Virus record (IMG/VR): IMGVR_UViG_3300020710_000008
Span: 291-64,290 of that record
Length of the DNA stretch: 64,000 nt
Source: a virus
Taxonomy: Duplodnaviria > Caudoviricetes
Strand: one strand, 5' to 3'
The position numbers and the translations under genes were made by a program. This document shows positions 1-64,000 of the stretch, piece by piece. The first letter of the stretch is position 1; each line of letters opens with the position of its first letter. Under the pieces are notes generated by a model. That model saw nothing but the letters and a program-made list of their open reading frames with translations, ran no database searches and was not told the origin of the DNA.

Positions 1-1264
1 GAAAGGAGTTATAGAGGGGGTCTTTGGGGAGTATCCTGCACTTATCCTTGGAAGAATTCCCAAATTCAAGAAGGAAAATTTTATTTTCATTATTACCCGT
101 AATACGGCTGTTTTTATAGCAATAGGGGCACCAGCAATTTTTTAGCTTAATATTCCCCCAGTTCGCCTTCCACTCATGACCTTCAGCACATCTCCAAAGG
201 AGGGTTTCGTTTTTGTTATTGTAGATTTCAGAGAGACATTCCCCGCTCTTTCCCAAAGCCCACTGCTTACACTCTTGTAGTTGAGAAGAACAAGTAGACA
301 CACTAAAATTAAGTTCATTCTCCGAAGTGATCCCCAATCGCTCTAACTCTTCCTTAAGATATCCCTCTATATCTCTAGCAAAATAAGGGACTTCAATAAG
401 CGTGATTCCATGAGAAGCGCATAGCTCTCTTTTGATTTGATCATCCTGTTGGCGTTGTTGAAATCGCTCCATAGTCTTTCCAAAATGTGGAATGAATTTG
501 TAGTGCTGCTCTCCATGATACTCAAAGGCTAAACGAAGCTCTGCTGAGTATCCATCTAGTTCCATTTTCCTACCTCTAGAATTAACTAACCACGGTAGGC
601 TCTTTGTTTTTTTGAAGGTTTTACCAGTGTAGATTTGGAGGAAACTACGACAACGAGGCTCTTGGGTGCGCCAGTTGCAATCAGGACATCCTTGTCCTCG
701 TTTAATGTGTGCCCAACTGGAAGAGAAACTATGACCATTGCTGCATTCAAAATTAAGATAGGCAGAATTATTTACATAGGTGTCAGAGGTAAGAGAAAAG
801 GGTTTATCTAAGCAGAATAGTCTAATAGCTTTGATTCGGGCTTCAGACTCTGTTTTGCCCAGATCCCACAGTCTTCGTTTAGAGCAAAAGGGGCAACCCC
901 TCCCTTGAGTGATTTTGTTGTGGGTAGCTAAAAACATGTGGTTTTCTTTACACCTATAGCTGTGGTTTTCTTTACATCCTCTGTATTCTGAGGCCACAAA
1001 TTCAAACCCATTATTTTTCGCAGCTTCCCTTACTGTGTGAATGGAGAGCAGTGCATGTGTTGTCTCTCTTTGAAGACACCCACATGAACGACAAGAGCCC
1101 TCAAGCACACTGCTACTAGAGGCCACATGAGAGTTGCCACAAGAACACAGCCACTCCCAGGCCACATGCCCGGTTCTACGGCTTATAGTTGACCTAATGG
1201 GAGTTAGGCGGCAATCTAGTGGGAGTCGCCTAACTATTTCTTCTCGGGTCAGCTTCTTGGACAT
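1..1264 (-). CDS. Putative homing endonuclease with zinc-ribbon repeats and a PD-(D/E)XK / Vsr-like (DUF559-type) domain; 3' end runs off the window
   Basis: Not in the ORF track because it has no stop in the window. Manual translation from ATG 1264 (SD GGAG) is open to base 2: MSKKLTREE..., repeated C..GH.[FW]...GCP.C motifs, and MELDGYSAELRLAFEYHGEQHY...DDQIKRELC...LIEVPY. Confidence 0.75.
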   Translation of the reverse strand, partial: MSKKLTREEIVRRLPLDCRLTPIRSTISRRTGHVAWEWLCSCGNSHVASSSSVLEGSCRSCGCLQRETTHALLSIHTVREAAKNNGFEFVASEYRGCKENHSYRCKENHMFLATHNKITQGRGCPFCSKRRLWDLGKTESEARIKAIRLFCLDKPFSLTSDTYVNNSAYLNFECSNGHSFSSSWAHIKRGQGCPDCNWRTQEPRCRSFLQIYTGKTFKKTKSLPWLVNSRGRKMELDGYSAELRLAFEYHGEQHYKFIPHFGKTMERFQQRQQDDQIKRELCASHGITLIEVPYFARDIEGYLKEELERLGITSENELNFSVSTCSSQLQECKQWALGKSGECLSEIYNNKNETLLWRCAEGHEWKANWGNIKLKNCWCPYCYKNSRITGNNENKIFLLEFGNSSKDKCRILPKDPLYNSF

Positions 1265-1327
1265 GTAATCTCCAACCACATTATACTTGAGTTACAGAGA
1301 AATTAGTCATAAATAGTCAAGTTCCCT

Positions 1328-2298
1328 TTAAAAAGAAAATCGGTTAATGGCCTTCAAAATGCGAGTCATAGTGGAGTCAATCTTATGCCTGTTATTTAAA
1401 TGCACCCTATTATGACATTTAACACATAAACAAGTAAGGTTACGAGGATGGTTAATAACTTCCGTTTCAAAATGGTATGTATCAGAAACCTTATGCCAAA
1501 ATCTATTAACCAGTAAATGACGCATGGTAATATGGTGAACATGGAATTTACCAGAAGTTTTTCCGCAATAGACGCATTGTTTTAGTTTACTCACCCTATA
1601 CAAATTTCTACGAGAACGAGAGCTTAGAGGGAAGATTCTCAGTTCCTTTCTTTTCCTATTTTTAATGTGCATAGGTGCCTGAGAACAATTTTTACAATTC
1701 TTTACATTCATGTTAAATGTAGCTGAAGCAAAACCTTTGTATTCAATATGACAGTTGGTGCAATATAATGTGTCCCCTTTATAGCTAACTTTTTTTATTC
1801 TAATGCTGGAATTAATTGATTCCATAAGTTTGTTCCATTCTTCTGGAGACTTTGTATTAGGGGGGATATATGCTTTCCACAGCCACAACCGAGAGTGCCT
1901 CCCCCTCCTTCAGAAACATCTCTAATCCAGTAAGTCACAATCTTACCACAATCGCATTTAAAATTCCAATAACAACGAGAATTTTTGCCTTTAAGGATAG
2001 TATGACTATAATTAATCGGGGTCAGTCTTGTGCCATGTGCCATTTTTGCTTGTATCCCTTCTACACTGGCATACTTCCATTTCTCCAGTTTACAACGGCA
2101 TCCACAGGATTTATTCCTTTTAGCCTTAAAGTGCCCCGCTTGAGTAGTATAGATATCACCACAAAAGCATTTTACTACAAAATAAGCAAAGTTTTGTCTG
2201 CCCTTAAACCTCATTTCATAGTCTAGAACCTCAAGTTCACCAAATCCATTATCAACCTTGCGGCCAATCCAGGAATCCCAATCTGCCACGCGAGACAT
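1328..2298 (-). pseudogene. HNH endonuclease gene interrupted by a -1 frameshift (ORFs 1795..2298 and 1328..1888)
   Basis: The first ORF has KCFCG/KCDCG...SCGC zinc-ribbon repeats typical of HNH N-termini. The second has CVYCG...FHVHHI...NLTCLCVKCHNRVH. The frames switch at a C6 run (G6 at 1860-1865). Confidence 0.65.
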
Positions 2299-2344
2299 AT
2301 CTTTTACTTAGCCCTTTCACGGATAGTGGCAAGGTCTTCGTCAA

Positions 2345-3346
2345 TCACCCAAATGTTTTGTTTGCCAAGTCTCTCATGCGTTCTGTATCATCCTTAATCT
2401 TTTTTGTAGATGCTTCTCTAAACTCTGGAGTGTCGAGAATTTTAAATCTTTTTTCCATAGCCGTTCTCGACCATTTATCTCCAGCACCCCAGGCTCCAGT
2501 GTTCCAATCACGCCAGAAGTAGTTCTCTCTTTGTTTAATTAGAATATTATCTTCATCTAGATGATTTTTATTGGCTGTTTTACACTGCCAACGGTTGTCC
2601 ATAGCTTTTAAACGAGCAAACAAATCCCAAAATTCTTCGTCTGTATATAGGGGTTCCGGTGTGGGGTCATTCTCCCTTTCGAATAAGTCCTCAGGGGTTG
2701 CATACCACACTTCTCTGTAAAAAGCAACAAACTCTGGGTCATACTCCTTATGATTAGGGTTAGCGTAGTTTACCAGACAGCGCCACCAATGACGATCCCA
2801 TTTTTTGGTTACTCTTTTCCCACTATCCATAATGGCGTTTTTTACCCCAGTGAGCGGGGGGAATGTTGAATTGTACAGTTCAGTAAACTCTGGATCAAAA
2901 TGAAGGGTCTTATGGGTAAGTGTCCACAAATCTGAGTAGAGATAATCGCAGCTAAACACCCTACGGCCATTCTCCATAAGTTCTTTTCTAGAAGACTTTA
3001 GCCTCTCTACTTCGGAATTAAAGGCTTCTTCTTGAGAGAGTCCATTTCTTAGGTAGTAATTAGAGGTCTTGCTCATGTTATAAGCAGGATCTAAAGTGTC
3101 CAAGTAGTGTTGTTCACGCTTTTGTATTTCTGTTTTATCACACAATTCAATTATTTGAAATTCAAAAAGTTCAGGCCCATGCTGGGTCCAAGCCTCCTGA
3201 AAACGACTAGAATGGTGCTTACCCTCATTGGCCTCTTTTTTATGAGAAGACCATCTATGTTGAATATTAATCGAAGCACCAACATAGATGTCATTGGTGC
3301 TTCGATTAATGATGGAATAAATTCCAATTAGGGCAGATTTAGCCAA
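2345..3346 (-). CDS. GIY-YIG endonuclease with atypical C-terminal repeat region
   Basis: GIYSI...IYVGAS...RWSSH...EQHYLD...YN motifs; TTG start with SD GAGAGG. Confidence 0.85.
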   Translation of the reverse strand: MAKSALIGIYSIINRSTNDIYVGASINIQHRWSSHKKEANEGKHHSSRFQEAWTQHGPELFEFQIIELCDKTEIQKREQHYLDTLDPAYNMSKTSNYYLRNGLSQEEAFNSEVERLKSSRKELMENGRRVFSCDYLYSDLWTLTHKTLHFDPEFTELYNSTFPPLTGVKNAIMDSGKRVTKKWDRHWWRCLVNYANPNHKEYDPEFVAFYREVWYATPEDLFERENDPTPEPLYTDEEFWDLFARLKAMDNRWQCKTANKNHLDEDNILIKQRENYFWRDWNTGAWGAGDKWSRTAMEKRFKILDTPEFREASTKKIKDDTERMRDLANKTFG

Positions 3347-3402
3347 CTTTTTAGTCCTCTCTTGCTCATTATACTGGAGACACTTAGGTTTACTACTTGA
3401 AA

Positions 3403-3984
3403 TTACAGGTTGCTGCGAACACGAATGGCGGTGAAGTTGTCATCAACCAGGATCACACCATTCTCATAGACGGTCTGCATGGCAGTGACAGCACACTCAA
3501 GCTCTCCGTCAAGCAGTCGGACGGTCTGGAAAGACCCATCGGCCATACGCTGGAGATCGAGGCGACCACGCTTGGAGTTCTTCATGGAGTCGGTCTTGGG
3601 CTGCTTGTAGACATCCACTTCTTCAGTGTGTCCATCGGTATAGGTGCGGGTCATGCTGCTGCACTTATAGGCGAACTGCTGGGTATCACGGTTGACGATC
3701 TGGAGTAGAGCCCCACCCATGCCGAAGGCAATGTTAGTGGCCGACCAGCCCTGCTGAGTAGCGACTTCAAGGATTTCCAGGATGGAATCGTAGTTCACCC
3801 CATCACCCTGGATGACACGGACATTGTTCAAGACCTTGTAACCCTTGGAGTTCACAGTGAATCCAAACTTACTACCCAGGAGTTCCAGGCAAGTGTGGAC
3901 CACAGTGGCAGGATGGCCGGAGTCAGGACGGATCACAACCGTAGCCTTGGAGTCGATGACTTCTTGCTTAAGCTGTTCACCCCA
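3403..3984 (-). pseudogene. nadV: C-terminal fragment of nicotinamide phosphoribosyltransferase (NAMPT)
   Basis: WGEQLK...VIRPDSG...SKGYKVL...VIQGDGV...NIAFGMGGALLQ.VNRDT..FAYK...K.PKTD..K.SKRGRL matches the NAMPT C-terminal third. The N-terminal ~300 aa are absent and there is no in-frame start. Confidence 0.85.
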
Positions 3985-4402
3985 AGTTATGCTCCTCTTT
4001 ATCCTCGGTATGTTGTTTTGGCCTCCTTTTGTTCTCAATAATCCAAGCTATGACTTTTTTCTTATTTTCGGCAGTTTCATCAATTTTAGGGCAAAGCTTA
4101 TTGATTTTTTCCACTAGACTCAAATCATAGCTTTTACCGGAAACCTGAGAGTAGTTGCTCCACAGTCCCCCTAATCGCTTTTCTTCAGGATCGGCACATT
4201 GTTGCCTAGGTCTTCTGTGGTTCTCTATCACCCATTGGATAATGTCTGCCTTATTTTTAATTTTAGTGGGTGGACAATTTTCATCTATCCATTTTTTAAA
4301 TTCAGGGCGAAAACTAGGGCTACCAGGGAAGGTGTAAGAAGAAAGGTATCGTGCTAACATTTTTTCTTCTGGGTCTTTGGACTTCTGATTGGGTCTTCGC
4401 AT
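3977..4402 (-). CDS. Helicase-associated (HA)-like repeat protein, truncated in its third repeat
   Basis: Repeats I..W..EN.RRP....DPEE..LG..W.NY; the start ATG overlaps the helicase stop (TGATG). Confidence 0.6.
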   Translation of the reverse strand: MRRPNQKSKDPEEKMLARYLSSYTFPGSPSFRPEFKKWIDENCPPTKIKNKADIIQWVIENHRRPRQQCADPEEKRLGGLWSNYSQVSGKSYDLSLVEKINKLCPKIDETAENKKKVIAWIIENKRRPKQHTEDKEEHNLG

Positions 4403-5928
4403 CAGTGAGCCGCCATCCAAGCTTCGATTCGCTCGATATTTCCATCTACATCAGCAAAAACCTTACCAGTGAGTTTACGGATCACCTCCCCCATCTTTGC
4501 GTATTCAAACTCGTTCCATTTGTCAGAGCCGGAATTCAGAGTCATCTCCTGCATCAGCTTGAGGCTCATGATCTCTTCATACATCAAAGTGTCCACGATC
4601 ACATCATGCGTTCTCTTCTTACCCTTTGGCTTCTTCCCTTCCCCGCTACGATCACGGACCCTATGACGCTTAGGGACTAGGATCTCCATGTGGCTCAGGT
4701 TCTTACCGTTGAACTTGCTGATGAAGTCTTTGTTGTTCAGACTCAGAGCAGCCTGAAGGTAGAACGAGTCCACAGCGGGGTTCATCTTGCTGGTCAGACG
4801 GAAGAAGAACTTATCCTTGCTATCAGGATGCTGGCGAAGGACTCGCGCATACAACTGATAGATACGATTGATGTTACGAGAGCAAGTGAAGTCCACCACA
4901 TTGCACAGAGTAGGCATGTTGAATCCAAGCACACCACGCCTCACCACAATCAAGACCTTGATACTCTCATCCTCGATGAACTTCCCGATATTCTCGTTTT
5001 CCACATCACCTTCGGACTCAGAGAGGATACAGCTAACACCTTTCTCGTCAAGAATAGAACGAATATCTCGTCCCTGCTTGATGGAGTGAGCAGCGATCAT
5101 AGTCTTGTTGAGTTCCCCAAAGACCGCATTGACCTTGTTGAGCTTAACCTTGGAGGCAAAGTTCATGGCATTAATGCTAGTGGCTCCAATCACGCTCTTC
5201 AGGCGGGTCACCATCTCTTCGATCAGGTCATCCAGGGAAGTAGCTGTATCCTCAGTCCTGAGGTCCACCTTGCGCTTCAGGTCACCGTGGATGTTGTAAT
5301 CGCCGGAGATGTCATCCTCCCCCTCTTCTGGGGCATCACTATCAAAGTCTTCGATCTCCTCTTCTCCCTGGCTTCTGAGGTCATAGGAAGACTTCACCAT
5401 TCCGAAGTAGGTATCCTGGACGAAGCCTTCGCCATATACCTCAACACCAGAGGTAATGTGAATAGGACGGTAGGTCTTACCCTGAAGATTATCGTAGACA
5501 AACTTGCTTGGAGTCCCAGTCAAGAGAAGTTCATGCTTGGGTTTGCAAGTCTTGATGATGCTCTGCACCAGCTTTTCAGCGAAATAGAATTCGTGGGCCT
5601 CATCCACGATCAACAGACCAAGCTCCTTTTCGTGGAGCATGGTCTTGATCTTACGAATGGACTGAGGGAGGGTGGTAATGAGATTGGTGTTCCACAGATG
5701 CTTCTCAGCGATCTCGTCATTCCATTGATCCAACAAGACCTTAGTTCCGTGGGTCAAGACCATGACGATCTCCCCACGATCTAGATAATCCTGGGCAATA
5801 GAGAGGGCCATAATGGTCTTACCTCCTGAGGGGCAAGTAGATAGGACCACAGACTTATGGTCCTTGAGGCTGTCTTTGCAAGCCGCTACAGCGGTCTTCT
5901 GGTAGGGGCGTAGTTCTGGCAGGGCCAT
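4402..5928 (-). CDS. Superfamily 2 (DEAH, ResIII-like) helicase
   Basis: LRPYQ, CPSGGKT, IVDEAH, LTGTP, GFNMP, QLYARVLR; SD GGAG. Confidence 0.85.
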   Translation of the reverse strand: MALPELRPYQKTAVAACKDSLKDHKSVVLSTCPSGGKTIMALSIAQDYLDRGEIVMVLTHGTKVLLDQWNDEIAEKHLWNTNLITTLPQSIRKIKTMLHEKELGLLIVDEAHEFYFAEKLVQSIIKTCKPKHELLLTGTPSKFVYDNLQGKTYRPIHITSGVEVYGEGFVQDTYFGMVKSSYDLRSQGEEEIEDFDSDAPEEGEDDISGDYNIHGDLKRKVDLRTEDTATSLDDLIEEMVTRLKSVIGATSINAMNFASKVKLNKVNAVFGELNKTMIAAHSIKQGRDIRSILDEKGVSCILSESEGDVENENIGKFIEDESIKVLIVVRRGVLGFNMPTLCNVVDFTCSRNINRIYQLYARVLRQHPDSKDKFFFRLTSKMNPAVDSFYLQAALSLNNKDFISKFNGKNLSHMEILVPKRHRVRDRSGEGKKPKGKKRTHDVIVDTLMYEEIMSLKLMQEMTLNSGSDKWNEFEYAKMGEVIRKLTGKVFADVDGNIERIEAWMAAH

Positions 5929-6008
5929 GTGTGATTCTCCAAAGGTATTATACTAAGGTTTTCATTAAAGTTGCCAGCCGTTTTTCTTCTGGATCTTTAG
6001 ACCCGGTG

Positions 6009-6590
6009 CTAGGTCTTCTCATGTTTCCTTCTAAGTTCTTTAGTTAAAGGACAAAGAGCATCCAGAGTCACTTTAAACTCAGGATCATAGCAACTCTGAG
6101 AAGGACAAGTGTAGCTCCCCATTAGTCCCCCTAGCTTTCTCTCCACAGGATCATCCGATGTTTTCTTTGGCCGCACACTATGCTTGTTGACGAACTCAAT
6201 GATTTGCTGTTTATTGGTGTTTATAGAGTCTCTCTTGGGGGGTGTTTCCTTTTTAACCACACCTCGTAATGGGCAGAGGGTGTCCAAAAGTAATTTGAAT
6301 GGATGGTCATAGGTGGGGCTTGAAGGAGAGGTAATTCTATTCATACACTCCCCCAATTTTCTTTCCTCCAAATCCCCTAAAGCCTTGCTTGGCCTACGAC
6401 CATTGATCTCAATAAAGGTGACAATCCCTTTCTTTTTTAATTCTGGATTAACAGCCGATGCACAATTTTCATCTACCCACGCTCTGAAATCAGGTCTAAA
6501 GGAGTGGTGTGCTGGACTAGTGTAATTAGAAAATAATCGAGCCAGCCTTCGCTCTTCAGGATCTTCAGAGAACCTGCTCGGTCTTCTCAC
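6009..6590 (-). CDS. HA-like repeat protein, paralog of 3977..4402
   Basis: Three RRP...D.EER.LG...Y.SP...YDP.F repeats; likely GTG start at 6590 after GGAGGAGG. Confidence 0.6.
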   Translation of the reverse strand: MRRPSRFSEDPEERRLARLFSNYTSPAHHSFRPDFRAWVDENCASAVNPELKKKGIVTFIEINGRRPSKALGDLEERKLGECMNRITSPSSPTYDHPFKLLLDTLCPLRGVVKKETPPKRDSINTNKQQIIEFVNKHSVRPKKTSDDPVERKLGGLMGSYTCPSQSCYDPEFKVTLDALCPLTKELRRKHEKT

Positions 6591-6627
6591 TATAAACCTC
6601 CTCCCAATGAGACAGCATTGGGAACTG

Positions 6628-6954
6628 TTAGTCAATATTCAGATTCATGCCCTGAGCATCCTGGATGGGACCAAGGCCATTGGCTATTGAAGCGGTATTA
6701 ACCTTAGCAATCACCTTGGCCATAGAGTGGACCAGCTTGGCTGTGATCTCTTCACCCATAGAGTCATAGGCTTCCTGGGAGACCTTGCATTCAAAACCCA
6801 TAGCCAGCTTACGAGCCAGTTCGATTTCCAGACCCTCAACCACCAAGAAGCCAAGAAGCATCTTACGGATGGCAAAGTTCGGAAGGAGCGTGAGATCACC
6901 AAGAGCATCAAACTGTTCGATCATCTGCATGGCAAACTTCTGATACTGGTTCAT
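6628..6954 (-). CDS. Hypothetical protein
   Basis: ATG with GGAGG SD and upstream AGTATAAT. Confidence 0.7.
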   Translation of the reverse strand: MNQYQKFAMQMIEQFDALGDLTLLPNFAIRKMLLGFLVVEGLEIELARKLAMGFECKVSQEAYDSMGEEITAKLVHSMAKVIAKVNTASIANGLGPIQDAQGMNLNID

Positions 6955-7143
6955 GGGTTATTGCCTCCACCACTATTATACTGTAGGTGGGGGAGTTTTA
7001 TCCAAATTGATTTCAAATTTCTTTTGAAATTCTTCTAAAGCTTTTAGAGCAGGGCCAGCAGGACAACCACAAGGATCATTTCTGAGGATAGGGCAAAGCA
7101 TACCGTGTACAATACCCTTCCTAATTACCTCAATATCCATAGC

Positions 7144-8319
7144 CTACCTTAAATTTTTAAGAGCTTGAAGAACCGCACACCTAGTATAATAATTGCCCAT
7201 TCCCACTTTTAACCCACGAGCATCATCTCTGATTTGATTGAAGTTAGCCACAATGGTAGCCAAATGAGGGAGATTCTCTGGGTTTTCTTCCAAATCCTTA
7301 TCCAATACCGAGACAGGAATATTAGCCTCAGTGTCCTTAGGTTCATAAGCATCATCAAAGAAAGGAATTAGGAAACGCCTCCCCTTATACTCAGAATAGT
7401 ATTCATCGGTATCAGAGGCTGAAGTTAGGACATCTTCTCTAACTGATCTGATTCCATCATCTCCGATTAGCTTAAACGTTACGTTGTTATCTTCCTTGTT
7501 GATTTCACCAAAGATAACAGAATCTTGATCATACTTGCTCTTCCACTTGAGAAGATCAGTTATACGAATATTCATAATAAAGAAAGCCTTTTCAAACTCC
7601 CCATACTTACCCTTATGCTGAATATATCCATAACCAGAGCGATTTAGAATTTCTTTAAACTCAGCCTGCTTCTTGTTGTTCTCTTCTGGAGATGCAGCTA
7701 TACCCTGAGGGTTATCAACTGATATGATCCCAAAGGTGTGAACGGATGGAACTTTACCCTTAAGGATACTCATCAGACGAGGATAGCCAGCGGCTTGCTT
7801 CTCTAAAAGCGATGATTTGAAAGCGATTCTCCTTCTTTCTGGGTATTCTTCTTCAGTTAAAATACTAGCTCTTCTGAGAATCAACTCAGGATCTTGAGTC
7901 ATATATTTAATGAATTCAGTATAACTTAACTCAATAGACTCGCCGGTCCTTAAATTATTGAATCTGCATTGCGTTTGGGGGCCAGCGTAATTGGTCAAGA
8001 AGTCGAGACAAGCCCAAAGAGCTTCGTATGAATTGATAGAGAATTCAAAGGTCCAATAAGATCCATGTCCTCTCATTCTAATAAATCCAGCCTTCATGAC
8101 TTCAGCCAAGATTTCGGCTCTACCTGGACCATCAAAGTCCCAGTCCATCTCCATGATCTTTTGATAGGTCTTTTTAGGTAAACCGATTCCTTCTGCATTA
8201 AGCTCACGCTTAATCCAAGAAGCATGTTCATCTATCCATGCGAATTGACCGGTTTTGGCATTGATCCAAGCACCTTCGTTCATTTTACTACCCTCAGTAT
8301 AGAGTTCTAAATATGCCAA
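7144..8319 (-). CDS. Two-domain phage protein; C-terminal domain DUF3293-like
   Basis: 391 aa; FGIISVDNP...SPEENNK...GKYGEFEKAFFI...YDQDSVIF resembles DUF3293-type phage domains. Confidence 0.5.
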   Translation of the reverse strand: MAYLELYTEGSKMNEGAWINAKTGQFAWIDEHASWIKRELNAEGIGLPKKTYQKIMEMDWDFDGPGRAEILAEVMKAGFIRMRGHGSYWTFEFSINSYEALWACLDFLTNYAGPQTQCRFNNLRTGESIELSYTEFIKYMTQDPELILRRASILTEEEYPERRRIAFKSSLLEKQAAGYPRLMSILKGKVPSVHTFGIISVDNPQGIAASPEENNKKQAEFKEILNRSGYGYIQHKGKYGEFEKAFFIMNIRITDLLKWKSKYDQDSVIFGEINKEDNNVTFKLIGDDGIRSVREDVLTSASDTDEYYSEYKGRRFLIPFFDDAYEPKDTEANIPVSVLDKDLEENPENLPHLATIVANFNQIRDDARGLKVGMGNYYTRCAVLQALKNLR

Positions 8320-8696
8320 TATCCTTGAAAATACCCATTGACTGTTTCAAAATCAATCTGTCTAAAAGAATAAACTAAAATTTCTCTTAGCGGACTATCC
8401 TCCCAGTCATGAGTAATAACCACTTCTCCAAGAGTATGTGAGAACTGGAGCAGATTAGTATCTTCAGGAGTGATAATGGCGATCCTATCAATCTCCCTGT
8501 TCTCTGCTGATCTGATAATCCATTTGATGGACTCATCCAGAGTTTTAGAATTGTAGTCAGAGATGAAATTCGTTCCACCAAAAGTGCATTGCCATGGATT
8601 GACATTCAAAGTTATAGCTAGCTCATCCATGTAAGCAAAATCAGCTACGGCATCACATTCAAGGTCTCCAGTGATAGGTCTTAGGACTAATGGCAT
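8307..8696 (-). CDS. Hypothetical protein
   Basis: Likely start ATG 8696 after GAGGAG; tight packing with neighbours. Confidence 0.6.
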   Translation of the reverse strand: MPLVLRPITGDLECDAVADFAYMDELAITLNVNPWQCTFGGTNFISDYNSKTLDESIKWIIRSAENREIDRIAIITPEDTNLLQFSHTLGEVVITHDWEDSPLREILVYSFRQIDFETVNGYFQGYWHI

Positions 8697-8698
8697 TT

Positions 8699-8902
8699 CT
8701 ACTCCTCGTAATGATAAACTTTCTTTTCTTGCCAGATCCCCCAAATTGTCAAGACAAAAGGGTAAAGAATGATGGCTCCAACAACAGCCCAAATGTTGAA
8801 GACAAGGGCAAGACCGAGAAATACCCAAGTAACCATGACATCACTCAGCCATAGCCTGCCCTTAATGGGGTCTACGAATTTATTTCGAAGCGACTGTAGC
8901 AT
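8699..8902 (-). CDS. Small membrane protein
   Basis: Two hydrophobic segments; start overlaps the upstream stop. Confidence 0.6.
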   Translation of the reverse strand: MLQSLRNKFVDPIKGRLWLSDVMVTWVFLGLALVFNIWAVVGAIILYPFVLTIWGIWQEKKVYHYEE

Positions 8903-9156
8903 TACTGTTTTCCTTTAAAGACTAATTCTTTTTTGGTAATCTCAGGACCGTTTCCTGATAGGGTTTCCACATACCAAATATTACCATTTGGCTCTCTGAT
9001 CAGATACCTAAAGGGGGTATCCCCATCTGGAGAAAGTGAAATTTCGCTATTTGGAAAAGTTGATTCCACACTTTTACGACAGTAATAGGCAGAGGTGGCG
9101 TTGTTATTGCACCCAACCAACATAACTAAAACGAGCAAGGAAAATAAATATCTCAT
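8902..9156 (-). CDS. Putative lipoprotein
   Basis: MRYLFSLLVLVMLVGC lipobox. Confidence 0.65.
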   Translation of the reverse strand: MRYLFSLLVLVMLVGCNNNATSAYYCRKSVESTFPNSEISLSPDGDTPFRYLIREPNGNIWYVETLSGNGPEITKKELVFKGKQ

Positions 9157-9422
9157 CCCTTGGACCCCTCTTCACGAAAAGTTCTGAAATTAGGTTTCAT
9201 ATGCTTTTTAGCCAAAAGCTCAGCACGAGAAAACCAAAACTTTTTGTTATCCCCATCTACTTTGACTTTCACCTCGGGTTCATGAGAAGTCCAATCATTG
9301 TTTTGAGTGGTATTACACCAACGGCGACCAATAGAGTATTTCTCTAGAGTCTTCCACTCTCCTTGAGCCCCAAATAAAATCATGAAGCAGTAGCGAATAA
9401 ATAGTCCGATATTGTATAACAT
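9153..9422 (-). CDS. Hypothetical protein
   Basis: Likely ATG 9422 (MLYNIGLF) after AGAGG. Confidence 0.5.
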   Translation of the reverse strand: MLYNIGLFIRYCFMILFGAQGEWKTLEKYSIGRRWCNTTQNNDWTSHEPEVKVKVDGDNKKFWFSRAELLAKKHMKPNFRTFREEGSKG

Positions 9423-9426
9423 TGGC

Positions 9427-9627
9427 TTACCTCTTTTCCAAAAAATTGAGCATTCCATCCAGTTCAACAACTGCACACAAATAACCTGAGGCCACTCCAT
9501 TATAGAACGAAGCGTCTGTTGGATTGTTGCTCCAATTAGCTTCATGCGCTCTAGCCGCTGCATGTTCTGCCTTTCTCCTGAGGATATTGCGAAGTGATTG
9601 AATAGCTGCTTTTTCTAGCTTAGTCAT
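9427..9627 (-). CDS. Hypothetical protein
   Basis: ATGA overlap with the upstream kinase gene. Confidence 0.55.
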   Translation of the reverse strand: MTKLEKAAIQSLRNILRRKAEHAAARAHEANWSNNPTDASFYNGVASGYLCAVVELDGMLNFLEKR

Positions 9628-10055
9628 ACCACCTCGCTAAACCCATAGGGAACATCAATACGAGCAATCATACGCTGAATAGATTCCAAAGGAACCTTAT
9701 GGACATTACGCTGGAAGCAGAGTTCAGCTTCTCCCTTGATAACATCCATCCAGACCTCATAGCCACGGCTACGGGCCTCTTCAACATAGAACTTACGCTC
9801 CCTGGCAGTGGTATTAGTGTTATCCACAATCACCAACTCTTTGCCAGCAACGAGAGCATCCACATAAAGGCTTTGGCAAGTTTGGTGCGCCATATACAAC
9901 TTAGCTCGATCAAAGACATAGTTTCCATCCACCTCAAAATAGTGATCCGCCGAGACAATGGCTCGGTTCTCTTCCTTAATATCCTTAATATGATCTTTGA
10001 CCCAGGTGGACTTTCCAGAACCCGGCGCTCCGACCATCAAGATGACTTTTCGCAC
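9624..10055 (-). CDS. P-loop polynucleotide-kinase-like protein (AAA_33 type)
   Basis: LMVGAPGSGKSTW, VSADHYF, VIVDNTN; GTG start 10055 after GGAGG. Confidence 0.8.
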   Translation of the reverse strand: MRKVILMVGAPGSGKSTWVKDHIKDIKEENRAIVSADHYFEVDGNYVFDRAKLYMAHQTCQSLYVDALVAGKELVIVDNTNTTARERKFYVEEARSRGYEVWMDVIKGEAELCFQRNVHKVPLESIQRMIARIDVPYGFSEVV

Positions 10056-10240
10056 TTTTCCTCCGTATTCGAATTTGCCCACTTCATGCCATAATACACA
10101 TTGAAAGCTGCACACTGCATGGCTGTAAACCAAGCTATGGACTTCAGAAGAGCGTGTGGACCAAGAAGAAAACTAACAATAAAAATCCCAGCGGACCCAA
10201 TACCCACACTTGTCAAATACAGCTTAGTTGACTTTTTCAT
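10037..10240 (-). CDS. Small membrane protein
   Basis: Two hydrophobic helices. Confidence 0.55.
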   Translation of the reverse strand: MKKSTKLYLTSVGIGSAGIFIVSFLLGPHALLKSIAWFTAMQCAAFNVYYGMKWANSNTEEKCEKSS

Positions 10241-10454
10241 TTTCTTTTTCCGTCTTTCTGATGAAATAGAGCAGGTTGACCAGAGTGTAGGGCCAAATGG
10301 CCGCTACTGGAATACAGAACAAGAACATGGGAAAGAATCCTCCATGCTTATCATAAGTGGGGCGAATCTCGGCATCAAAGTAGCCGATGGTCATATAACC
10401 CCATAGGAAGAGTAAGGTAGCGAGAGCGGGGAAGGCCCAAATCTTTGTCCACAT
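10224..10454 (-). CDS. Small membrane protein
   Basis: Two hydrophobic helices. Confidence 0.55.
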   Translation of the reverse strand: MWTKIWAFPALATLLFLWGYMTIGYFDAEIRPTYDKHGGFFPMFLFCIPVAAIWPYTLVNLLYFIRKTEKENEKVN

Positions 10455-10456
10455 AA

Positions 10457-10618
10457 CTAGCTCCTAACGATATAGCCGAGAGCCATGAGAAACTGGACGC
10501 CATTGACAACGGCGAGAGTCCCCAGGATGAACTTGATCAGCGTATTCCAACCCCGGCTAGACCAGCAGAGAGTCAAAAGAGCAAAAGCTGCCGTATTAAG
10601 TCCAAGAATGGTTGTCAT
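10457..10618 (-). CDS. Small membrane protein (53 aa, below ORF-track cutoff)
   Basis: GGAGG SD plus AGTATAAT; MTTILGLNTAAFALLTLCW... Confidence 0.55.
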   Translation of the reverse strand: MTTILGLNTAAFALLTLCWSSRGWNTLIKFILGTLAVVNGVQFLMALGYIVRS

Positions 10619-10779
10619 GTTATTGCCTCCAATGGTATTATACTAGTCTTGAAAGGATTTCAGGACAAAGGGTTTCACAATCTTTTTCTTATTCTTCAGC
10701 ACCTGGGTAGAGGTATTAATGATAACACCCAAAAGCGACAAACGAGCCGCATTCTTATGGGCCTTAAGCGTTTTCTTTT

Positions 10780-10938
10780 TCATCGCTTACCTCCTTTATT
10801 TGGGATGGGTTCTAGGCCAGTTCCGTTACACCAGCCACACTTAGGACTTCCAGTGACATCGTAGATTCCAGAACCACTACAGGCAGTGCATTTGCGGGGT
10901 TCGATTCTGATTCCAATGTGCTTTTTCTTGAACTTCAT
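10780..10938 (-). CDS. Small DnaJ-type zinc-finger protein (52 aa)
   Basis: CTACSGSG...CGWCNGTG (two CxxCxGxG motifs); GGAGG SD. Confidence 0.65.
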   Translation of the reverse strand: MKFKKKHIGIRIEPRKCTACSGSGIYDVTGSPKCGWCNGTGLEPIPNKGGKR

Positions 10939-11630
10939 CGCTTCCTCCTTTGGGTTACATGCTTCCAGCGTTTACCTTTTCGGATGCAACAGACAATACT
11001 AGGGCTGATACCATACTTTTTTGCTAAGGCAACTCCAGGCTCTTCACTAATAAAAATTTCTCTAACTTGATCATCGGTAAGTTTAGCCGCATAGGAAGCC
11101 ATTCCCTGCACGGCTAGTGTGAGGCTCAGCCTGTTCTGATCTGAGATGGTTTTGCCAAATCGTGGATGATTGCTTCCGCTGTTAGCATCGGATATCTTTT
11201 GCCTACTTTCCGCTGACAGGGTATGGCCTATTTGACCTATTGCTATGTTTTCCCTAGCCTCTTCAGATTTTTGTTTTCCTTTCCTCTCAATCGAATACCG
11301 CAATTTAGTAGCTTCAGAGTGTTTCCTACCTGACATTGGGGCTAGGGCGTCTTTACTTATGTTATAGCACTGCACCCCACCATCCCAATACACATCCAAG
11401 CAGCGTTGTTCAAATAACAGCAGATCCCTTTCGTCACAATATAAAACTACCTCGTAACTAAATGTGTCTCCATACCTATTGTAAGAATCCTGAAGATGTG
11501 GATTAGCGTGTTTATTGTGCTTAAGTCCTGTTTTGTGGTAAGCCCATCTGCGAGGAATATTTTTAGATGACCCAATATACACCTTATTGGTTACGAAGTT
11601 TGTTATTTTATAGATGCCAGATGTTTTCAT
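10935..11630 (-). CDS. GIY-YIG homing endonuclease with NUMOD3-like repeats and C-terminal HTH
   Basis: GIYKITN...VYIGSS...RW..H; HSEATK and HTLSAESR repeats. Confidence 0.9.
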   Translation of the reverse strand: MKTSGIYKITNFVTNKVYIGSSKNIPRRWAYHKTGLKHNKHANPHLQDSYNRYGDTFSYEVVLYCDERDLLLFEQRCLDVYWDGGVQCYNISKDALAPMSGRKHSEATKLRYSIERKGKQKSEEARENIAIGQIGHTLSAESRQKISDANSGSNHPRFGKTISDQNRLSLTLAVQGMASYAAKLTDDQVREIFISEEPGVALAKKYGISPSIVCCIRKGKRWKHVTQRRKR

Positions 11631-12052
11631 GCAATATCTTTGCTGTTTGCTATTGTGCTATGGAATGTTTTTTCAAAACCCTCAATGGGATCATGATATT
11701 CCGGGGACAATGGAGCGTTGTGAAGTCCAAGTTCTGCTCGGATTTCTTCAAGGCGAGTGGAGAAGCAATCCAGCCACCAATAGACTTTACCCTGGAAGAT
11801 GTAGTTGCTGTAGGTGAATTCTACCCGCTCACCCTCATACTTACCCCAAGCCTTGAGATTTTTGGGCTTCTCGTAACGGACCACAGTGATGTGGGGATCG
11901 TAACGCTGTCCATTGGCCTTGAACCACTTGGGAATGAGGGACTTGTAAAAGAGACCGATACCCTTATCAATATTCAAAACGAGTCGGTACCCGTAGCCAG
12001 GTACATGGTCGTAGTGGAGAGTCCCCACGGACTTGAAGAAAGTCTCGCTCAT
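11627..12052 (-). CDS. 2H phosphoesterase family protein
   Basis: Two HxT motifs: PHITVV and FHSTIA. Confidence 0.7.
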   Translation of the reverse strand: MSETFFKSVGTLHYDHVPGYGYRLVLNIDKGIGLFYKSLIPKWFKANGQRYDPHITVVRYEKPKNLKAWGKYEGERVEFTYSNYIFQGKVYWWLDCFSTRLEEIRAELGLHNAPLSPEYHDPIEGFEKTFHSTIANSKDIA

Positions 12053-12076
12053 AGACCTATTATACTGCGGCTCTGC

Positions 12077-13801
12077 CTACTTCTTCTCCAATATTTTTAC
12101 GAGCCCATCATAATACTTTTTCTCTAATTCTAAGTGAGCATACATAATTCCATCTGTTTTATTAGTATAATACTCTGTTATACTAATATGTTTAACAAGC
12201 CAATTGACAACTTGATTATGGTCAAAACCTGAAATGCCCTTCTTCTTAAAGCCATCTACTAAATTATTAGCAAATTCAATTGGACCTGAATTTGCTAAAG
12301 CTTTCCTCTGGAACCCCACATCTCCAAGAGAGTTAGCTGCTTCTTGAGCGACAAACCCCAAAGATGTGGGAGTTGTGGGGCTCTTTACCCAAGTAGGTAG
12401 AGATTGCTGAACCATAGCTGGAGGTTCAGGCGGCATATCTAAAGCGGCCTTTTTCCAATTGGCGATGTTGACTTCCCCATCAGCAGAGCCCTCAGGCTTG
12501 CTCACATCTTTGGCAAATCCCCAATGAACCTCAGCATCAGTTCCTCTAGCTTTGGAGTTATGTATAGCTAATTGTTTGACTTGCTGCATGACTGGCCCAG
12601 GTAGCTCCTTGAGGTTATCTGGATTACGAACTACGATATGAGAGCCTGGAGCCCCTGCGACATGGAACCAAAAATCATTAGAATTAGCTACTTCAAGAGA
12701 TAAAATGTCGTTTTCAATGGCAGAACGTCCGATAAGAATCTGGAAGCCCTCAAAATCCTGAAGCTTATACGGAGCCTTAGCGATTTTCCCAATCTTAGGA
12801 ACTACATTGGTTTCCCAATATTCTTTGTTCCCAATCCTATTGAAGTCAATCCCTGGAATAGCCAGCCATTTCTTGCTATGTTCTTTCGCGGCATTGACAT
12901 CAAATCCTGTGTAATCATCTTTTACCCATAACCATTTGTGATGCCAAATAGCAGCCGTGCTACCATTTTTATGATCACCATTTGACTTAACTACAACGTA
13001 GTTACCAGCTACAGGTTCATCAGCGGTATCAAAATCAGGGGACTCGAAAAAGGTGTAAGTTCCATCTTTATTCCACTTAATGACGTTATAATTGGGAAGA
13101 CTGACTAGTGCAATCTCCTCTGCTTTAGCCAAGGCTTCTTGGTTTGGAAGCGAACCTTTATAGTTCCTATGGAGATAGATAGCGCCCCCAATGTCCTTAC
13201 CCACCCCTAAATAGGATCTTCTAATAGGAGTCCCTTTTTCTGTTTTTAAATCAGAGGTCTTAGATCCACCCTTAGCTTCGATGGCCAATCTAGCAGCTTC
13301 AGCCGTGTAGGGCTTCCAATCCTTCTTTCCAAAGAACTTGACATATAAATCCTGCCAATCCTTTTCTGATTTGATATTAGGCATATGCGTAACCAAGAAG
13401 CCAACATCAACAGGATCGTTGGCCTTTTCCTCTGGCCTTCCTGACATGATCTTCAAACATAGAAGATATTCCTTTGAGGGTAATTCTATACTGAGATTTG
13501 AAAATTGAGGGCCTGGAACTGTCTGGCCTTTCTTGGGAGCATAGTAATCTTTACTGGTATCATTGAACCAGTCATCAGATAGATCCATTTCCCAGGTCAC
13601 TTGTTCCACAGCAGCTTGCAACTCGGGTGACATATACCCAGCATCTAGATCCTTGACCTCTCTGGGGAAGTCTGGGAACTGGAACATGATGGCAGCACCA
13701 CCAGTGATAACCACAGTAGCTTTCTGGTTCTTGGCCTTTAAAACGGCATTTACGGCTTCTAGAGCGGCCATTACTTTGGAGCGGTCCATATTCATAATCA
13801 C
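12077..13801 (-). CDS. Multidomain protein: DUF6036/MenT-like nucleotidyltransferase + phosphorothioation-associated-protein-like domain + NFACT-R (DUF814) + unknown C-terminal domain
   Basis: GGAAI...REVKDLD...DWFND (NTase); GKDIGGAIYLH...YNVIK...PDFD...IWHHK; GRSAIEND.L...DFWFHVAGAPGSH.VV (NFACT-R). Confidence 0.7.
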   Translation of the reverse strand: MIMNMDRSKVMAALEAVNAVLKAKNQKATVVITGGAAIMFQFPDFPREVKDLDAGYMSPELQAAVEQVTWEMDLSDDWFNDTSKDYYAPKKGQTVPGPQFSNLSIELPSKEYLLCLKIMSGRPEEKANDPVDVGFLVTHMPNIKSEKDWQDLYVKFFGKKDWKPYTAEAARLAIEAKGGSKTSDLKTEKGTPIRRSYLGVGKDIGGAIYLHRNYKGSLPNQEALAKAEEIALVSLPNYNVIKWNKDGTYTFFESPDFDTADEPVAGNYVVVKSNGDHKNGSTAAIWHHKWLWVKDDYTGFDVNAAKEHSKKWLAIPGIDFNRIGNKEYWETNVVPKIGKIAKAPYKLQDFEGFQILIGRSAIENDILSLEVANSNDFWFHVAGAPGSHIVVRNPDNLKELPGPVMQQVKQLAIHNSKARGTDAEVHWGFAKDVSKPEGSADGEVNIANWKKAALDMPPEPPAMVQQSLPTWVKSPTTPTSLGFVAQEAANSLGDVGFQRKALANSGPIEFANNLVDGFKKKGISGFDHNQVVNWLVKHISITEYYTNKTDGIMYAHLELEKKYYDGLVKILEKK

Positions 13802-13818
13802 CTACACATTAGAAATGA

Positions 13819-14208
13819 TTAGTCAGAATTTCCATGAATAGGGCAAGCACCACTGACAATCCCATAGCCAGTCCCCCAACGTTCTGCATTGTCTATCTTA
13901 GGGCAACGGCATTTAGGCACAGTATACCAGTGATGGAAATTGGCATTCTGTTCAAAACCCCAAACTTGCTGGAGTTCAAACTGAAGCCTCTTCCATTCCA
14001 TATTAAGAACTTTTAGAGTTCCTACGTCATCAGTATGCTCCATAGCATTTAGAATATTTTGTACCCCCAGGTGAAGAGTCCTGAGTTCCCCCAATCCTTC
14101 TAGGGTAATCTTCTGCTTCTTACACAGATTGGGATTGATATAGAAGGGCTCTCGGCCAGGATATTCAACAATGAAGCTTTCTGACTTACTGTAGTCAATT
14201 TTAGTCAT
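13819..14208 (-). CDS. Hypothetical phage protein with C-terminal Cys/His cluster
   Basis: PKCRCPKIDN...CPIHG. Confidence 0.65.
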   Translation of the reverse strand: MTKIDYSKSESFIVEYPGREPFYINPNLCKKQKITLEGLGELRTLHLGVQNILNAMEHTDDVGTLKVLNMEWKRLQFELQQVWGFEQNANFHHWYTVPKCRCPKIDNAERWGTGYGIVSGACPIHGNSD

Positions 14209-14217
14209 ACTTTCTCC

Positions 14218-14856
14218 TTAAATTTCAAAAATGATTGGTGCATTGATCGGCCTCAAACGATTATCGCAAATGCAGGCATTTACAAATACTGTATCCCCCC
14301 GCCTTCCGCGACCATAACCTGGATGAACGTGACCAAATACATGATACTTCGGTTTCTTATTCTGAACCGCTTGCAGGAGTTGGTAGTTACCCAGACATTT
14401 CTGTTTAAAATCTTCACAGACCTCATCAAACATTCCGTACGGAGGAACATGGGTAATCAAAAGATCCAATTCATCTGGGATTTCTTGATGAAGATCCTGA
14501 AGATCCTTGGTATCATCTGTAAAGTTAGGATGAACGGGGGCTCCATAGACAAATAGGTCTTTCTTGCCATCTTCTTGAAGGAACCGTCCATCATTTTGCA
14601 AATAGATGATGTTATTTTCTCTACAGAGGATCTGAATGATCTCCCTGTCAATGTGGTAATCGTGATTACCCGGCACATAAATCTTGTGTTTGTAAGGGAG
14701 GTAACCATACCAATCGAAGAAGGGGATTAATTCATCAAGAGTCCCCTTATCTGTAGCATCACCCGCATGGACAATCACATCCCCCTCTGGCAGCTTACCG
14801 TCCAGAACCTCGTGCTGATTATGCGTATCAGTAATAGCTACTATTTTCCAAGTCAA
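14218..14856 (-). CDS. Calcineurin-like metallophosphoesterase
   Basis: DTH, HAGD, GNHD, THVPP, FGHVH. Confidence 0.9.
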   Translation of the reverse strand: MTWKIVAITDTHNQHEVLDGKLPEGDVIVHAGDATDKGTLDELIPFFDWYGYLPYKHKIYVPGNHDYHIDREIIQILCRENNIIYLQNDGRFLQEDGKKDLFVYGAPVHPNFTDDTKDLQDLHQEIPDELDLLITHVPPYGMFDEVCEDFKQKCLGNYQLLQAVQNKKPKYHVFGHVHPGYGRGRRGDTVFVNACICDNRLRPINAPIIFEI

Positions 14857-14864
14857 CGGAGAAA

Positions 14865-14898
14865 TCCCCCTACCTCTATTATACCAGGGATAGGGGGA
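14865..14898 (-). promoter_or_regulatory. Stem-loop with TATAAT in the loop; covers the RBS of 14856 and may also act as a terminator
   Basis: TCCCCCTA/TAGGGGGA arms (extendable) around attatacc; followed by UUUC on the minus strand. Confidence 0.55.
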
Positions 14899-14909
14899 AA
14901 TTGATCCTT

Positions 14910-15107
14910 TTAAATATAATCCAAGAAAGAAGTCATGAAATCTTTAAATCCTTCACGATTCAAATCTTGGCCTGATTTAGTAAAACGACTCTTTAGAACT
15001 CTATAGCGGCCACCTTCAGTCACAACGATTAAAGAAGCATTGTGAGTTTGGGTTAAGGGGAGAGACCCCAATTCTTTTTCAGTTGCAATGATAATCGTTC
15101 TAGTCAT
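14910..15107 (-). CDS. Hypothetical protein
   Basis: Likely start ATG 15107, overlapping the upstream stop. Confidence 0.5.
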   Translation of the reverse strand: MTRTIIIATEKELGSLPLTQTHNASLIVVTEGGRYRVLKSRFTKSGQDLNREGFKDFMTSFLDYI

Positions 15108-15606
15108 CGCTGCCCCCACAACTAGAACTTGAGGAGTCACTAGAGCTTGAGGAGTCCCCCCAATCACTAGAACTTGAAGACTGCTCTCCCCAATCACTAT
15201 GAGACTCAATGGAAATGGGGACATAGGGCTCAGGAGTGGGATCTGGTGTTGGATCGGGAGTAGAGGAATCAGTAAGAATATCACTCACTAAAGCGGCAGC
15301 AGTAACTCCGATAGCCAGATCCATCAAATCATCTGAGCCAGCATCCTCTTCTACTACTACATTTGTCTTAGGAGTCCCCCAAAAAGACTGCTTCCTGCCC
15401 AGCGTGGCAGCAGCGTAAGGAGGAATATCCTTGCTCACTGGAACGACTAGCACAGTTGGCTTATCTGGGGTATCATAGGAACTGATAATCTCCGGGTAAA
15501 CTGGAGCCATTAGATCAGTAATAGGCTGATCAGTCTTATGAACCTGATACCAAACTCCAGCCGCAATTGCAGCCAGTCCAACGATAGCAACTACGATCCA
15601 AATCAT
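15100..15606 (-). CDS. Membrane-anchored protein with Ser/Asp-rich low-complexity tail
   Basis: N-terminal transmembrane segment; SSSSSDWGDSSSSSDSSSSSCGGSDD. Confidence 0.7.
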   Translation of the reverse strand: MIWIVVAIVGLAAIAAGVWYQVHKTDQPITDLMAPVYPEIISSYDTPDKPTVLVVPVSKDIPPYAAATLGRKQSFWGTPKTNVVVEEDAGSDDLMDLAIGVTAAALVSDILTDSSTPDPTPDPTPEPYVPISIESHSDWGEQSSSSSDWGDSSSSSDSSSSSCGGSDD

Positions 15607-15614
15607 TATTTCTC

Positions 15615-16658
15615 CTATGGGATGAGACTACGAGCAGCTTGACTAATCATAAAATTGATTTGAGTTCCGGACATGCCCTCTTTGATGTTTTGCTTGATGA
15701 AGAAATCCAAGTCCACTACCAAATTAGTCAGGTCTCGTGGCATGACCATGAGCCAATCCAAAGGCATACCACGTTTGATACCCTTGCTAATACTGATCAA
15801 ATCATCAGCTTCGGGGCCTTCTTTTTTCCAGCGAGTGATCATATCAAACAGGCTACAAGCATTATTATAAGAGTCACTATAACCCAATTTTTTCAGTGCC
15901 TGGGCACGGATACTCTTGGGGATAGCACAGAAAAACTCAACCATATACATGTTCCAAGAGTAATCTCGGCCCTCCACAAAAAAGGGACCAATGGGGAGCC
16001 ATTCCTTAATTGCTCTAGCCACCTCAATATTCTGGTTCAGCACCCACATGAACGTTCTCAGATTCTTGGCCTTTTCCAGTTCTCCACGGATACGGTCAGC
16101 CGGAACTGCATACAATTCCTTAGAGGCCACAGCCATCAGCTTATAAGTCTCATGGGTAACAGTCCAGTTTCCGGAAGAAGCAAAACGAGCTACCCTCAAA
16201 ACACGAACTGGGTCTTCAGCAAATGCTTCAGAACAAGCGTGGAGCAGCAAGTTAGCCATATCATGAGCAGACCTCTCAATAGGGCAAACCAGACCCATAT
16301 CAGGGTGCCACAGCATTGCATTGATAGTCAGGTCACGGCGCAGACAGTCCTCCTTGAAGGAGGGAGTGTAGCTGGTTTCAAACCCAGTATAGCCTACACC
16401 AGTCTTGCGCTCTGTGCGAGTGCAAGCCAGTTCACCAACTCCGGTGTGGAAGACAGGGAAAGCTTTACCGACCTTCTCATAGCCCATACCCTCAACACGA
16501 TCAGGGTCCATGTTGGTTACAAAGTCGAAGTCCTTGGGGGTCTTCCCCAACATTAGATCACGAACAGCCCCGCCAACTAGATAGACATGACCACCAAACC
16601 CTGCGGCTCGGTCATTCAGTTCTTTCATGTGGTCAATGATGTGTTGCGGAACTTGCAT
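15615..16658 (-). CDS. cca: tRNA nucleotidyltransferase (CCA-adding / poly(A) polymerase class II)
   Basis: YLVGGAVRD..LG..PKDFD, DC.RRDLTINAM, AF.EDPVRVLRVARF. CCA versus poly(A) specificity cannot be decided from motifs alone. Confidence 0.8.
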   Translation of the reverse strand: MQVPQHIIDHMKELNDRAAGFGGHVYLVGGAVRDLMLGKTPKDFDFVTNMDPDRVEGMGYEKVGKAFPVFHTGVGELACTRTERKTGVGYTGFETSYTPSFKEDCLRRDLTINAMLWHPDMGLVCPIERSAHDMANLLLHACSEAFAEDPVRVLRVARFASSGNWTVTHETYKLMAVASKELYAVPADRIRGELEKAKNLRTFMWVLNQNIEVARAIKEWLPIGPFFVEGRDYSWNMYMVEFFCAIPKSIRAQALKKLGYSDSYNNACSLFDMITRWKKEGPEADDLISISKGIKRGMPLDWLMVMPRDLTNLVVDLDFFIKQNIKEGMSGTQINFMISQAARSLIP

Positions 16659-16687
16659 GAGTTCTCCTGCTGCTATTATACTGGGGC

Positions 16688-16933
16688 TCAGGGCTTTTCT
16701 GCTAGAATCTTTCGGCCCTCGTTAATCCACAAATTCCTGCGGGTATCGGGGACAGAGAAGGAATCGGCAATAGTCTTACCATGGCGAAGTCCACCAGATT
16801 TGCCAACGAAATAGTGAATAAGGTGGGCGGCGTGGTCTTCTGCAAAGACCAGATACTTAGTGCTGCGAGAAGGAATTTCCCTCCAGCCATTGGCTTTCAG
16901 ATAAGCGGAAATACATTCGCGTTGAGTGGACAT
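16688..16933 (-). CDS. Hypothetical protein
   Basis: ATG 16933 after GGAGG and AGTATAAT. Confidence 0.6.
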   Translation of the reverse strand: MSTQRECISAYLKANGWREIPSRSTKYLVFAEDHAAHLIHYFVGKSGGLRHGKTIADSFSVPDTRRNLWINEGRKILAEKP

Positions 16934-16952
16934 AGAAACGCCTCCAAGGTTA

Positions 16953-17765
16953 TTATACTGCGTCACGGACCAGATTTACTACGGCAAAATACCCAGCTTG
17001 CTGCTTGGTGAAACGATTGACGATACGGCCCAGCAATTCCACACCACCATCCAGAGCGTCATCCCATACATCCTCAGGACTATCGTTCTGGGTGTGGAGA
17101 GTGTTCCAAGTAACAGGGTGCTTGTCATAGAACTCCTCTTCAGGAAGAGCGCAGACTAAAGCAGTGGGAATCTGCATACGAATCATATTCAAGTTGTCAG
17201 ACGGAGGGGTCTTGCGGCTAGGAAGATCATAGACCAGCCCAGTATCGTCATAACCAGAAACGAAGAAGGTGGTCCCAATTCCAGTGACATCAAAGATGAT
17301 AGACTGGAGGGGCAGATTGTCCTTGTGCATCTGAGTGTAGACTTTAGATCCCATGCATTCAGAACCAAAAATCTCCTCATGATCAAAGAAGCAAAAGGTG
17401 ATATTAGGCTCTTTACCAGAGTCCTGCAATTGGCTAGCCGCTTCAATAAGCTGGATGACTGCTGCACCATTATCGTTGGCACCAGGGCAATTGGGGACAG
17501 CATCGTAATGAGCCCCGATGAGCAAATGGTCCTTTTGCTCACCAAAGACCACCAGGAAATTCACAGTCTCCCAGGCATCAGCAGTGAAAGAGGGCCAAAC
17601 TTTACGCTCGATAATCAAACGAGTGGGGAAACGCTTACGGAGAATGGCTTCTAGGCGGGTCTGGCGCATATCAATGGCAGTGGCTTCGCAAAGATCAGCT
17701 AACATTGCCTTTAAATCAGGCTTTACATCTTCAATTGTATATTCTATTACGGTTTCAGGGTTCAT
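16953..17765 (-). CDS. M28 family metallopeptidase
   Basis: GAHYDA, PGANDNGA, FDHEE, FDVTG, LHTQND. Confidence 0.85.
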   Translation of the reverse strand: MNPETVIEYTIEDVKPDLKAMLADLCEATAIDMRQTRLEAILRKRFPTRLIIERKVWPSFTADAWETVNFLVVFGEQKDHLLIGAHYDAVPNCPGANDNGAAVIQLIEAASQLQDSGKEPNITFCFFDHEEIFGSECMGSKVYTQMHKDNLPLQSIIFDVTGIGTTFFVSGYDDTGLVYDLPSRKTPPSDNLNMIRMQIPTALVCALPEEEFYDKHPVTWNTLHTQNDSPEDVWDDALDGGVELLGRIVNRFTKQQAGYFAVVNLVRDAV

Positions 17766-17767
17766 TT

Positions 17768-17799
17768 TACTGCCTCACCTCTATTATACTAAGGCAGTA
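17768..17799 (-). promoter_or_regulatory. AGTATAAT promoter nested in a perfect 8-bp inverted repeat abutting the M28 RBS
   Basis: TACTGCCT 17768-17775 / AGGCAGTA 17792-17799 flanking attatact 17783-17790. Confidence 0.6.
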
Positions 17800-17805
17800 C
17801 TGATT

Positions 17806-18633
17806 TCAGTCTAAGTATTTATCACTATGGAGATATTGATTAACTCCCATATTCCAAATCTTAGTATCGGTCTCATTCAGTTTAATGCCAGTTTTCTCGT
17901 AACCTTGATCCCCTGCGATGAGCCCATAGAGTTCACCCTCAACATCAATGGCCCAGTCATAAGCATCTGCAAGCACATTAGTTTGGATTCCAGCAGATTC
18001 TAATCTGGCCCAAATAGTGGTAGACTTGAAAGCTCTGGTATTAACCGTAGCCAGGGCCTTGTCCTTCCAGTAGTCATAAGACTCTTTCAGGGCCTTCTCA
18101 AAGGCTTCGGGGGACATAAGAGTATTGGAGCCACCATCAGCCCCAAAATGATTAGCCATCAAAGTACCCACGTTCATAGGTGCAGGGAAGTCAGTAGGGT
18201 GAGTCAAAATAGTGATAAAGTCCCATTCGGCCCCAGAGCGGGGTTCGTCCTTCTCCTCCAGAACAGAACGATTATAGAGAATAGCTTCCACTAAAGCAGC
18301 ATCTGGGAGACTTTCTACGATGGCTCTGGTAGTCTTTCTAGGCGTTTCTCCAACTACTCTGGACTCCATAGTGGTTTGAAAGATAGTATCCTCATTAACG
18401 ACTACTGTACGCGATTTCCAACCAGCGGGGGGCAAAGTAATTCTAAGCACTCCATCTCTGTATCCTGGTCTAATTTTAGTGCCAATGTCTTTAGTTGTGA
18501 GTTGGGCTATATAGCTGAGATTTTGGTTAGGATGCCAATTCTTAGGAGCAATATCAGCAAATTTTTCGGCATGAATCTGTTCAGTCAAAAAAGGACTGTA
18601 GTCTACATTGAGCCTCATAAATTTTTCTACCAT
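17806..18633 (-). CDS. DUF3228-like protein
   Basis: GYRDG...ILY...PM...LMAN.FG..GGS...SY.YW..KA parallels the DUF3228 pattern (recalled, not searched). Confidence 0.5.
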   Translation of the reverse strand: MVEKFMRLNVDYSPFLTEQIHAEKFADIAPKNWHPNQNLSYIAQLTTKDIGTKIRPGYRDGVLRITLPPAGWKSRTVVVNEDTIFQTTMESRVVGETPRKTTRAIVESLPDAALVEAILYNRSVLEEKDEPRSGAEWDFITILTHPTDFPAPMNVGTLMANHFGADGGSNTLMSPEAFEKALKESYDYWKDKALATVNTRAFKSTTIWARLESAGIQTNVLADAYDWAIDVEGELYGLIAGDQGYEKTGIKLNETDTKIWNMGVNQYLHSDKYLD

Positions 18634-18890
18634 AAATCCTCGCTGTAAAGAAGGGGAGGGGCTGACAATTTCTCCACTTGACCATTTGAAAGGGCTAGGG
18701 CAGCGGCCAAATCTCTGCTAATATAGTGACCGTTATCTAAAAGAAACCCTTGGTTTCCTTGAATCCCTGGAGGGAGCCCCATAAAATGCATAGCGTGGAT
18801 AATAGTGTGATGCCTAGCCGGTTTTGGCATAGAGAAGATCACATCTTTGTATAGAACGGCAGCAGCCACGATTTTAGTCTGAAGTTGCAT
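18627..18890 (-). CDS. Conserved-type phage hypothetical protein
   Basis: P.RHH...QGFL...G.Y.SR..A...LYSEDLW. Confidence 0.65.
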   Translation of the reverse strand: MQLQTKIVAAAVLYKDVIFSMPKPARHHTIIHAMHFMGLPPGIQGNQGFLLDNGHYISRDLAAALALSNGQVEKLSAPPLLYSEDLW

Positions 18891-19150
18891 TAGTAGCCCT
18901 TTGTGTAAATTCTCACTTCTGAACCGCCTGCAAGTTCAATATGAAGATTACGAATCATCATTGGAATGAAACGGGGAGCTACAGTTATACCTCTAATGGT
19001 CATCTTTTTAATACCTTTTGGGAACGCCAATCCATCCCAGTCCATAGGCTTAACCAGAATGCCATTGATAAATAACTTTCCTTTTATATCGAAAACCCCA
19101 AGCTCTTTGAGTTTCTCATAAGCGGCTTTTTCTTTACCCACGAGTTTCAT
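18890..19150 (-). CDS. Hypothetical protein
   Basis: Stop/start overlaps with both neighbours. Confidence 0.55.
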   Translation of the reverse strand: MKLVGKEKAAYEKLKELGVFDIKGKLFINGILVKPMDWDGLAFPKGIKKMTIRGITVAPRFIPMMIRNLHIELAGGSEVRIYTKGY

Positions 19151-19305
19151 TTACCCCTCTTACCAATAATAAGCCCAGCACAAAAACTGGCAACCATACC
19201 AGCGGGGATTAAGATTGTCAGGACTAGCATCAAATGGGAAATGACCCACAAAGCAGCCAATGACACAGCAACTACTAAAAGAGATAGAATCAATAAATAC
19301 TTCAT
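19147..19305 (-). CDS. Small membrane protein (52 aa; replaces track ORF 19160..19345)
   Basis: MKYLLILSLLVVAVSLAALW...; TAAATG coupling and an AAAAGG SD. Confidence 0.55.
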   Translation of the reverse strand: MKYLLILSLLVVAVSLAALWVISHLMLVLTILIPAGMVASFCAGLIIGKRGK

Positions 19306-19533
19306 TTAATGTCCTTTTACCATTCTGTCCAAGCGTACCTGACAATTGGGAGTTGAAGCGATATTCAAACTAACAGACTCCCCATAAACTTCTGGCTCAT
19401 CACCAAAAGTAACAAATCCGGCCCCAATTACCTTTTCGTGACTGAACATACCAGCCATCGAAGAATGCTGGATGTGATTTCCAAAAATCACAATACCGGT
19501 ATCTTCAAGGTTAATGTATTTAATTCGACTCAA
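19306..19533 (-). CDS. Hypothetical protein
   Basis: GGAGG SD and AGTATAAT upstream. Confidence 0.65.
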   Translation of the reverse strand: MSRIKYINLEDTGIVIFGNHIQHSSMAGMFSHEKVIGAGFVTFGDEPEVYGESVSLNIASTPNCQVRLDRMVKGH

Positions 19534-19552
19534 ATTAGCCCTCCTTCTGATA

Positions 19553-19756
19553 TTATACTGTGGGAGGAGTAATTCTAGTCTTATTTTTCTTTATGGAAGC
19601 TCTGGTCTTAGCCCTATCGCAAGCCTCATCAGTCATATCCCCCCAACAACGATACATTTCCTCTAAGACCCCATCCATATCATCTGGACTAGTAGAGGCG
19701 ATCAGATTTTCCAGTTCAATATATCGTGCTTCAGATTCTACTTCTCTAACCGACAT
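19553..19756 (-). CDS. Hypothetical protein
   Basis: Operon packing. Confidence 0.5.
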   Translation of the reverse strand: MSVREVESEARYIELENLIASTSPDDMDGVLEEMYRCWGDMTDEACDRAKTRASIKKNKTRITPPTV

Positions 19757-20018
19757 TATCAGTCTCCGCTAGTTCCACAAGCATATCCTCTACATCAGTT
19801 TCGTCCAATTTGGAGTCCTGAATATGATAAACCATAGCAGCTACGAGAGGGCGATAATTTTTATCCCTCATGAACTCCACGGCTCGGGCATAATCATCGC
19901 CCCTGAACTGACTCTTGTGAGCCATCCTATATTCCTCCCAAGCCTTCATGACTTGGATAAAAGCTAGCTGATACCTATGACCCCAAACGTTGGCTGAGGT
20001 GATAAGGGTGTGAGTCAC
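19746..20018 (-). CDS. Hypothetical protein
   Basis: AAGGAG SD, GTG start. Confidence 0.55.
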   Translation of the reverse strand: MTHTLITSANVWGHRYQLAFIQVMKAWEEYRMAHKSQFRGDDYARAVEFMRDKNYRPLVAAMVYHIQDSKLDETDVEDMLVELAETDNVG

Positions 20019-20031
20019 GGGGTATTTCTCC

Positions 20032-20412
20032 TTAGAAAAGCGCGGGGTCTTGTGCTTCGTAGTAATCTACGGCAGCAATAATTGGAATTATAGGAAAAAG
20101 CAGATAGGTTCTGGGTGAACTGAACACCCATTTAGCGGCAGATTTAATACAGAGCCAGTAAGAAAAAGGCTTGATCATAGTTAACGTCCCATCCTTACCA
20201 AGAGTCATGGTCCTCAACTTATGTTTGGGGTCAGCGTAGAAAACTACGAATACCCCATCTGAGAAAAGCTCCTTTTGAGCCAGAAGGGGATTCTTATCAA
20301 AAGCAGCAGCCCTCGAAAGCACCTTAACCACTGACCCGGCTTCAAAAGTCCTATCAGGGTAAACCACATCCTGAGAAGTATAGCAAATAAGAGTCATTTT
20401 ATCCCTCATCAA
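20032..20412 (-). CDS. Hypothetical protein
   Basis: Operon packing. Confidence 0.55.
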   Translation of the reverse strand: MMRDKMTLICYTSQDVVYPDRTFEAGSVVKVLSRAAAFDKNPLLAQKELFSDGVFVVFYADPKHKLRTMTLGKDGTLTMIKPFSYWLCIKSAAKWVFSSPRTYLLFPIIPIIAAVDYYEAQDPALF

Positions 20413-20950
20413 CCCAAGTGATTAGATGTAGTTCAGCTTTATCCCCATACAGTCCCTTGATACTATCATAGAGGGCTCTACCTTGAAGATCAAGATCATC
20501 GTAAGTGCATCTCCAGTAGTTCAGATCCTTCATCCATGTAGCACCAGTAGATCCTAGAATAACAGCCGCCAATACTGGAACTGATTGATATTGACCCTTT
20601 GCTTTTTCAGTGAAGAAACGGGGGTAGATAAGATTAGTGGCATCGGCTACTTTAGCTCGTAATTCATACCACTTTTCCTTATTTTCCTCTGTGTAAGGAA
20701 CATAAGTATCAACAAGCGTGTCTGTGCCAGCCATAAATTCTTGGTAGTCCAAGGTAGTGTTGGACCCACCGAAGCAGATAAGGAAAGCGTCATCCCACCA
20801 GTTTTCAGCTTCGGACCTCTTCTCAATGGCTACTAATTGAACATACATGCCACCAAGCGCCGTATTTCTATACTCACCCTCTATGGGGAATGTAACGCAA
20901 CCACTTACGGCACTTGAATCAGTTCTTCGGGTATTAACTTGGGCATCCAT
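20399..20950 (-). CDS. Hypothetical protein
   Basis: 183 aa, AAAGGA SD. Confidence 0.6.
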   Translation of the reverse strand: MDAQVNTRRTDSSAVSGCVTFPIEGEYRNTALGGMYVQLVAIEKRSEAENWWDDAFLICFGGSNTTLDYQEFMAGTDTLVDTYVPYTEENKEKWYELRAKVADATNLIYPRFFTEKAKGQYQSVPVLAAVILGSTGATWMKDLNYWRCTYDDLDLQGRALYDSIKGLYGDKAELHLITWVDEG

Positions 20951-21491
20951 TTGGATTTTCCTTTATGATGTTCAATACTGTAGAATTCTCTAAATAGGTA
21001 ACTGCACTTTTAATTAGGTTTAAATCATCACCAAAAGCCCCTAAGCCCCTATTACACTTGGCACAAAGGATACCTCGGACCTTGTTTGTTTGGTGATCAT
21101 GATCAATATGCCAAGTATCCGGGGTAATAGCAATATGACAAATTTTACATTGACGGTTTTCAATTTTGAAAAAATCTCTAGTCTCTTCTCCATACATTTT
21201 AACCGCATGGTTTACTCTCATGCAATAGCGGCAATAATCGTTAAATCCATCTTTTCTGCATTTTAATTTGTTGAAATTAGTGGTAGCTAAGGTCTCTCTG
21301 CAAGCCCTACACTGCTTGACGCCAGGATCTGGCTTGTCCATTGCCTTTATTTTGTGATATTTGCTTTTTGCATAAACACCCAAACATATTTTACACCAAT
21401 GACATAACCCATCAGCACGATGTTTGTTACTATAAAAGTCAGTAAGGGATTTAAGTTCCTTACATTTTGTGCAGCGTCTAGCTGACTCCAT
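20934..21491 (-). CDS. Endonuclease VII-family (HNH) putative homing endonuclease
   Basis: N-terminal CxxC...CxxC repeats; C..C...HIDHDH.T.KVRGILC..CN.GLG.F.D. Confidence 0.85.
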   Translation of the reverse strand: MESARRCTKCKELKSLTDFYSNKHRADGLCHWCKICLGVYAKSKYHKIKAMDKPDPGVKQCRACRETLATTNFNKLKCRKDGFNDYCRYCMRVNHAVKMYGEETRDFFKIENRQCKICHIAITPDTWHIDHDHQTNKVRGILCAKCNRGLGAFGDDLNLIKSAVTYLENSTVLNIIKENPNGCPS

Positions 21492-22080
21492 TTGGGTTAT
21501 CCCTTATGATATCTAGCACAGTATCTAATGCTACGGGTGCGTACTGCCACACATCTACCCCGACATTAATTTGCTTGCCTTTGAACTTCCATTGACCATG
21601 AACATGGCCATGAATGAGCCACTTACCCTCGTTAACAGGCTGTAAAGCCTCATAACGGCCTTCATAGGCATGATCAGTGAACTCAGGATCAAGATAAGGG
21701 TAATGACAAAGCAAAACATCTTCTCCAGAGCAGAGGGGAAGGGTGAGTGTCTCCTGGATAACCAAGAAATACTCGTGGTAACTCCTCAACCACTTCTCCC
21801 TAGCTTCAGGCTTCTTGTGGTGATAGGCAACAGAGGGACGATCATGGTTACCCAGGATCAGTATCTTATTGCCATTTAGCCGCTGGAGGAGGGGAAGAGA
21901 ATCAGCCAACTTACCCATACAGGCATCTCCAAGGTGATAGCAAGTATCCCTAGGGCCAACAACTGCATTGTAGTTTTCGATGAGCTTCTCATTCATCTCT
22001 TCCACAGATCGAAATGGCCTATCGGCCAATTCAATAATCCTCTCGTGTCCAAAATGAGTATCTGCGGTAGCCCAAATCAA
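21478..22080 (-). CDS. Phage calcineurin-like metallophosphoesterase
   Basis: ADTHFGH, HLGD, GNHD, CHYP, HGHVH. Confidence 0.9.
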   Translation of the reverse strand: MIWATADTHFGHERIIELADRPFRSVEEMNEKLIENYNAVVGPRDTCYHLGDACMGKLADSLPLLQRLNGNKILILGNHDRPSVAYHHKKPEAREKWLRSYHEYFLVIQETLTLPLCSGEDVLLCHYPYLDPEFTDHAYEGRYEALQPVNEGKWLIHGHVHGQWKFKGKQINVGVDVWQYAPVALDTVLDIIRDNPNGVS

Positions 22081-22129
22081 AATAAATCTCCTTCAATCCC
22101 ATTATACTAAGCTGGTAGTAGGTTCACTC

Positions 22130-22543
22130 CTACTTTTTCTTTAATAGCTCTTCCCCTATTTCAGAGAAGCATACATTATTAAGAAGCCTACCACTATTAC
22201 TCTTTAACCCACATTTTTCTTTTTCTGGCAGTATATATACGATAATACAGTCTTCCCCGTTATATTTAACTGGGTCTCCAATGTTATATTGCAATAAGGA
22301 AGACTCTTTGTCCCCCTGCCAGTGATAGTCAGTTATACCTTTATCCTCTAATTCCTTAAAGAATATGGGTTTTAAAGTCTTTTTTACAGCCTTCAACTCT
22401 CTTGGATGCAGATCATCTACTTGATCCAAGTAGCACTCCCATCTGTTCTTAACTTTATTTGCCACGCATCGAACATGGACAGTGGCCCCTTCTTCTCGGA
22501 ACTCACTTATATCTAGGGTGTAAGAGGACGTTATCATATACAA
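22130..22543 (-). CDS. Hypothetical protein
   Basis: 137 aa ORF. Confidence 0.55.
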   Translation of the reverse strand: MYMITSSYTLDISEFREEGATVHVRCVANKVKNRWECYLDQVDDLHPRELKAVKKTLKPIFFKELEDKGITDYHWQGDKESSLLQYNIGDPVKYNGEDCIIVYILPEKEKCGLKSNSGRLLNNVCFSEIGEELLKKK

Positions 22544-22560
22544 AGGAGATGAAAAGCCAT

Positions 22561-23109
22561 TTAGTTAGATAAAATAGTGAAGGGGGGCTCTACACCCATC
22601 GCATATGTAGTTGCAGCCTCAAGAGCTTGCTGTATTTTTCTTCTCGGCAACATTCTCTTTGTTAGTAGCATTGTAGTGTATAATGAACCAAACGCGACAC
22701 CAGAGCCACAGCCTATAGCATAATAGTTGCATTTTGGTTCTCCAATCTGAAAATCTTCTTCTAAAACATACAGCCTTCCGTTGTAGCCAATCAAAGCTCC
22801 CCCAGGAACACTTTCCTCATTATCATCTATTTTAGTCAGACCCGATCCCTTGCAGGTATGTCTTAGGGCGTCTAGCCAATCAGTTACAAGGTATTCAAAA
22901 TCTTCTTGCTCATCTCGCTTAACTGGAGGATCAAATCTATATTTTAAAATTTGACCCAAACGAAATGAACCAGAATAGCCGATAAGAAAATCCTCTTTGA
23001 TGAAGACCTTTGGATCTTTTCTAATGACCTTCTCAGACCCATCAGAGGCACAGGAGTCTCCTCCCATCCATACTTTGCCTTTAGCGGCTATTCCTACAAT
23101 ACAAGTCAT
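22561..23109 (-). CDS. HslV/proteasome-beta-like Ntn-hydrolase peptidase
   Basis: M-T-C-I-V-G N-terminal Thr, GGDS, PKV, GYSG, AIGCGS. Confidence 0.7.
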   Translation of the reverse strand: MTCIVGIAAKGKVWMGGDSCASDGSEKVIRKDPKVFIKEDFLIGYSGSFRLGQILKYRFDPPVKRDEQEDFEYLVTDWLDALRHTCKGSGLTKIDDNEESVPGGALIGYNGRLYVLEEDFQIGEPKCNYYAIGCGSGVAFGSLYTTMLLTKRMLPRRKIQQALEAATTYAMGVEPPFTILSN

Positions 23110-24254
23110 TAGTTCCTCGTGTAATATTTACCAGCAACCACGATCATCTCATCAGTGAAAATGAAATGTTCAGGTTGGCACTGCTTGGTCTTAGTGTCAA
23201 TGTGCCACAGGCAGAAGGATTGATGAGATTTATTCATACGTTCCTGGTATTCAAAGTCGATGTTACTTAGGCATCCCATGGTGATCCAATGAATGGGGCC
23301 TCTGACTAGATTAGCAGAAGAGGTCATATTAGTTCTATGAGTGTGGCCAGAGCATCCGGACATACCAAAAGTCTGTTGCCCATGGTGATCTACTACAAGA
23401 CAGTCATAATAAATCTTGAAGTTATTCTTAATCTCACTACGAGTCTCAGAGGCTGAGAATGCTGATAGGTCAAGTCTTGATACTAGATTGATCTTAAATT
23501 CTGGAAGACCAAAAATATCGGCTAGTGTTAGGCCCATTACATCAGAGAGAATTACCTTTAGATTGGGGCTCTTGTTAGCTATGAACTTGATGATTCTCCA
23601 ATCATGATTTCCTATGATAAAATCAATTTGTGCATCAGGGCATGTCTCTCTGAGGGGCTTGAAGATTTTGGTCTTCACAAACTCAAAAGCTTCTTTGAGG
23701 CTGAAGTTACGCGGATCTTGATCGAACCTAGAAAATTCCCCCTGATCGAAGACATCGCCTGCAAGTACAATAATATCAGGCTTTACTCTCGCGCAAGTGT
23801 CTAAGAAAACAGACCAGCAGAAGGGGTCTAGCTCCTTATCATGAAGATCGGAACACATCATGATCTTCTTAAATCTCTGACCGTTATCCGGAACTTCATA
23901 CTTGCCAATCCAAGGGTCTACTTGCTCTTTTTGAAATTGTCTATAAATGTCTAGGTGGGCGTGTTTGGCAATATCTCTTTCAAGAGTATGCTGAAAACGA
24001 TTAAGCTCAATACCTGCTTGCCTTCTGGCTTCTAACCAAGTGCCGAAGTGACGATTCCATGTTGCATCGGAATACTTGCCATATACTCTGTAAAAATCAC
24101 GAGAAATCGTCCTAGTCGGGAATTCTTCTTGAAGTCTCCTGATGTCGGTAACGATTTCTGCTATGGTGGCAGTGGGGTCATACTTTTTGGATCTTTCAGA
24201 TAGCAGAGCTACCTCGCTAAATCCTAGCTTCTTTTCTTTCTGTAGTTCTACCAA
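23109..24254 (-). CDS. Metallophosphoesterase with N-terminal homing-endonuclease-associated-repeat-like HTH
   Basis: Y...GKYS..TW.RHFGTW.EAR..AGI; SDLH, LAGD, GNHD, GHTH. Confidence 0.75.
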   Translation of the reverse strand: MVELQKEKKLGFSEVALLSERSKKYDPTATIAEIVTDIRRLQEEFPTRTISRDFYRVYGKYSDATWNRHFGTWLEARRQAGIELNRFQHTLERDIAKHAHLDIYRQFQKEQVDPWIGKYEVPDNGQRFKKIMMCSDLHDKELDPFCWSVFLDTCARVKPDIIVLAGDVFDQGEFSRFDQDPRNFSLKEAFEFVKTKIFKPLRETCPDAQIDFIIGNHDWRIIKFIANKSPNLKVILSDVMGLTLADIFGLPEFKINLVSRLDLSAFSASETRSEIKNNFKIYYDCLVVDHHGQQTFGMSGCSGHTHRTNMTSSANLVRGPIHWITMGCLSNIDFEYQERMNKSHQSFCLWHIDTKTKQCQPEHFIFTDEMIVVAGKYYTRN

Positions 24255-24336
24255 GAGGTTCTCCTGTTAAGTGGGCACTAATGCGCCCCTCACTTCTAGA
24301 TTCCAAAAATCGGTTTTGGCATAGCAGGGCAACCCG

Positions 24337-25563
24337 CTAATTTAGGCCAATTACATTCTTTATTGCACTTGCAGTGCGGTTCTTCAGTGATTGTGCTTTT
24401 ATACTTGCAACTGTTTCATCGGTTACAACAATATCTACGTCATCAATGATGGGCTGTAGTAGGGCAATAGTAGCTATATCCTTGTGCATCTCTGCTTCAA
24501 CCAACAGCATGAATAGTTCTAGACGCTGAGGATTTTCCTTAATGGCCACAATTTGCTTCTCTTCAGGGGTGAGGTCACGATGAATTTCCTCTTGTTCATT
24601 CAGAGAAATAGTAGACAATTCCCCACTTTTTAGTTTAGCAATTGTGTCTTTTGAAATAGCGGAGAATGTGGTCTTCTCTGTTTCTACACGAGTCTTGTAA
24701 GGGACTACAGAAATTTTGTTAACATAATCCATCACTTTAGCAGGGGCTTCATAGAGCTTATCATAGGGTAGAGTATAGATGATCTTAAGAACGTGATCAA
24801 CTTCATAATCAGTTAATTCATACTTCTTCTCAAGCATCTTCATGATGCCACTCTTATCTAGAATTTTAACAGCCGTAACACGAAGCGAGGAGCGCATTGT
24901 CAACGCTCTTTCAAGCATGTCAATTTCTGCGAATACCAAGGGCTCTTCGTGGGTCTGGTTGAAGTCAGCTTCTTTAGCTACTTCACCGGTCTCCACTTTC
25001 ACCCATTCATTCAGAAGAGGTAGTTCTGCATAATCATCCACTAGTCCAACTAGATCAGACCTAAACAAAGAGAATAACCTAAGGGCAACTTTATTAGGTT
25101 CTCCCTTTACATTATCAAAATAGTTGGGGCATTCTTGATGGATATATTTCCACAGAACCTCAGAAGGCTGCTTATGAAATTCTTGAGGATCTAGACCGTC
25201 AACCATAATCATTTTGCGGAAGTGGCGACCTTCTCCTAGAATCTCAGAATAGGTCTCTAGCTCGGCCATCGAATGACTCATGATGGAGTTGCTATCTACA
25301 TATTGCTTGCCTAGTCTAGCATCACCACCGAAAACAGCGGCCCTATCAATGACAAACTGGTTTTCAATGGTCTCAAAACGAGGATCAAGAATCATATTCC
25401 AAGTAGGCCCTAGTGTCTCCACCATGCCTTTGTCTCCCCACAGTACTTGATTCAGCACTTGGCAGTATTCGTACTCTTCCTGGGACACATGATTTTGATC
25501 AATCATGTAGATTCTCTTACCATCCCTAAGTCCGAGCAGATTTCGGATTTCAAACGAACTCAT
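24337..25563 (-). CDS. Hypothetical protein (408 aa)
   Basis: Long ORF with AAGGAG SD and a CAGTAATA motif upstream. Confidence 0.75.
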   Translation of the reverse strand: MSSFEIRNLLGLRDGKRIYMIDQNHVSQEEYEYCQVLNQVLWGDKGMVETLGPTWNMILDPRFETIENQFVIDRAAVFGGDARLGKQYVDSNSIMSHSMAELETYSEILGEGRHFRKMIMVDGLDPQEFHKQPSEVLWKYIHQECPNYFDNVKGEPNKVALRLFSLFRSDLVGLVDDYAELPLLNEWVKVETGEVAKEADFNQTHEEPLVFAEIDMLERALTMRSSLRVTAVKILDKSGIMKMLEKKYELTDYEVDHVLKIIYTLPYDKLYEAPAKVMDYVNKISVVPYKTRVETEKTTFSAISKDTIAKLKSGELSTISLNEQEEIHRDLTPEEKQIVAIKENPQRLELFMLLVEAEMHKDIATIALLQPIIDDVDIVVTDETVASIKAQSLKNRTASAIKNVIGLN

Positions 25564-25595
25564 TAAAACTCCTTTAACTTCCTATTACTGACAAA

Positions 25596-26090
25596 TTAGG
25601 CCCAAGAAAGGCCGAACTGTGCTAATAGTGTATTTAAATCAGTCATACCCAGAATCTGTAGGTTTTCAGAATTGTTGATAGTCACATCGTATAAGATGGT
25701 GTTCTCATTAGTATGAGCAATGTGGTCGGTTTCACAGAACGGATCTGGATTTACAATGATGTTCCAGACTGGTCCGTTGTAGAAGTAATTATTGACCCCT
25801 ACCAAAACTCCCCCACCACCACTTATAGTTAGTTTTCTAGTAGCTGGGATAGTAACCGTTACTGTAGCGGTTGCAGTTGCATGGGTAGGAACTGGCTGGC
25901 CATCAGTGACGTATAGGGTGTAAGTAGTAGTAACTGGAGGAGTAACTGTAAAAGGCACTCCACTAGAGATAGGAATGTTACCGGGTAGGATAAAGCCTCC
26001 ACCTCCAGCAAATACACCAGTTAGGGTAGTGGAAGCGGCTAGGGAAATAGTCCCTGAAGCGGCGGCGAAAGAGGTAATAGAAACGGCCAT
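25596..26090 (-). CDS. Ig/PKD-like beta-rich protein, possibly virion-associated
   Basis: VTPPVTTTYTL.VT...ATATVTV Thr/Val-rich pattern. Confidence 0.55.
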   Translation of the reverse strand: MAVSITSFAAASGTISLAASTTLTGVFAGGGGFILPGNIPISSGVPFTVTPPVTTTYTLYVTDGQPVPTHATATATVTVTIPATRKLTISGGGGVLVGVNNYFYNGPVWNIIVNPDPFCETDHIAHTNENTILYDVTINNSENLQILGMTDLNTLLAQFGLSWA

Positions 26091-26319
26091 TGAGTAAGCT
26101 CCATGTTCATCAAAGAGTCGAAAAGTTTATTATTTCTTACCTTAGACTCTTTCAACTAAACGTTTTAGCTCCTGAAATAGTTCATCGGCTCCCTCTTTGC
26201 TCTCGTTACGAAAGGGGATACAGAGCATCCCAATGGCTTCCGCTTGGGCTTCTTCCGAATGTTCCCATATGAGATTAGTCTTGAGTCTTGCTAGCACTAC
26301 AGGATTCATTTATTTCTCC

Positions 26320-26748
26320 TTATTCCGTTGATAAAATTGGTTGTTTTGTACTTGAGGTAGTTTCAATTAAGAGATTTAGATTGGTGAGGTATGTGGCATA
26401 CTCTTCTTTGAGAGCAGTTAATTGATTTTGCAATTTTCTCATGAGCCAAGTTCTGGCTTTAGAGTTGAAAGCTATTTCATTTACCACACCTTCACTGTAG
26501 TACAGAGGAGTGTTAGAAGAGGGAAATTTCTCATCAATTCCAATAATCTCAAACTCTTTGCCCTCTGCCATAATTAATTTAATTTCACCCATAAATAGGG
26601 ATCTGCTATGCACTCTTCCATGAAGGGTTTCACAATACATACGAATGTCATGCAAAAGATATCTAATATCTTTTTGCCATATATCTATGGCTACTTCTTC
26701 TCTGTCTTCAACTGCCCAATTATGTCCCATATGTTCTAATATTCTCAT
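26320..26748 (-). CDS. Hypothetical protein
   Basis: ATGA coupling to the ligase C-half. Confidence 0.6.
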   Translation of the reverse strand: MRILEHMGHNWAVEDREEVAIDIWQKDIRYLLHDIRMYCETLHGRVHSRSLFMGEIKLIMAEGKEFEIIGIDEKFPSSNTPLYYSEGVVNEIAFNSKARTWLMRKLQNQLTALKEEYATYLTNLNLLIETTSSTKQPILSTE

Positions 26749-27689
26749 AGGTCATCCCATTCTGTTTCAAACTTGCTATCGTTTTTTAGGCCCATGCCGT
26801 TTGCTTCCAGAGTCTTAACTAGCCAGTCGCGTTTAAGCAGGGGGAGATTCAACTCCTTAGCCTTGGATAGCTTGGATTGACCGGCTCCTTCACCTACTAA
26901 GAGATGAGTTAACTTTTTGCTTACACCTGTCTTCATTGTTGCACCAAGAGCAGTCAGCATCTTAGACAGAGTTTCACGTTCAGTCGGCAAGAACTCACCA
27001 GTAATGCACATCACATACCCGGCTAGAGGTAGCACTTTGGTTGGATCTGACTGTAGCAGAATAAGGGATTTAGGTCTTACCCCAGCTTCATACAGAGCTT
27101 TGCATATAGGCTCAAGAGTAGGGAGAGCCTTACGAATCTCAGCCTCTTTCTTCTCTCCAATTCCGTCAATCATGGAGTAGTCACCCTTGGACAACAGGGA
27201 GGGTAGAATATCCATATCGTTAGGACCAAGACGGAACTGCATAGAAAGCATCTTGGAGAGGGATTTAGCGATACCAGGGATACCCAAAGCAGCTAGCCAA
27301 CGATCCCAATCCCGAGTCTTGACTTTCTCAAGTGAGTTTGCCATCTTAATCAGCAAAGCGCCAGAATAACCCATCTTGTTTAACTTAGCTGATATAACCT
27401 CTTCGCCTTTGGTTTCAATACCTTTAACGATACCATCAGAAAACTCAAATAGATCGGGGAGAGAAGTAATATAGCCATCTTCCACTAATTTAGTGATGGT
27501 CTCAGGGCCTAGTTCATCAATCTCCAGAATATCTCTACCAGCAATGTAGGCCAAATAAGCCGCTAAACGTCCAGGACAGCTTGCATTATAGCAAGTGTGG
27601 GAAAGCACTCCGGACTTTGGGTCAGCCTCTTCTTTGATGGGCTCTCCGCAAGAAGGACACTCAGTTGGGGGAGTTAGAATTGTTGGCAT
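26745..27689 (-). CDS. ligA: NAD-dependent DNA ligase, C-terminal half (Zn finger, HhH, BRCT)
   Basis: CPSCG...C.N..CP, LGIPGI, IDGIGEK, CITG...R..L...L..LGA....VSKK...L.VGE..G.SKL.KA; own GGAGG SD 8 nt before the ATG. Confidence 0.9.
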   Translation of the reverse strand: MPTILTPPTECPSCGEPIKEEADPKSGVLSHTCYNASCPGRLAAYLAYIAGRDILEIDELGPETITKLVEDGYITSLPDLFEFSDGIVKGIETKGEEVISAKLNKMGYSGALLIKMANSLEKVKTRDWDRWLAALGIPGIAKSLSKMLSMQFRLGPNDMDILPSLLSKGDYSMIDGIGEKKEAEIRKALPTLEPICKALYEAGVRPKSLILLQSDPTKVLPLAGYVMCITGEFLPTERETLSKMLTALGATMKTGVSKKLTHLLVGEGAGQSKLSKAKELNLPLLKRDWLVKTLEANGMGLKNDSKFETEWDDL

Positions 27690-27727
27690 AAAAGTAACCT
27701 CCGTTAAAAATACTGACTTTTGGTCCC

Positions 27728-28432
27728 TTGATAAAGGAGAATATGAACATGAACAACCTCACATCTGGAATTTACAAAATATGTAATCTTGTGAATGGCA
27801 AGATTTATGTGGGGCAGACGGTAAATTTACATCATAGAAAGGATCAGCATATTTCAGCGTTAAAGACGGTCAAGCACTCCAACCCTCATTTGCAATCTGC
27901 TTGGAACAAATATGGTGATTCTATGTTTGAATTTTCTATTCTTGAAGTGTGTCACTTTGCTCAGTTAAATGAGCGAGAAAATTTCTGGATAGAATTTCTG
28001 GAATCTTGGAAAAGTGATAGGGGGTATAACCTTGATAGACTAGCCCAGGGTACTGGTCCTCGTAGTCCCGAAACAAAAGCACTAATAAGTAAAAAATTAA
28101 TGGGGCATCCTCATTCTGAGGAGGCTCGTAGGAAAATATCGGCTTCAAAACTTGGTCATAAATACGGCCCATGCAGTGAAGAGAAAAAAATTAATATATC
28201 TAGATCCAAAAAAGGTAAGAAGTTTTCTGAAGAGCATAAGAAGAAACTATCAGAGGCCAAAATTGGTAAGCCGGGGAATAGGACTGGAGGGTTGGTATCA
28301 GACGAAACCAGAGCCAAAATGAGAGCGGCTAAGATAGGTAAACCAAGTCTTCGTAGAGGAACGAAGCACACGGAAGAAACAAAAGCGAAGATGAGAGCGG
28401 CTAAGGCAAAACACGCACAATCTGAGGAATAA
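27728..28432 (+). CDS. GIY-YIG homing endonuclease with NUMOD3-like repeats, antisense between the ligase halves
   Basis: SGIYKI.N..NGKIYVGQ; HSEEAR, FSEEHK and HTEETK repeats; AAAGGAGA SD, likely start 27743 or 27749. Confidence 0.9.
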   Translation: MIKENMNMNNLTSGIYKICNLVNGKIYVGQTVNLHHRKDQHISALKTVKHSNPHLQSAWNKYGDSMFEFSILEVCHFAQLNERENFWIEFLESWKSDRGYNLDRLAQGTGPRSPETKALISKKLMGHPHSEEARRKISASKLGHKYGPCSEEKKINISRSKKGKKFSEEHKKKLSEAKIGKPGNRTGGLVSDETRAKMRAAKIGKPSLRRGTKHTEETKAKMRAAKAKHAQSEE

Positions 28433-29603
28433 CCTCTCCACCTCTTGCTACCTCTACCTGACAAGGAACCTCTTTAATACCTTTATCCAACATCCAAGAC
28501 CAATTATTCAAGTTAGCACGACTTACCATTACTCCTCCGATGTTTACCGGGACCAACTCTCCAACGGGGGTTAGTCCTCCGCTACGACCTACCTGCCAAG
28601 TGACAGAGATTAAAGTGGTCACAGCCCCCTGAGAGGGGTATTTGAACGCTACGGCCCAATTAGGGCACTTTGAGCCAACTCCCACTTCCTTACGAAGAGT
28701 AGGAGAAGCCACCTTGATGACATACCCATCAGTGAGGATACCTCGGCCCTTATGCATAGCAGTATCACGGTAGATTCTGAGATGTCCATCCAGTGCTTTA
28801 TTCATCTCACTGGCAGTATGGAAGACAGAAAAGTCAGGATTGAAGTTTTTTGTAATGGTTCTGGAGAAGTAGACAATCTGGTGATGAGCAAAATCAGCAC
28901 TAAGATGTTTCTTGGCTAGATACTCCGCTGGAATCCCGCTGACATCCCATGGGTAGAACTTCAGACCTCTGGCCTTAACCGCAGCAAGATCCTGAAGTTT
29001 CATAGACCCAGCCGCTAAGTTACGAGGAGAAGCATACTTCTTTTCAGATTCTGCGTTGATGGCATCAAATTGCTGGGTGGTCATGTAGACCTCCCCACGG
29101 ACTTCAATAAGACTGTCAGGATAAAATTCGGGATTTAGGGTAACTTCAATGGCATCAGAGGCCACCATCTGGCGAGTCACATCTTCCCCGTATTCCCCAT
29201 CTCCGCGAGTCACAGCTTTAACTAGCTGACGGTTCAGGTATTGAACCGCTAAACTCGCGCCATCAATTTTTGGTTCAACCACAAAAGCGGCCCCCTCAGG
29301 AAATTTGTCAACAAAAGCTTCTACATTATCAAAAGTATACTGATTTTCTAAAGATAACATTGGCCTAGAATGACGAACTCTACCCTTATCGTCCACAATG
29401 TCAGATCCCACCTTAGTTAAAACCGTGGCAAGTCCAGTAAATTGTGGAAGTTTAGACACCATACTTTTTAGGTCTTTTTCTAGCAAATCGTAATGCTCAT
29501 CAGTCATGATGGGCTGGGCCTTAGCGTAGTAGGCTTTACTAGCTTCCATTAATTTTTTATTAGTTTCTATGATTAGGTTTTTACCTGCTTCTTCGAAATC
29601 CAT
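28401..29603 (-). CDS. ligA: NAD-dependent DNA ligase, N-terminal half (adenylation and OB domains)
   Basis: EPKIDG, TRGDG..GEDVT, EVRGEV, PRNLAAGS, DG.VIK, WAVAFKY, QVGRSG.LTPV, GEVIPQI; likely ATG 29603 after GGGAG. Confidence 0.92.
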   Translation of the reverse strand: MDFEEAGKNLIIETNKKLMEASKAYYAKAQPIMTDEHYDLLEKDLKSMVSKLPQFTGLATVLTKVGSDIVDDKGRVRHSRPMLSLENQYTFDNVEAFVDKFPEGAAFVVEPKIDGASLAVQYLNRQLVKAVTRGDGEYGEDVTRQMVASDAIEVTLNPEFYPDSLIEVRGEVYMTTQQFDAINAESEKKYASPRNLAAGSMKLQDLAAVKARGLKFYPWDVSGIPAEYLAKKHLSADFAHHQIVYFSRTITKNFNPDFSVFHTASEMNKALDGHLRIYRDTAMHKGRGILTDGYVIKVASPTLRKEVGVGSKCPNWAVAFKYPSQGAVTTLISVTWQVGRSGGLTPVGELVPVNIGGVMVSRANLNNWSWMLDKGIKEVPCQVEVARGGEVIPQIVRVLP

Positions 29604-29629
29604 ATAACTCCCGTAAAAACAAACTTTCA

Positions 29630-29637
29630 AGTATACT
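29630..29637. promoter_or_regulatory. Palindromic AGTATACT, candidate bidirectional -10 element
   Basis: Lies between the divergent ligA-N and GIY-YIG genes, with an SD downstream on each strand. Confidence 0.45.
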
Positions 29638-29651
29638 GATGGAGGTAGTTC

Positions 29652-30458
29652 ATGCCGTTCTTATCTACTCCAAAGGCTTTGGGGGTCTCAGGAGTTTATG
29701 CCATTCTAAACACTAATACTGGAAAAAGCTACATTGGAAGTTCTGTGGATCTCAGAAAGCGACTGCTGAAGCATTTTGATTTCCTAGAAAAAGGAGGCCA
29801 TCACTCTTTAAAACTCCAAAATTCGTGGAATAAACATGGAGCAAACGCATTCGATTGTAAAATTTTAGAACTTGTAGGCAAAGAAGACCTCCTTACAAGA
29901 GAACAGTTTTTCTTAGATTTCTTTAAGTCTAGTGAAGAAGGGGGTTATAACATATCAAGGATAGCCGGATCTCCAATGAGTGGGAAAAAGCACAGTGCAG
30001 ATACAAAACAAAAAATGAGTGAGCGAGGAAAACTGAGGAGGCATACTGAGGAAGAGAAGAAGAAAATAGGGGAAGCAAATTCAAAAAGAGTGTGGAAAAA
30101 AGAAAGCATTGAAAAAATGAGCAACTCTTTGAAAGAATTAGCAAAAACCAGGATTGATTCCGATACACTTAGGCTTGCAAAAAGTGAGGGATCTAAGCAA
30201 GGGTGGGCGGCAATTAAGTCCGATCCAGAAAAATATGCTAAACGATTAGAACAACTGAAGGTGAGTTTTAGGCATATTTGGACAGAAGAAGAGAGGGCGG
30301 AAATGAGTAGGAAAAGGAAGGGTGTAGCCCTGTCAGAAGAACATAGAAAAAAGATATCAGAAGGGTCAAAGGGCAAGCCGAAGTCAGAAGAACATAGAAA
30401 AAAGATATCAGAAGCTCATAAACTAAGATGTGCTAAAATTAAAAAAGCCGCTGAGTAG
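29652..30458 (+). CDS. GIY-YIG homing endonuclease with NUMOD3-like repeats
   Basis: SGVYAI.N..TGK.YIGSS; SEEHRKKISE repeated; GGAGG SD. Confidence 0.9.
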   Translation: MPFLSTPKALGVSGVYAILNTNTGKSYIGSSVDLRKRLLKHFDFLEKGGHHSLKLQNSWNKHGANAFDCKILELVGKEDLLTREQFFLDFFKSSEEGGYNISRIAGSPMSGKKHSADTKQKMSERGKLRRHTEEEKKKIGEANSKRVWKKESIEKMSNSLKELAKTRIDSDTLRLAKSEGSKQGWAAIKSDPEKYAKRLEQLKVSFRHIWTEEERAEMSRKRKGVALSEEHRKKISEGSKGKPKSEEHRKKISEAHKLRCAKIKKAAE

Positions 30459-30466
30459 CGGCTTTT
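30443..30466. terminator. Bidirectional intrinsic terminator
   Basis: AAAAGCCGCT-GAGT-AGCGGCTTTT between convergent genes. Confidence 0.75.
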
Positions 30467-30729
30467 ACGCGAAGGTGTCAATGTTTTGCCCTATCGCCTC
30501 GTTCACTATAGGTACAGGCTCTCGGCTTTCAGAGTCCATTTTTCTATGAGGTAAAGTAGAATAAGAACCCAGTCCTGAAATCCCCATAATTCGGGAAACT
30601 CTAAGACTATGCTTTGCCACTAGAACATTAGGTTTGATGTCGATCCAAGGAGGAATCAAAATGCCCTCCAACCAATCATGAAAAAGTCTTTGATAACATG
30701 AGAGGTGGCTCCAAGAGCTATGTCAATCG

Positions 30730-31758
30730 TTACAATCCAAAAAACGACTTTAACAGCGAACCAAGCTTTTTTACCCATGACATTAAAAAATTCGTGCATG
30801 ACTGCTCCTTATTTTTGACTTTCAAAATTTCATGTCTAACTGCGTTTATTTGTGTGTTCTTATACCATTGATTCAGCCATTCATAATCTGGCTTCTCTCG
30901 GAGAGTGGAGGTTTCAAACAACCTATCTCCCTTTGCCATCAGTTCGTCAATGAGGTTGCTGACTTCTCCATTAGTGAGCTTACCATTACGGATGTCAAGC
31001 AGGAGTTCCTTTTCAGGACGAGGGTAAGTTACCGTCCCATACTCAAGGATTTCGTTCATTTCGCTTATAATGCGTACCGCATGATATAGGGCCTTCAAGT
31101 CCTTACCATCGTTCTCCTTGGCTTTCACGGCGCGAGTCCCGTAGGTTTTGCGAAGTTTGACCAGGGCATCCAACCACAGCTTAACAGTGGTGGTCTCCCC
31201 AAAGGATTTACCACAGATTTCCATCAAACGGGTCTCCACCTCACCCTTGACATCTGTCCAGAATCTAACCGTTGGGCGACCAGTAAAAGCCACCGTAAGT
31301 TGATCCCAGCAAAGTCGAGGGAGGAAGTTGGGGGGATAGCCACTAAGGAAGAAGATCACTTCATCTAAAAGCTGGAGCTTCTCACCTTTGAGGGAGTATT
31401 TGACAGCTTGATCTCGGGCATACCCAACAAAGGGCTTCAGAGCCTTGGAGACTACCTTGTCCTTGTTGAGAACCAACTCCTCCCATTCAGGAGTAGACTC
31501 CAGCCACATATTCTGGGGAGCAAATAACATAGAATAAGCCACAGTCTGACCAGAAGCCATCAGGTCAGCAAAAGCCTTGATGTAATACATTTCATGCTCT
31601 TCGTTTTTTTCCTCATCCTTCCACTGGATATTAGTGGGGGCAAGACTGACAAGCTCATCCAAAGACTGAGTGAACACACCCTTGAAATCCTTATCGGAGG
31701 TAGGCTGAGCCACACCATAAAGGTGAGAGCCGTATAGACATTTAAACAGGGTCTTCAT
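30730..31758 (-). CDS. Pol-beta-superfamily nucleotidyltransferase (PF10127-like)
   Basis: YGSHLYG...TSD.D.KG; K.L.HA.R...E..EIL..G. Confidence 0.8.
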   Translation of the reverse strand: MKTLFKCLYGSHLYGVAQPTSDKDFKGVFTQSLDELVSLAPTNIQWKDEEKNEEHEMYYIKAFADLMASGQTVAYSMLFAPQNMWLESTPEWEELVLNKDKVVSKALKPFVGYARDQAVKYSLKGEKLQLLDEVIFFLSGYPPNFLPRLCWDQLTVAFTGRPTVRFWTDVKGEVETRLMEICGKSFGETTTVKLWLDALVKLRKTYGTRAVKAKENDGKDLKALYHAVRIISEMNEILEYGTVTYPRPEKELLLDIRNGKLTNGEVSNLIDELMAKGDRLFETSTLREKPDYEWLNQWYKNTQINAVRHEILKVKNKEQSCTNFLMSWVKKLGSLLKSFFGL

Positions 31759-31810
31759 TTAACTTCCTTTGTGCGTTGTTAGAGTTCCTTGTCTGGCTCT
31801 TGGGCAAAAA

Positions 31811-31972
31811 CTATTCGCGGCTGTAGTGAATGAGTCTGCCGTGTTCCTCGGCAAACCCAGGACGATCCGGCTCCGGGGAGGAACAGCATTGACCTGGCTC
31901 TGCGCCACAAGTTGGGCACTTGCGTTCATGGGCATCGGAAGACCAATCAAAGGGGATGAGGTCAGAGTCCAT
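31811..31972 (-). CDS. Small zinc-finger protein (53 aa)
   Basis: CPTCGAEPGQCC...H..R; AGGAG SD. Confidence 0.55.
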   Translation of the reverse strand: MDSDLIPFDWSSDAHERKCPTCGAEPGQCCSSPEPDRPGFAEEHGRLIHYSRE

Positions 31973-31990
31973 CGTGGCTCCTGGGCAGGA

Positions 31991-32137
31991 TCAACGCTTA
32001 ACGCGAAGGTGACTAAGGAACTTGATAGGGTGTTTCAACCCACAGCGCCAGCAGGGAATGGCAAAGGTACAGCCGTGGTCACAACGCCAAAAGGTGCCAC
32101 GGTCAATCATGATCGGGTGGGATTCGTAGGCATTCAT
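31991..32137 (-). CDS. Small Cys-rich protein (48 aa)
   Basis: WRCDHG...CWRC; AGGAG SD. Confidence 0.5.
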   Translation of the reverse strand: MNAYESHPIMIDRGTFWRCDHGCTFAIPCWRCGLKHPIKFLSHLRVKR

Positions 32138-32151
32138 GGGACTCCTGGACA

Positions 32152-32361
32152 TTACTTGCGGTTGAGGGTTTCTCTGGCATCAGCTTTGACCTGATGGATG
32201 CTGCAACCTCGACCCGTTATGTCGCCATGCTCGGCGTAGTCCAGAAGGGACCGTAGGTCGTTCTCTAGATCCGCGACACGGGCTTTGAGTGTTTCATGGC
32301 AAGAGTCATCAACCTGTGAAGGCTTGTCGTGGTCGGTTCCGGCACATTCTGAGCATTTCAT
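32152..32361 (-). CDS. Small protein with CxxC
   Basis: GGAGGAAGG SD; MKCSEC. Confidence 0.55.
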   Translation of the reverse strand: MKCSECAGTDHDKPSQVDDSCHETLKARVADLENDLRSLLDYAEHGDITGRGCSIHQVKADARETLNRK

Positions 32362-32455
32362 CTCGTTCCTTCCTCCAGCGGCTGCTGGACAGAATCGTCT
32401 GTCACTTCTATTATACTTAACTAGAAGGCGTTTACTCCTGAATATTATCGGACCC

Positions 32456-32806
32456 TTATACCACCCAGGCTAGAGTTTGTTTATCTTCAAGGCGAATTTC
32501 ATAGCCAAAGAACTCAGAATCAGCAGTTACAATACCACTATCCTTTAGTCTCTCCAGCGTATCCCAATAGGCTTCTGACATATCAAATACATCTTCTGGT
32601 CTCATCAGAACAGATACAGATTCCACAAATTTACCATCAAAGGCAAAGGTATCTCGTAGTAGGAATGAACTTAAATGTTTAGGTTTCTCGGTTTCATACC
32701 ACAACTCAACCTTAATTCGACCATGCATAGTTGCTGCTTGTTGAAATTTTTCAGCGATATCAAGGTTAATTACAATCCCTGGAACAGTAAGTGTTGCAGT
32801 AGCCAT
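32456..32806 (-). CDS. Hypothetical protein
   Basis: GGGGAG SD. Confidence 0.6.
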   Translation of the reverse strand: MATATLTVPGIVINLDIAEKFQQAATMHGRIKVELWYETEKPKHLSSFLLRDTFAFDGKFVESVSVLMRPEDVFDMSEAYWDTLERLKDSGIVTADSEFFGYEIRLEDKQTLAWVV

Positions 32807-32809
32807 TGG

Positions 32810-33649
32810 TTACTCCCCACCAAGTAGAGCCTCAATAGCTGAGGCTAATTCTCTTCCTGTAATGGTAGAGCCTTCTTCTATGATTTCTTGGGGTTGTAGG
32901 CCAAGCTTAGATCCAATCAATTTAGCGGCGGCATCAGGTGAACCAGCAATCTCAATCAAGTAGCCCTCAGTATCAGAGGCATTCCAGAGAAAGAAAGAGG
33001 TGGATTCGCTATCTGCCCCCTCTGCTTGGAGTCCGTGAAGTAGTTTATAAAGCTCGGATACAGACCAGTCTTCAATGTTGGATTCAGCCCAAATATCCAT
33101 TACTGAACCTTCAACACTACTCATTTTTTCTTCGGGGAGTTCTGGTTCTTCATGGATTAATCCACCATGTTCAACGTTTGTCCCGGCTTCACTTCTCTCG
33201 GCTTTGGTATCTGGACCGTGCTTTTCAGATGAAAGTGCTTCTGGATTCTCTAGTTTTAGGAAACGATCAAGGAAGGTATTTGAACTGGAAATAGCTAACT
33301 TGGTAAAGGATGACAAGGTTACTACTGATTCTGTTTGTGCATCTCCAAAATTACCGGATCTGATCTCTCCATTACTGACGTATACGAAAGCTTCATGTTT
33401 AAGGGAATAGCCTGAACCAGTTAGAAAATACAGAGAATCAGAGTTAACCGGAATAGCGACTACTCCGTAAGTAATATTATTAGCTTCTGCTGAGGCTTCC
33501 ATGCTGGGGACAATGGGAGAATTGCCATCTACCATTCCGTAGAGATATAGGGCTCCTTTATCAAGATCCTCTCCCCACAATTGAATTAGGAGGTCAATCG
33601 CTGGCCTCAAATCCTCAATTTGCTCGGAGGATACGTTGATGTAATACAT
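32810..33649 (-). CDS. Acidic hypothetical protein
   Basis: 279 aa; GGGAG SD, TATAAT upstream. Confidence 0.65.
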   Translation of the reverse strand: MYYINVSSEQIEDLRPAIDLLIQLWGEDLDKGALYLYGMVDGNSPIVPSMEASAEANNITYGVVAIPVNSDSLYFLTGSGYSLKHEAFVYVSNGEIRSGNFGDAQTESVVTLSSFTKLAISSSNTFLDRFLKLENPEALSSEKHGPDTKAERSEAGTNVEHGGLIHEEPELPEEKMSSVEGSVMDIWAESNIEDWSVSELYKLLHGLQAEGADSESTSFFLWNASDTEGYLIEIAGSPDAAAKLIGSKLGLQPQEIIEEGSTITGRELASAIEALLGGE

Positions 33650-33702
33650 GGTAGCAACTCCCTTATTATAGGAACCGTTATTGCATTCCTCACTTGATAA
33701 TA

Positions 33703-34251
33703 CTAAATTGCTTCCTCGATTGATTCCTTCTGTTTTTCATATTCTCCCTTAATACCATTTACATGATTGTCAAGGGAAATAGCCTTATTTAACAAGGGAT
33801 AAAAATGTTCTGGGATTTTCATATCCATGCCATTTTTGGATTTTGTGGTAAAGGCGCACATGGAAATGGAGAATTTATTTTTGTATTTTAACAAAATATC
33901 TTCAAATCTGGTGTTGTGGAATCCGATTAGAACAATATTGGACCCACTTGGTAGGTCTTTAAAAATCTCGTGAAGGTAGGTAGCTGGCTTATAGAACTTG
34001 CTTCCAATGTTTAGTCTTGAATCAATTGGAGTCATTCTAATTACGGTGGTACCAGTCTTCTCAACTGCGGCGGTATACTTTTCTGCTTGGGAGTCTTTAG
34101 TAGAGCCAAATAGAACCCAGCTTCCGCTACTAGGTGCAAATATTTCGTTTGCTAGGTAGGTTATCACATTCACTACGTACAGTTGAGCAGAGAATAACTC
34201 ACCCGCTCTGAAGAGATGGGATGCCTCTATGATAAAAAAAGTTGAAGTCAT
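33703..34251 (-). CDS. Degenerate NYN/PIN-like fold protein
   Basis: FFIIEASHL and IVLIGF..RFE.IL are positioned like NYN motifs, but the acidic catalytic residues are mostly missing. Confidence 0.35.
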   Translation of the reverse strand: MTSTFFIIEASHLFRAGELFSAQLYVVNVITYLANEIFAPSSGSWVLFGSTKDSQAEKYTAAVEKTGTTVIRMTPIDSRLNIGSKFYKPATYLHEIFKDLPSGSNIVLIGFHNTRFEDILLKYKNKFSISMCAFTTKSKNGMDMKIPEHFYPLLNKAISLDNHVNGIKGEYEKQKESIEEAI

Positions 34252-34272
34252 GATAGTCTCCTATCAAGATTC

Positions 34273-34887
34273 TTAAAGTCCATTTACCTTCATATAAGCA
34301 ACAATCTTTTCAAGCTCTTCCAGAGTGCCGTTACACTTAATTCTGTTAGCTCTCCAGGATATAACTCGGATATTCCCTGGAACATAACCTATGTCGGGCA
34401 GAAGCCTGTCTAGACTGGGTGAGTTGTCGTGGAAGTACCTATCACCAACTTCAAGTTTAATCCCAAGAACAGGGCAGATTTCTGGAATTATGATATCTTC
34501 TTTCACTAGACTATACGGCACTTTAAGTTTGTTGGCCCTACTACGGGCACTATTCAACATAATTGAACGGCTATCAGAATGATATTTGTTTCTTCTATGT
34601 TCGTTGTTACATTTGGGGCAAAGGTATCCTCTTGGGGGGCACACTCTTTTAACACAAGTGGTACCACATTTTGGACACACTTTGCCTGGTAACCTAGTTT
34701 GCCTTTTACAGCCACAGCTTACATTTGAGCCGCTGATCAAAGCTCCTTGCCCAATAAGTTTCTCTTTCCCGCATAACTCACAACTGCACCACCACCTAGC
34801 TGGGCCACTAGGGTAAGGTTCTCCTTGGCATAAAACTGTTAAATACCCGAATTTTTGATTTTTAATATCCAAAACAAATACCTCCAT
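34273..34887 (-). CDS. His-Me finger (HNH-like) putative homing endonuclease
   Basis: CSCELCG...SCGC; CPVLG...SPSLDR...GYVPGNIRVISWRAN.IK. Confidence 0.8.
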   Translation of the reverse strand: MEVFVLDIKNQKFGYLTVLCQGEPYPSGPARWWCSCELCGKEKLIGQGALISGSNVSCGCKRQTRLPGKVCPKCGTTCVKRVCPPRGYLCPKCNNEHRRNKYHSDSRSIMLNSARSRANKLKVPYSLVKEDIIIPEICPVLGIKLEVGDRYFHDNSPSLDRLLPDIGYVPGNIRVISWRANRIKCNGTLEELEKIVAYMKVNGL

Positions 34888-34923
34888 ACAAGAGGCATTT
34901 GGTAGTCAGTTATTTGTTTACTA

Positions 34924-35658
34924 TTAAACCCATGCTACTGCTTCTACTTTATCCTGAATATCCTGGAATAGCAATGGCACCAAGTTGTATAAAAGACGCA
35001 AAACTTCTCTTGCCACTACCTGCATATCTGGGTGAGCAGAGCTTGGGGTCCTCAGGGAAGCAAAGTTTCTGAGTGATCTAAGATTCATGGTGGTGACGAT
35101 CTCAGTTTTCAGGTCATTGGTCAGAATCCCTCTAGCCTCTTGGGGCTTCCATCCTCTAGCTAGGGCTTCATTGTATTTAGCGATGCTCTCCACCTGAGCA
35201 TAATACCAAAAATTTTTATCTTTGTCATCACGGGTAGCTAGGTGGAAGGGAAGGATGACCTTAGGAGCCTTTTTCCCATAATTTACATATCTAGTAGACT
35301 CTTGAGTGTAGCTTGCAATTCTATGTCTAACCAATTCATGAGTTACACCTCTAGAAGTGACAATCCTAAATGATAGGGAGATATGCTCCAATGTGCTTTC
35401 ATGCTTTAGACTGAGAATGTGCTTCAGGATCTTTAAGTGGGAGTCTGGGCCAATTTTATCCTCGCTCTTGTAGGCAGTTCGGATTGCAGCCTCCAAATGA
35501 CGCATAATCATCTCTCCATCAGGGGCCATCCCAATTAGCTCTACAGATGGGGTTATAACTTCCAAAGTATCCCAATTGTAGAATAGCTGGGATTTATCTT
35601 CTGCTAGTTTACTCTCTAGGAACTCCAGAGGATTCTTATATTCACAGGGCTCGGCCAT
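34924..35658 (-). CDS. thyX: FAD-dependent thymidylate synthase
   Basis: HESTLEH, RGVTHELVRHRIASYTQESTRY, EAR.IL, N.RSLRNF..LR...AH. Confidence 0.95.
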   Translation of the reverse strand: MAEPCEYKNPLEFLESKLAEDKSQLFYNWDTLEVITPSVELIGMAPDGEMIMRHLEAAIRTAYKSEDKIGPDSHLKILKHILSLKHESTLEHISLSFRIVTSRGVTHELVRHRIASYTQESTRYVNYGKKAPKVILPFHLATRDDKDKNFWYYAQVESIAKYNEALARGWKPQEARGILTNDLKTEIVTTMNLRSLRNFASLRTPSSAHPDMQVVAREVLRLLYNLVPLLFQDIQDKVEAVAWV

Positions 35659-35891
35659 TATTTTAACCTCATCAAAATATCTATATCTAAAACATCTACA
35701 CCGTTGAAAAGCATATCATTGGCCACTTTTCTGGCTTTTTCTGGATTTTTACCGGCACTTATGACATCACCTATTTGTTCAAAAAAAGCTTTTCGAACAT
35801 TGGAAGGGCCTTTTTCAAAGCACATCTCCTTCCAACCACTTTCTTTTCTAGAAGCAAATCTAACTTTTAGTAGTCTCTTAAGTTCTAACAT
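35658..35891 (-). CDS. Hypothetical protein
   Basis: Stop/start overlaps with both neighbours. Confidence 0.5.
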   Translation of the reverse strand: MLELKRLLKVRFASRKESGWKEMCFEKGPSNVRKAFFEQIGDVISAGKNPEKARKVANDMLFNGVDVLDIDILMRLK

Positions 35892-36759
35892 ATTTAGTTA
35901 CCAAGCCTTCGTGAATCAACTCATCGAGAGCATCTGATTTAGCATCTCTAAGGATTATTACTGACTCATAACGAGGAACTAAGTGTAGAATAGCAGGATC
36001 AAAAATTAATCTTGAGACAATATAGCGAGAGGCCAAAGCCTTCTTTACAATGTCACCACCGGACTCTGATTGAATGGGCCATTTTAGTCTAGAAGAAGTC
36101 CATTTCCCATTTCCCTCTTCTGCCACTCCTGCCTTGTTACAAACAAGAGAAGTATCGAACATGAAAAGCTCCCCATCCAAATATGATTGAATTGCCAAGG
36201 GGGATAAATTGGATAGATTGTTGATATCGGCTAATGCCGGAGTCTTACCTAAGGGGGAAATTCTATAAGAGCTAGTCCCACGCTGCATTTCTCCCACAAT
36301 TTTAGCGTTCTTGATAAGAGCCAAATCCAGATTATACTTCTTTTCTGATTCTTCCACTCCAGGCTTGTATTTTGCCTTTTTAGCTAATGGGGATTCTTCT
36401 AAAGAGGGGTAACTAGATTCAATAGGTTTTAAATCTTCCTGCATTTTATCTAGATCAAAGGAGAGACTGCCAGTCTGTAGGTTCAAAGCGATCTGTGTGA
36501 CTAAATTGAAATCCTTGAGAATAGTGGAAAGCACGGCGGCTACTCTCTTACGATCATTGGGCAAAATAGATCCTGAATTCATGCCAGCAGCAACTAGGGC
36601 CTCATCCACAAGTTTTGTTACAAACATCTTGGCTCTAGTGGTGCGATCAAGATCAATAAAGACCTTCTCTTTAAACCACTTCACCATACTTTCTTCATCT
36701 TTCCAGACCTCTTCAATTAGCTTGGATAGAACAGCAGCCGCAGTAGTATAGATTTCCAT
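35878..36759 (-). CDS. Hypothetical protein
   Basis: 293 aa; TAATG coupling. Confidence 0.65.
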   Translation of the reverse strand: MEIYTTAAAVLSKLIEEVWKDEESMVKWFKEKVFIDLDRTTRAKMFVTKLVDEALVAAGMNSGSILPNDRKRVAAVLSTILKDFNLVTQIALNLQTGSLSFDLDKMQEDLKPIESSYPSLEESPLAKKAKYKPGVEESEKKYNLDLALIKNAKIVGEMQRGTSSYRISPLGKTPALADINNLSNLSPLAIQSYLDGELFMFDTSLVCNKAGVAEEGNGKWTSSRLKWPIQSESGGDIVKKALASRYIVSRLIFDPAILHLVPRYESVIILRDAKSDALDELIHEGLVTKYVRT

Positions 36760-37433
36760 TAGTATCTCCCAAGAGCGAATTGTAGTTGTAGATTTAACTT
36801 TTCATGACAAATTTCTACTTCATGAGGTAAAATATGCCAACGAAATCTTTGGGCTAACTTACTCAGAGTATCTGTAGCAAGATAGGCATGAACTTCATCT
36901 TCTATCACACTAGGACCATAACACCCCCAGCTTAAAAGCCTATTATGCACTGAACTACGATATTCTTCTGGTAACTGTGCAATAATAGCTTGTTGATTAG
37001 CCTTGTAGCTCTCGTTTAAATACCATAGAGCATGGGCTAATTCATGGTCTCCGGCCTTCCACGATGCCTTTTTAGCGGCATTATCGGCTGATCCAATAAG
37101 ATAGTAACGTCCAGGCAATTTAAGGCTCTTTAGATGCTCATAAACCTTCAATTCAGCGGAGGTGATAGATGGAAATTTATCATAAAATCCATCAACATAA
37201 TGACCTGGAATATTAAAGCCAGTGAAAGACCAATAAGGGTTAGCTCTGCCTCCATGAGTAGAGGGGAATGATCTCATATACTTTTTAAGACGAGAAGTGG
37301 TAAATATAGTGTCTTGAAATTTAGGGGATTCCGCATACTCTTGAGGGCGTACCAAAGCTTTTCCTAATTGTGTAAATGAATCAAAATCCAAGTGAACCAA
37401 TCCAGGAACTGGCTGAGTAGAAGTAAAACTCAT
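36759..37433 (-). CDS. HExxH metallopeptidase-like phage protein
   Basis: DHELAHALW followed by DEVHAY. Confidence 0.5.
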   Translation of the reverse strand: MSFTSTQPVPGLVHLDFDSFTQLGKALVRPQEYAESPKFQDTIFTTSRLKKYMRSFPSTHGGRANPYWSFTGFNIPGHYVDGFYDKFPSITSAELKVYEHLKSLKLPGRYYLIGSADNAAKKASWKAGDHELAHALWYLNESYKANQQAIIAQLPEEYRSSVHNRLLSWGCYGPSVIEDEVHAYLATDTLSKLAQRFRWHILPHEVEICHEKLNLQLQFALGRY

Positions 37434-37909
37434 AGTCCCTCTTGGTGAAGTAGAACTTTCAGATCCTCGATCATACTATCTAGATCCCCCCATACTGTGA
37501 CACCCTTACGGCCACAGCAGATATCCACATTGCCCTTACGATAGAAACCTTCAGGACAGCACACCATGATATCATTGTTGATATGCATACCTAGTTCAAG
37601 AAAAGTGATGGGTGCTTTGCTATCCTTAGTGAATACCACCAGGACTAAATCGCTGGCTTCAAGTCCATCTTGTTCCCAATTAACTTGTTCAGAGAACTGA
37701 GGATCAGATTTCTCCTGCTTCCATGAAGAATCCCAGTCATCTCTACGGGGATTTAAGATCAAGACCTCAAAATCTTTAAGGGCTTCAGATACCTTGACTT
37801 GCCAATCCTCAGCCGAACCCATATCAATCGCACCAGCTAGAAAGATAGTGAATTTGTCTTTAGTATATTTTCCTGGTGCTTTAACAATATCAGCCATTAA
37901 ATTCTCCAA
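37430..37909 (-). CDS. Nucleoside 2-deoxyribosyltransferase-like protein
   Basis: IFLAGAI...DWQ...LNPRR...QVNWE...L...D...PIT.LELG. Confidence 0.8.
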   Translation of the reverse strand: MENLMADIVKAPGKYTKDKFTIFLAGAIDMGSAEDWQVKVSEALKDFEVLILNPRRDDWDSSWKQEKSDPQFSEQVNWEQDGLEASDLVLVVFTKDSKAPITFLELGMHINNDIMVCCPEGFYRKGNVDICCGRKGVTVWGDLDSMIEDLKVLLHQEGL

Positions 37910-38148
37910 GCTGCTCGTTTAACAAGAGCTTCGTAAGTAGTAGCCTCTTCATCAATAGCTTGGTTTAGCAGCAACTCTAGTGCTTTAACAGCCAATGGCC
38001 CCTGGCCGGAGGCAACACAACTATCTAGAATACGAAGAATTTGAAGAGCAGATGGCTCATCATTCCAGTTCTTTTTGATGTCTTCTTTGATACTGGGATC
38101 TAACTGGTTATCGGGGCATTCTAGCATTATAGCTTTCATAGTTTGCAT
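37897..38148 (-). CDS. Hypothetical protein
   Basis: Operon packing. Confidence 0.55.
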   Translation of the reverse strand: MQTMKAIMLECPDNQLDPSIKEDIKKNWNDEPSALQILRILDSCVASGQGPLAVKALELLLNQAIDEEATTYEALVKRAAWRI

Positions 38149-39156
38149 TTAATACTCGCACAATTCTTTGATCAAGGAAGCCAAGATAGGCTCATCTTTG
38201 CATAATGATTCAATTACGACAATTGGATCATCGCTAATAATCTCATCCACAGATTCGTTCATATCACTAAAAAATTTTCGAACTTCAGAATTGTCTTTTG
38301 ATTTTTCAATCACTTTATCCTCAGTTCTAAATGCTTGAGCAATTGGTAAACAGGGCACCTCTACTTCTTTAATACGGGCTTTTTCAGCAGTAAATGTAAG
38401 AATTGAAGTTACAATTTTTCGCTCTGTCTCATCACTAGACAGAGCGGCTCTAGCTAATGAACCAAGATTAATATGTGTAACATTTCCAACTGTAGCTGTC
38501 TCAGTTCTAGTATGGTCATGTCCCCATAGCAATAGGTCGAAGTCTATGTCTTTCAATTGATTGTATCCAACGGTCCATTCTCCAAAACGTTCCCTTGAGT
38601 CCCCAGGAACTCCTGAAGCATGGACAATACCTAGTCTATAATCCACATCAGGATGCCTATCGCCTGAGTTCAAGAGAGCAGCCATAGTCTCCACTCCTCC
38701 TGCGTAATCAAATGTCTCTACACTGACCTTTACACTTTCATCCTCATTGGTAAAAATAACAGGCTCGTGATTAAGGAGATGACATACTCCGGCCTCAATC
38801 AAGACGCCGAGAGGCTGGCTAGGAATTGTGTCCATCCTATCAAACTGGATGTCATGGTTACCCGCAGCAGAGTAAATTTTGCCAGTTGGGTAGGACCCAA
38901 ACATACGAATGGTCTCATTAATCATATTTAGGCTATTAGCCTTAGAATGACTACCTTTGATATGGAATATATCCCCACCACATAGGCACACACCATTTAC
39001 TTTTTCAGTAAGTTCTCTTACAAAATCTAGCTTCCTGAATATTTGACTACGATAAGCATCAGATCGTCTACCGGGAGCAACCGCAGACAAATGAATATCA
39101 GTAATCCATGTGAAAACTACACTAGAATTAGGTAGTTTTATAACCCTGTAATTCAT
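38149..39156 (-). CDS. sbcD: SbcD/Mre11-like nuclease
   Basis: TDIHL, GGDIFH, GNHD, GHDH, NLGSLAR; SbcC homologs nearby. Confidence 0.85.
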   Translation of the reverse strand: MNYRVIKLPNSSVVFTWITDIHLSAVAPGRRSDAYRSQIFRKLDFVRELTEKVNGVCLCGGDIFHIKGSHSKANSLNMINETIRMFGSYPTGKIYSAAGNHDIQFDRMDTIPSQPLGVLIEAGVCHLLNHEPVIFTNEDESVKVSVETFDYAGGVETMAALLNSGDRHPDVDYRLGIVHASGVPGDSRERFGEWTVGYNQLKDIDFDLLLWGHDHTRTETATVGNVTHINLGSLARAALSSDETERKIVTSILTFTAEKARIKEVEVPCLPIAQAFRTEDKVIEKSKDNSEVRKFFSDMNESVDEIISDDPIVVIESLCKDEPILASLIKELCEY

Positions 39157-39547
39157 TTGATTCCTGTTCAGTTGTTAGAAATTTTGCAAATTTTTCATCT
39201 TCTTCGTTAATATGAACTTGTAGCAAATTTTTTAATTCGGATAAATCTTGGCAAAACACAGGAGTTGAGGATGACAGGATCTTTCCAAAATAGTCTTGAA
39301 TACCCTCATGGATACCCTCATGTTCTTTGGCCTCTGGGAAACCACAAATTCGCATGTAGGATTCCTCATCCTCGAAATTGGTGGTTAAATGGGCCACAAA
39401 ATCTGACATAGCCTTAGCTCTGCTAGCTTCGCACATAGGCAAAGTATCAAGTAAACCCATCATAGCCTTATGCTCTGCATTAAGGTCAGTTAGCATCTTC
39501 ATTCTGATCTGCATGTTTTTTCTCCAGGGCTTTTGTGGCAGAAGCAA
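39128..39547 (-). CDS. Hemerythrin-like protein
   Basis: EHK, NFEDEE.YM...FP...EH...H, HI.EED; the true start is probably downstream of 39547. Confidence 0.75.
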   Translation of the reverse strand: MLLPQKPWRKNMQIRMKMLTDLNAEHKAMMGLLDTLPMCEASRAKAMSDFVAHLTTNFEDEESYMRICGFPEAKEHEGIHEGIQDYFGKILSSSTPVFCQDLSELKNLLQVHINEEDEKFAKFLTTEQESNELQGYKTT

Positions 39548-39776
39548 TAAGTTTATCGGCCCCCTTATATGTTTCTTCTAAAATTGAAGATCCCATTTTG
39601 TTTAAGAGGTATCTTAATTGTGCCACGGTTTTTAAGAACTCTTCTTCGGTTACTAGATTCTTTTTATCAAAATGAATCTCTACTTCAGCGGAGTCACACA
39701 AAGCTTCATCGGAGGAAGTGGAGAAATTAATATCACGCTTCCCGCGCCTGAAGTTAACTACAAGTTTAGTCGCCAT
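39486..39776 (-). CDS. Hypothetical protein
   Basis: Operon packing. Confidence 0.5.
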   Translation of the reverse strand: MATKLVVNFRRGKRDINFSTSSDEALCDSAEVEIHFDKKNLVTEEEFLKTVAQLRYLLNKMGSSILEETYKGADKLIASATKALEKKHADQNEDAN

Positions 39777-40212
39777 TTAGATTCATATAGGAGGCTACAA
39801 CAGTTAGCTGCCCCTTAAGAAAATTAGAGTCTTTAGCTAGAAGTAGTAGCCAAGGCACAGATGGAACGGATTCAATTTCTAGCTCTGGAGCCCCTACTGT
39901 CCACCATTCTAATTCTTCATCAGTGGTAGTACGAGCGGATTTAAACGCAGATTGACTTATCAGAGAAAAGCAATGAACAACAAAATCTTCACTACCTAGA
40001 ATTCCAAGGGGTCTCCAACCATCTTCAGAAACAAAGACACCCGCCTCTTCAACAAACTCTCTGGACATAGCTTGAACAGGGGTTTCCCCCTCTTCAATTT
40101 TTCCACCAATACCATTGAGTAATCCTGATTGCCATTCAGGGTGATTCTTTCTAATGAGTAACACAGAATTCATGGTCTCATTAAATACAAATCCAACAAC
40201 ATACTCGTTCAT
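39766..40212 (-). CDS. Nudix hydrolase
   Basis: GGKIEEGETPVQAMSREFVEEAG Nudix box. Confidence 0.9.
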   Translation of the reverse strand: MNEYVVGFVFNETMNSVLLIRKNHPEWQSGLLNGIGGKIEEGETPVQAMSREFVEEAGVFVSEDGWRPLGILGSEDFVVHCFSLISQSAFKSARTTTDEELEWWTVGAPELEIESVPSVPWLLLLAKDSNFLKGQLTVVASYMNLNGD

Positions 40213-40490
40213 CGTAGAGCCTCCAATTTTGTGAATAAGCTCTCTACTTCAGAGAGCCCTTCTGATAATTTATTCTTTTTACTCTCTAGTTCGGCTAAGA
40301 GCTTCTTTGATAATTCGTTTAGCTCTTCTTCAGACATAGTGGCAACATCATAACCCTCACCTTTGAGGCTATCGAGTATTTCTGTTACTTTATGTTCTTC
40401 TACAGCAAGAAGTTTTTTAAATTCATCTTGCTTTTTAGTGAGAGTTAGGACCTTTTTATTGAGGTCAGCGATTTCTTCATTGATGCCCAT
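40209..40490 (-). CDS. Small coiled-coil protein
   Basis: Heptad pattern; ATG 40490 after AGGAG. Confidence 0.6.
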   Translation of the reverse strand: MGINEEIADLNKKVLTLTKKQDEFKKLLAVEEHKVTEILDSLKGEGYDVATMSEEELNELSKKLLAELESKKNKLSEGLSEVESLFTKLEALR

Positions 40491-41652
40491 GTTTTTCTCC
40501 TGTGTTGAAATAGTGACCGCAATTAGGACATTGGACACCATCGTTTTGTAACTCGACTAAACGGTCAGTCAATAGCTGATACTCACTATTGAACTCAGAT
40601 ATCTTAATTTTCAAATTTTTCTGGGACTCCATAGATTCAAGGTAATTAGTTACCATAGTTAACAAGGTCTTGATGCCTTGAAGTTTTTCTATATTTTGAA
40701 TCCATTTATCACTATTAACTTTAGTTATTGCTCTAAAAGATTTGGCTTTATTGACTGATGTAGTATACTTATTAACTTTTGGAATTAACTCCATTAATTT
40801 AATAATACTAGCTGTACGAGGAATTTCAATAGAGGCCCCATTTAGGTAGTTATTTCTAGAATTGGCTGATCTTATGTAATTTCTAATAAGTCTGGCATGA
40901 TATAAAGCACTCTCTAGTTCATCAAGAGATGGGATAGGTCGCTTGATTCCGCTAAGAGCCCCCACTTTACGTTTAACAAGAGCAAGATGCTCTAAACTAT
41001 TTAGAGTGGCTTCTAAAGTATCACACTGTTCTGATAGGGCCTCTAGGGGCTTTGTGGCTTCATCAAATTCCGTTACTAATGAGGCTAACAATGCTCTTTT
41101 AAGTTCAGATTCTTGAATATCTGTGGCTATATATTTAGCAGTAGAAGTGAGTTCTGCATTCTTCAAAGAGGCTTGCTTCTTACCGGAGTTCAATTTCTCA
41201 GTAGAAGAGAATAAACCGAAGATTGCGTTAAGCTCATTGGGGCTTAGTTCCAACATGAATTGTTGACCAAATTGGCCAGCAAAAATAGGGTCCAATTTTA
41301 CCCCGCCTATATCCACAGAGCCACACTTAAGATCCTCCATAGCAGGAGGAATTCCGCCAGCTAATTTAGAAAATTCAGCATCTCCAATAGTGTAATTAGT
41401 GGTCTTAGCGTTTCTGGATAGGGCTATAACTTCACCTTCTTCTGGTTCCAGGGTTATATTAACCTCTTTCTCCCCATAGGTGATATGATTAGCTCCTACT
41501 TCATTCCTTAGAATCCCTCTAAGAGAACGTAGAATGGCCGACTTTCCACGATCCGAAGGCCCCACAATAACTGTGAAACCTTTAACGGATAGATGGAAAC
41601 TCTTCCAAGACTGGAAATGTCTACCAGATAGCTTAAATGACTTTCCCAGCAT
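40477..41652 (-). CDS. sbcC: SbcC/Rad50-like ATPase, N-terminal half (Walker A, coiled coil, Zn hook)
   Basis: FQSW, VGPSDRGKSAILR, GQF Q-loop, terminal CPNCG; no Walker B. Confidence 0.8.
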   Translation of the reverse strand: MLGKSFKLSGRHFQSWKSFHLSVKGFTVIVGPSDRGKSAILRSLRGILRNEVGANHITYGEKEVNITLEPEEGEVIALSRNAKTTNYTIGDAEFSKLAGGIPPAMEDLKCGSVDIGGVKLDPIFAGQFGQQFMLELSPNELNAIFGLFSSTEKLNSGKKQASLKNAELTSTAKYIATDIQESELKRALLASLVTEFDEATKPLEALSEQCDTLEATLNSLEHLALVKRKVGALSGIKRPIPSLDELESALYHARLIRNYIRSANSRNNYLNGASIEIPRTASIIKLMELIPKVNKYTTSVNKAKSFRAITKVNSDKWIQNIEKLQGIKTLLTMVTNYLESMESQKNLKIKISEFNSEYQLLTDRLVELQNDGVQCPNCGHYFNTGEKHGHQ

Positions 41653-42470
41653 TAATTGCTCCAAGTGTTTGGAAGTTTGAGCAAACTGGGGTTAGCCTCA
41701 AGCTTTTTGAATTCTTCGTACCTATCTACCAGATGAGCAAGAGGCTCTAACGTTCCAATAGTCCATCTAGTATAATTCTTATCCCCAAGCATTAAGGCGT
41801 GGAGCAAACCGACAGCGGGATCTGGACCCAGATCAAATTGTATGGAGGACAGATAAATAGTTTTGGGTAGGTCCGTCCTATAAGCAGAAGCCAAGGGATT
41901 AGCCTTAGTTCTATCATTTGACAAGAAGCTATGTCCAAAAGCTAAGCAATAACCCTTGGGGAGACAGAAAAAGAATTCGTTTTCTCTTTTTGTGGAGTAA
42001 AGGGTATAAGGGATAGGTTTCTTAATTGGTGTCTTATTAGACATTCTATTAGCTTTTTCTACCCATTCGGAGTCTTCAGGGACTAAAAGATTCTGACTTC
42101 CATCTCTCACAAAACGAAAAGTTCCTGAAATTTCTCCACCAGGGCTAATAGTTTTTCTTTTGAAAATATCCAACATAACACGTTCACGAAGATCGTATAT
42201 ATGACCATATTGATCCACTACTTTATAAGCTTTTCCACCTTCTTCTCTAGATTCAAGATCAATAATACGAAGAATAAAACCGCCATTCAATATTGTTTTG
42301 AATGGCATCTTATTGCAAGACCAGCCTCTTGCTCTTTCATTTAATTGAATATCATCTGAATCTACAGCAAAAGAAGAACGAGCCTTAATAGTTGAGCCAA
42401 GAACAGGACTATTATATACGTCCTTTACTTGGCTATATACATTTAAATGAGAGGGATTAGGATTGCTCAT
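41652..42470 (-). CDS. Hypothetical protein
   Basis: 272 aa; coupled at both ends. Confidence 0.65.
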   Translation of the reverse strand: MSNPNPSHLNVYSQVKDVYNSPVLGSTIKARSSFAVDSDDIQLNERARGWSCNKMPFKTILNGGFILRIIDLESREEGGKAYKVVDQYGHIYDLRERVMLDIFKRKTISPGGEISGTFRFVRDGSQNLLVPEDSEWVEKANRMSNKTPIKKPIPYTLYSTKRENEFFFCLPKGYCLAFGHSFLSNDRTKANPLASAYRTDLPKTIYLSSIQFDLGPDPAVGLLHALMLGDKNYTRWTIGTLEPLAHLVDRYEEFKKLEANPSLLKLPNTWSN

Positions 42471-42940
42471 CTGACTCTCTGACCATTAACATATAATTGA
42501 GTGCCAGGAATACCTTGAGTTCCTTTAGTTTCAGGATACACAATTACACCAGAGCGAAGTGGAGTAGGAACCCATTTGATTTCAGGAAGTTTAGTGCAAC
42601 TAGTAATAGCGTCACTTAAAATATTAGTATCAAAAACAAATGCCGTATCTCCAATTACTAAAGTATTCTGGCCAGTTTGATCAGTAACAATAATCAACTT
42701 ACCCGGAGGATCATCATTACCTACAATGTATTGCTCTACGCTGTACTGGTGTCCATTCCCCGCTGGAGCCCTTCTGATGGCCTCCTGGATATCAAAGGCG
42801 GGAAGTCTACCAGTAGAAGCCAGGATAGGCCCTACAGCCTTATCCTGGACATCTATGGTAACAGTGAGATTTTCTCCACTAGTAACAGTAAGGATATACT
42901 CACTGGCTCTTATTTTAATTCTAACACTAGACTCTAACAT
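42467..42940 (-). CDS. Hypothetical protein
   Basis: GGGGA SD downstream of recA. Confidence 0.6.
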   Translation of the reverse strand: MLESSVRIKIRASEYILTVTSGENLTVTIDVQDKAVGPILASTGRLPAFDIQEAIRRAPAGNGHQYSVEQYIVGNDDPPGKLIIVTDQTGQNTLVIGDTAFVFDTNILSDAITSCTKLPEIKWVPTPLRSGVIVYPETKGTQGIPGTQLYVNGQRVR

Positions 42941-42949
42941 GAGTCCCCC

Positions 42950-44209
42950 TTATAGGTCATCATCGTCAAAAGCGGTGACGCGAACTACATTTTCTTCTTC
43001 TTCAACGCTTTCAGAGTCACCAGCTAAGAATTTATCATTTTGAGTAATTTCAGTTGAATAACCACCCTTATCCTCTTCAATTGCGGCGGCTACAAGAACC
43101 TTTAAACGAGCCAAAACTTCAAAATCAGGCTCGGTTACTAGATTACGAATAGCTTCATCCTGAGAGTCGTAGGTAGCAATAGGCTTGTCCTCATTACCCA
43201 CAATATACTTCTTACCCTTATTTTTGATAAGGCCATAGTTACGAGCTAGCTCACGAACAGAAATCCAGTCATCTAGGCCGAACCCAGGACGAAGCCAAAG
43301 ATGATACTCACGATAACCACCAGTGGTGGCCTTGTTCTTGATTATACGAACTTTAACCTTAGTGGCAACATAGTCACCCTTATTATCACCCGGTTCTAGA
43401 ATAAAAGGATCTGGAGTTCCCGTAGCACTCTTGTAACCACCGGCCCTATAAGCCTTAGCTACATTAACTTCAATAGACACGGAAGGGATAAAACGAACTG
43501 AATTGCCTCCAGGCATAGTATAAGCTAGATTGGTGATAGAAGGGTATTTAACGGCTTGCATTGCTTCTTGGGTCATCTCAATTCTAGCACGAATCTGGTT
43601 AACCATGAGGAACAAGCAATCGTACTTCATAGCATAGGGCATGAGAATATCAAAGAACTTCTGCATACCTCTAGCATGTTCACCAACCTGAGCCTTCATA
43701 GCCTGACCACTCATGATGTCTTTTTCATCCACCATAGACTTCATACGAGGAATAGAATCAAATACGAATAGCTTAACTCCGGCCTTCATAAACACGATGG
43801 TTTGCTTGATAGCCTCATCCATGCTATTAGGTCTGTAGACAGCCAGAGCAGAGCGACTAGTGTCTACTCCGATGTCACGAAGATAATTACCTGTGCAAGT
43901 TCCCTCAAAATCGAAGATAACAACAGGCTCATCCTCGGACTTTTGATAAGCCTTAACGAATGAGTAGCAGAGTGTGGACTTACCGCCGTGTTCCTTACCA
44001 TGAATATGATAAACACGACCACCACGAGGAAGGCCCTTTAAGCGGAGTACGTTATCAAATACGATTGAGTTAGTGGGAGTGAATCTCTCATCAACATCGC
44101 ACTTTAGGACAGTTGGGCCATCCTCCCCCATGATGCTCAAAGCCTCTAGAAATGAGGACTTAACATCTTTTGAATCAAATGTTGCGTTTCTTAAAGTCTT
44201 CTTTGCCAT
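42950..44209 (-). CDS. recA: RecA/UvsX-like recombinase
   Basis: GLP.GGR...I.GKE.GGKST, FDFEG, VFDSI, NQIR, PGGN..RF..S, KNK. Confidence 0.92.
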   Translation of the reverse strand: MAKKTLRNATFDSKDVKSSFLEALSIMGEDGPTVLKCDVDERFTPTNSIVFDNVLRLKGLPRGGRVYHIHGKEHGGKSTLCYSFVKAYQKSEDEPVVIFDFEGTCTGNYLRDIGVDTSRSALAVYRPNSMDEAIKQTIVFMKAGVKLFVFDSIPRMKSMVDEKDIMSGQAMKAQVGEHARGMQKFFDILMPYAMKYDCLFLMVNQIRARIEMTQEAMQAVKYPSITNLAYTMPGGNSVRFIPSVSIEVNVAKAYRAGGYKSATGTPDPFILEPGDNKGDYVATKVKVRIIKNKATTGGYREYHLWLRPGFGLDDWISVRELARNYGLIKNKGKKYIVGNEDKPIATYDSQDEAIRNLVTEPDFEVLARLKVLVAAAIEEDKGGYSTEITQNDKFLAGDSESVEEEENVVRVTAFDDDDL

Positions 44210-44218
44210 ATCTACTCC

Positions 44219-45022
44219 TTAGATGGTTACGGTGATTTTAGTTAGTCTTTTCTTGGGTGGGACTCGTGCATCTTTAACACTAATACTGTAAACGGTAGGA
44301 GCAAATACAAACCAATAAGCAGGATTGTAAATAATCCCCTTCTTGACCATTCTTTCATTCCTGCCTTTACCCTTTTTAACATCTGTGAAATCAAATAGAG
44401 CAGCGGAAATTTTATCCGGCACATCATCAATTTCTTTACCCATTAACATATCTGATAAATATCTGCCGAATTGGGCTAGAAGGATAGCATCACAGGCATC
44501 TGAGTCAATACCTGGGAAGTCATCGGCTGGAGCATAATCATGGGATTTTGCTATATTTTCGTGTTTGTTATTTCCTTTAGCGGTCAGACCTAAGCATGAC
44601 CTCATGGTCATGGCGTTTACATGCATGACACAAATTTTAGAATAATCAGAACGATCCCTTATTTCTGACAACACCTTAGCATGGATGATTTTATTAATGG
44701 TATTTAAGTAGTCATTCCCAGGTGTTGGAGCCTCCATGACTATGATTAAGCCAGCATCCATAGCCCCGTTTTTCAGGACAGACTCAGTGATGTAATTGGC
44801 CATCATAACGGATCTAATCCAAGATGGAGCCTTTGAGTCATCAGGCTTTAAAGAGTTAATTGCAGTCCAAGTATAGGTATCTTTATTATTATCCATAATA
44901 GCTAGCCCTGTCCTACTAAGAGAGGGATCAATCCCTACAATAGTCCAGGAGATTTCATCGAATTCTGGTGGTAACTTTATTCTATCTTTTACACTTGGTT
45001 TTGGCTTTGCTACTTTGGCCAT
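44219..45022 (-). CDS. ruvC: RuvC-like Holliday junction resolvase
   Basis: VGIDPSLSRTG, VMEAP, DACDA. Confidence 0.75.
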   Translation of the reverse strand: MAKVAKPKPSVKDRIKLPPEFDEISWTIVGIDPSLSRTGLAIMDNNKDTYTWTAINSLKPDDSKAPSWIRSVMMANYITESVLKNGAMDAGLIIVMEAPTPGNDYLNTINKIIHAKVLSEIRDRSDYSKICVMHVNAMTMRSCLGLTAKGNNKHENIAKSHDYAPADDFPGIDSDACDAILLAQFGRYLSDMLMGKEIDDVPDKISAALFDFTDVKKGKGRNERMVKKGIIYNPAYWFVFAPTVYSISVKDARVPPKKRLTKITVTI

Positions 45023-45031
45023 GATTACCTC

Positions 45032-45073
45032 AAAAAATTGAGGCTATTGGATAAACGTCATCCAATAGCCTCA
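45032..45073 (-). terminator. Intrinsic terminator after the SSB-like gene
   Basis: 14-bp perfect stem TGAGGCTATTGGAT/ATCCAATAGCCTCA, 7-nt loop, followed by AUUUUUU on the minus strand. Confidence 0.8.
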
Positions 45074-45088
45074 GCACTATTATGGGAA

Positions 45089-45844
45089 TTACAAATCTTG
45101 ATTATCCCCATCTTCATCGCCATCGCTACCAATGGAAGAAATCAAAGCCTTCCATTCAAGCGGCGATAGTCTCTTACCAAGCTTTTTGGTCAATAGCACA
45201 CCATCTTCAAACTTGGCACAAGCTGCCTTAATTTCATCGGTAAGGCCCTTCTTCTTCCAACGAGCCTCAGAGGAAGCACGGCTAAACTTGTAGCCAATGC
45301 CATTCTCACGATGGGTCATAACAATATCAAAACCAGTGACATGCTCATCTTCCTGCACTAGAGCGGAGATATCCGAGAAATTGGTCTGAGAGAGATTAAC
45401 ATACTTGATCTCATACTCAGTAGCTTCAACTTCCTTGGTGTACTTTCCGGTCTTGGAGTTCGCGTTAGTGTAGTGAACCACCACAGCTACGAACTGGAGG
45501 TTTGGCTTGCCCAATGACTTGCAGCAAAGTCCCTCACCCTCATCAGAAGTAGTGCAACGGAAAGTGCCCTTCTTGTCAATGTAGTGATTGTGTGCTTTCT
45601 TGGTCTTCAAGAAAGGGACGATGGCAAAACGAGAGGCTGAACCCTTCTCAGGACGAAGACGGTCTAGACCATCCCCACGATACATGAGCTTTTCATCACC
45701 AAACTCGCAGTCATCGTCATCACTAACAACAACGTCAACCTTTTTCTTGTCCTTAGAAGAGAAATCATCATCATCTTCGATAGGCTTCTTACCCTTACCC
45801 TTTTGAACTACAACTTCCTCTTCGTCTTCAAACTTCTGCGCCAT
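45089..45844 (-). CDS. Putative single-stranded DNA-binding protein (gp32-like)
   Basis: Located beside recA/ruvC; H..C..CC cluster, aromatic core, acidic tail DGDEDGDNQDL, strong SD. Confidence 0.6.
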   Translation of the reverse strand: MAQKFEDEEEVVVQKGKGKKPIEDDDDFSSKDKKKVDVVVSDDDDCEFGDEKLMYRGDGLDRLRPEKGSASRFAIVPFLKTKKAHNHYIDKKGTFRCTTSDEGEGLCCKSLGKPNLQFVAVVVHYTNANSKTGKYTKEVEATEYEIKYVNLSQTNFSDISALVQEDEHVTGFDIVMTHRENGIGYKFSRASSEARWKKKGLTDEIKAACAKFEDGVLLTKKLGKRLSPLEWKALISSIGSDGDEDGDNQDL

Positions 45845-45903
45845 TTATGGCCTCCTTGTTAGATAATACTGGTTTTTTGAACTTTAAATTTGACAACGAT
45901 TGT

Positions 45904-47139
45904 CTAGAAAGGAATCTCTTCCTCTTCGTCATCATCAAAGGTAACTACCTTTTTCTTTGGCTTAGTTTCAGTCTTTTCTACCTTAACTTCTTCCTTTACT
46001 ACTACTGGAATTTCTGCATCATCGTCATCATCAAAAGTAATCTTTTTCTTTGACAAGGGGACAAGAGTGGCTTTACCGGCTTTTACTAAAATATCTCCAG
46101 CGAAGTCATCATGAAGTGTAGTAGTTTCAGCAGGAGCATGGCTCTCAGCTACAAAAGAATCAGGTTCTTGCATGACTATTTCTTCAGCCTCTACGGGTGG
46201 TAAAGGGGTGAAATCCCCTTGATAAGCGGCCATGAATGCCTCTCTGTCTTTTACTAAATCCGTTAATTCTTCAGCCGTTATCCCGTTAATGGTGATAAAT
46301 TTACCTAAATCCTCTTCGGAGACTTCTTCTGCTACTATAACAGCAGGAGAGGAGGATTCAATGATCTTATGAATGCCTTCAGGGACCTCTACTTGATCAG
46401 CCCTACGTCTTTCAACATAAGCGGGGTCTTCATCTAAATCATCAAAGCCATTATCAGGAGACTCTACAGGTTCAGAGTCCTCAGTAAAACTCCAATGTTT
46501 CTTAAGCAGAGGGAAGCTGTTATCACCAGCCGATCCTACCCCATTAAAGGGTAAATTTACAATAGATGCATTAGCTTGATCAGTGCCTAGCTTGTACTTC
46601 TCTTGAGCGATCTTCCTCATTTCTTTTAGATGAACCACCATGACCTCAACGGCGGATAAAAGTCCGTCAATATTAAGATCAGTGTCTCCAATTAGTCTAG
46701 AGAATTCAGATTCTGCCAAGGCTTTTTGAGTGGAGGCTGGAATCTTGACTCCTGCCTCTTTCAGCTTTTCTGAGATAGCGATTTGATACCATGCAGAAAA
46801 AGTTGCAAGTAGGTTGTTGCTTAAGTGGAGGGCAGATTTAAGCTTTCCCTGGAAATAGATAGCCTTCATCTGTGCTACTTCAATCTTATCCGTCACTTGC
46901 TGTAAGGCTGTAGATAGTTCTACTAGATAAGACTGTGCCCCACCTGGAGGAATAGCGGCCATCAATTCAATTCGATCAATGCCTTTAATCTCTTTGTTCA
47001 GGATATTGAAATAGTCTTCAAATTGATAAGAATTGGAATCGGTTTTGTAAGTGAGGCTAGTCTTAAGGTTTGTGATCTGGCCAAGAATAGCGGTATCTTT
47101 TAAAACCACTTCTGCTTTTAGTTCATTCAATAATTGCAT
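45904..47139 (-). CDS. Coiled-coil protein with long acidic tail (possible recombination mediator)
   Basis: Helical N-terminus; ends DDDEEEEIPF, resembling an SSB-type interaction tail. Confidence 0.5.
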   Translation of the reverse strand: MQLLNELKAEVVLKDTAILGQITNLKTSLTYKTDSNSYQFEDYFNILNKEIKGIDRIELMAAIPPGGAQSYLVELSTALQQVTDKIEVAQMKAIYFQGKLKSALHLSNNLLATFSAWYQIAISEKLKEAGVKIPASTQKALAESEFSRLIGDTDLNIDGLLSAVEVMVVHLKEMRKIAQEKYKLGTDQANASIVNLPFNGVGSAGDNSFPLLKKHWSFTEDSEPVESPDNGFDDLDEDPAYVERRRADQVEVPEGIHKIIESSSPAVIVAEEVSEEDLGKFITINGITAEELTDLVKDREAFMAAYQGDFTPLPPVEAEEIVMQEPDSFVAESHAPAETTTLHDDFAGDILVKAGKATLVPLSKKKITFDDDDDAEIPVVVKEEVKVEKTETKPKKKVVTFDDDEEEEIPF

Positions 47140-47486
47140 TAGCTCTCCGGTGTCTCTGAATTATTACTGAGAGAAGCGAGATGTTCTCTCATCTTTTTTA
47201 CACGAGCCTTTGCCTTAGTGATGGCAGCGGCAGCATCAGTCCCACTCATCTCTCCTGCTGCGTACTTAGCAATATTGAGGGATTCCCACATAGCTAAGTG
47301 CATGTCTAAACTTTGATTAACTACTTCCTCAATATTGTCGAAGCCCACACCTTCAGTTCCCTCCGGAACTTCAGCCTTCATGTTGAAAAAACGACTTTGG
47401 CCTGCACCATAACTGACATCTTTAATGTCAAGACTCAAGGTCATTCCCGTTATTGATAGACGCCTTTCGTTTCCACTCATTAACAT
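47139..47486 (-). CDS. Hypothetical protein
   Basis: AAGGAG SD. Confidence 0.6.
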   Translation of the reverse strand: MLMSGNERRLSITGMTLSLDIKDVSYGAGQSRFFNMKAEVPEGTEGVGFDNIEEVVNQSLDMHLAMWESLNIAKYAAGEMSGTDAAAAITKAKARVKKMREHLASLSNNSETPES

Positions 47487-48204
47487 GCTCCTTTAAATAA
47501 TTAATTCTGTCATCCATCTCTGGTAGGAAGTCCAACAGTGTTACATCCACACCTGGGATTCCGTTACCTGAGGCTAATTTTACTTGAGGGGTTTTGCTTT
47601 TCACTATTAAGTCAACTGTATTAGCTCTAGTCAATTTCATAGTGGGGAGATTTAAAACTAATTGTCTAAAACTTGAAGTCATTGATGGATGTTGATCAAT
47701 AAACTGTGGCCTAGATTTTACTACAATCCAGGTTGGATGACCCGCAGATTGCCTGTTACTTATTACGAATTCGTGCCACTGCGAAGCCTTCTCATAATGC
47801 AAGAAAACTGGAGCATTGATAATAAGAAGGTCTACAGAGTATAAAGCCGCCATTTGTTGGGCATTATCCCCACTGGGAACTGCATGAGACATTAGTTCTG
47901 TGGGGGATACAATCTTCCAACTCTTTTCAGGCATTTTGCGCCTTATTAGCGCGGTCCTAAGATGAGCCTGCCAAATACCATTGTCCTCACATTCAATGCA
48001 TAAATTGGTACGAGCTTTAAGTGGTTCTAAGAGCTTAGTTGACTTTAAGAAATGAAAGTCCTTAAGAGGACTAGTGTACTCTTTTAATAGGGCGATACCG
48101 ATACAGGTGCAGGGCTCCCTGAGATTCTCCCCTATGGCAATTGTTTTGTTGCCATGACACTTAGGACAAACTGAGGTCTCCGCCGAGAAGACTGATATAA
48201 CCAT
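47428..48204 (-). CDS. DnaC/IstB-like helicase-loader homolog with degenerate P-loop
   Basis: N-terminal CPKC...CTC; DLLII and R...G.PTWI pattern; no Walker A. Confidence 0.45.
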   Translation of the reverse strand: MVISVFSAETSVCPKCHGNKTIAIGENLREPCTCIGIALLKEYTSPLKDFHFLKSTKLLEPLKARTNLCIECEDNGIWQAHLRTALIRRKMPEKSWKIVSPTELMSHAVPSGDNAQQMAALYSVDLLIINAPVFLHYEKASQWHEFVISNRQSAGHPTWIVVKSRPQFIDQHPSMTSSFRQLVLNLPTMKLTRANTVDLIVKSKTPQVKLASGNGIPGVDVTLLDFLPEMDDRINYLKEHVNEWKRKASINNGNDLES

Positions 48205-50171
48205 TAAAACTCCCACTTAGCAAGGTCAGCCTCACTCACTGATACTCTCTTTTTCTCTTTCTTTTTACTCTCTGGTTGATCAAAGGACATTTTGTAATCA
48301 GAACCTTCTAATTCAGCCTCTTTAATCTGCTTGCCACTAATGAAATCCCCCATCTTTATATTCTTAACATGTGCCTTTAGAAGCTTTAGGAATTCAGAGT
48401 CATCATTAACCATTTCCATACCTGATGCAAGGTCCAAATCATTGGAGTCATTGAGTAGCCCTGCGGAATAGGACTCTCCCAGGATAGTCTCAAATAGCTC
48501 TCCCTTGCCCTTTAAGGTGTCAATGGCATATTCATCTATGGTTCCTTTGGCGGGGACTACATGAAGCGTACAGGCACTATGGGGGCTTGCCATTCTAACC
48601 ATACGACCAACTAGCTGAATAAGCACTCCCCAACTCCAAGGAGCGTCTAGAAGAACCATGTGAGCCGCTTGCTGTAGATTAACCCCCTCAGCAGCAGCGG
48701 TATTGATAAATAGTAGGTTGTAATTAGGGTCATTCTGGAATAATTGTTTATTTATTTCACGTTGTTTCTCATTCTCGGCTCCAGTGATACGGAGGAATTT
48801 GCGATCCGTGAAATGGCCGTTCTTGGTAATGGCTTCGAAACGGTCAATCCAAGTCCTGAATTTGGTAAATACAATAACTTTCTCTCCTGCTAGATCACCT
48901 TCTAGTAAATCTAATAAAACCTCCTCTTTAGGGGATAAATTCTTAGTGTGGAACGCCTTTAAATCATGTTTTTCTAGAAGACATGGGTGGTTAGCAATCA
49001 TTTGAGTGACAGCTAACATAGTCATGGCATTATCAGGATCACGCTCTTTCTCATAAAGATCCCCATGAACATCCTTTTTCACCATAGGCGGGAGAATGTA
49101 TTCCCCAAGAGGGATATCGTGCAAAATAAGCTTAGATTGATACTTATCGAGGTCCACTGGATGATAAATAGTAGACAATTTTGGTAGCGGCTCTTTAACC
49201 TGAGCTTGGGATCTACCATAATAAAAGGGTCTCATTCCCTCTTTGAATTTTTTAACATTTTTATAACCCTCTAGCTGATCTTTGTAAATACCCTTACCAA
49301 CATGAACTTGTCTATAGATACAGAATTCTGACCTAAATGGTTTCATGGGGCCAAAGGGACGAATGCCAATTGCTACTGCAATAGAGTAAAATTCATCTAG
49401 AGAATTTTGAATGACAGTAGCGGTCATGGCCCAAATAGCAGCAATATAAGGCTGAATTTTAAGAATCATCTTTCTATTTTGAGAGGTGGTTGATTTAAAT
49501 TTTTGGCACTCATCTGTGATTAAAATGAGCCTATCCCCATATTTTTTCATTAAGGCTACTAGAGCTAATACTTCTGGAGAAGTCTCTTCTTTTTGGCCTT
49601 CGTTTACAGGATTACCATCTTGGTCAAATTCTCCCTCTATAGTCCTTCTTCGGCCCACTAGAGAGGAATATTTGCAAACTAGGACATCTGTATCACCATT
49701 AAATAGGTCCTCAATTTGTTCTAGTCTAGCTTCAGACCCCTTCTTCTTCTTATACTTATCTTGAAGTACTTCAACTTTTAAAGTGGAAAAGTTCTCATAC
49801 TCACTCTGCCATTGATAGGTAGTAGATTTAGTCCCGAAGACGATCACCTTCATCCCTGGACGTTTGTGTAAATGATAGGCTGATCCTACAATTGCTGAAA
49901 TGGTTTTACCTAACCCTACTGCATGACCATCAATGTAACGATGCATCTTGATCATGTGGGCTATAGATTGAGTTTGGTAATTACGAATATCAAAGGGCTT
50001 ACCGGTTTTAGTTATCTTTCGAATAGTTGGGGGGATCTGAATTGGAATTGGACCCTCTTCAGGATCATGACATCTGATTCGGTACAGTAACTCAAGGGTC
50101 TTGTGAGAAAGACCCATTTTGTCTGTATAGTCTGTGATTAAAGGACAAGCCTCTTCCTCTTCAGCTATCAC
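48204..50171 (-). CDS. SNF2-family helicase
   Basis: AVGLGKT, TDECQ, MTATVIQN, KVIVFT, EGVNLQ.A, QLVGRMVR. Confidence 0.9.
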   Translation of the reverse strand: MIAEEEEACPLITDYTDKMGLSHKTLELLYRIRCHDPEEGPIPIQIPPTIRKITKTGKPFDIRNYQTQSIAHMIKMHRYIDGHAVGLGKTISAIVGSAYHLHKRPGMKVIVFGTKSTTYQWQSEYENFSTLKVEVLQDKYKKKKGSEARLEQIEDLFNGDTDVLVCKYSSLVGRRRTIEGEFDQDGNPVNEGQKEETSPEVLALVALMKKYGDRLILITDECQKFKSTTSQNRKMILKIQPYIAAIWAMTATVIQNSLDEFYSIAVAIGIRPFGPMKPFRSEFCIYRQVHVGKGIYKDQLEGYKNVKKFKEGMRPFYYGRSQAQVKEPLPKLSTIYHPVDLDKYQSKLILHDIPLGEYILPPMVKKDVHGDLYEKERDPDNAMTMLAVTQMIANHPCLLEKHDLKAFHTKNLSPKEEVLLDLLEGDLAGEKVIVFTKFRTWIDRFEAITKNGHFTDRKFLRITGAENEKQREINKQLFQNDPNYNLLFINTAAAEGVNLQQAAHMVLLDAPWSWGVLIQLVGRMVRMASPHSACTLHVVPAKGTIDEYAIDTLKGKGELFETILGESYSAGLLNDSNDLDLASGMEMVNDDSEFLKLLKAHVKNIKMGDFISGKQIKEAELEGSDYKMSFDQPESKKKEKKRVSVSEADLAKWEF

Positions 50172-50191
50172 CGTTCATCTCCTATGAGCTA

Positions 50192-50497
50192 TTACTGCTT
50201 CTTAGCACATTCTAGCAAGGAGGAGGTGACTGATGAAAGATTCAAGGAGGATGATCTTCCGTTTTCTTTGATTTCTAATTTCATATGATGGTCTAAAGTA
50301 AAGGCTCCAAATCTACTATCTGTGACCTCTACCATGGTCTTGTCTAAAGATTTTTTGAGTTCGATCCTATCAAACTCTATTCCGCAGACTCGAAGGTTAA
50401 CAGGAACGGCCATTTCAATGGGTCCTTCCCTTTTGGGCCTCTTTAAGACCCTCAGCAGTGATTTCAAAAATGCTTTCGCCGGTTTCCAGAATGACAT
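50192..50497 (-). CDS. Hypothetical protein
   Basis: Operon packing; start uncertain. Confidence 0.45.
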   Translation of the reverse strand: MSFWKPAKAFLKSLLRVLKRPKREGPIEMAVPVNLRVCGIEFDRIELKKSLDKTMVEVTDSRFGAFTLDHHMKLEIKENGRSSSLNLSSVTSSLLECAKKQ

Positions 50498-50642
50498 CTA
50501 TTGTTCTCAAAAATTTTCTATTTGTTAAGCGGTGCATGACAAGTTCATCATCATACGGGAGTTTAGATTCTTTAATTCCGTTAGGGTAGAAGTCTCTTAC
50601 CCTTTCCAAAATTTGGATGGCCTTTGATTCGGCGGATTGCAT
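50415..50642 (-). CDS. Small winged-helix-like hypothetical protein
   Basis: L..L....FL......FEIT.EG pattern. Confidence 0.45.
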   Translation of the reverse strand: MQSAESKAIQILERVRDFYPNGIKESKLPYDDELVMHRLTNRKFLRTIDVILETGESIFEITAEGLKEAQKGRTH

Positions 50643-50744
50643 AATCTAACCTCATACTTATGATGCACGAAGATCCAATATTGGTCGGACTTTGTGATTA
50701 TAAAGTATTAAAGTAATTACACTACCATACGTTACAATATTTCC

Positions 50745-50981
50745 TTAAACTGCTTGGCGTCTTAGCCCAGAATCACACTGGCTGATACGCAATCTTAACA
50801 GATTTTTGAAGTTATCTACCGGAACAACATTCCAATTGAATGTTTTCATGTCCATCATTTCCACATTACCATCTAATTGTTCAAATGACTCAGGATTAAA
50901 CTTAGAATCTCGTAGTTCAATTTCACCTGAAGGAGTAAGGAAAGCTAGAAAATCTTTACCATTCTTTTTAACCATTAACAT
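50745..50981 (-). CDS. Hypothetical protein
   Basis: 78 aa ORF. Confidence 0.5.
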   Translation of the reverse strand: MLMVKKNGKDFLAFLTPSGEIELRDSKFNPESFEQLDGNVEMMDMKTFNWNVVPVDNFKNLLRLRISQCDSGLRRQAV

Positions 50982-51068
50982 CTTAGAGTTTCCTTAAGAT
51001 TACCGAATAGAGGGGGAGAGGGGAGGTCTGTGACCTCATCTTAAATATGATTTAAAAGTTGATTTAAC

Positions 51069-52787
51069 TCACAGTTTTTTATGAAGTAAAGTGTTATTCC
51101 ACCCACTACTCTTTTTTACATAATTTGGGTCAAGAAGGCCAAGATCAACTAATATAGCTCTTACATCAGTATGATGGGGATTAAAATTGTCCGTGACTTC
51201 TTCTACCATATCTTCAAATTTTTCTTCACTAGATTTAGATGCATCGTATAGGGGTTTGAACTGCTCCAAAGTTCTAGCCATTTGTTCCCTAGTTACTACT
51301 CCACCAAAAACCCTGTCAAACGAAGATTGGGTGCATCGCTGAGAGGAGGTTAGATTTCCTAAATGCCACTCTGGAGTAAGATCGGCAGGAGCGGTGATAG
51401 TGGCATTGGGGTTGCCTTCTTTGGTTTTTTCATTCATTTTCTCGACAGCTTCGCGGATTACATTGAATACATGAGCTTCAGGAGAATCAGGAGAATTAAT
51501 AAATTCGTTTAGTTTCGCTTTAGCTGCTAATTCTTCTGTATCATCAATGGGCGGTAAGAGTTCGTCCATCTGCTCTTTGATATAATCCTCATGTGCTGTT
51601 TTAAAGCAATCTAAATCACAGTAGCTTCCATTTGTAATATCGCTGTAAATAGCCTCGTGTTCGTCAAAATCAGTCCCACATTGATCACATTCAATGCGGT
51701 GAGATTCATAGTCACTTTCACTTGGAATAATAATACCATCATCCATGTAGCTAGAAATTCTTTTATCGTATTTAGCAAGAAACGCAAAGAGTGACCAATA
51801 CTGATCATCTGTTACTACATAAGCTTCATCAGTATCCCCGTAGTATTCCCCAACATCATTCCCATCAATGTCCTGGCATTCAATTCTTTGTGAGTTAGGG
51901 GGAACATAATATTGAGCAAATTTATCACTACCCATATATTCCTCTTCGTCACCCTGATAGGTTTCATCATGGGTAGTGATAACATATAGAGGAGCTTTGG
52001 ATAGATAATTCCTAGCATGACTCTCACCTTGAGTACACCAATGAGTTCCCGTTGACATCAGCATAGAGGCTTCTACTGTGGTGACTCGGTAGAAGTCGAA
52101 GTGACCCATTCTTCCCAGGTATTCAACTCCGTCCCTTAAATATTTTGCTTTATTTTTTTCGATATCTTTCAATTGGTCTTTTTTAGACAGGTCTTCTCTA
52201 GTGATATTATCAATCATCGTTATAAAATAAGCGGGGGGATAGGAGTTAATATCAGTAGAGTTGTTAAGCCTGAATTGAGGACTGTTTTTAAGACGTTCAA
52301 ATACTGCCAGCCTGTCTTTAAAATCAGTAGTCAAATCTTCTATGGTTCTGCCACCAGCTTTATAGGCTTTCGTTAGCCATTCGGTGTAGACACCATTAGG
52401 GGTTGGATCAACATCTGCAATTTTATCAAGAACGACTCTATCCAGTTTATACTTATTGGCTAGAGCATCTTTCTTGGAATCTGAAGCAGCGGCCACTTTA
52501 CCAGCGTTCTGTCCAGTCCTTTGAATCTCAAAATCGAAATCTTCTCCTTCGGTGGAAAAGCTAGCTACGTCACCTAGAGTCTTGTTGTAGAAAGGTAGTT
52601 GTTTAACTCTAGATATGACTATTTGAGGGGATACAGACCCCTCCACAATTTCTTTAATTTTTCCGGAATTATAGAGATGCTGAACCCAATAGTATAGGAA
52701 TTTAGGGTTAACCTCTTTGTCCGTGACTTTGACTTTTATAGTATTGCCGACAGCCGCAGCCAGTTTTGATTCAAATTCTAGCATCAC
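51069..52787 (-). CDS. Multidomain protein: HsdS-TRD-like N-terminal segment, PcfJ-like GTxWCT domain, Zn finger
   Basis: V.PKFLYY...GS..P.I; DPTPN..Y..W; GTHWCT; CDQCG...YC..DC. Confidence 0.55.
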   Translation of the reverse strand: MMLEFESKLAAAVGNTIKVKVTDKEVNPKFLYYWVQHLYNSGKIKEIVEGSVSPQIVISRVKQLPFYNKTLGDVASFSTEGEDFDFEIQRTGQNAGKVAAASDSKKDALANKYKLDRVVLDKIADVDPTPNGVYTEWLTKAYKAGGRTIEDLTTDFKDRLAVFERLKNSPQFRLNNSTDINSYPPAYFITMIDNITREDLSKKDQLKDIEKNKAKYLRDGVEYLGRMGHFDFYRVTTVEASMLMSTGTHWCTQGESHARNYLSKAPLYVITTHDETYQGDEEEYMGSDKFAQYYVPPNSQRIECQDIDGNDVGEYYGDTDEAYVVTDDQYWSLFAFLAKYDKRISSYMDDGIIIPSESDYESHRIECDQCGTDFDEHEAIYSDITNGSYCDLDCFKTAHEDYIKEQMDELLPPIDDTEELAAKAKLNEFINSPDSPEAHVFNVIREAVEKMNEKTKEGNPNATITAPADLTPEWHLGNLTSSQRCTQSSFDRVFGGVVTREQMARTLEQFKPLYDASKSSEEKFEDMVEEVTDNFNPHHTDVRAILVDLGLLDPNYVKKSSGWNNTLLHKKL

Positions 52788-52808
52788 TCACCAAGATAAG
52801 CCTTCATA

Positions 52809-53033
52809 CTAGATAGGCAAATTGGAATTATTAGACGCTAACCTATCATGATGGTATTGAGTTAGTACGCCTTGAGTTGGACTATAGGCACTTTTTAGAC
52901 AATCAGGGCACCATGCATTTAAGTTATTATCTACAAACATGGGAGTTCCGTGGGTAGGACAAATTAAGTGACTCATGTAAACATCCAATCTGACATCCAA
53001 TGATAAAGCCTGTAAAGGGACATCTCTAGCCAT
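52809..53033 (-). CDS. Small zinc-ribbon protein
   Basis: CPTHG...WCPDC. Confidence 0.55.
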   Translation of the reverse strand: MARDVPLQALSLDVRLDVYMSHLICPTHGTPMFVDNNLNAWCPDCLKSAYSPTQGVLTQYHHDRLASNNSNLPI

Positions 53034-53181
53034 GTTAATTCTCTGAGAGTAAGAGTTTTATCCCATCCAATGCTTGCTATCTTATAGGGCTTTCCTCCAG
53101 TTTTATAGGTATCTCCGATTTTAAATTGTGGCTCTTTTTCTATATAACTTGACTCTATAATGCGGCGAGGGCCACCAACTA

Positions 53182-53460
53182 TCATACTGCCTCAAAATAG
53201 GATACTATCCAGCCATTTTTGTACACTTTATGAAAATGAGTATTTTCACTAAACTGAGTTGGTAAAGTTACATCTTCTTTTAATTCGGTAATTGCTTCAA
53301 TGATTGTTAAAAATACATCGGTGCCTAGAAGAGTTTTGGACCCATTTTCATCTGTTTCTGTAACATGCACTCTTTTTTCCACAGACACTTTACCAGTTAA
53401 AATGGGGTGCTTTGACAGAATAAGATCCGTAGTATCAAAACAGAACTCTACAATTTTCAT
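53182..53460 (-). CDS. Hypothetical protein
   Basis: ATGA coupling. Confidence 0.55.
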   Translation of the reverse strand: MKIVEFCFDTTDLILSKHPILTGKVSVEKRVHVTETDENGSKTLLGTDVFLTIIEAITELKEDVTLPTQFSENTHFHKVYKNGWIVSYFEAV

Positions 53461-54236
53461 TTCATTTTCTTTCCAGCTTCATAGGCTATAACGAAAGCCG
53501 CACCTGTTTTCAACCAACCATTGAGCCTTTCACGTTTAACCCTAGCATCAGCATCTTTGACTAATCCATTTAAATTAGCTTCTCTGGCGACATGCTCTGC
53601 ATTAATGGCATCTTTCTCTGTAGATATCTGATTACCTTTTTGAACTTCAAGATTCAGCCCATCCACTTGTTTAGTTAAAGCTCCAGTGAGCCCAACTTGA
53701 GTAGTATAAGCGGTCTCCAACTGAGGAATACGGAGGCTTTCCTTATACCAAGTCCAAATTGTGGGTACATTCTTAGTTGGGGTAGTAGCTGATCCGAGCA
53801 TAGGATCTGTTCTAGGTTTTGGCACAGTAAGTGTGAATCTAACTCCGGAAGAAGCAATATCTGTTACAGCAACATTAACATCTGTAGGTGGAGCCGTGAC
53901 AGGAGCGGGTGGTGGATTATTGGCAACTTTGCCCTTCCACATCTCTACTTGATTCTTTAGGACAACATTGGAGGCAGTGAGAGCGTCTTTATCTTTCTGA
54001 TCAGCCGCAGCCTTGTCATTAAGGACTTGAAGCTGCTTCTTGAACTCATTGTCCTTAGCCTTTTCAGCGGCCTCTTGTTTATCTTTGTACCCACACCAAG
54101 CTCTCCACCCTTGCCATGCAACAGCAAGGAAGACACAAATGCAGATAATGATGAGATATTGCTTAATTACCATGCCTGCTTTGTTTAATCCAGCAGTTAC
54201 TCCATCCAATAGCGCCATTTTATCTCCTTTGGCCAA
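53457..54236 (-). CDS. Membrane-anchored coiled-coil protein (i-spanin-like topology)
   Basis: N-terminal transmembrane segment then long heptads; function uncertain. Confidence 0.45.
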   Translation of the reverse strand: MAKGDKMALLDGVTAGLNKAGMVIKQYLIIICICVFLAVAWQGWRAWCGYKDKQEAAEKAKDNEFKKQLQVLNDKAAADQKDKDALTASNVVLKNQVEMWKGKVANNPPPAPVTAPPTDVNVAVTDIASSGVRFTLTVPKPRTDPMLGSATTPTKNVPTIWTWYKESLRIPQLETAYTTQVGLTGALTKQVDGLNLEVQKGNQISTEKDAINAEHVAREANLNGLVKDADARVKRERLNGWLKTGAAFVIAYEAGKKMK

Positions 54237-55308
54237 GAATTCTAACGTAATTCAAGCAGCCGGTAGCGGTGGAATCTAGGGGGTTAGCCGATGCTCTAGC
54301 TTCACCAACCTTGAATCTCACATCCAAGTTACCCATGAAGACTTCATTAAATAAGTCCATGAAACCAACTGCCTTAGTAGTTCCACCTGAGATTACTACA
54401 GGGATGGTCTCGGCAATTTCAGTACGATGTTCATTCATACCGAAGAATACGTTTGTGGCGTGAACCAGCTTAGTTAGAAGATCACGATACATCATGCTAA
54501 TAGCCTCAGCTTGGCGTTCTGTCTTGGTATCATCAGAGTCCTGCTTGTCCAGCACTAGACCAGAAGTTACATTAACACCACGCTCTTTCAAAAGGGTAAT
54601 GTGAGACACCAGAGAACTAGTCTGATCAGCGGCAGCATTATCAATAAAATCCCCGCCAAAAGGCAAAGAGAATACGCGAACAGGTAGGCCCTTATAGACT
54701 AGGGCTACGTTAGTCATACCGGCACCAAAGCTAATAAATAAGCCGGTAAGTGGTAGTTCCCCTTTCTTGGGAGTAATGGTTTCAGCATAACCAATGGCAG
54801 CGGCCTCATTCAAAGGCTTAGCTGTGAAGCCAAGATCAGTGATTAGATTCTTGAAAAATCCTGTATGGAAAGTTAGTCCAATATCCTGGGAGGGTTTGAA
54901 ATTAGCAGGCTTGTCTGCATCAAAGAGAGGACCGGGGACAGAGAAAGCCACTAGCTCTTTCTCAACCGCAGGCTTGCCTAGAATTTGAGATAGGATAAGC
55001 TTGAGGATTTCCTTACCATCTTCTTCCTTGGGGCTAATAAAGCCCTTGGAAAGCGGTCTACGAAGCTCTCCTCCTAGAACACCAACTAGGTTGATGGCAT
55101 CATTACCAACAACATAGAGTTCGTTGGAGCCTTCAATGTACTCAACACCAGAAATGTCAAGAGTTGGAGCATTATCAAGGGAGAGAGCTAGGAAGCAGTC
55201 TCTAACGGAAGATAGGTCTACCGTCTTTCCTTGGTCGGATTTTGCAGATACGATATACGCAGTTCCAATATCCACTCCGCATCCGTTGAATTCTTTGTTA
55301 TCAGCCAT
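54220..55308 (-). CDS. Actin-fold ATPase (MreB/ParM/FtsA superfamily)
   Basis: GVDIGT, LNEAAA, SFGAGMTN, GGDFID, ISGGT: phosphate-1, connect, phosphate-2 and adenosine motifs. Confidence 0.8.
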   Translation of the reverse strand: MADNKEFNGCGVDIGTAYIVSAKSDQGKTVDLSSVRDCFLALSLDNAPTLDISGVEYIEGSNELYVVGNDAINLVGVLGGELRRPLSKGFISPKEEDGKEILKLILSQILGKPAVEKELVAFSVPGPLFDADKPANFKPSQDIGLTFHTGFFKNLITDLGFTAKPLNEAAAIGYAETITPKKGELPLTGLFISFGAGMTNVALVYKGLPVRVFSLPFGGDFIDNAAADQTSSLVSHITLLKERGVNVTSGLVLDKQDSDDTKTERQAEAISMMYRDLLTKLVHATNVFFGMNEHRTEIAETIPVVISGGTTKAVGFMDLFNEVFMGNLDVRFKVGEARASANPLDSTATGCLNYVRILGQRR

Positions 55309-55311
55309 TTC

Positions 55312-56418
55312 TTACTTCTCCTTTGAAGAAATTACTACACCGTCTTTTATTTCCATTTTGATTACTGAATCCTTACGCTTTCGTTTGTCTTGCTTGGGGT
55401 CATTATCAGACTTCAGAGGAATCATATCATCCGTGTCTAGTTCCTTAATACTCTTCGGAGAGATTCTCCATTGCTCTCCGTGCTTTAAAATTACATCTTT
55501 ATACGATTTAATTTCAGGATCATCCTTGAATAAGACCTCCATGATAATTTGCTTAAGAACGAAATACAGAATAAAAATGCTCTTAGGCTTCTTTATATTC
55601 TCATCCTTAATTTCTTTTAATATGGTAGTTATCATATCTTTAGGGTCTCGGACTCCACTATACATTAGGCGTTTGGCTACAGCGGTAATAGTTTTTTGCC
55701 TACCAAACTTGACTTTTTTCTCTTCATTTTCGCCATGATTGTCCTCTTCTACTACATGAGGAGGACTATAGACAATATCTTTCTGAAGAGTCATGAGAGC
55801 TTCTTCAGTGAATTCCTCAACATATTCCTTCACCACATCTGAATAATAGAAAACTCTTTGCTCGGTGGGGACGTAGGATAAATCTTTTAGATTGTGGATG
55901 GGGGTCTCAATGAAGAGTCTTCTAGTCTTTAAATCAATAGAGATAAGGGCATAATCTCTCTCCATGTTAATTACTGTGCCACAAAAGCCACGGTCCAAGC
56001 CATCTAGAATACGCACAAATGAACCAATAACTATAGTTGTTGGGTCCATACGGAACCTATCTTCACAGTCTTTAATTAGCCCTTGAACATAGTCATCTTC
56101 TACCGCTAGAGCCTTATCAATTCTTTGTTGTTCACCTTCACATAGAATACCCAGAACTCCAGTAATAGTTCTGAACTTGGTTAGCTCCTTCTTAACATTC
56201 GTTCTAATAAATACATAAGAAGATGTTTGCAGTGTGTATACATTTAGGTCTCTTTCTCCAACAGGAATAAATACCTCGCAGGCACCACCTTTAATAATAT
56301 CCTTTAGGGCATTACCTATTCTACGGATAATGTTTTCAGCGGTCTTTTCAGATCGAATTTCCATTAAAAACCATTTTTGACCTACTAATTGACTTACATC
56401 CCCATAAACTAATATCAT
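55312..56418 (-). CDS. NusG/Spt5-like protein (NGN + KOW) with C-terminal extension
   Basis: WFLM...EVFIP...SYVFI...TGVLG; GSFVRILDG..RGF.G.V KOW motif. Confidence 0.65.
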   Translation of the reverse strand: MILVYGDVSQLVGQKWFLMEIRSEKTAENIIRRIGNALKDIIKGGACEVFIPVGERDLNVYTLQTSSYVFIRTNVKKELTKFRTITGVLGILCEGEQQRIDKALAVEDDYVQGLIKDCEDRFRMDPTTIVIGSFVRILDGLDRGFCGTVINMERDYALISIDLKTRRLFIETPIHNLKDLSYVPTEQRVFYYSDVVKEYVEEFTEEALMTLQKDIVYSPPHVVEEDNHGENEEKKVKFGRQKTITAVAKRLMYSGVRDPKDMITTILKEIKDENIKKPKSIFILYFVLKQIIMEVLFKDDPEIKSYKDVILKHGEQWRISPKSIKELDTDDMIPLKSDNDPKQDKRKRKDSVIKMEIKDGVVISSKEK

Positions 56419-57395
56419 ACTTCTCCTATAATTTCTGCACCAAGCATACCAGATAGTTCGCTGGGGCCAAGTTCACGAGGTTGAACGATTACACATCTAG
56501 GATTTACCGGTTCTTTAACCATAGATATTTCATGGAATTTCATATCAGTAGCTTCTTCAGAATTAGCTAGTTCTTTTAATAAAAGCGGTAGGCTTTCAGA
56601 TGGTAAATCCCTAGCTCCTTTCCATTTTAGAAAAATGGAGGTCACATTCTTATAATTACTGAGATGTTGGGGAATTGCATTATTAAAATACATTAAAGAA
56701 TAAGAGGTAAATAACTGATCTACTATATCATCAGCACTAGCCTCAATGGTTCTAACCAATTTTATAGCTTCAGGGAGTGACAAACTAAATAACTCTTTAA
56801 CTCGATTGTCCAGTTCTAGAGGTTCAAATCTGACAGACCCATTGATCTCCCCTCTCATGGCAGTTAAAGAGGCACCATGAAGCAGGGTTAATACTTTACC
56901 GGGATTGCCTTCGGCTCTTATACAAAGCTGGTATAACCCATTTAGGTCATAGTGTATAGATTTTTCTTGTGCTACTTTGCATATAAGCCCACGAAGGCTC
57001 TCCTCATTTAACAGACCAAGCTGGATTCTATAAGCTCTTGTCTTAAGGGTCTGAGGAAGTCTGTAATAATTTTGAGTTGTAATGACTACAAAATGCTTGT
57101 CAGAGTCAATCAGTTTCGCAATTTGTTCAGTTGTGGAATGATTAATATCCGCTATATTTTCTAGAATTAGGCATTCAGGAATATCAGCAATATCTAGCTC
57201 ATCGGGTCTGATTACAGCTACTTCCCCGAAGTGACTAAGGAAAATTTTAGCAACAGTAGTTTTGCCAACTCCGCTAGGGCCATCTATGATATAGGCCCTA
57301 GGAGCTAGTTCTTTTTTCAATAAAATAGCCCCTAAATTTTGAAGGGCTATTTTATTTCCAGCGATGTCGTTTAAAGATTGCGGCTTGTAAAACAA
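56415..57395 (-). CDS. Clamp-loader / Pol III gamma-tau-like AAA+ subunit
   Basis: Y.PQSL.DI.GN, GPSGVGKTT; Walker B and SRC motifs degenerate. Confidence 0.7.
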   Translation of the reverse strand: MFYKPQSLNDIAGNKIALQNLGAILLKKELAPRAYIIDGPSGVGKTTVAKIFLSHFGEVAVIRPDELDIADIPECLILENIADINHSTTEQIAKLIDSDKHFVVITTQNYYRLPQTLKTRAYRIQLGLLNEESLRGLICKVAQEKSIHYDLNGLYQLCIRAEGNPGKVLTLLHGASLTAMRGEINGSVRFEPLELDNRVKELFSLSLPEAIKLVRTIEASADDIVDQLFTSYSLMYFNNAIPQHLSNYKNVTSIFLKWKGARDLPSESLPLLLKELANSEEATDMKFHEISMVKEPVNPRCVIVQPRELGPSELSGMLGAEIIGEV

Positions 57396-57416
57396 GATCA
57401 GTCTCCAGTCTACTTC

Positions 57417-58715
57417 TTAACTCTCCATGGTTTCTTTAACAAGATTGAAATAACGGAACAAGGAAGAGTTCATTCCATAATACCAAAGATTCCAGTAATC
57501 CTTAACGGTGATGCTTCCAGTAGCCTTGATGAACTCTTTAAGAGTCTTCTTGAAGTTGTCTAGATTGATGCCTTTCACGATAAAGCCTGGATTATCAGGG
57601 GCTAAGGTATTTGAAGTAACTTCAATAGAGAAGTCCTTGATTAAGATCATCCTAGAATTACTACCTGAAACCTTCTCAAATAGGCGACAGAAGGTCATAG
57701 GAGCGCCGGAGAGGAGCAGGGTATGGTTGTCATCGTTCAGCATCTCTGTGGCCTCGTATGGGGTCTTGAGCGTTACTGTGGATGCCACGGTTGGGGCAAG
57801 GCGAACTGAAAGAGGACCACCAAAGGCAAGGTAGTCTTCCCCGCCACCATTTTCAGTAAAGGCGAAGTAGTTCTTGAGGATCTTTTCCATATAGGATTGT
57901 TCATTTGGTTCTACACCATTAACCCCATGCATACGAATTTCAGCAGCACGAGCATTGAAGTCATCATGGAACTCAGAGGCGTCTACTAGCTTACGGAGGA
58001 AGGTCTCTGTCCACTGAGGACCCATGAGGTATTCCTCTTCAGGTCTCCAGGCTTCAGTAGCAACATCTAGAGAGCCCAGAGTAAGAAGAAGGTCTCCAAC
58101 CACATTCTTAGAGGGAGAATTGATCCACACACGCTTGAGATTGAAGTCTACTACCACTTGGAACTGCTTGCGAGTAATAGTATCCAATTCCTCGACATCA
58201 GCAGTAATTTGCGCCTTAATGTCAGAAGGCTGATATTTGAAGGGGGAACCATAGGAGTAGGCCAAAGACTCCTTCTTAGAATTCATATCATGGACATCTT
58301 CCCAATCGAACCCAATCATCCAGAAAGCGTATACGCCTTCAGCAATTTTCCAGTTTTCGGGATTATTATCCCACAGTTTGTTATCTTGAAGATCAATAGT
58401 CCCTACACCTGGGTCCTCTAGGGTGTCATCTTCAGCATTATAGACCCAAGGCTTGTCTGTGAAGATAAGACGAAGAGCTTGGGGGTCTAGCACATCTGCT
58501 TTACCGGCCTTGTTAGCCACAATTTCTTCTACGTCACCAAGGCGAGGTTGATCAAATGGGGCTAGACCAATGGAATGATCATGGGTATTGAGAGCCTGTG
58601 CCTGTGCCTTGAATGGCATAAAATCCCAGCCATCAGCTTCAAGCTTGATCTTAAAAGCTTCTTCTTCAGATATTAGGGATAGGACTGTCCATGTCCCCTT
58701 AGCAAACATTGTCAT
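57417..58715 (-). CDS. Hypothetical protein (432 aa)
   Basis: Long ORF with GGAGG SD and TATAAT upstream. Confidence 0.75.
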   Translation of the reverse strand: MTMFAKGTWTVLSLISEEEAFKIKLEADGWDFMPFKAQAQALNTHDHSIGLAPFDQPRLGDVEEIVANKAGKADVLDPQALRLIFTDKPWVYNAEDDTLEDPGVGTIDLQDNKLWDNNPENWKIAEGVYAFWMIGFDWEDVHDMNSKKESLAYSYGSPFKYQPSDIKAQITADVEELDTITRKQFQVVVDFNLKRVWINSPSKNVVGDLLLTLGSLDVATEAWRPEEEYLMGPQWTETFLRKLVDASEFHDDFNARAAEIRMHGVNGVEPNEQSYMEKILKNYFAFTENGGGEDYLAFGGPLSVRLAPTVASTVTLKTPYEATEMLNDDNHTLLLSGAPMTFCRLFEKVSGSNSRMILIKDFSIEVTSNTLAPDNPGFIVKGINLDNFKKTLKEFIKATGSITVKDYWNLWYYGMNSSLFRYFNLVKETMES

Positions 58716-58893
58716 TAATTACCTCCACGGAAAAATTATAATTAGTTACGACTGAATAATCAGGGTCTTCATAGGCTAGTTTGAGTTGGGATATCAGAGA
58801 TTCTAACTCTTCTTCATTTAAGATGGTCGGCTCTTCAATTTTAGCTAGTAGAAAAACTTCTGGTGCTACTGGAAACATAACTGATTGTTGCAT
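58699..58893 (-). CDS. Hypothetical protein
   Basis: GGAG SD, operon packing. Confidence 0.5.
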   Translation of the reverse strand: MQQSVMFPVAPEVFLLAKIEEPTILNEEELESLISQLKLAYEDPDYSVVTNYNFSVEVINDNVC

Positions 58894-58896
58894 AGG

Positions 58897-59625
58897 TTAC
58901 TCCACTCCCTCCAATACTCGTTGCAGGGCTTCTTTTTTCACTCTGGTCTTCAAACAATCTGAAGGATCAGAGTCAGGACAAGTTAAGGGTACCACTTTCA
59001 TAGACTTAACCGTATAAGATAAAATTTGCATGGATTTATTGCCAGCTTCGTCATTATCATACATCAAGTAAATGGTCTTGACCCCCAGTAGTCTTAGATA
59101 TTCTTCATGCTTCTTTCCAATGTTTTTGGTCAAGGAAGACATGATAGGAAGATCGGGGGCCATAGCTTTGGCAGCAAGGATATCGAATGGGCCTTCCACT
59201 AGAATAACATAGCCGCATTGAATAATTTTCGCCAAAGTCTCGGGAGAATTACCTAACCAGATAGGCCCTAAGAAGTCTTCTTTACTAGTTCCAATAGAAA
59301 AATATTTAGAAGGCCCGAACATGGTGTGCAAGGGTTTAGTTTGAGCCCTAATTTTTCCTTCAGTGTCAATCTCAGGAAATACAAACATAGGCCCTGGAAA
59401 TAGTTTTTTAGGAATATAAAGGAAATTAAGGTCTTTAATGGGTTCGAATAATTCTTCTTCTGTTACAATCCATTTTCTATGTTCTATGATTTTTTGGGCC
59501 GTAACTTGAATAGGATTTCGCTCTAGTTTATTGTAAATCCCAACAGATCGCTCAATAAGTTTACCTACATCCTGCCACCAGCCTTCATCAGCCTTTAGTT
59601 TCAGAGCGTTCATCCAATCCCTCAA
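58897..59625 (-). CDS. TOPRIM-domain DNA primase (short form)
   Basis: ILVEGPFD.L, YLMYDNDEAG, DPSD. Confidence 0.8.
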   Translation of the reverse strand: MRDWMNALKLKADEGWWQDVGKLIERSVGIYNKLERNPIQVTAQKIIEHRKWIVTEEELFEPIKDLNFLYIPKKLFPGPMFVFPEIDTEGKIRAQTKPLHTMFGPSKYFSIGTSKEDFLGPIWLGNSPETLAKIIQCGYVILVEGPFDILAAKAMAPDLPIMSSLTKNIGKKHEEYLRLLGVKTIYLMYDNDEAGNKSMQILSYTVKSMKVVPLTCPDSDPSDCLKTRVKKEALQRVLEGVE

Positions 59626-59842
59626 TCTTCATAATACTGTCTTTATGGGCTCTAAATAGTAATCTGCCTTGAGCATCATAGCCTCTGATATGATCTTTAG
59701 ACTCTTCAATATGAGCAATTTCAAAATTCTCATAAACTTTGAATTTAAATATTTCCGTATCTTTCAAATTAGTAGGATCATAACGGCTAACTTCCATTGT
59801 CTTTATTCTCCAAAGTATCAGGAATTTTACGTTGCTCAACAT
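59588..59842 (-). CDS. Hypothetical protein
   Basis: Likely start at MEVSRY. Confidence 0.45.
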   Translation of the reverse strand: MLSNVKFLILWRIKTMEVSRYDPTNLKDTEIFKFKVYENFEIAHIEESKDHIRGYDAQGRLLFRAHKDSIMKIEGLDERSETKG

Positions 59843-60233
59843 TAGAAATCAACTGCTCCTTAGACTGTTCGTAAGCTTCAGGATCATCAAATTGGCCAAG
59901 TACCCAAAGTAAGGTTGCAATATCTCTATACTCTCTCAGCATTCTTTGTGTATTGTGAATATCATCAGAAAAATCTTGAGATAGCTCTTCCTTTGTTCTG
60001 GATGGCTGAAATAGTTTTTGGTTTAAGCAATTATCAGGGTCATCAGTACCACATTTTAGGCACTTGTAAGCACCAGTGGCTTCATCGTATCTGACAAAGG
60101 CACAGTTCTCCCCCTTAGGCTTCATTTTATTCTTGAAGAACCTTTTTTTATGCCTAGTTATAAGTTCCTTCAAGCGGTCAAGAATCTCTTTCTCGGTCTT
60201 GACCTTAATTTTTACTTCCGGATTTAAGTTCAT
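59787..60233 (-). CDS. Hypothetical protein with four Cys
   Basis: C...CLKC...C. Confidence 0.55.
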   Translation of the reverse strand: MNLNPEVKIKVKTEKEILDRLKELITRHKKRFFKNKMKPKGENCAFVRYDEATGAYKCLKCGTDDPDNCLNQKLFQPSRTKEELSQDFSDDIHNTQRMLREYRDIATLLWVLGQFDDPEAYEQSKEQLISNVEQRKIPDTLENKDNGS

Positions 60234-60840
60234 CTAGTTCTTCCTGGCGAAGCTCTCTAAGAAGCGGCCCGTTTTCTACAACAAACACTTTATCAGCAGA
60301 GGTAGCCAAGGCCGCTTGCTGAGTGATAGCTAATATACAATACCCATGTTCATCACAAAGCGTTTTCATCATTTCAGAAACTTTAGGAATAAATTCTGGT
60401 GATACATTATTCATAGATTCATCCAAAACGATTAACTTGGCTAGTTTGAATCTTTGAATCATAATGACACGAAGGAGGAAGGAGATAACATTGACCACCC
60501 CTCCACCAACTGTCTCTATGGGAGGAGCCGCGAATCCTCGTTTTTCCACAAGAATTTTATAAGACTCCCCGCGAACTCCTTCTTTTCTTTCAATGATTAG
60601 CTTGTAATCGTCATCAAAAATGAGTTTCAACCCATCAGAAACTACCGATTCAATTTTACCTATGCCATTGGCTGAAATGACTTGAATAGCCTTATCCATT
60701 ACCCCAATAGCTTTTGTATGTAGTATTTTATCGGCCTCAATAGATACTAATTTCGCCTTGTTCTTGGCTATATTAGATATGTGGTAACCGAGAAGAGATT
60801 CAGCCTCTTTTTTCTTGGCTCTTAGTTCAAGCATGGACAT
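60205..60840 (-). CDS. sbcC: SbcC/Rad50-like ATPase, C-terminal half (coiled coil, signature, Walker B)
   Basis: VGGGV signature-like motif, LIVLDE Walker B, ITQQ at the H-loop position, ADKVF; no Walker A. Confidence 0.75.
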   Translation of the reverse strand: MSMLELRAKKKEAESLLGYHISNIAKNKAKLVSIEADKILHTKAIGVMDKAIQVISANGIGKIESVVSDGLKLIFDDDYKLIIERKEGVRGESYKILVEKRGFAAPPIETVGGGVVNVISFLLRVIMIQRFKLAKLIVLDESMNNVSPEFIPKVSEMMKTLCDEHGYCILAITQQAALATSADKVFVVENGPLLRELRQEELDELKSGSKN

Positions 60841-60867
60841 AGCTACCCTCTGTAGCTAATACTCTAT

Positions 60868-63800
60868 TTAGCCCGGTGTGTAGTAAGCTCCGTAATTTGA
60901 ATAATCCGAATTTCCAAAAATTCCACTAGCGAACATCACTACACTACCTGATATGGAAGAAGGAACAGATATTGATGTTGTGTAAACTCCACTATTTACT
61001 GATTTTAATAAACTGAAATCAGTCGCTCCTTGTAGTTGCTGTTGTATAACAAAGCCAGTTACCATCTCAGGGAGGTCTTGAGTCCAAGATACAGTATATA
61101 AGGTATTATCCGTGTTACTAGGATCAGTTCCCTCATATGTTAGATCCAAAATAGGTGCTGGGGGAACTCCTAAATATACAACGTTAGAATAAGGTGATGC
61201 CCCATCTGGGTTAAGTGCCCTAATTTTGATAAGATAAGCTTCAGTGGTGGGGGGAGTAATATAAGCAGTTTGAATAGCACCCGAATTAATTTTTTGTATT
61301 AAAACAAAAGCGGGGTCTCCATAGGTTTCCCCCACCATCTCATAGGAGGAGATTAGGTCTGGCCTTAGTTCTGTCCAGCTTACGGGGTAAGTATTCACAG
61401 TTGGGGCAGAGACTGAGGCTACGGGAGTTGGGGGAAGACCAGAATAATTTATTGTATTACCAGTAAGAATTTCTCCAGTATGCACATTTGTATTTATTCT
61501 ATTAGTTCTATCCCAAGCACCAGTAGCAGTATCAACTGGTAAATCGAATAAGGTCTCAAAGGTGTCAGTGCCGTTAGTGGTTCCTACTAGTAATTTACCC
61601 AAGTGCAAGCTCTCTACACCACTGAATTTAACGAATTGAACATTGTTTGCCCCATACATTGAGAAAGAGGCAAGAGATAGCATTAAATCTTCTTCGATTT
61701 CAAATGTAGTTTCATTAATTTGAATTAAGAGCAAACCTACTGTAGAGTGGATTGCTATAACTCGCTTGTTATTAAATAAGCCATTAACCGTCATTTTAGT
61801 GATGTTATTTGGCCCTAAATAGGCCCCAACATTGATGGTATGCTGAGGATAATCAGAACAATTATCTGGTCCAGCTTGCTCATAACGACTGAGTAACCCA
61901 GTGTTATCCAAAACTAGAGTATAATCATTTTCAGTTTGCCAGCCATCAAGGATATTAGGAGATGCGTTAGGTAGCAGTCTCTTTCTGTAGTACATTTCAT
62001 TCTGACCTGTAACTAGAATGGAACTAGTAGATATGGCGGTTTGTCTATCGGAGCCTGAACTGGTAAGAGAAGTTCTGAGTCTGAAAAAATCAGATGAGTA
62101 ACTAGGGTAGGATGAGGTCCAGACTTCTGAGCTATTTCTGTTAGCAATAGTCATCTTAGCGCCGGTATTGTTGACCCAGAACATTCTAGAAGTCCTATTT
62201 ACGTCCAAGTAAGTAAGAACAACCGAAGGGACTGTCACGCTAATAACGGATACTACAGGAGAATTAACCCCATCATTAACAATTAGTTGAAATTCAAGAG
62301 TCTCCCCCAAAACTTTAGTGCCGAATAGACCCACCTCTAAAATAGGTCCGTTAGAATAGCCTATAACCTCTACGGGAGTGCCCTTTATTTGAGTCCAAGA
62401 ATAGGTTAAATCACCAATCGAGTCAATGATAGTGGGGATTAACAAAAGGGTCTCATTTCTTGTACCGGGTACCGGTAAAGGGTTACCAGATAGATCAGAA
62501 GGCCATGTTACTACTGGAGCCGCTTTAAATGGAAGAGAGACCAAAGCTGAAACTACAGATGGGGGATTAATTGGTGAAGAAAAAGTATTCAAATCTTGGA
62601 CAGATACTTGCACTTGGAAAGTCCTGGCCAGAGGGCCTATTGCTTTATCCACAGTAACTAGGGCTATGGGACTAGCACTACCTGTTGAAAGAATAGTAAT
62701 GTGATTTGGACTAATAGAAGGGTTTAGATTAGTAATATTCCAAGAAAAAGCCAGAGTATCATAATCTTGGTCAAAAGACCCAGAAGCGTCAAATATGGTA
62801 GGTGTATTTCTTTGAATTGTAGCAGTAGCTGGGGCTATGGCTCCGTTAGGGGGAACGTTCTTTTCAGAAACGAAATAAGGATTAAATGAGCCAGGAGTAG
62901 AGGTCCAATCTTCTACTATCACCATCCATTTAGAGTCTGTACCTACTTGATACTTTGTCCCTCTTATCCATGTCACAGAAAGAAGATTGAAGTGGCCAGG
63001 ACGATCTGTTAAAATAAAAGTTGCTGGATTTAAATCAAATACATGCATACTTCCATAAGAATCAGTTACATTTATTTTTCTTATGTAAGCCAATCTCCAG
63101 TTAAAAGCGGTATCTAGACATAGAGTTGGCTCTGCTATATTTTCATCAGTGAGAGTTTTAATAGTCCAAACCGTTCCGTTATAATAACCTAAGACCAGAA
63201 CAGACTGGAGAGTAAATCCTACTCGATTGTAATAGAGATGAGTAAACATTTTTATAGTAGAAGAGGCATGGTAGCCGACTACGGTTAATTTATCATCAAT
63301 CAAATCTCCAATGTAATTGTACACCGGAACTGGAGTCCCCCACACTCCAAGTGAGTTGTCCCTTGTTGTAGAGTAGATATAATGCAGGGTCTTATTTGGC
63401 ACTACTTCTTTTTGATGACTAGTATAAAGCAGTTCGGTTACACCATTAAGTGTGCTTAAACTTACAGCGCCAAACATATTACCAGAAAGCGATGGGGATT
63501 GATCCAATGTAAGGACATGTAACACTGCATTAAAAGAAGAATTTAAATGCAATTCTAAAATAGCATTGCCATCAATTTTAGGATTAATCGGATCTACTGC
63601 TGCCACTATAATAACAAAAGAGGAATCAGCTAGCTGGGTAATGTCATAAGCAGAACGGGTTCTACTACCTATAACAAGAGGAACTGGGGTAGATAGAATG
63701 TAGGTAGAAGGATTAAATTCAAACGCAACTAAATCAGATAGAGCATTATTAATTAAATTAGGTTGCATTCCAATAATGTAGATATTGGTTCCATCATAAT

Positions 63801-63999
63801 AAGATACAGGGTCAAATTCAGGATTGGGTAAAGCAAACTGATAGGATTTTACTGTGGTAAAAGTGACACCATTGTCAGAAGATTTGTATATGTGGAAAGT
63901 ATTGTCAGTCTGAGAGTTAGAAATAACAAATATGGTAACACTATCTGTCTGAATAAAAGATGAGTTACCAGTTAAATCTTCCCTGGTCCAAGGTTGGTT
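60868..63999 (-). CDS. Large beta-rich structural-type protein with PKD/REJ-like and FN3-like domains; 5' end beyond the window
   Basis: The track ORF (63768) extends in frame to the window edge (NQPWTREDLTG...). Motifs FDASGSFDQDYD.L.FSW, LTYSWTQI.G..LEFQLIVNDG, IRALNPDGASPYSN. Confidence 0.7.
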   Translation of the reverse strand, partial: NQPWTREDLTGNSSFIQTDSVTIFVISNSQTDNTFHIYKSSDNGVTFTTVKSYQFALPNPEFDPVSYYDGTNIYIIGMQPNLINNALSDLVAFEFNPSTYILSTPVPLVIGSRTRSAYDITQLADSSFVIIVAAVDPINPKIDGNAILELHLNSSFNAVLHVLTLDQSPSLSGNMFGAVSLSTLNGVTELLYTSHQKEVVPNKTLHYIYSTTRDNSLGVWGTPVPVYNYIGDLIDDKLTVVGYHASSTIKMFTHLYYNRVGFTLQSVLVLGYYNGTVWTIKTLTDENIAEPTLCLDTAFNWRLAYIRKINVTDSYGSMHVFDLNPATFILTDRPGHFNLLSVTWIRGTKYQVGTDSKWMVIVEDWTSTPGSFNPYFVSEKNVPPNGAIAPATATIQRNTPTIFDASGSFDQDYDTLAFSWNITNLNPSISPNHITILSTGSASPIALVTVDKAIGPLARTFQVQVSVQDLNTFSSPINPPSVVSALVSLPFKAAPVVTWPSDLSGNPLPVPGTRNETLLLIPTIIDSIGDLTYSWTQIKGTPVEVIGYSNGPILEVGLFGTKVLGETLEFQLIVNDGVNSPVVSVISVTVPSVVLTYLDVNRTSRMFWVNNTGAKMTIANRNSSEVWTSSYPSYSSDFFRLRTSLTSSGSDRQTAISTSSILVTGQNEMYYRKRLLPNASPNILDGWQTENDYTLVLDNTGLLSRYEQAGPDNCSDYPQHTINVGAYLGPNNITKMTVNGLFNNKRVIAIHSTVGLLLIQINETTFEIEEDLMLSLASFSMYGANNVQFVKFSGVESLHLGKLLVGTTNGTDTFETLFDLPVDTATGAWDRTNRINTNVHTGEILTGNTINYSGLPPTPVASVSAPTVNTYPVSWTELRPDLISSYEMVGETYGDPAFVLIQKINSGAIQTAYITPPTTEAYLIKIRALNPDGASPYSNVVYLGVPPAPILDLTYEGTDPSNTDNTLYTVSWTQDLPEMVTGFVIQQQLQGATDFSLLKSVNSGVYTTSISVPSSISGSVVMFASGIFGNSDYSNYGAYYTPG

Positions 64000-64000
64000 A

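Follow-up and report, generated by a model that had tools for sequence, protein, structure and literature searches.

A putative RNA-end-processing locus in the genome of a large freshwater phage

Do five genes for RNA-end enzymes that lie close together in a phage genome constitute one module, and for what purpose may they be kept? The question is raised by positions 9624-16658 of a 64-kb stretch of phage DNA, which was analysed as a whole and is called the window here. A PNK-like kinase, a 2H phosphoesterase, a nucleotidyltransferase (NTase)/NFACT-R fusion, a metallophosphoesterase (MPE) and a CCA-adding enzyme had been predicted there and read as an RNA-end-healing module for counter-defence with a ribosome-linked component. 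The locus is best explained as one portion of the equipment with which a large freshwater phage processes RNA ends. Family assignments and gene neighbourhoods in other phages favour the end-healing reading; the five genes, however, do not form a single conserved module, and only part of them behaves as one.

Gene content of the locus

Each of the five predicted genes was confirmed, and all are encoded by the minus strand (Table 1). Their common orientation, which was part of the original prediction, carries no weight because nearly all genes of the window lie on that strand. The gene list was incomplete, since it lacked a homing endonuclease gene and several genes for small membrane proteins that lie between those for the 2H enzyme and the kinase. 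The start of the endonuclease gene overlaps the stop of the 2H gene by 4 nt, and it is a mobile insert outside the proposed pathway. For the 168-aa protein no Pfam or PHROG family was found, and phage homologs of the 129-aa protein are encoded near dCMP deaminase genes.

The motif AGTATAAT occurs 17 times in the window against 3.07 expected occurrences, a number reached in none of 100 shuffles. Three copies divide the locus into three putative units, and the kinase sits in a separate unit. The kinase likely starts at GTG 10055, which is preceded by GGAGG (GGAGG-N4-GTG). Its best partial NCBIfam matches are PSTK (3.9e-9), bacterial Pnkp (2.1e-8) and PNK-3'Pase (7e-7), and its best PDB matches are PSTK, T4 PNK and the kinase of CthPnkp.

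Table 1. Features of the locus and related genes of the window.
Feature	Position	Strand	Evidence or remark
PNK-like P-loop kinase, ~143 aa from GTG 10055	9624..10055 (ORF 9624-10133)	-	Pfam AAA_33 2.4e-15
AGTATAAT motif copy	10637-10644		
GIY-YIG + NUMOD3 homing endonuclease	10935..11630	-	Pfam NUMOD3 4.5e-14, GIY-YIG 1.3e-7; phrog_314 2e-33
Compact 2H phosphoesterase, 2H-SAK-like family, 141 aa	11627..12052	-	HITV and HSTI motifs; phrog_12204
AGTATAAT motif copy	12059-12066		6 nt ahead of 2H start
Four-domain fusion protein, 574 aa	12077-13801	-	NTase, WHHKW, NFACT-R, C-terminal domain
Small alpha/beta C-terminal domain, residues 480-574	12080..12364	-	Structure model; after disordered Pro-rich linker
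NFACT-R, bacterial RqcH/FbpA type, residues 345-452	12446..12769	-	Pfam PF05670 2.3e-11, above cut-off
WHHKW domain, undescribed alpha/beta, residues 183-340	12782..13255	-	Alignment; phrog_16075
Minimal MenT/AbiEii/DUF6036-like NTase, residues 1-178	13268..13801	-	DUF6036 6.5e-5, just under cut-off
129-aa Cys-containing protein, function not assigned	13819..14208	-	phrog_16704
MPPED2-like calcineurin-fold MPE, 212 aa	14218..14856	-	Pfam Metallophos 5.8e-15; PDB MPPED2 3rl4 6e-35
168-aa protein, function not assigned	15100..15606	-	N-terminal membrane helix; acidic Ser/Asp-rich tail
Class II CCA-type tRNA nucleotidyltransferase, 347 aa	15615..16658	-	PolyA_pol head, Pfam PF01743 2.4e-18; phrog_2244 1e-59
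AGTATAAT motif	16675..16682	-	16 nt upstream of CCA gene start
Phosphoesterase	21478..22080	-	phrog_547 7.4e-53; homolog of phosphoesterase after kinase in Pontus
RlaP-family (RNA-ligase-associated Pol-beta) NTase	30730..31758	-	Pfam PF10127 5.6e-14

The CCA-type enzyme is assigned to class II, a label under which the specificity (CCA, CC or A) is not readable from sequence. Its motifs A, B and D (EDxxR) are intact, and GGAVRD...DFDF, RRD and EDPVR are kept in 11 relatives. In the PDB it matches the A-adding and CCA enzymes of A. aeolicus (1e-17), and the NCBIfam model of the multifunctional CCA protein is matched at 6e-44, under the cut-off. Pfam recognizes the head domain only, with neither an HD domain nor a PolyA_pol_RNAbd (PF12627) match.

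The 2H protein of the window matches the Pfam 2H-SAK model at 7e-4, and its 20.3 bits are below the 27-bit cut-off. The model (PF22547) is matched by 23 of its 37 relatives, at best with 6e-7. Both HxT motifs are present, and H54, H131 and T133 are invariant in the relatives. In nine IMG/VR loci without synteny to the window, a member of this 2H family is preceded on its own strand, at a distance of about 600 nt, by a CCA gene (27-29% identical), and at 10 loci a cRec cyclic-phosphate-processing gene is the neighbour.

The fusion protein probably starts at ATG 13795. Both domains named in the original prediction are real; a WHHKW domain and a C-terminal domain had been missed. The GG...DLD motif of the NTase is kept in eight homologs, and its fold matches MenT4 (Z 7.2), MenT1 (Z 6.6) and ANT(2'') (Z 6.4). 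The homolog P0008 matches AbiEii at 1.9e-8, and in P0007 the NTase module is joined to a NUDIX and an HD_4 hydrolase domain. The NFACT-R domain carries the motif DFWFH...PGSH and is matched by 5h3w (1.2e-9) and RqcH (3e-8) in sequence, and by 5h3w (Z 15.3, rmsd 2.0, 109 residues aligned) and CCDC25 (Z 12.9) in fold. It is a ribosome-binding-type module, by which the protein may indeed be linked to the ribosome as predicted. The C-terminal domain, which the fusion protein shares only with P0005 in the alignment, is weakly Lpp20-like in fold (Z 9.4, rmsd 2.8, 101 residues aligned).

The WHHKW domain is widespread and undescribed, with 1030 clusters at 50% identity. In the alignment R..VGK, Y.H and IWHHKWLWVKDDYxGFDV are invariant. 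Its AF2 model (pLDDT 88) has no fold match in the PDB, and no Pfam or NCBIfam family matches the sequence. It is known as a solo domain and as a part of giant polyvalent proteins; one clade has it fused to CCA enzymes, with a LigT-like 2H gene alongside. For the most part the domain is solo or belongs to DNA-oriented polyvalent proteins, and only one or two of the best 150 representatives carry a CCA head. At 10 loci from a clade other than that of the window, a gene for WHHKW or WHHKW-CCA(+HD) is immediately preceded by a LigT-like 2H gene. The WHHKW-fused CCA enzymes carry an HD domain, whereas the CCA enzyme of the window has none and shares its unit with a metallophosphoesterase instead.

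Linkage in relatives and the proposed pathway

Neighbourhood conservation had been named as a check, and for three of the genes a linkage is indicated. The CCA enzyme, the NTase-NFACT-R protein and the small 2H protein appear to co-occur on contigs in at least three relatives, as deduced at the level of whole contigs from their identical size and source in a cluster look-up and three independent searches with proteins. The MPE and the kinase are outside this trio. The contigs are of 12,118 bp (JGI; fusion homolog P0003, 2H P0065, CCA P0130), 13,347 bp (ENA; P0001, P0395 and P0127) and 286,616 bp (P0008, P0387 and P0129). Pairs are found on four more contigs, namely fusion and CCA (6,144 bp), fusion and 2H (9,369 bp and 3,925 bp) and CCA and 2H (11,792 bp). 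Since the contigs all come from a single phage clade, shared ancestry may account for the linkage.

For the trio we see about an even chance that it repairs or matures tRNA 3' acceptor ends without a ligase, with a possible link to the ribosome. Domain identities, motifs and gene linkage are observed, whereas substrates, order of steps and ribosome binding are inferred, as would be a counter-defence purpose. The 2H enzyme would open a 2',3'-cyclic phosphate of the kind that a metal-independent RNase leaves, and a phosphomonoesterase would then take off the phosphate. The MPE in the unit of the CCA gene is a candidate for this step, either as phosphomonoesterase or as cyclic phosphodiesterase; its closest solved relative, MPPED2, is a nucleotide phosphodiesterase. 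The tail would be rebuilt by the CCA enzyme, and the fusion protein would deliver both a second NTase and WHHKW to tRNA ends, perhaps at the large ribosomal subunit via NFACT-R. As the original prediction had remarked, no RNA ligase was found in the window; this is no obstacle to the repair of tRNA 3' tails, because 3'-end repair needs no ligase. A class II CCA enzyme was reported to counteract the tRNA-tail toxin MenT3 when overexpressed (PMC11541572). Counting against the scheme are the dispersal of the genes in distant relatives, the nucleotide-metabolism setting of an MPE homolog, the mostly solo or polyvalent occurrence of WHHKW and the lack of tRNA genes in the window. Phage tRNA maturation is an equal alternative to the counter-defence purpose.

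The same chemistry would serve in a housekeeping maturation of phage-encoded tRNAs, in which the CCA enzyme tails tRNAs without encoded CCA, the 2H enzyme and the MPE clear blocked ends that processing leaves behind, and host defence plays no part. Many large phages have tRNA arrays plus CCA enzymes (PMC7824862). However, neither a tRNA gene nor an Rfam ribozyme was found within the 64-kb window, and the MenT-like NTase, NFACT-R and the polyvalent-protein context of WHHKW are left unexplained. We regard this explanation as unlikely.

It is likewise rather improbable that the clustering is meaningless and that the locus is a variable region, full of homing endonucleases, in which independent accessory genes happen to follow one another. 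The 2H enzyme and the MPE would then degrade nucleotide second messengers, as proposed for some phage 2H enzymes (PMC5512222), or serve nucleotide metabolism. The set is broken up by the endonuclease and small membrane-protein genes, and the nearest isolate homolog of the MPPED2-like MPE, from Tunturi_5, is encoded beside genes of nucleotide metabolism (a dNMP kinase and a nucleoside deoxyribosyltransferase). The genes are dispersed in distant jumbo-phage relatives: Tunturi_5 has its CCA gene at 234 kb and its MPE gene at 62 kb, and in the 316,801-bp IMG/VR record holding L002 the positions of WHHKW, kinase and CCA are 129, 159 and 212 kb, respectively. Against this, the 2H family recurs in non-syntenic phages with CCA enzymes and cRec genes as neighbours and matches the RNA-repair model 2H-SAK, and the trio is retained across 39-89% protein identity. 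Very improbable is an offensive take-over, in which NFACT-R targets the MenT-like NTase to ribosomes or tRNA, host tRNA tails are altered and host translation stops while CCA enzyme and 2H shield or rebuild those tRNAs on which the phage depends: the closest NTase folds are tRNA-tail toxins (MenT4, MenT1, TglT), P0008 matches the AbiEii toxin family and WHHKW is fused to a YafQ-type RNase in P0053, but fold scores of Z 6-7 are middling and are shared with antibiotic nucleotidyltransferases, and the NUDIX and HD_4 context in P0007 looks restorative, not toxic.

Besides the ligase-independent repair proposed for the trio, a second branch is suggested by the kinase, the RlaP gene and the phosphoesterase at 21478-22080, which would depend on a ligase encoded outside the window. 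The RlaP gene lies beyond the region of the original prediction and belongs to the RNA-repair toolkit of the phage; homologs are found in 1739 phage records. Vibrio phage Pontus encodes a kinase homolog (39% identical) that is flanked by an annotated RNA ligase on one side and a phosphoesterase on the other, in the order ligase, kinase, phosphoesterase, and tblastn of Pontus gp169 against the phosphoesterase of the window gave 7e-17.

Comparison with known systems

WHHKW is also found within polyvalent proteins of 2,000-6,400 aa with LPD38, SNF2 helicase and methyltransferase domains, and NFACT-R is likewise found fused to SLT (P0018, P0019). In proteins of this type fused domains need not belong to one pathway (Iyer et al. 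2017, PMC5512222). The protein of the window, in contrast, is small (574 aa, four domains), and no packaging or injection of it is known. With the MenT/AbiEii (DUF1814) toxins its NTase has in common a minimal NTase with a GG...DxD motif and a likeness in fold. MenT enzymes act at tRNA acceptor ends (PMC11541572). The phage NTase, however, has no antitoxin partner, is part of a multidomain protein and has DUF6036 as its own Pfam match.

The NFACT-R fold is shared with RqcH/NEMF and with the solo NFACT-R proteins CCDC25/Jlp2. A D-W-H-type motif, needed by RqcH for 50S binding, is kept in the phage domain; NFACT-R of RqcH touches the 50S A-site finger through its DWH motif (bioRxiv 10.1101/2020.09.03.281279), and that of Jlp2 was reported to hydrolyse peptidyl-tRNA (bioRxiv 10.1101/2025.09.04.673968). 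Unlike RqcH/NEMF, the fusion protein lacks NFACT-N, HhH and coiled-coil, and its NFACT-R is joined to NTase and WHHKW. The 2H family resembles the 2H-SAK domain of Swiss-army-knife (SAK) RNA-repair proteins in that model and in both HxT motifs, but its members are standalone proteins of 130-150 aa and not domains of a SAK protein.

T4 Pnkp and Rnl1, which mend cuts in the anticodon loop as a counter-defence against PrrC, are paralleled by the PNK-like P-loop kinase and the phosphoesterases for end healing, and their ligase context by the gene order in Pontus and the RlaP gene. In contrast to T4, no ligase was detected in the window, the kinase is standalone without a HAD phosphatase, and the co-inherited trio needs no ligase.

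In eukaryotic ribosome quality control Vms1/ANKZF1 cuts the tRNA, ELAC1 removes the cyclic phosphate and TRNT1 re-adds CCA. As an analogy only, a quality-control-type module, cyclic-phosphate removal and CCA re-addition are paralleled in the phage setting, where no Vms1-like nuclease is among the set and the 2H enzyme and the MPE would replace ELAC1. With the multifunctional CCA addition/repair protein of the E. coli type the window enzyme shares the class II head with motifs A, B and D. It differs by the lack of the HD phosphohydrolase domain and of the PF12627 match, and the esterase steps would go to separate genes (2H, MPE), while in relatives the E. coli-type architecture of class II NTase and HD is itself fused to WHHKW. 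The logic would be common to both: a phosphorylated or cyclic tRNA 3' end is cleaned, and then CCA is rebuilt.

Genes of the locus and their genomic setting

The five genes of the original prediction are all real and could be confirmed by family matches or motifs: those for a PNK-like kinase, a 2H phosphoesterase, a fusion of a nucleotidyltransferase with NFACT-R, a metallophosphoesterase and a CCA-type enzyme. That gene list was not complete, as it missed a homing endonuclease gene directly after the 2H gene and several small genes for membrane proteins ahead of the kinase. The co-orientation of the five genes carries no weight, since nearly every gene of the window lies on the minus strand. 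The coordinates are given in the following table.

Features of the locus (9624-16658) and related genes of the window; units are those that would follow from the putative promoter motif
Feature	Position	Strand	Putative unit	Characteristics
GIY-YIG homing endonuclease	2345-3346			
PNK-like kinase	9624-10133, likely start GTG 10055 behind GGAGG	-	3	AAA_33 P-loop kinase
Small membrane-protein ORF	10037-10240			between homing endonuclease and kinase, near the 52-aa ORF
Small membrane-protein ORF	10224-10454			as above
Small membrane-protein ORF	10457-10618			as above
52-aa ORF	10780-10938	-		two CxxCxGxG motifs, DnaJ-type zinc-finger pattern
Homing endonuclease	10935-11630	-	2	GIY-YIG/NUMOD3
2H phosphoesterase	11627-12052	-	2	both H-x-T motifs; under Pfam cut-off by itself
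Fusion protein, 574 aa	12077-13801	-	1	NFACT-R; minimal nucleotidyltransferase, GG...DLD intact
129-aa protein	13819-14208	-	1	phrog_16704
Metallophosphoesterase	14218-14856	-	1	strong similarity to mammalian MPPED2
168-aa protein	15100-15606	-	1	
CCA-type enzyme, 347 aa	15615-16658	-	1	class II nucleotidyltransferase head, motifs A, B, D
270-aa protein	16953-17765	-		just upstream of CCA gene; partial M28/M20 peptidase match
275-aa protein	17806-18633	-		also upstream of CCA gene; DUF3228
Phosphoesterase	21478-22080	-		phrog_547
Second phosphoesterase	23109-24254	-		phrog_20266
GIY-YIG homing endonuclease	29652-30458	+		I-TevI-like; flanks RlaP gene
RlaP-family nucleotidyltransferase	30730-31758	-		RNA-ligase-associated Pol-beta family

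The motif AGTATAAT occurs 17 times in the window, where three copies are expected. Minus-strand copies are found just before the starts of the CCA gene, the 2H gene and a small gene upstream of the kinase; more generally, copies lie 6-20 nt upstream of many minus-strand starts (e.g. sites 16675, 12059, 10637, 16952 and 17783, minus strand). If these copies are promoters, the locus would comprise three units. At the 2H gene the motif is located only 6 nt from the ATG and no Shine-Dalgarno sequence is present, a hint that its transcripts may lack a leader or have a very short one. A scan of the locus with sigma-70 and terminator consensus sequences gave no more hits than expected from shuffled sequences. 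In the metatranscriptome run X24 just four short contigs cover the 168-aa gene, the CCA gene and one neighbour, which is no demonstration of transcription.

The window represents the region of early and replication genes of a large phage. Among the proteins that could be recognised are helicases, a UvsX-like recombinase, an NAD-dependent DNA ligase, endonuclease VII and several homing endonucleases. At least three of the latter are of the GIY-YIG type within the 64 kb; mobile endonucleases have colonised this region heavily. The DNA of the locus has no megablast match among phage records, and the nearest isolate as judged by the recombinase is the 308-kb Tunturiibacter phage Tunturi_5 (46% protein identity). 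The CCA protein of the phage is found on contigs of up to 117 kb, and the genome reaches far past the window. No tRNA genes and no matches to Rfam families were found within the window. Its DNA recurs almost unchanged in over 20 metagenome runs of lakes and fresh water that span the years 2012 to 2020 (positions 9000-17500 at 99% identity or above in 23 runs of 2012, 2016 and 2020), which indicates a persistent, little-changing phage population.

Core enzymes and their linkage in relatives

The CCA-type enzyme has a class II head, which scores 67 bits against PF01743 (cut-off 23), and its motifs GGAVRD...KDFDF (A), RRDLTINA (B) and EDPVRVLR (D, EDxxR) are conserved in 11 relatives. Its C-terminal 150 aa are divergent. 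The neck/body RNA-binding family PF12627 matches neither this enzyme nor its 10 closest relatives, and neither an HD domain nor a recognisable RNA-binding neck was found in the 347 aa. The 2H protein carries the motifs HITV (H54) and HSTI (H131), of which H54, H131 and T133 are invariant across 37 sequences. By itself it scores 20.3 bits against PF22547 (2H-SAK), below the cut-off of 27, while 23 of the 37 family members match at E<=0.01 (best 6.2e-7). As a test of Acb1-like or LigT-like identity we also looked for a solved 2H structure, and none was found with the sequence or with the family profile. For the metallophosphoesterase the only sequence relatives in the PDB at E<=0.01 are MPPED2 chains (6e-35). 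Assignment to the RNA 3'-end enzymes of the Pnkp or lambda-phosphatase type was therefore rejected; the protein shares the calcineurin fold and belongs to another family.

The gene set is conserved in part. The genes for the CCA enzyme, the fusion protein and the 2H enzyme occur together on contigs of relatives, which were inferred to be common contigs on indirect evidence: their size and source coincide between three protein searches, made independently, and one look-up of clusters.

Contigs of relatives with homologs of the three linked genes (protein handles with identity to the window protein)
Contig	NTase-NFACT-R	2H	CCA
12,118 bp (JGI)	P0003, 63%	P0065, 89%	P0130, 75%, cut by contig end
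13,347 bp (ENA)	P0001, 84%	P0395	P0127, 77%
286,616 bp	P0008, a more remote homolog with an NTase of AbiEii type and NFACT-R	P0387	P0129, 69%

Pairs of these genes were found on further contigs of 6,144, 9,369, 3,925 and 11,792 bp. Since equal size and source recurred over three queries, a chance coincidence is unlikely; the contigs all come from one clade, so that common descent contributes to the linkage. Nine IMG/VR loci, which have no other neighbours in common with the window, contain a CCA gene (27-29% identical) about 600 nt upstream of a member of the 2H family. In ten loci the 2H family has a cRec 'cyclic-phosphate processing' gene as its neighbour; DUF2828/DUF7788 and VWA genes are each neighbours in six overlapping loci. 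IMG/VR scans with an exact 50-mer, with the CCA protein, with a CCA alignment and with the metallophosphoesterase found nothing, and the 2H profile found one 1-kb MAG contig among genome contigs.

The conservation does not extend to the whole set of five genes. The CCA and metallophosphoesterase genes are 170 kb apart in Tunturi_5, where the latter adjoins a dNMP kinase and a nucleoside deoxyribosyltransferase, and in G001, an IMG/VR record of 316,801 bp, the WHHKW (see below), kinase and CCA genes are separated by 30-80 kb. This scattering speaks against a fixed module. The homologs of the 129-aa gene have no RNA-related gene context.

The fusion protein and its WHHKW domain

The fusion protein was described in the original prediction as nucleotidyltransferase plus NFACT-R. 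Both domains are present, and two further parts had been missed. In an AlphaFold model based on an alignment of 35 sequences (mean pLDDT 82), the protein has four domains and a proline-rich linker that is disordered. A small nucleotidyltransferase occupies residues 1-178; its GG...DxD motif is present in all 8 homologs, and it scores 23.2 bits against DUF6036, just short of the cut-off of 23.6. Its nearest folds are the tRNA-tail toxins MenT1 and MenT4 (Z 6.6-7.2), tied with antibiotic nucleotidyltransferases such as ANT(2''). The alpha/beta domain at residues 480-574 is small, and its fold matches are no better than middling.

Residues 345-452 are a genuine NFACT-R domain (PF05670, 44.7 bits, cut-off 29.8), closest to the bacterial RqcH/FbpA type; the fold matches 5h3w with Z 15.3 and an rmsd of 2.0 over 109 residues. 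In the alignment its motif DFWFH corresponds to ELWFH in FBPS and to DIWLH in RqcH. RqcH needs its D-W-H motif to bind the 50S A-site finger (bioRxiv 10.1101/2020.09.03.281279), and for the solo NFACT-R protein Jlp2 peptidyl-tRNA hydrolysis via a histidine of this region was reported in a recent preprint (bioRxiv 10.1101/2025.09.04.673968). Judged from the motif, the histidine of the fusion protein may correspond to H44 of Jlp2. The modules are shuffled among homologs: two proteins (P0005, P0006) combine nucleotidyltransferase and NFACT-R without WHHKW, in one (P0007) this nucleotidyltransferase is fused with NUDIX and an HD_4 hydrolase, and two (P0018, P0019) join NFACT-R to a lytic transglycosylase. 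The NFACT-R of the locus is the first seen joined to a nucleotidyltransferase in a phage, and it may tie tRNA repair to the ribosome.

The remaining part, residues 183-340, was named the WHHKW domain after its motif IWHHKWLWVKDDYxGFDV. It contains invariant Arg, Lys, His and Asp residues and is folded at high confidence in the predicted model (pLDDT 88). No match was found to Pfam or NCBIfam families or, by two methods, to folds in the PDB (best Foldseek E 0.29; best Z 3.7 in a wide VIA search); the protein atlas gave no lead, and a BFVD search returned only a homologous viral protein of 1,232 aa. The HHK...DD residues were also considered as a PLD-like HKD motif, which was discarded because the spacing is off, the motif is not on a strand in the model and neither search returned a PLD fold.

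A profile search of 1.84 billion representatives revealed 1,030 WHHKW clusters at 50% identity. The best 141 representatives include 60 solo proteins of about 160-230 aa and 38 giants of more than 1,400 aa. The 4,323-aa ORF of one locus (L023) carries LPD38, SNF2 helicase and methyltransferase domains besides WHHKW and is therefore a classical polyvalent protein; the recurrence in giant multidomain proteins of phages or plasmids that have LPD and anti-restriction domains, taken here as the mark of that class, holds for WHHKW. Further partners are NUDIX, a YafQ-type RNase with a nucleotidyltransferase, a methyltransferase and a ParB-like domain. In one clade WHHKW is fused to the N-terminus of full CCA enzymes with HD domain, and in ten loci of the clade to which these fusions belong a LigT-like 2H gene lies directly upstream of the WHHKW gene. 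A length-limited search had suggested that the CCA link dominates (CCA fusions as about 40% of WHHKW proteins). This proved to be a sampling artefact, as the exhaustive search places the clade at 1-2 of the best 150 representatives. A metagenome scan with the whole fusion protein returned matches to the WHHKW domain only. WHHKW is thus a well-folded and strongly conserved family outside Pfam, NCBIfam and the PDB, which phages use alone, in polyvalent giants and fused to CCA enzymes.

Some further observations concern the neighbourhood of WHHKW genes. In phage KVP40 (NC_005083.2) tblastn detects a match to a CCA-type nucleotidyltransferase at 14171-14905 of the locus examined (L001), where the record lists no CDS. 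KVP40.0371, which has a WHHKW domain as its N-terminal half, lies about 5 kb away; a spacing of 3-5 kb is also seen in related Vibrio phages. Neighbours of the WHHKW-CCA fusion clade encode a NUDIX-lysozyme fusion protein and a PARP-like ADP-ribosyltransferase (L019 2151-3209, plus strand; L061 12169-12849, plus strand). Antisense to the WHHKW motif region, 25 loci share a conserved open frame of about 137 aa (e.g. L051 8454-8864, minus strand), which most likely reflects the conservation of the sense sequence and is not a gene.

RNA ligase and the possible role of the locus

The kinase contains the Walker A motif GAPGSGKS. Its partial NCBIfam matches to PSTK (L-seryl-tRNA(Sec) kinase, 3.9e-9), Pnkp (2.1e-8) and PNK-3'Pase (7e-7) are far below the equivalog cut-offs. 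The best annotated homolog is gp168 of Vibrio phage Pontus (39% identical), whose gene sits between that of an 'RNA ligase/tail attachment protein' and that of a phosphoesterase homologous to the phrog_547 protein of the window. This context supports the assignment of the kinase to the PNK clade.

The original prediction stated that no RNA ligase is visible in the window, and none turned up. Among about 40 ORFs of the window scanned with Pfam or PHROGs there is no Rnl1, Rnl2, RtcB or Pnkp ligase domain, the sole ligase found being the NAD-dependent DNA ligase, and the Pontus ligase has no tblastn match in the window. A nucleotidyltransferase of the RlaP family, which is named after its association with RNA ligases (PMC7824862), is encoded 14 kb from the locus; the gene of the NAD-dependent DNA ligase is one of its flanks. 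Together with the kinase and the phrog_547 phosphoesterase, it hints at a second branch of RNA repair, which would depend on a ligase.

The RNA-end-healing interpretation of the locus is supported in part. The domain identities are firmly supported, and so is the linkage of three genes, whereas a fixed five-gene module is not; function and purpose are inferred. The recurrent core of 2H and CCA enzyme fits repair or finishing of tRNA 3' ends. At a blocked 3' end the cyclic phosphate would be opened, the phosphate would then be removed and CCA be rebuilt, a route that would require no ligase. The CCA enzyme of the E. coli type has its own HD phosphohydrolase. The enzyme of the window differs in having no HD domain, and a metallophosphoesterase lies in the same putative unit; that the latter complements the former is suggestive and not proof. 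The fusion protein would contribute a second nucleotidyltransferase, the conserved WHHKW domain and NFACT-R, the module that contacts the large subunit in RqcH, and may act on tRNA ends, possibly on ribosomes.

With regard to the purpose, tRNA maturation accounts for the pair of CCA and 2H enzymes as well as counter-defence does. A class II CCA enzyme counters a tRNA-tail toxin when overexpressed (PMC11541572), which makes a role of the locus in counter-defence plausible. On the repair reading, one could imagine that the fusion protein docks on large subunits blocked by damaged tRNA or peptidyl-tRNA, releases or trims the 3' end of this tRNA by a new catalysis of WHHKW, restores nucleotides beyond the reach of the CCA enzyme (e.g. 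the discriminator base) and passes the molecule on to the 2H enzyme, the phosphatase and the CCA enzyme. We consider this detailed scenario improbable. If it were true, it would be a viral, ligase-free counterpart of the tRNA recycling of ribosome quality control, and the WHHKW family, with its roughly 1,000 clusters, would be a new kind of enzyme with wide use in phage counter-defence.

Several toxins and defence effectors of bacteria act on the 3' tail of tRNAs, among them acceptor-end RNases and MenT-type nucleotidyltransferases. RNA repair by phages is known mainly from the mending of anticodon loops by kinase, phosphatase and ligase of T4. Of the kinase-phosphatase-ligase pathway, as in T4 Pnkp/Rnl and bacterial Pnkp-Hen1, the encoded RNA ligase was not found among the ORFs scanned in the window. 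The locus is a variation on phage RNA repair, and together with its relatives it suggests a route that works on the 3' tail of tRNAs and does without a ligase.

Follow-up and report, generated by a model that had tools for sequence, protein, structure and literature searches.

A four-module jumbo-phage protein joining an AbiEii/MenT-class nucleotidyltransferase to NFACT-R

Results

Identification of the gene and its source

The gene at 12077..13801 on the minus strand of the 64-kb stretch of DNA analysed here (the window, to which all coordinates refer) encodes a protein in which a nucleotidyltransferase (NTase) is followed by a domain with the signature GK-YxH-EP-HHKW, an NFACT-R domain and a small C-terminal domain. 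The protein is a variant within the multi-domain proteins of phage RNA repair and counter-defence, and its architecture is rare. Judged by analogy with the known relatives of its domains, it may well be a jumbo-phage factor directed at the tRNA acceptor end or the large ribosomal subunit, serving repair or counter-defence; this reading is our preferred one, held tentatively and at slightly less than even confidence.

A single ORF spans the interval, stop codon included, and gives 574 aa when counted from the GTG at 13801. A plus-strand reading of the same interval was dropped because of stops throughout. Relatives were found at E 1e-258 to 1e-160 in a collection of 5.8 billion proteins, and the ORF is therefore regarded as a real gene. 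Two further start candidates, the ATG codons at 13795 and 13789, correspond to residues M3 and M5; a GGTGA Shine-Dalgarno sequence lies 8 nt ahead of the second (13789), and the letters just upstream of the gene start are taGGTGAttATGaatATG. As homologues open with MNMDRS or MDRS, an ATG start is preferred over GTG, and translation probably begins at 13795 or 13789, making the protein 2–4 residues shorter (570–574 aa overall).

The source is an uncultivated phage of jumbo type. ORFs of at least 100 aa in the window lie on the minus strand with few exceptions, and they include genes for helicases, an NAD-dependent ligase and a UvsX-like recombinase, the closest cultured relative of the recombinase (46% identity) being that of the 309-kb Tunturiibacter phage Tunturi_5. 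Contigs bearing homologues of the gene measure 212 and 286 kb. No near-identical DNA was found among 50,697 phage records.

Domain organisation

The AlphaFold2 model of the full-length protein (mean pLDDT 83, pTM 0.37) shows four separately folded modules formed by residues 1–178, 184–342, 345–452 and 478–574. At this pTM there is no sign of the modules packing together, the arrangement being that of beads on a string. An earlier note on this DNA had described four modules in one protein, and the single intact ORF and the AlphaFold2 domains bear this out, with all four domain calls surviving. Searches with the individual domains matched the NTase, NFACT-R and C-terminal folds, whereas the middle domain had no solved-fold match.

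The C-terminal domain (residues 478–574; 12080..12370, minus strand) is a small alpha/beta domain of Lpp20-like fold and has a counterpart only in the homologue P0006. By sequence, it retrieved repeat-protein noise alone from the PDB. It is preceded by a disordered Pro-rich linker with pLDDT <50 (residues 455–477; 12371..12439, minus strand).

The N-terminal nucleotidyltransferase

Residues 1–178 (13268..13801, minus strand) are a Pol-beta NTase of the AbiEii/MenT/DUF6036 class with intact catalytic motifs. Pfam matches to the protein itself (P0001) are weak, with a DUF6036 score of 18.9 bits versus a cut-off of 23.6, and its PADLOC AbiEii match has an E-value of 0.039. The alignable N-domain of the homologue P0009 scores 34.9 bits with Pfam AbiEii versus a threshold of 22.5, the match covering the C-terminal motif region. 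Pol-beta motifs I and II (hG[GS] ... [DE]x[DE]) and the conserved C-terminal motifs are present, and G34 G35, D51-L-D53, K117, R122, D129 and D132 do not vary among six family members. This pattern fits the four motifs described for DUF1814 enzymes (PMC7450476). In a fold test, the model of residues 1–178 proved to have the NTase fold of the AbiEii/MenT class; a profile search of the PDB with the family alignment returned NFACT-R matches only and no NTase by sequence. The call of a MenT-like NTase thus finds support in the AbiEii match of P0009, the invariant motifs and the fold matches, the protein's own Pfam score being sub-threshold.

With MenT/AbiEii (DUF1814) and DUF6036 proteins the domain shares the Pol-beta fold, a size close to that of MenT1, and the hGG, DxD and C-terminal K/R/D residues, but here it is fused to three more domains and belongs to a lytic-type jumbo phage. 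MenT toxins extend tRNA CCA ends by adding nucleotides (PMC7450476, PMC10435456).

The NFACT-R domain

Residues 345–452 (12446..12769, minus strand) are beyond doubt a bona fide NFACT-R domain, as recognised by Pfam, sequence and fold. The score with the Pfam model (PF05670) is 44.7 bits versus a cut-off of 29.8, sequence matches are to FbpA and RqcH, and the motifs N364, D376-x-W378-x-H380 and P385-G-S-H388 are kept. With a score above the Pfam threshold, a fold match and the DxWxH motif present, the original assignment of this domain stands.

RqcH depends on the DWH motif of its NFACT-R to bind the 50S subunit, which it does at the A-site finger (10.1101/2020.09.03.281279). Compared with RqcH/NEMF, the phage protein is missing NFACT-N (a Pfam scan for this domain gave no match in the protein), the HhH motifs and the coiled-coil/M domain and has the NTase joined instead; for want of these parts it cannot act as an Ala-tailing factor. 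NFACT-R occurs without other NFACT domains in CCDC25/Jlp2. In yeast Jlp2, NFACT-R is the sole recognised domain, peptidyl-tRNA hydrolysis is reported to need H44 and a conserved cavity was modelled to hold CCA-peptide (10.1101/2025.09.04.673968, preprint). The spacing from H380 of DFWFH380 to H388 is 8 residues, the same as from H44 to H52 in Jlp2. At the level of the WFH-type motif and the His spacing, H380 is a candidate equivalent of Jlp2 H44 and CCDC25 H41. Jlp2 D46 is replaced by Ala here (A382), Asp being present in P0006. The same His also occurs in FBPS, a bacterial RqcH homologue not known as a hydrolase. NFACT-R of CCDC25 binds DNA too (7eof).

NFACT-R was matched in 14 phage records, most of them unannotated Firmicute 'phage' fragments that may be host DNA. 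Two are from uncultured phages of 0.63–0.64 Mb, and in one of these (L006) the gene after that for the major capsid protein encodes a 229-aa NFACT-R protein.

The middle HHKW domain

The middle domain (residues 184–342; 12776..13252, minus strand) matched PHROG 16075, a family whose function is not annotated, at E 2e-31, and nothing in Pfam. An exhaustive phmmer search of 1.84 billion representatives returned 847 clusters at E≤1e-3, of which 573 reached E≤1e-10. In an alignment of 39 sequences the residues G-K, P, H-H-K-W, V, Y, F and S are invariant and Y-x-H, E and R near-invariant. Conserved in the phage protein are G201 K202, Y209, H211, E262 P263, H287 H288 K289 W290, Y297, F300, S309 and W312, the consensus Arg being His308. 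The invariant K, H, E, HHK and S residues suggest a site for binding or catalysis.

The model of this domain is of very high confidence, with a pLDDT of 92 and a pTM of 0.85. Foldseek found no solved match in the PDB (best E 0.26, Ugi) and the best E-value in a profile search of the PDB was 0.98; BFVD returned one unnamed homologue only, and a stand-alone homologue (P0065) retrieved only 'hypothetical' clusters from the ESM Atlas, at scores ≤0.89 and TM ≤0.37. A PLD-like HxK...D reading of the HHKW motif was rejected, as the Asp varies between homologues and the PDB fold matches included no PLD structure; the sole PLD entry obtained for the domain was an ESM Atlas cluster at TM 0.37.

The domain is found alone in proteins of 150–175 aa, in hypothetical proteins of KVP40-like Vibrio phages, and as a single bead within giant proteins of 3000–4800 aa. 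Complete CCA-adding enzymes head the list of its fusion partners, with 28 among the proteins retrieved; in these the domain usually stands at or near the N-terminus. Further partners are NUDIX, RNA ligase, YafQ-NTase, ParB-N plus methyltransferase, RadC, acetyltransferase and ART-type polyvalent modules.

Relationship to TIGR04096

The middle domain had been said in the earlier note to resemble repeats of the DNA-phosphorothioation-associated putative methyltransferase (TIGR04096), here without the methyltransferase. The latter part is correct, as the protein has no methyltransferase domain. The resemblance reflects real homology, which is indirect and runs through an accessory module and a half-copy in the TIGR04096 core; the protein itself is no member. 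A member must reach at least 150 bits with the NCBIfam model and possess a methyltransferase domain, and true members score 537–595 bits. The model did not match the whole protein at E≤1, nor did it find anything at E≤10 in residues 1–177, 175–350 or 448–574 taken separately; as neither the whole protein nor its middle domain matches, the protein is not a TIGR04096 member.

A profile of the middle domain finds proteins named by NCBI 'DNA phosphorothioation-associated putative methyltransferase' at E about 1e-58. The TIGR04096 model covers ~475 residues, and the strong copy of the middle domain lies outside this span, C- or N-terminal to it. It is to this accessory domain, fused to many such proteins, that the middle domain is 40–45% identical. 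Inside the core, at ~residues 320–400, a degenerate copy of the N-terminal half was detected in 12 of 12 proteins at 16–26 bits, as against a best score of 5.9 bits among 252 reversed or shuffled control sequences. This copy is without the HHKW half and without the invariant Lys and Glu.

The relationship raises the alternative of a DNA-directed protein acting in phosphorothioate or other modification defence of the Dnd/Ssp type, with the middle domain reading or processing modified DNA and NFACT-R binding DNA. A DNA-directed or generic role would also fit the fusion of the middle domain to TIGR04096-type and ParB-linked methyltransferases and its presence in giant polyvalent proteins. The 'phosphorothioation-associated' name of TIGR04096, however, derives from gene neighbourhood only, and no feature ties the middle domain specifically to phosphorothioation. 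No dnd/ssp-type or DNA-modification gene was found among the tested window neighbours or among the genes listed for the syntenic contigs. The middle domain is joined most frequently to tRNA/RNA enzymes, and every neighbour tested is of an RNA end-healing type. A DNA-directed role is accordingly considered very improbable. These RNA and tRNA enzymes provide a first functional context for the module carried on TIGR04096 methyltransferases.

Variation within the family

Among six aligned homologues the NTase is present in all and NFACT-R in five. The HHKW domain occupies the middle of the present protein and of P0002, P0004 and P0005. In P0006 its place is taken by a short unrelated segment, in P0009 by a region with an HExxH motif, and in P0008, which is without NFACT-R, by a NUDIX plus an RSH-type HD_4 hydrolase domain. 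The retention of NTase and NFACT-R together in five of the six members, with variation of the middle, suggests that these two domains cooperate. RSH small alarmone hydrolases reverse the pyrophosphorylation of tRNA CCA by toxSAS (10.1101/2021.04.30.441581).

Genomic neighbourhood

The ORF sits in a run of RNA end-processing genes. Upstream, on the minus strand, lie a tRNA nucleotidyltransferase with a CCA-adding-type head domain (15615..16658; phrog_2244, E 1.2e-59), a calcineurin-like metallophosphoesterase (14218..14856) and a 129-aa protein of no known family (13819..14208; phrog_16704). Immediately downstream comes a 2H-type phosphoesterase of 141 aa that has two HxT motifs (11627..12052, minus strand), separated by an inserted GIY-YIG homing endonuclease from a polynucleotide-kinase-like AAA_33 P-loop kinase (9624..10133, minus strand). 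An RlaP RNA-repair nucleotidyltransferase is encoded 17 kb away, at 30730–31758.

Three contigs share the order tRNA NTase, metallophosphoesterase, 129-aa protein, gene, 141–153-aa protein and PNK-like kinase. Around P0009 and P0002 (the 286-kb L002 contig and the P0002 contig) the tRNA NTase and metallophosphoesterase are followed by a 128–129-aa protein, NTase-X-NFACT-R, a 151–153-aa protein and the AAA_33 kinase. The 128–129-aa protein directly precedes the homologue in the P0002 contig and lies a short way upstream of it in L002. A kinase is nearby in the case of P0006, and a kinase and a metallophosphoesterase in that of P0008. In related phages a common gene order may be a mark of descent and not of shared function.

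The set resembles the T4 Pnkp/Rnl-type RNA-repair sets in that genes for RlaP, a CCA-adding enzyme, phosphoesterases and a kinase are co-located with the ORF, whose product has a shuffled multi-domain architecture, but differs from them in that no ligase is nearby; neither an RNA ligase nor a tRNA gene was found in the 64-kb window. A text search of a review of jumbo-phage RNA repair (PMC7824862) found no NFACT, and the NTase–NFACT-R combination and the HHKW domain are absent from the components given there.

A MenT-like NTase also invites a reading as a host-shutoff toxin, which would extend and inactivate host tRNA 3' ends while NFACT-R targets it to the ribosome or tRNA, so that translation is redirected or the host disabled. 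The neighbourhood makes this rather unlikely. MenT/AbiEii systems have an antitoxin, and no antitoxin-like partner is recognisable among the neighbours here, the upstream 129-aa protein having no known family. The gene stands among repair-type enzymes (CCA-adding, 2H, kinase, phosphatases) and not among takeover genes, and the window holds no phage tRNA genes to replace inactivated host tRNAs. Moreover, the hydrolases of P0008 (NUDIX, HD_4) suggest reversal rather than damage.

Occurrence of the architecture

In a large protein collection the full architecture is confined to about six metagenomic protein clusters. A tblastn search of 50,697 phage records with the NTase domain gave no match, and a search of phage records with the full protein matched only residues 183–345 among the matches listed. 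Pattern scans of IMG/VR found no copy of the architecture and the family alignment gave no relatives there; a single-protein scan of IMG/VR yielded middle-domain loci only. At one of these loci (L023) a seeming extension into NFACT-R was spurious. No stand-alone short homologues of the NTase domain were found by a word-based search. The statement that the architecture had no prior description therefore holds across these searches: it turned up in no cultured phage or IMG/VR contig and only in about six metagenomic clusters.

Discussion

Several anti-phage toxins act on the 3' end of tRNA, among them AbiEii/MenT NTases, CapRel/FaRel-type pyrophosphotransferases and nucleases. To our knowledge, little has been established on how phages repair such damage other than with CCA-adding enzymes or by healing and sealing of the T4 type. 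If the reading preferred here is true, the protein is a candidate for such a role, in which an NTase of the same class as the toxins is fused to a domain that binds the ribosome or tRNA and that was recently reported to be catalytic in yeast Jlp2.

We propose that the NTase–NFACT-R protein belongs to the RNA end-healing and counter-defence gene set of the phage. A tRNA-end or large-subunit function is favoured because the three larger modules are each linked independently to the tRNA 3' end, and action on damaged or blocked tRNA ends during infection is suggested by the place of the gene among RNA-repair genes. According to this model, NFACT-R would be the docking module, binding either the 50S subunit or the CCA end of a tRNA on the ribosome, the NTase would add nucleotides to tRNA 3' ends and so rebuild or remodel them, and the middle domain would recognise or clean the nucleic-acid end. 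The net purpose would be the restoration of translation after abortive-infection effectors of the host have damaged or blocked tRNA ends.

The end-processing neighbours, the recurring gene order and the fusions of the middle domain to CCA-adding enzymes support this tRNA-end reading. It is weakened by the DNA binding of CCDC25 NFACT-R and by the occurrence of the middle domain in methyltransferases and giant polyvalent proteins, as well as by the lack of an RNA ligase or tRNA gene in the window and the pTM of 0.37. The earlier note had envisaged a coupling of tRNA modification to the stalled ribosome or, alternatively, a polyvalent anti-defence protein; both ideas would fit the RNA-repair neighbourhood and what has been published on MenT, RqcH and Jlp2.

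A more specific version of the tRNA-end reading, which we regard as improbable in this full form, is a ribosome-docked 'de-blocking' machine in which NFACT-R binds 50S/CCA, HHKW removes lesions and the NTase rebuilds the end. NFACT-R may then itself hydrolyse aminoacyl- or peptidyl-tRNA, as Jlp2 does, and HHKW would be a new hydrolase or end-recognition fold. The lesions to be removed by HHKW would be those that abortive-infection toxins of the host leave behind, for instance MenT/AbiEii extensions, toxSAS pyrophosphates or cyclic phosphates, and the swapped middles of the sister proteins (NUDIX plus RSH-type HD, HExxH region) would represent lesion-specific cleaning cassettes. Whatever the function of the protein, the HHKW domain, widespread in 847 clusters, with invariant polar residues and unmatched in Pfam or solved structures, is a target for structure-function work in its own right.

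Finally, the protein could be a small polyvalent anti-defence protein, with each module working on its own against a different host system and the fusion serving only co-delivery or co-expression. Four domains, and a middle domain that recurs in proteins of 3000–4800 aa, would suit a polyvalent protein; yet it is small and its NTase–NFACT-R pairing is conserved, only the middle varying among the aligned members. It also carries no capsid-targeting-like tag and is encoded in an RNA-metabolism cluster and not in a virion module. We consider independent action of the modules to have a low probability, comparable to that of a host-shutoff toxin. Arguing for it are the presence of the middle domain both as a bead in giant proteins and free-standing at 150–175 aa, the free swapping of domains in the family and the beads-on-a-string model (pTM 0.37). 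A hint of packaged cargo comes from other huge phages, in which NFACT-R is capsid-adjacent and in which a middle-domain protein and two of its neighbours share a MIKLKxLLxE N-terminus.

Gene neighbourhood in the window

On its downstream side, the gene of the 574-aa NTase/NFACT-R fusion protein is adjoined by that of a 2H-type phosphoesterase of 141 aa (window 11627-12052, - strand), which carries HIT and HST motifs and matches phrog_12204, the Pfam 2H-SAK and 2'-5' RNA ligase matches both being weak. The same slot is filled by proteins of 137-153 aa in three related contigs. A GIY-YIG/NUMOD3 homing endonuclease (window 10935-11630, - strand) is inserted with the 2H-type gene on one side and the AAA_33 kinase on the other; at this site only small ORFs are found in L002 and the P0002 contig, two related phage contigs with a syntenic RNA-repair block. 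A protein of 391 aa (window 7144-8319, - strand) matches DUF3293 weakly; since L002 and a further contig, L005, also have DUF3293 proteins downstream of their AAA_33 kinase, it may be part of the conserved block.

Flanked by the tRNA nucleotidyltransferase and the metallophosphoesterase lies a 168-aa ORF (window 15100-15606, - strand), for which a family match was sought and none found; its N-terminal segment is hydrophobic and its tail rich in Ser and Asp. The window holds a second RNA-repair nucleotidyltransferase, an RlaP-family Pol-beta protein of 342 aa (30730-31758, - strand; Pfam E 5.6e-14). This jumbo phage also encodes an actin homologue of 362 aa (window 54220-55308, - strand), with matches to MreB and, at E 5.8e-47, to Pfam Volactin.

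Related proteins on other contigs

The sister protein P0008, encoded on the 212-kb metagenomic contig L004 (8001-9746), has the same N-terminal NTase, joined here to a NUDIX domain and to an HD_4 hydrolase domain of the RSH type, and a metallophosphoesterase and an AAA_33 kinase are encoded within a few kb of its gene.

A 296-aa protein with the HHKW domain, the middle domain of the fusion, is encoded on a 368-kb IMG/VR contig (L023, 7965-10920, including two neighbouring genes). All three products share the N-terminus MIKLKxLLxE, a tag reminiscent of the capsid-targeting sequences of T4. In the 642-kb uncultured phage LR756502 (L006), the Gp23-like major capsid gene is immediately followed by that of a 229-aa protein (5632-6321) that carries NFACT-R at its C-terminus (Pfam E 1.7e-14), with DxWxH retained; portal and prohead-protease-like genes lie nearby.

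Follow-up and report, generated by a model that had tools for sequence, protein, structure and literature searches.

How does a phage keep an NAD-dependent DNA ligase when another gene, a nuclease gene on the opposite strand, lies in the middle of the ligase gene? The question is raised by a locus in a large uncultured phage of the Caudoviricetes (IMG/VR record IMGVR_UViG_3300020710_000008), of which a stretch of 64,000 nucleotides, referred to as the window, was analysed. For about 20 years, the annotation of phage T5 has included an NAD-dependent ligase encoded by two genes. The literature that we searched gives no account of its origin and no test of joint function, and our search for biochemical work on the two T5 subunits returned annotation-level mentions only.

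The window locus displays such a fission caught in the act, with the nuclease gene still in the break and intact alleles of about 90% identity in the same phage population. It provides a useful before-and-after pair with a visible recombination tract, which is informative about the remodelling of essential genes by homing endonucleases. Our account is that a homing nuclease inserted into the linker of ligA and that the two resulting chains reassemble into an active ligase, and we consider this account probable as a whole. The locus is a fresh, still-occupied example of known gene splitting and no new kind of system.

Organization of the interrupted ligase locus

The list of open reading frames and the raw sequence place three genes in the ligase region: an N-terminal ligase half on the minus strand, a GIY-YIG gene on the plus strand, and a C-terminal ligase half on the minus strand. 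The N-half ('subunit A', 28401–29603) encodes 400 residues from an ATG at 29603 and comprises domain Ia, the adenylation domain and the OB fold, with Pfam matches to DNA_ligase_aden (PF01653, 2.4e-49) and DNA_ligase_OB (PF03120, 1.1e-20). Its C-terminus reads ...GGEVIPQIVRVLP up to the stop codon, also given as ...RGGEVIPQIVRVLP, and its exact sequence is present on 6 contigs. The C-half ('subunit B', 26745–27689), whose exact sequence is present on 22 contigs, encodes 314 residues that start with MPTILTPPTECPSCGE and comprise the Cys4 Zn finger, HhH and BRCT modules (Pfam: BRCT, 1.2e-15; HHH_5, a weak match). It has its own ATG and, as the initial annotation had claimed, its own Shine-Dalgarno sequence, GGAGG, located 8 nt upstream. 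The module order of LigA (OB, Cys4 Zn finger, HhH, BRCT) is preserved on two polypeptides.

The inserted gene (27749–28432, plus strand), antisense to ligA, encodes 227 residues and matches GIY-YIG (PF01541), SegE_GIY-YIG (PF19835) and NUMOD3 in Pfam. Its product aligns with the catalytic domain of I-TevI (1MK0/1LN0, E = 1.6e-12), including the GIY, YVG, Arg, Glu and Asn positions. Judged from these matches, it is a free-standing GIY-YIG homing endonuclease of the I-TevI-like or Seg type, for which cleavage is predicted. As in I-TevI and the T4 Seg-type enzymes, an N-terminal GIY-YIG catalytic domain is followed by NUMOD3 DNA-binding repeats; unlike I-TevI, the window nuclease is not intron-encoded. 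Its start is most likely the ATG at 27749, because the 227-residue form is on record and has the better spacing from AAGGAG; 27743 and 27728 are less probable alternatives. The 227-residue protein is identical on 29 contigs, and in IMG/VR its nearest relatives reach no more than 39% identity. In none of 80 IMG/VR loci did a relative of the nuclease lie near a ligase gene.

At their 3' ends, the N-half and the nuclease gene overlap convergently by 32 nt (28401–28432). The TAA stop of the nuclease is antisense to the conserved VIP codons of the ligase, while the TAG stop of the ligase is the plus-strand CTA at 28401–28403, within the second copy of a 33-nt direct repeat of NUMOD3 (28301–28333 and 28373–28405). 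These coordinates and the Pfam matches agree with the initial annotation, which described a ligase gene cut at the OB/Zn-finger boundary by an antisense GIY-YIG gene, an adenylation and OB half that takes its TAG from the nuclease repeat, and a nuclease stop inside ligase sequence with a 32-bp convergent overlap.

On the other side, the divergent intergenic spacer (27690–27748) contains both ribosome-binding sites, GGAGG for the C-half and AAGGAG for the nuclease. The non-coding DNA between the two starts amounts to 53–59 nt, depending on the nuclease start, which fits the earlier count of fewer than 60 nt. On the plus strand, 27683–27711 weakly resembles a promoter. Where the initial annotation had pointed to a class-2-like motif, the promoter scan gave weak consensus matches only, not above chance, and none stands out for the C-half. 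The C-half could be expressed less because of convergent transcription out of the nuclease gene.

Absence of intron and intein sequences

One reading of the locus is that a continuous ligase is restored in the RNA or in the protein. The conceivable routes are a group I/II intron containing an antisense ORF, trans-splicing, translational bypass and a split intein. Homing-endonuclease genes are common within introns or inteins, and Dassa et al. (2009; PMC2677866) described 'fractured genes' with a GIY-YIG-type gene between the pieces, one of which is a phage DNA ligase broken by a split intein together with a free-standing nuclease. Nevertheless, we regard rejoining as extremely improbable at the window locus. 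An Rfam scan of 25000–32000 at E ≤ 1 returned 0 matches, the sense-strand RNA over the insert folds no better than its shuffles (z = +0.41), and the non-coding DNA is limited to the short spacer. A group I/II intron is rejected on these results, and the earlier view that the insert is not an intron, since it leaves too little room for a self-splicing core, stands.

The broken ends were compared with the linker of the intact allele. Past the VIP motif, 7 residues remain to the end of the N-half, and in the C-half 10 residues precede the first Zn-binding Cys, so that the two tails sum to 17 residues versus 20 residues in the intact linker. Since the tails account for the intact linker, no spare sequence is left for intein blocks at the N-half end or the C-half start, in line with the intein motifs reported as missing in the initial annotation. 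The fractured genes of Dassa et al. carry split-intein halves that rejoin the protein, whereas the window has no intein sequence at either broken end; a split-intein fractured gene is rejected. Moreover, the DNA found in the break varies among phages, in which 0.2–3.5 kb of unrelated, same-strand genes occupy this position. The same break with unrelated DNA elsewhere rules out a common splicing element.

The same break in other phages

For the position of the break, the window was aligned with T5, Tunturi_5 and 8 metagenomic split loci, and the gene contexts of relatives were drawn from IMG/VR and one JGI scan. The T5 ligA/ligB pair (T5.116/T5.117, AY543070) is cut at the identical residue position, and in both phages the halves form separate cistrons, each with a start of its own. 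Subunit A of T5 ends with ...RAGGVIPCIVERVYD before the stop codon, and subunit B starts with MKIEIPTQCPSCG, 7 residues before the first Zn-binding Cys. The T5 halves are shorter (323 and 259 residues), and the break of T5 lacks a nuclease gene and consists of a 202-nt spacer that contains two promoters, whereas the nuclease is still in place in the window.

A blastn search with the locus found no close relatives among isolate phages, and protein matches from such phages reach at most 43% identity to the halves. Among cultured phages, the Acidobacteria (Tunturiibacter) phage Tunturi_5 (gp116/gp108, PP885688; 40% and 43% identity) is the closest for both halves, and it has the same break. Its halves are separated by seven same-strand genes, including one for thymidylate kinase, without a nuclease; the published description of Tunturi_5 does not discuss the split ligase. 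A further uncultured locus (L106) shows the same break with a 3.5-kb gap between the halves.

Roughly a quarter of 79 ligase loci of uncultured phages in IMG/VR are broken in the OB/Zn linker: in 11 loci the C-half follows downstream, and 7 more end at the same point. In stand-alone N- and C-halves of 35–72% identity, the end or start, respectively, falls without exception on the same residues as in the window. The N-half stop is common to the window, T5, Tunturi_5 and about 30 other split N-halves, and the C-half start matches stand-alone C-halves down to 38% identity. Subunit A ends a few residues past R-x-G-x-x-I-P and subunit B starts at most 10 residues before the first Zn-binding Cys, a pattern that the window fits. 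On a tree of the NTase domain, 12 changes between split and intact forms are needed, at least 9 of which are forced by well-supported branches.

Judged from the survey and the tree, the OB/Zn linker is a recurrent and tolerated site of fission in LigA. The T5 annotation already contains a two-subunit NAD-dependent ligase with this cut, such ligases are widespread in phages, and the arrangement in the window is not unique. For the engineering of two-part ligases, the linker is a split site already validated in nature.

Conservation and predicted assembly of the two halves

In our alignments, the N-half keeps K112 of the KxDG motif, D114, G115, R133, R169, E171, K297 and K321. Across 16 sequences, there is no variation at K112, within EPKIDG, or at the other motif residues, and the four Zn-finger Cys of the C-half are aligned with those of relatives. 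An intact allele from a close relative (L001) aligns with E. coli LigA (2OWO) at 3.7e-72. According to domain deletions by the Shuman laboratory, the Ia-NTase-OB part of E. coli LigA alone reportedly does not seal nicks, so any ligase function here rests wholly on association in trans.

Co-folding of residues 70–400 of the N-half with residues 1–215 of the C-half gave an ipSAE of 0.67 versus 0.01 for the best of three controls, a score that may reflect memory of the solved intact LigA. This mark is reached by 58 of 80 solved complexes and by 2 of 110 mismatched pairs. At least 95% of the contacts agree among runs, and the partner pLDDT is at least 86. In the model, OB residues 333–344, 367–371 and 376–381 face residues 2–48 of the C-half.

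We also considered that the halves may do separate jobs without forming a ligase: the N-half might, for instance, transfer adenylate or bind NAD on its own, and the C-half might serve in DNA binding or recruitment through its BRCT/HhH modules. Some phages have the halves more than 3 kb apart, and no C-half was seen within 6 kb in seven loci (L159, L162, L173, L178, L179, L182, L191), as this idea would allow. Against it, both halves co-occur wherever enough sequence was at hand, all ligase motifs are conserved, including OB motif VI and the Cys4 finger, and the predicted complex puts the Zn finger on the OB fold by a wide margin over the controls. We regard separate jobs as very unlikely and return to the two-subunit ligase.

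Purifying selection acts on both halves within the T5-like clade, all members of which are split (dN/dS 0.10–0.18). Between the window and L001, dN/dS is 0.10 for N-half residues 1–334 and 0.03 for the C-half, values that mostly reflect time before the split; purifying selection after the split is thus seen only in other clades. Of the two checks proposed in the initial annotation that could be made in silico, co-folding came out in favour of a pair, with the reservation on memory given above, and the dN/dS comparison supports selection in the T5-like clade but says little of the window itself, whose values largely predate the split. The break shared with the viable phages T5 and Tunturi_5, selection, the kept residues and the co-folded model support the two-subunit LigA that the annotation had proposed. 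Taken from sequence and modelling, the window pair is very likely a functional two-subunit LigA.

Intact and split alleles of the window's clade

Three close relatives (L001, P0202 and P0214) carry an uninterrupted ligA of 716–718 residues, from which the nuclease gene is missing. The identity of these intact alleles to the window is 83–92% over the NTase domain and 90–92% over the C-half. The split alleles of the clade are the window, P0082 and P0205, which differ by about 5% in the NTase domain. The presence or absence of the nuclease is a polymorphism at one site, with three split alleles, three intact alleles and a divergent flank. The T5-like clade is uniformly split and old, whereas the window has intact sister alleles.

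The divergent flank is a tract at the OB end (approximately residues 336–400; 28401–28632, minus strand), which is tied to the split allele and probably a co-converted flank from a distant donor. Over its approximately 65 residues, the tract is 100% identical across the three split alleles and 52–55% identical to the three intact alleles. The blastn identity of the window to L001 ends at 28632; within the tract, nucleotide identity to L001 drops from 0.75–1.0 to 0.50–0.60, and pS is 0.73 versus 0.445 outside. The invariant 227-residue nuclease is flanked by at least three variants of the N-half. An OB end that is common to the split alleles and linked to the nuclease is the signature of a homing-endonuclease cassette with a co-converted flank. 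No donor of the tract was found among the compared sequences, the best candidates being 56–59% identical.

Such coexistence of intact and split alleles within one clade also fits a recent disruption, after which ligA is dead, the phage uses the host LigA, and the halves are open only because the event is young. The nuclease, identical on 29 contigs without close variants, is consistent with recent spread. However, the three split alleles are all open despite their divergence. The SD and ATG of the C-half are well placed at the start used by stand-alone C-halves, the N-half stop coincides with that of the other split N-halves, and split clades elsewhere are old and under purifying selection. 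A dead gene is therefore unlikely in our view, although less so than separate jobs for the halves.

Proposed origin of the two-gene ligase

We propose that an I-TevI-like free-standing GIY-YIG gene entered the OB/Zn-finger linker of a phage ligA in antisense orientation, presumably by homing. The nuclease gene would have brought along flanking DNA, approximately 200–230 nt of foreign OB-end sequence to one side and approximately 60 nt to the other, and we infer that the foreign OB end is co-converted or cleavage-immune DNA. The insertion would leave two cistrons, Ia-NTase-OB (400 residues) and Zn-HhH-BRCT (314 residues, with its own Shine-Dalgarno and ATG). Their products most likely reassemble non-covalently through the OB/Zn-finger contact into an enzyme that seals nicks, as we suppose for T5 ligA/ligB.

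Other phage genes have been split by nuclease genes: Aeh1 nrdA by mobE, T4 gene 39/60 by mobA, and gene 43A/43B of Aeromonas phage 25, with activity of the split enzyme demonstrated for Aeh1 NrdA and gp43 (PMC2988022, PMC3045599). In these cases and in the window, a free-standing homing-endonuclease gene lies within an essential gene of DNA metabolism, and intact relatives exist. The earlier cases involve HNH-type mob nucleases, whereas the window has LigA as the host gene and a GIY-YIG nuclease in antisense orientation with a 32-nt convergent overlap. The split polypeptides reassemble in the former; for the window pair, reassembly is predicted.

More tentatively, we speculate that the OB/Zn break is a transmissible trait: the nuclease and a 'split-competent' OB end would spread as a unit from one phage ligA to another, through homing or recombination, and leave a two-chain ligase where there had been a single chain. 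This OB end would be fitted to binding the Zn-finger subunit in trans. This idea, which we hold to be possible but rather doubtful, would explain the origin of T5 ligA/ligB and of the at least 9 independent transitions. It fits a bias at residue -6 of RxGxxIP, where 30 of 31 split forms have Cys or Ser and 25 of 39 intact forms have Asp, and it fits the predicted N-half interface residues, all of which except 333–335 fall within the OB-end tract. Three to four of 9 independent contrasts agree with a link between Asp-to-Cys/Ser and splitting beyond ancestry and 0 are opposite (p = 0.125), so the association is not significant.

A second free-standing GIY-YIG/NUMOD3 gene (29652–30458, plus strand; assigned by Pfam) is divergent from ligA and lies directly upstream of it. 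This gene occurs on 26 contigs; its identity is 36% to the inserted nuclease and 91% to the copy adjoining the intact ligA of L001.

Architecture of the split ligase locus

The window appears to derive from a large phage genome, with almost all genes on the minus strand. The N-half of ligA (28401–29603, minus strand, 400 aa) contains the adenylation and OB domains of an NAD-dependent ligase (Pfam, 2.4e-49 and 1.1e-20), and the C-half (26745–27689, minus strand, 314 aa) contains a Cys4 finger, a weak HhH match and a BRCT domain. A GIY-YIG/NUMOD3 nuclease of 227 aa locates between them on the plus strand, ending at 28432. Its start is probably ATG 27749, which we favour because the 227-aa form is the one on record, identical on 29 contigs. 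The catalytic domain aligns to I-TevI (1MK0, E = 1.6e-12). The three genes lie just as the initial annotation had described them, and the 32-nt convergent overlap it reported between N-half and nuclease is confirmed. The nuclease TAA is antisense to the ligase VIP codons. The nuclease has two copies of a 33-nt NUMOD3 repeat, and the ligase TAG lies inside the second. A GGAGG stands 8 nt ahead of the C-half ATG, and only 53–59 nt separate the divergent starts of C-half and nuclease. Mapped onto E. coli LigA (2OWO), the break corresponds roughly to residues 395–398, just ahead of Cys408.

The idea that the insertion is not an intron is borne out. Rfam gave no match at E ≤ 1 across 7 kb spanning the locus, and the ligase-sense RNA over the insert shows no more folding stability than shuffled sequence (z = +0.41), which together make an intron very unlikely. 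The reported lack of intein motifs also holds, as the broken ends carry no spare sequence: the N-half ends 7 aa past the conserved VIP motif, and the C-half starts 10 aa ahead of the first Zn Cys. Because the two tails add up to 17 aa, against a linker of 20 aa in the intact allele, no intein sequence fits.

Elsewhere, the window encodes a replication/recombination module (PHROGs) with a UvsX-like recombinase, two helicases and a nucleotidyltransferase (42950–44209, 48204–50171, 4402–5928 and 30730–31758). A phage-encoded recombinase is the kind of machinery on which homing would draw.

Intact sister alleles and a probably foreign OB end

On the IMG/VR contig L001, ligA is uninterrupted (716 aa), with 84% and 91% identity to the window N-half and C-half, and two further intact alleles (P0202 and P0214, 718 aa) fall in the same 90% clusters. 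One identical version of the OB end, the last ~65 aa of the N-half, occurs in all three split alleles (the window, P0082 and P0205). It shares only 52–55% identity with the intact alleles, compared with 83–92% for the NTase domains. At the DNA level the match to L001 stops at window position 28632, and pS in this tract reaches 0.73 versus 0.445 upstream. Since the synonymous difference is raised where DNA identity is lost, the tract appears to be foreign DNA rather than the product of fast protein evolution in place. Outside it, variants common to split and intact alleles form a patchwork, and the nuclease gene is invariant on its 29 contigs. This pattern fits a recent spread of the nuclease gene into several backbones, in which it would have carried its flank along. 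The T4 seg and mob genes are known to behave in this way (PMC2988022). No donor of the tract was identified, the best candidates reaching only 56–59% identity.

The split locus L164 shares a nearly identical OB end with the intact L144, but its NTase domain groups with L107 and L109, so that mosaicism around the break is seen a second time.

A recurrent break between the OB domain and the Zn finger

Stand-alone N-halves (376–417 aa, 35–97% identity) all end a few residues past R-x-G-x-x-I-P, and every stand-alone C-half (302–324 aa, 38–72% identity) begins no more than 10 aa from the first Zn Cys. In T5, ligA (323 aa) and ligB (259 aa) are annotated 202 nt apart, and in alignment their half ends match the window's exactly. 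The T5 gap, however, contains two promoters (PMC3632103) in place of an antisense nuclease gene. The isolate closest to both window halves, the cultured Acidobacteria jumbo phage Tunturi_5, has the same break but seven genes between its halves.

Of 79 loci surveyed in IMG/VR, roughly a quarter show this break; the C-half lies 0.6–1.5 kb downstream of the N-half in 11, and 7 more N-halves stop there without a C-half being found within the stretch covered. A tree of the NTase domain alone (70 sequences) requires 12 switches between the split and the intact state, of which at least 9 are forced by well-supported branches. All 13 sequences of the T5-like clade and all 5 of the Tunturi_5 clade are split, and in the window's clade split alleles are nested among intact ones. 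Judged from these sequences, phage ligases have repeatedly been broken at the OB/Zn linker, which is the wider new result.

In Tunturiibacter phage Tunturi_5 (PP885688.1 83460–88691, L204), gp108 and gp116 are both annotated 'NAD-dependent DNA ligase'. We notice that they are the C-half and N-half, respectively, of one split ligase, with a thymidylate kinase among the intervening genes; the published description makes no mention of this.

The gap contents vary between split loci, some including unknown ORFs. Antisense DUF7487 genes (E = 1e-45 to 1e-53) with a Cys-rich N-terminus lie in the gaps of L134 (7076–8104, minus strand) and L164 (6770–7741, minus strand; weak restriction-endonuclease-fold match), overlapping the N-half end convergently by about 98 nt. 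The geometry is like the window's, but with another, uncharacterised, probable nuclease family. The L106 gap holds 3.5 kb of same-strand genes. The T5-like loci L185, L187, L188, L189 and L192, from uncultured phages, have a thioredoxin gene and a T5orf172-domain gene where T5 has only its spacer; the T5orf172 gene of L188 also encodes treble-clef Zn-finger and CapR domains as a fusion.

Position 380 of the window N-half, 6 residues ahead of RGGEVIP, corresponds to the Asp of the LigA 'IGD' motif, which most intact forms carry. In an alignment of 70 phage LigAs, 30 of 31 split forms have Cys or Ser here, and 25 of 39 intact ones have Asp. Independent contrasts go the same way in 3–4 of 9 and the opposite way in none (p = 0.125, not significant), and the link to splitting is suggestive.

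Probable function of the two-piece ligase

Indirect evidence suggests that the two-piece LigA is functional, supporting the two-subunit reading of the initial annotation. The halves retain the catalytic Lys together with the remaining ligase motifs, the residues of domain Ia and all four Cys, and T5 and Tunturi_5, both with a split ligase, are viable phages. The dN/dS of both halves, a proposed check, is 0.10–0.18 as measured in the all-split T5-like clade; between the window and L001 it is 0.10 (N-half aa 1–334) and 0.03 (C-half), mostly reflecting time before the split. In the co-folding that was also proposed, N-half 70–400 with C-half 1–215 gives an ipSAE of 0.67 versus 0.01 for the best of three controls, a mark that 58 of 80 solved complexes and 2 of 110 mismatched pairs attained. 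At least 95% of contacts are common to the runs (partner pLDDT ≥ 86), and OB residues 333–344, 367–371 and 376–381 are predicted to face the C-half at its N-terminal tail and Zn finger. As full-length LigA structures have been solved, this pass may reproduce those known structures, and the model shows likeness, not binding. In the literature searched, we found no experiment on any split LigA.

Relation to known split genes

The initial observation is confirmed and its interpretation supported. The arrangement fits two known kinds, the T5-type two-subunit NAD ligase and the essential phage genes split by free-standing homing endonucleases, such as Aeh1 nrdA, T4 39/60 and phage 25 gene 43. What is new is that the nuclease is still antisense inside the break and that there are intact alleles of about 90% identity.

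A second free-standing GIY-YIG/NUMOD3 gene (29652–30458, plus strand) lies divergently just upstream of ligA. It takes the same position beside the intact ligA of L001 (588–1394), and so occurs with split and intact alleles alike. Homologues of 33–39% identity hold this position in L144 (2740–3336, intact) and L164 (5476–5940, split), though the NTase domains are only 34–37% identical. By these comparisons, ligA may be a repeated target of GIY-YIG genes.
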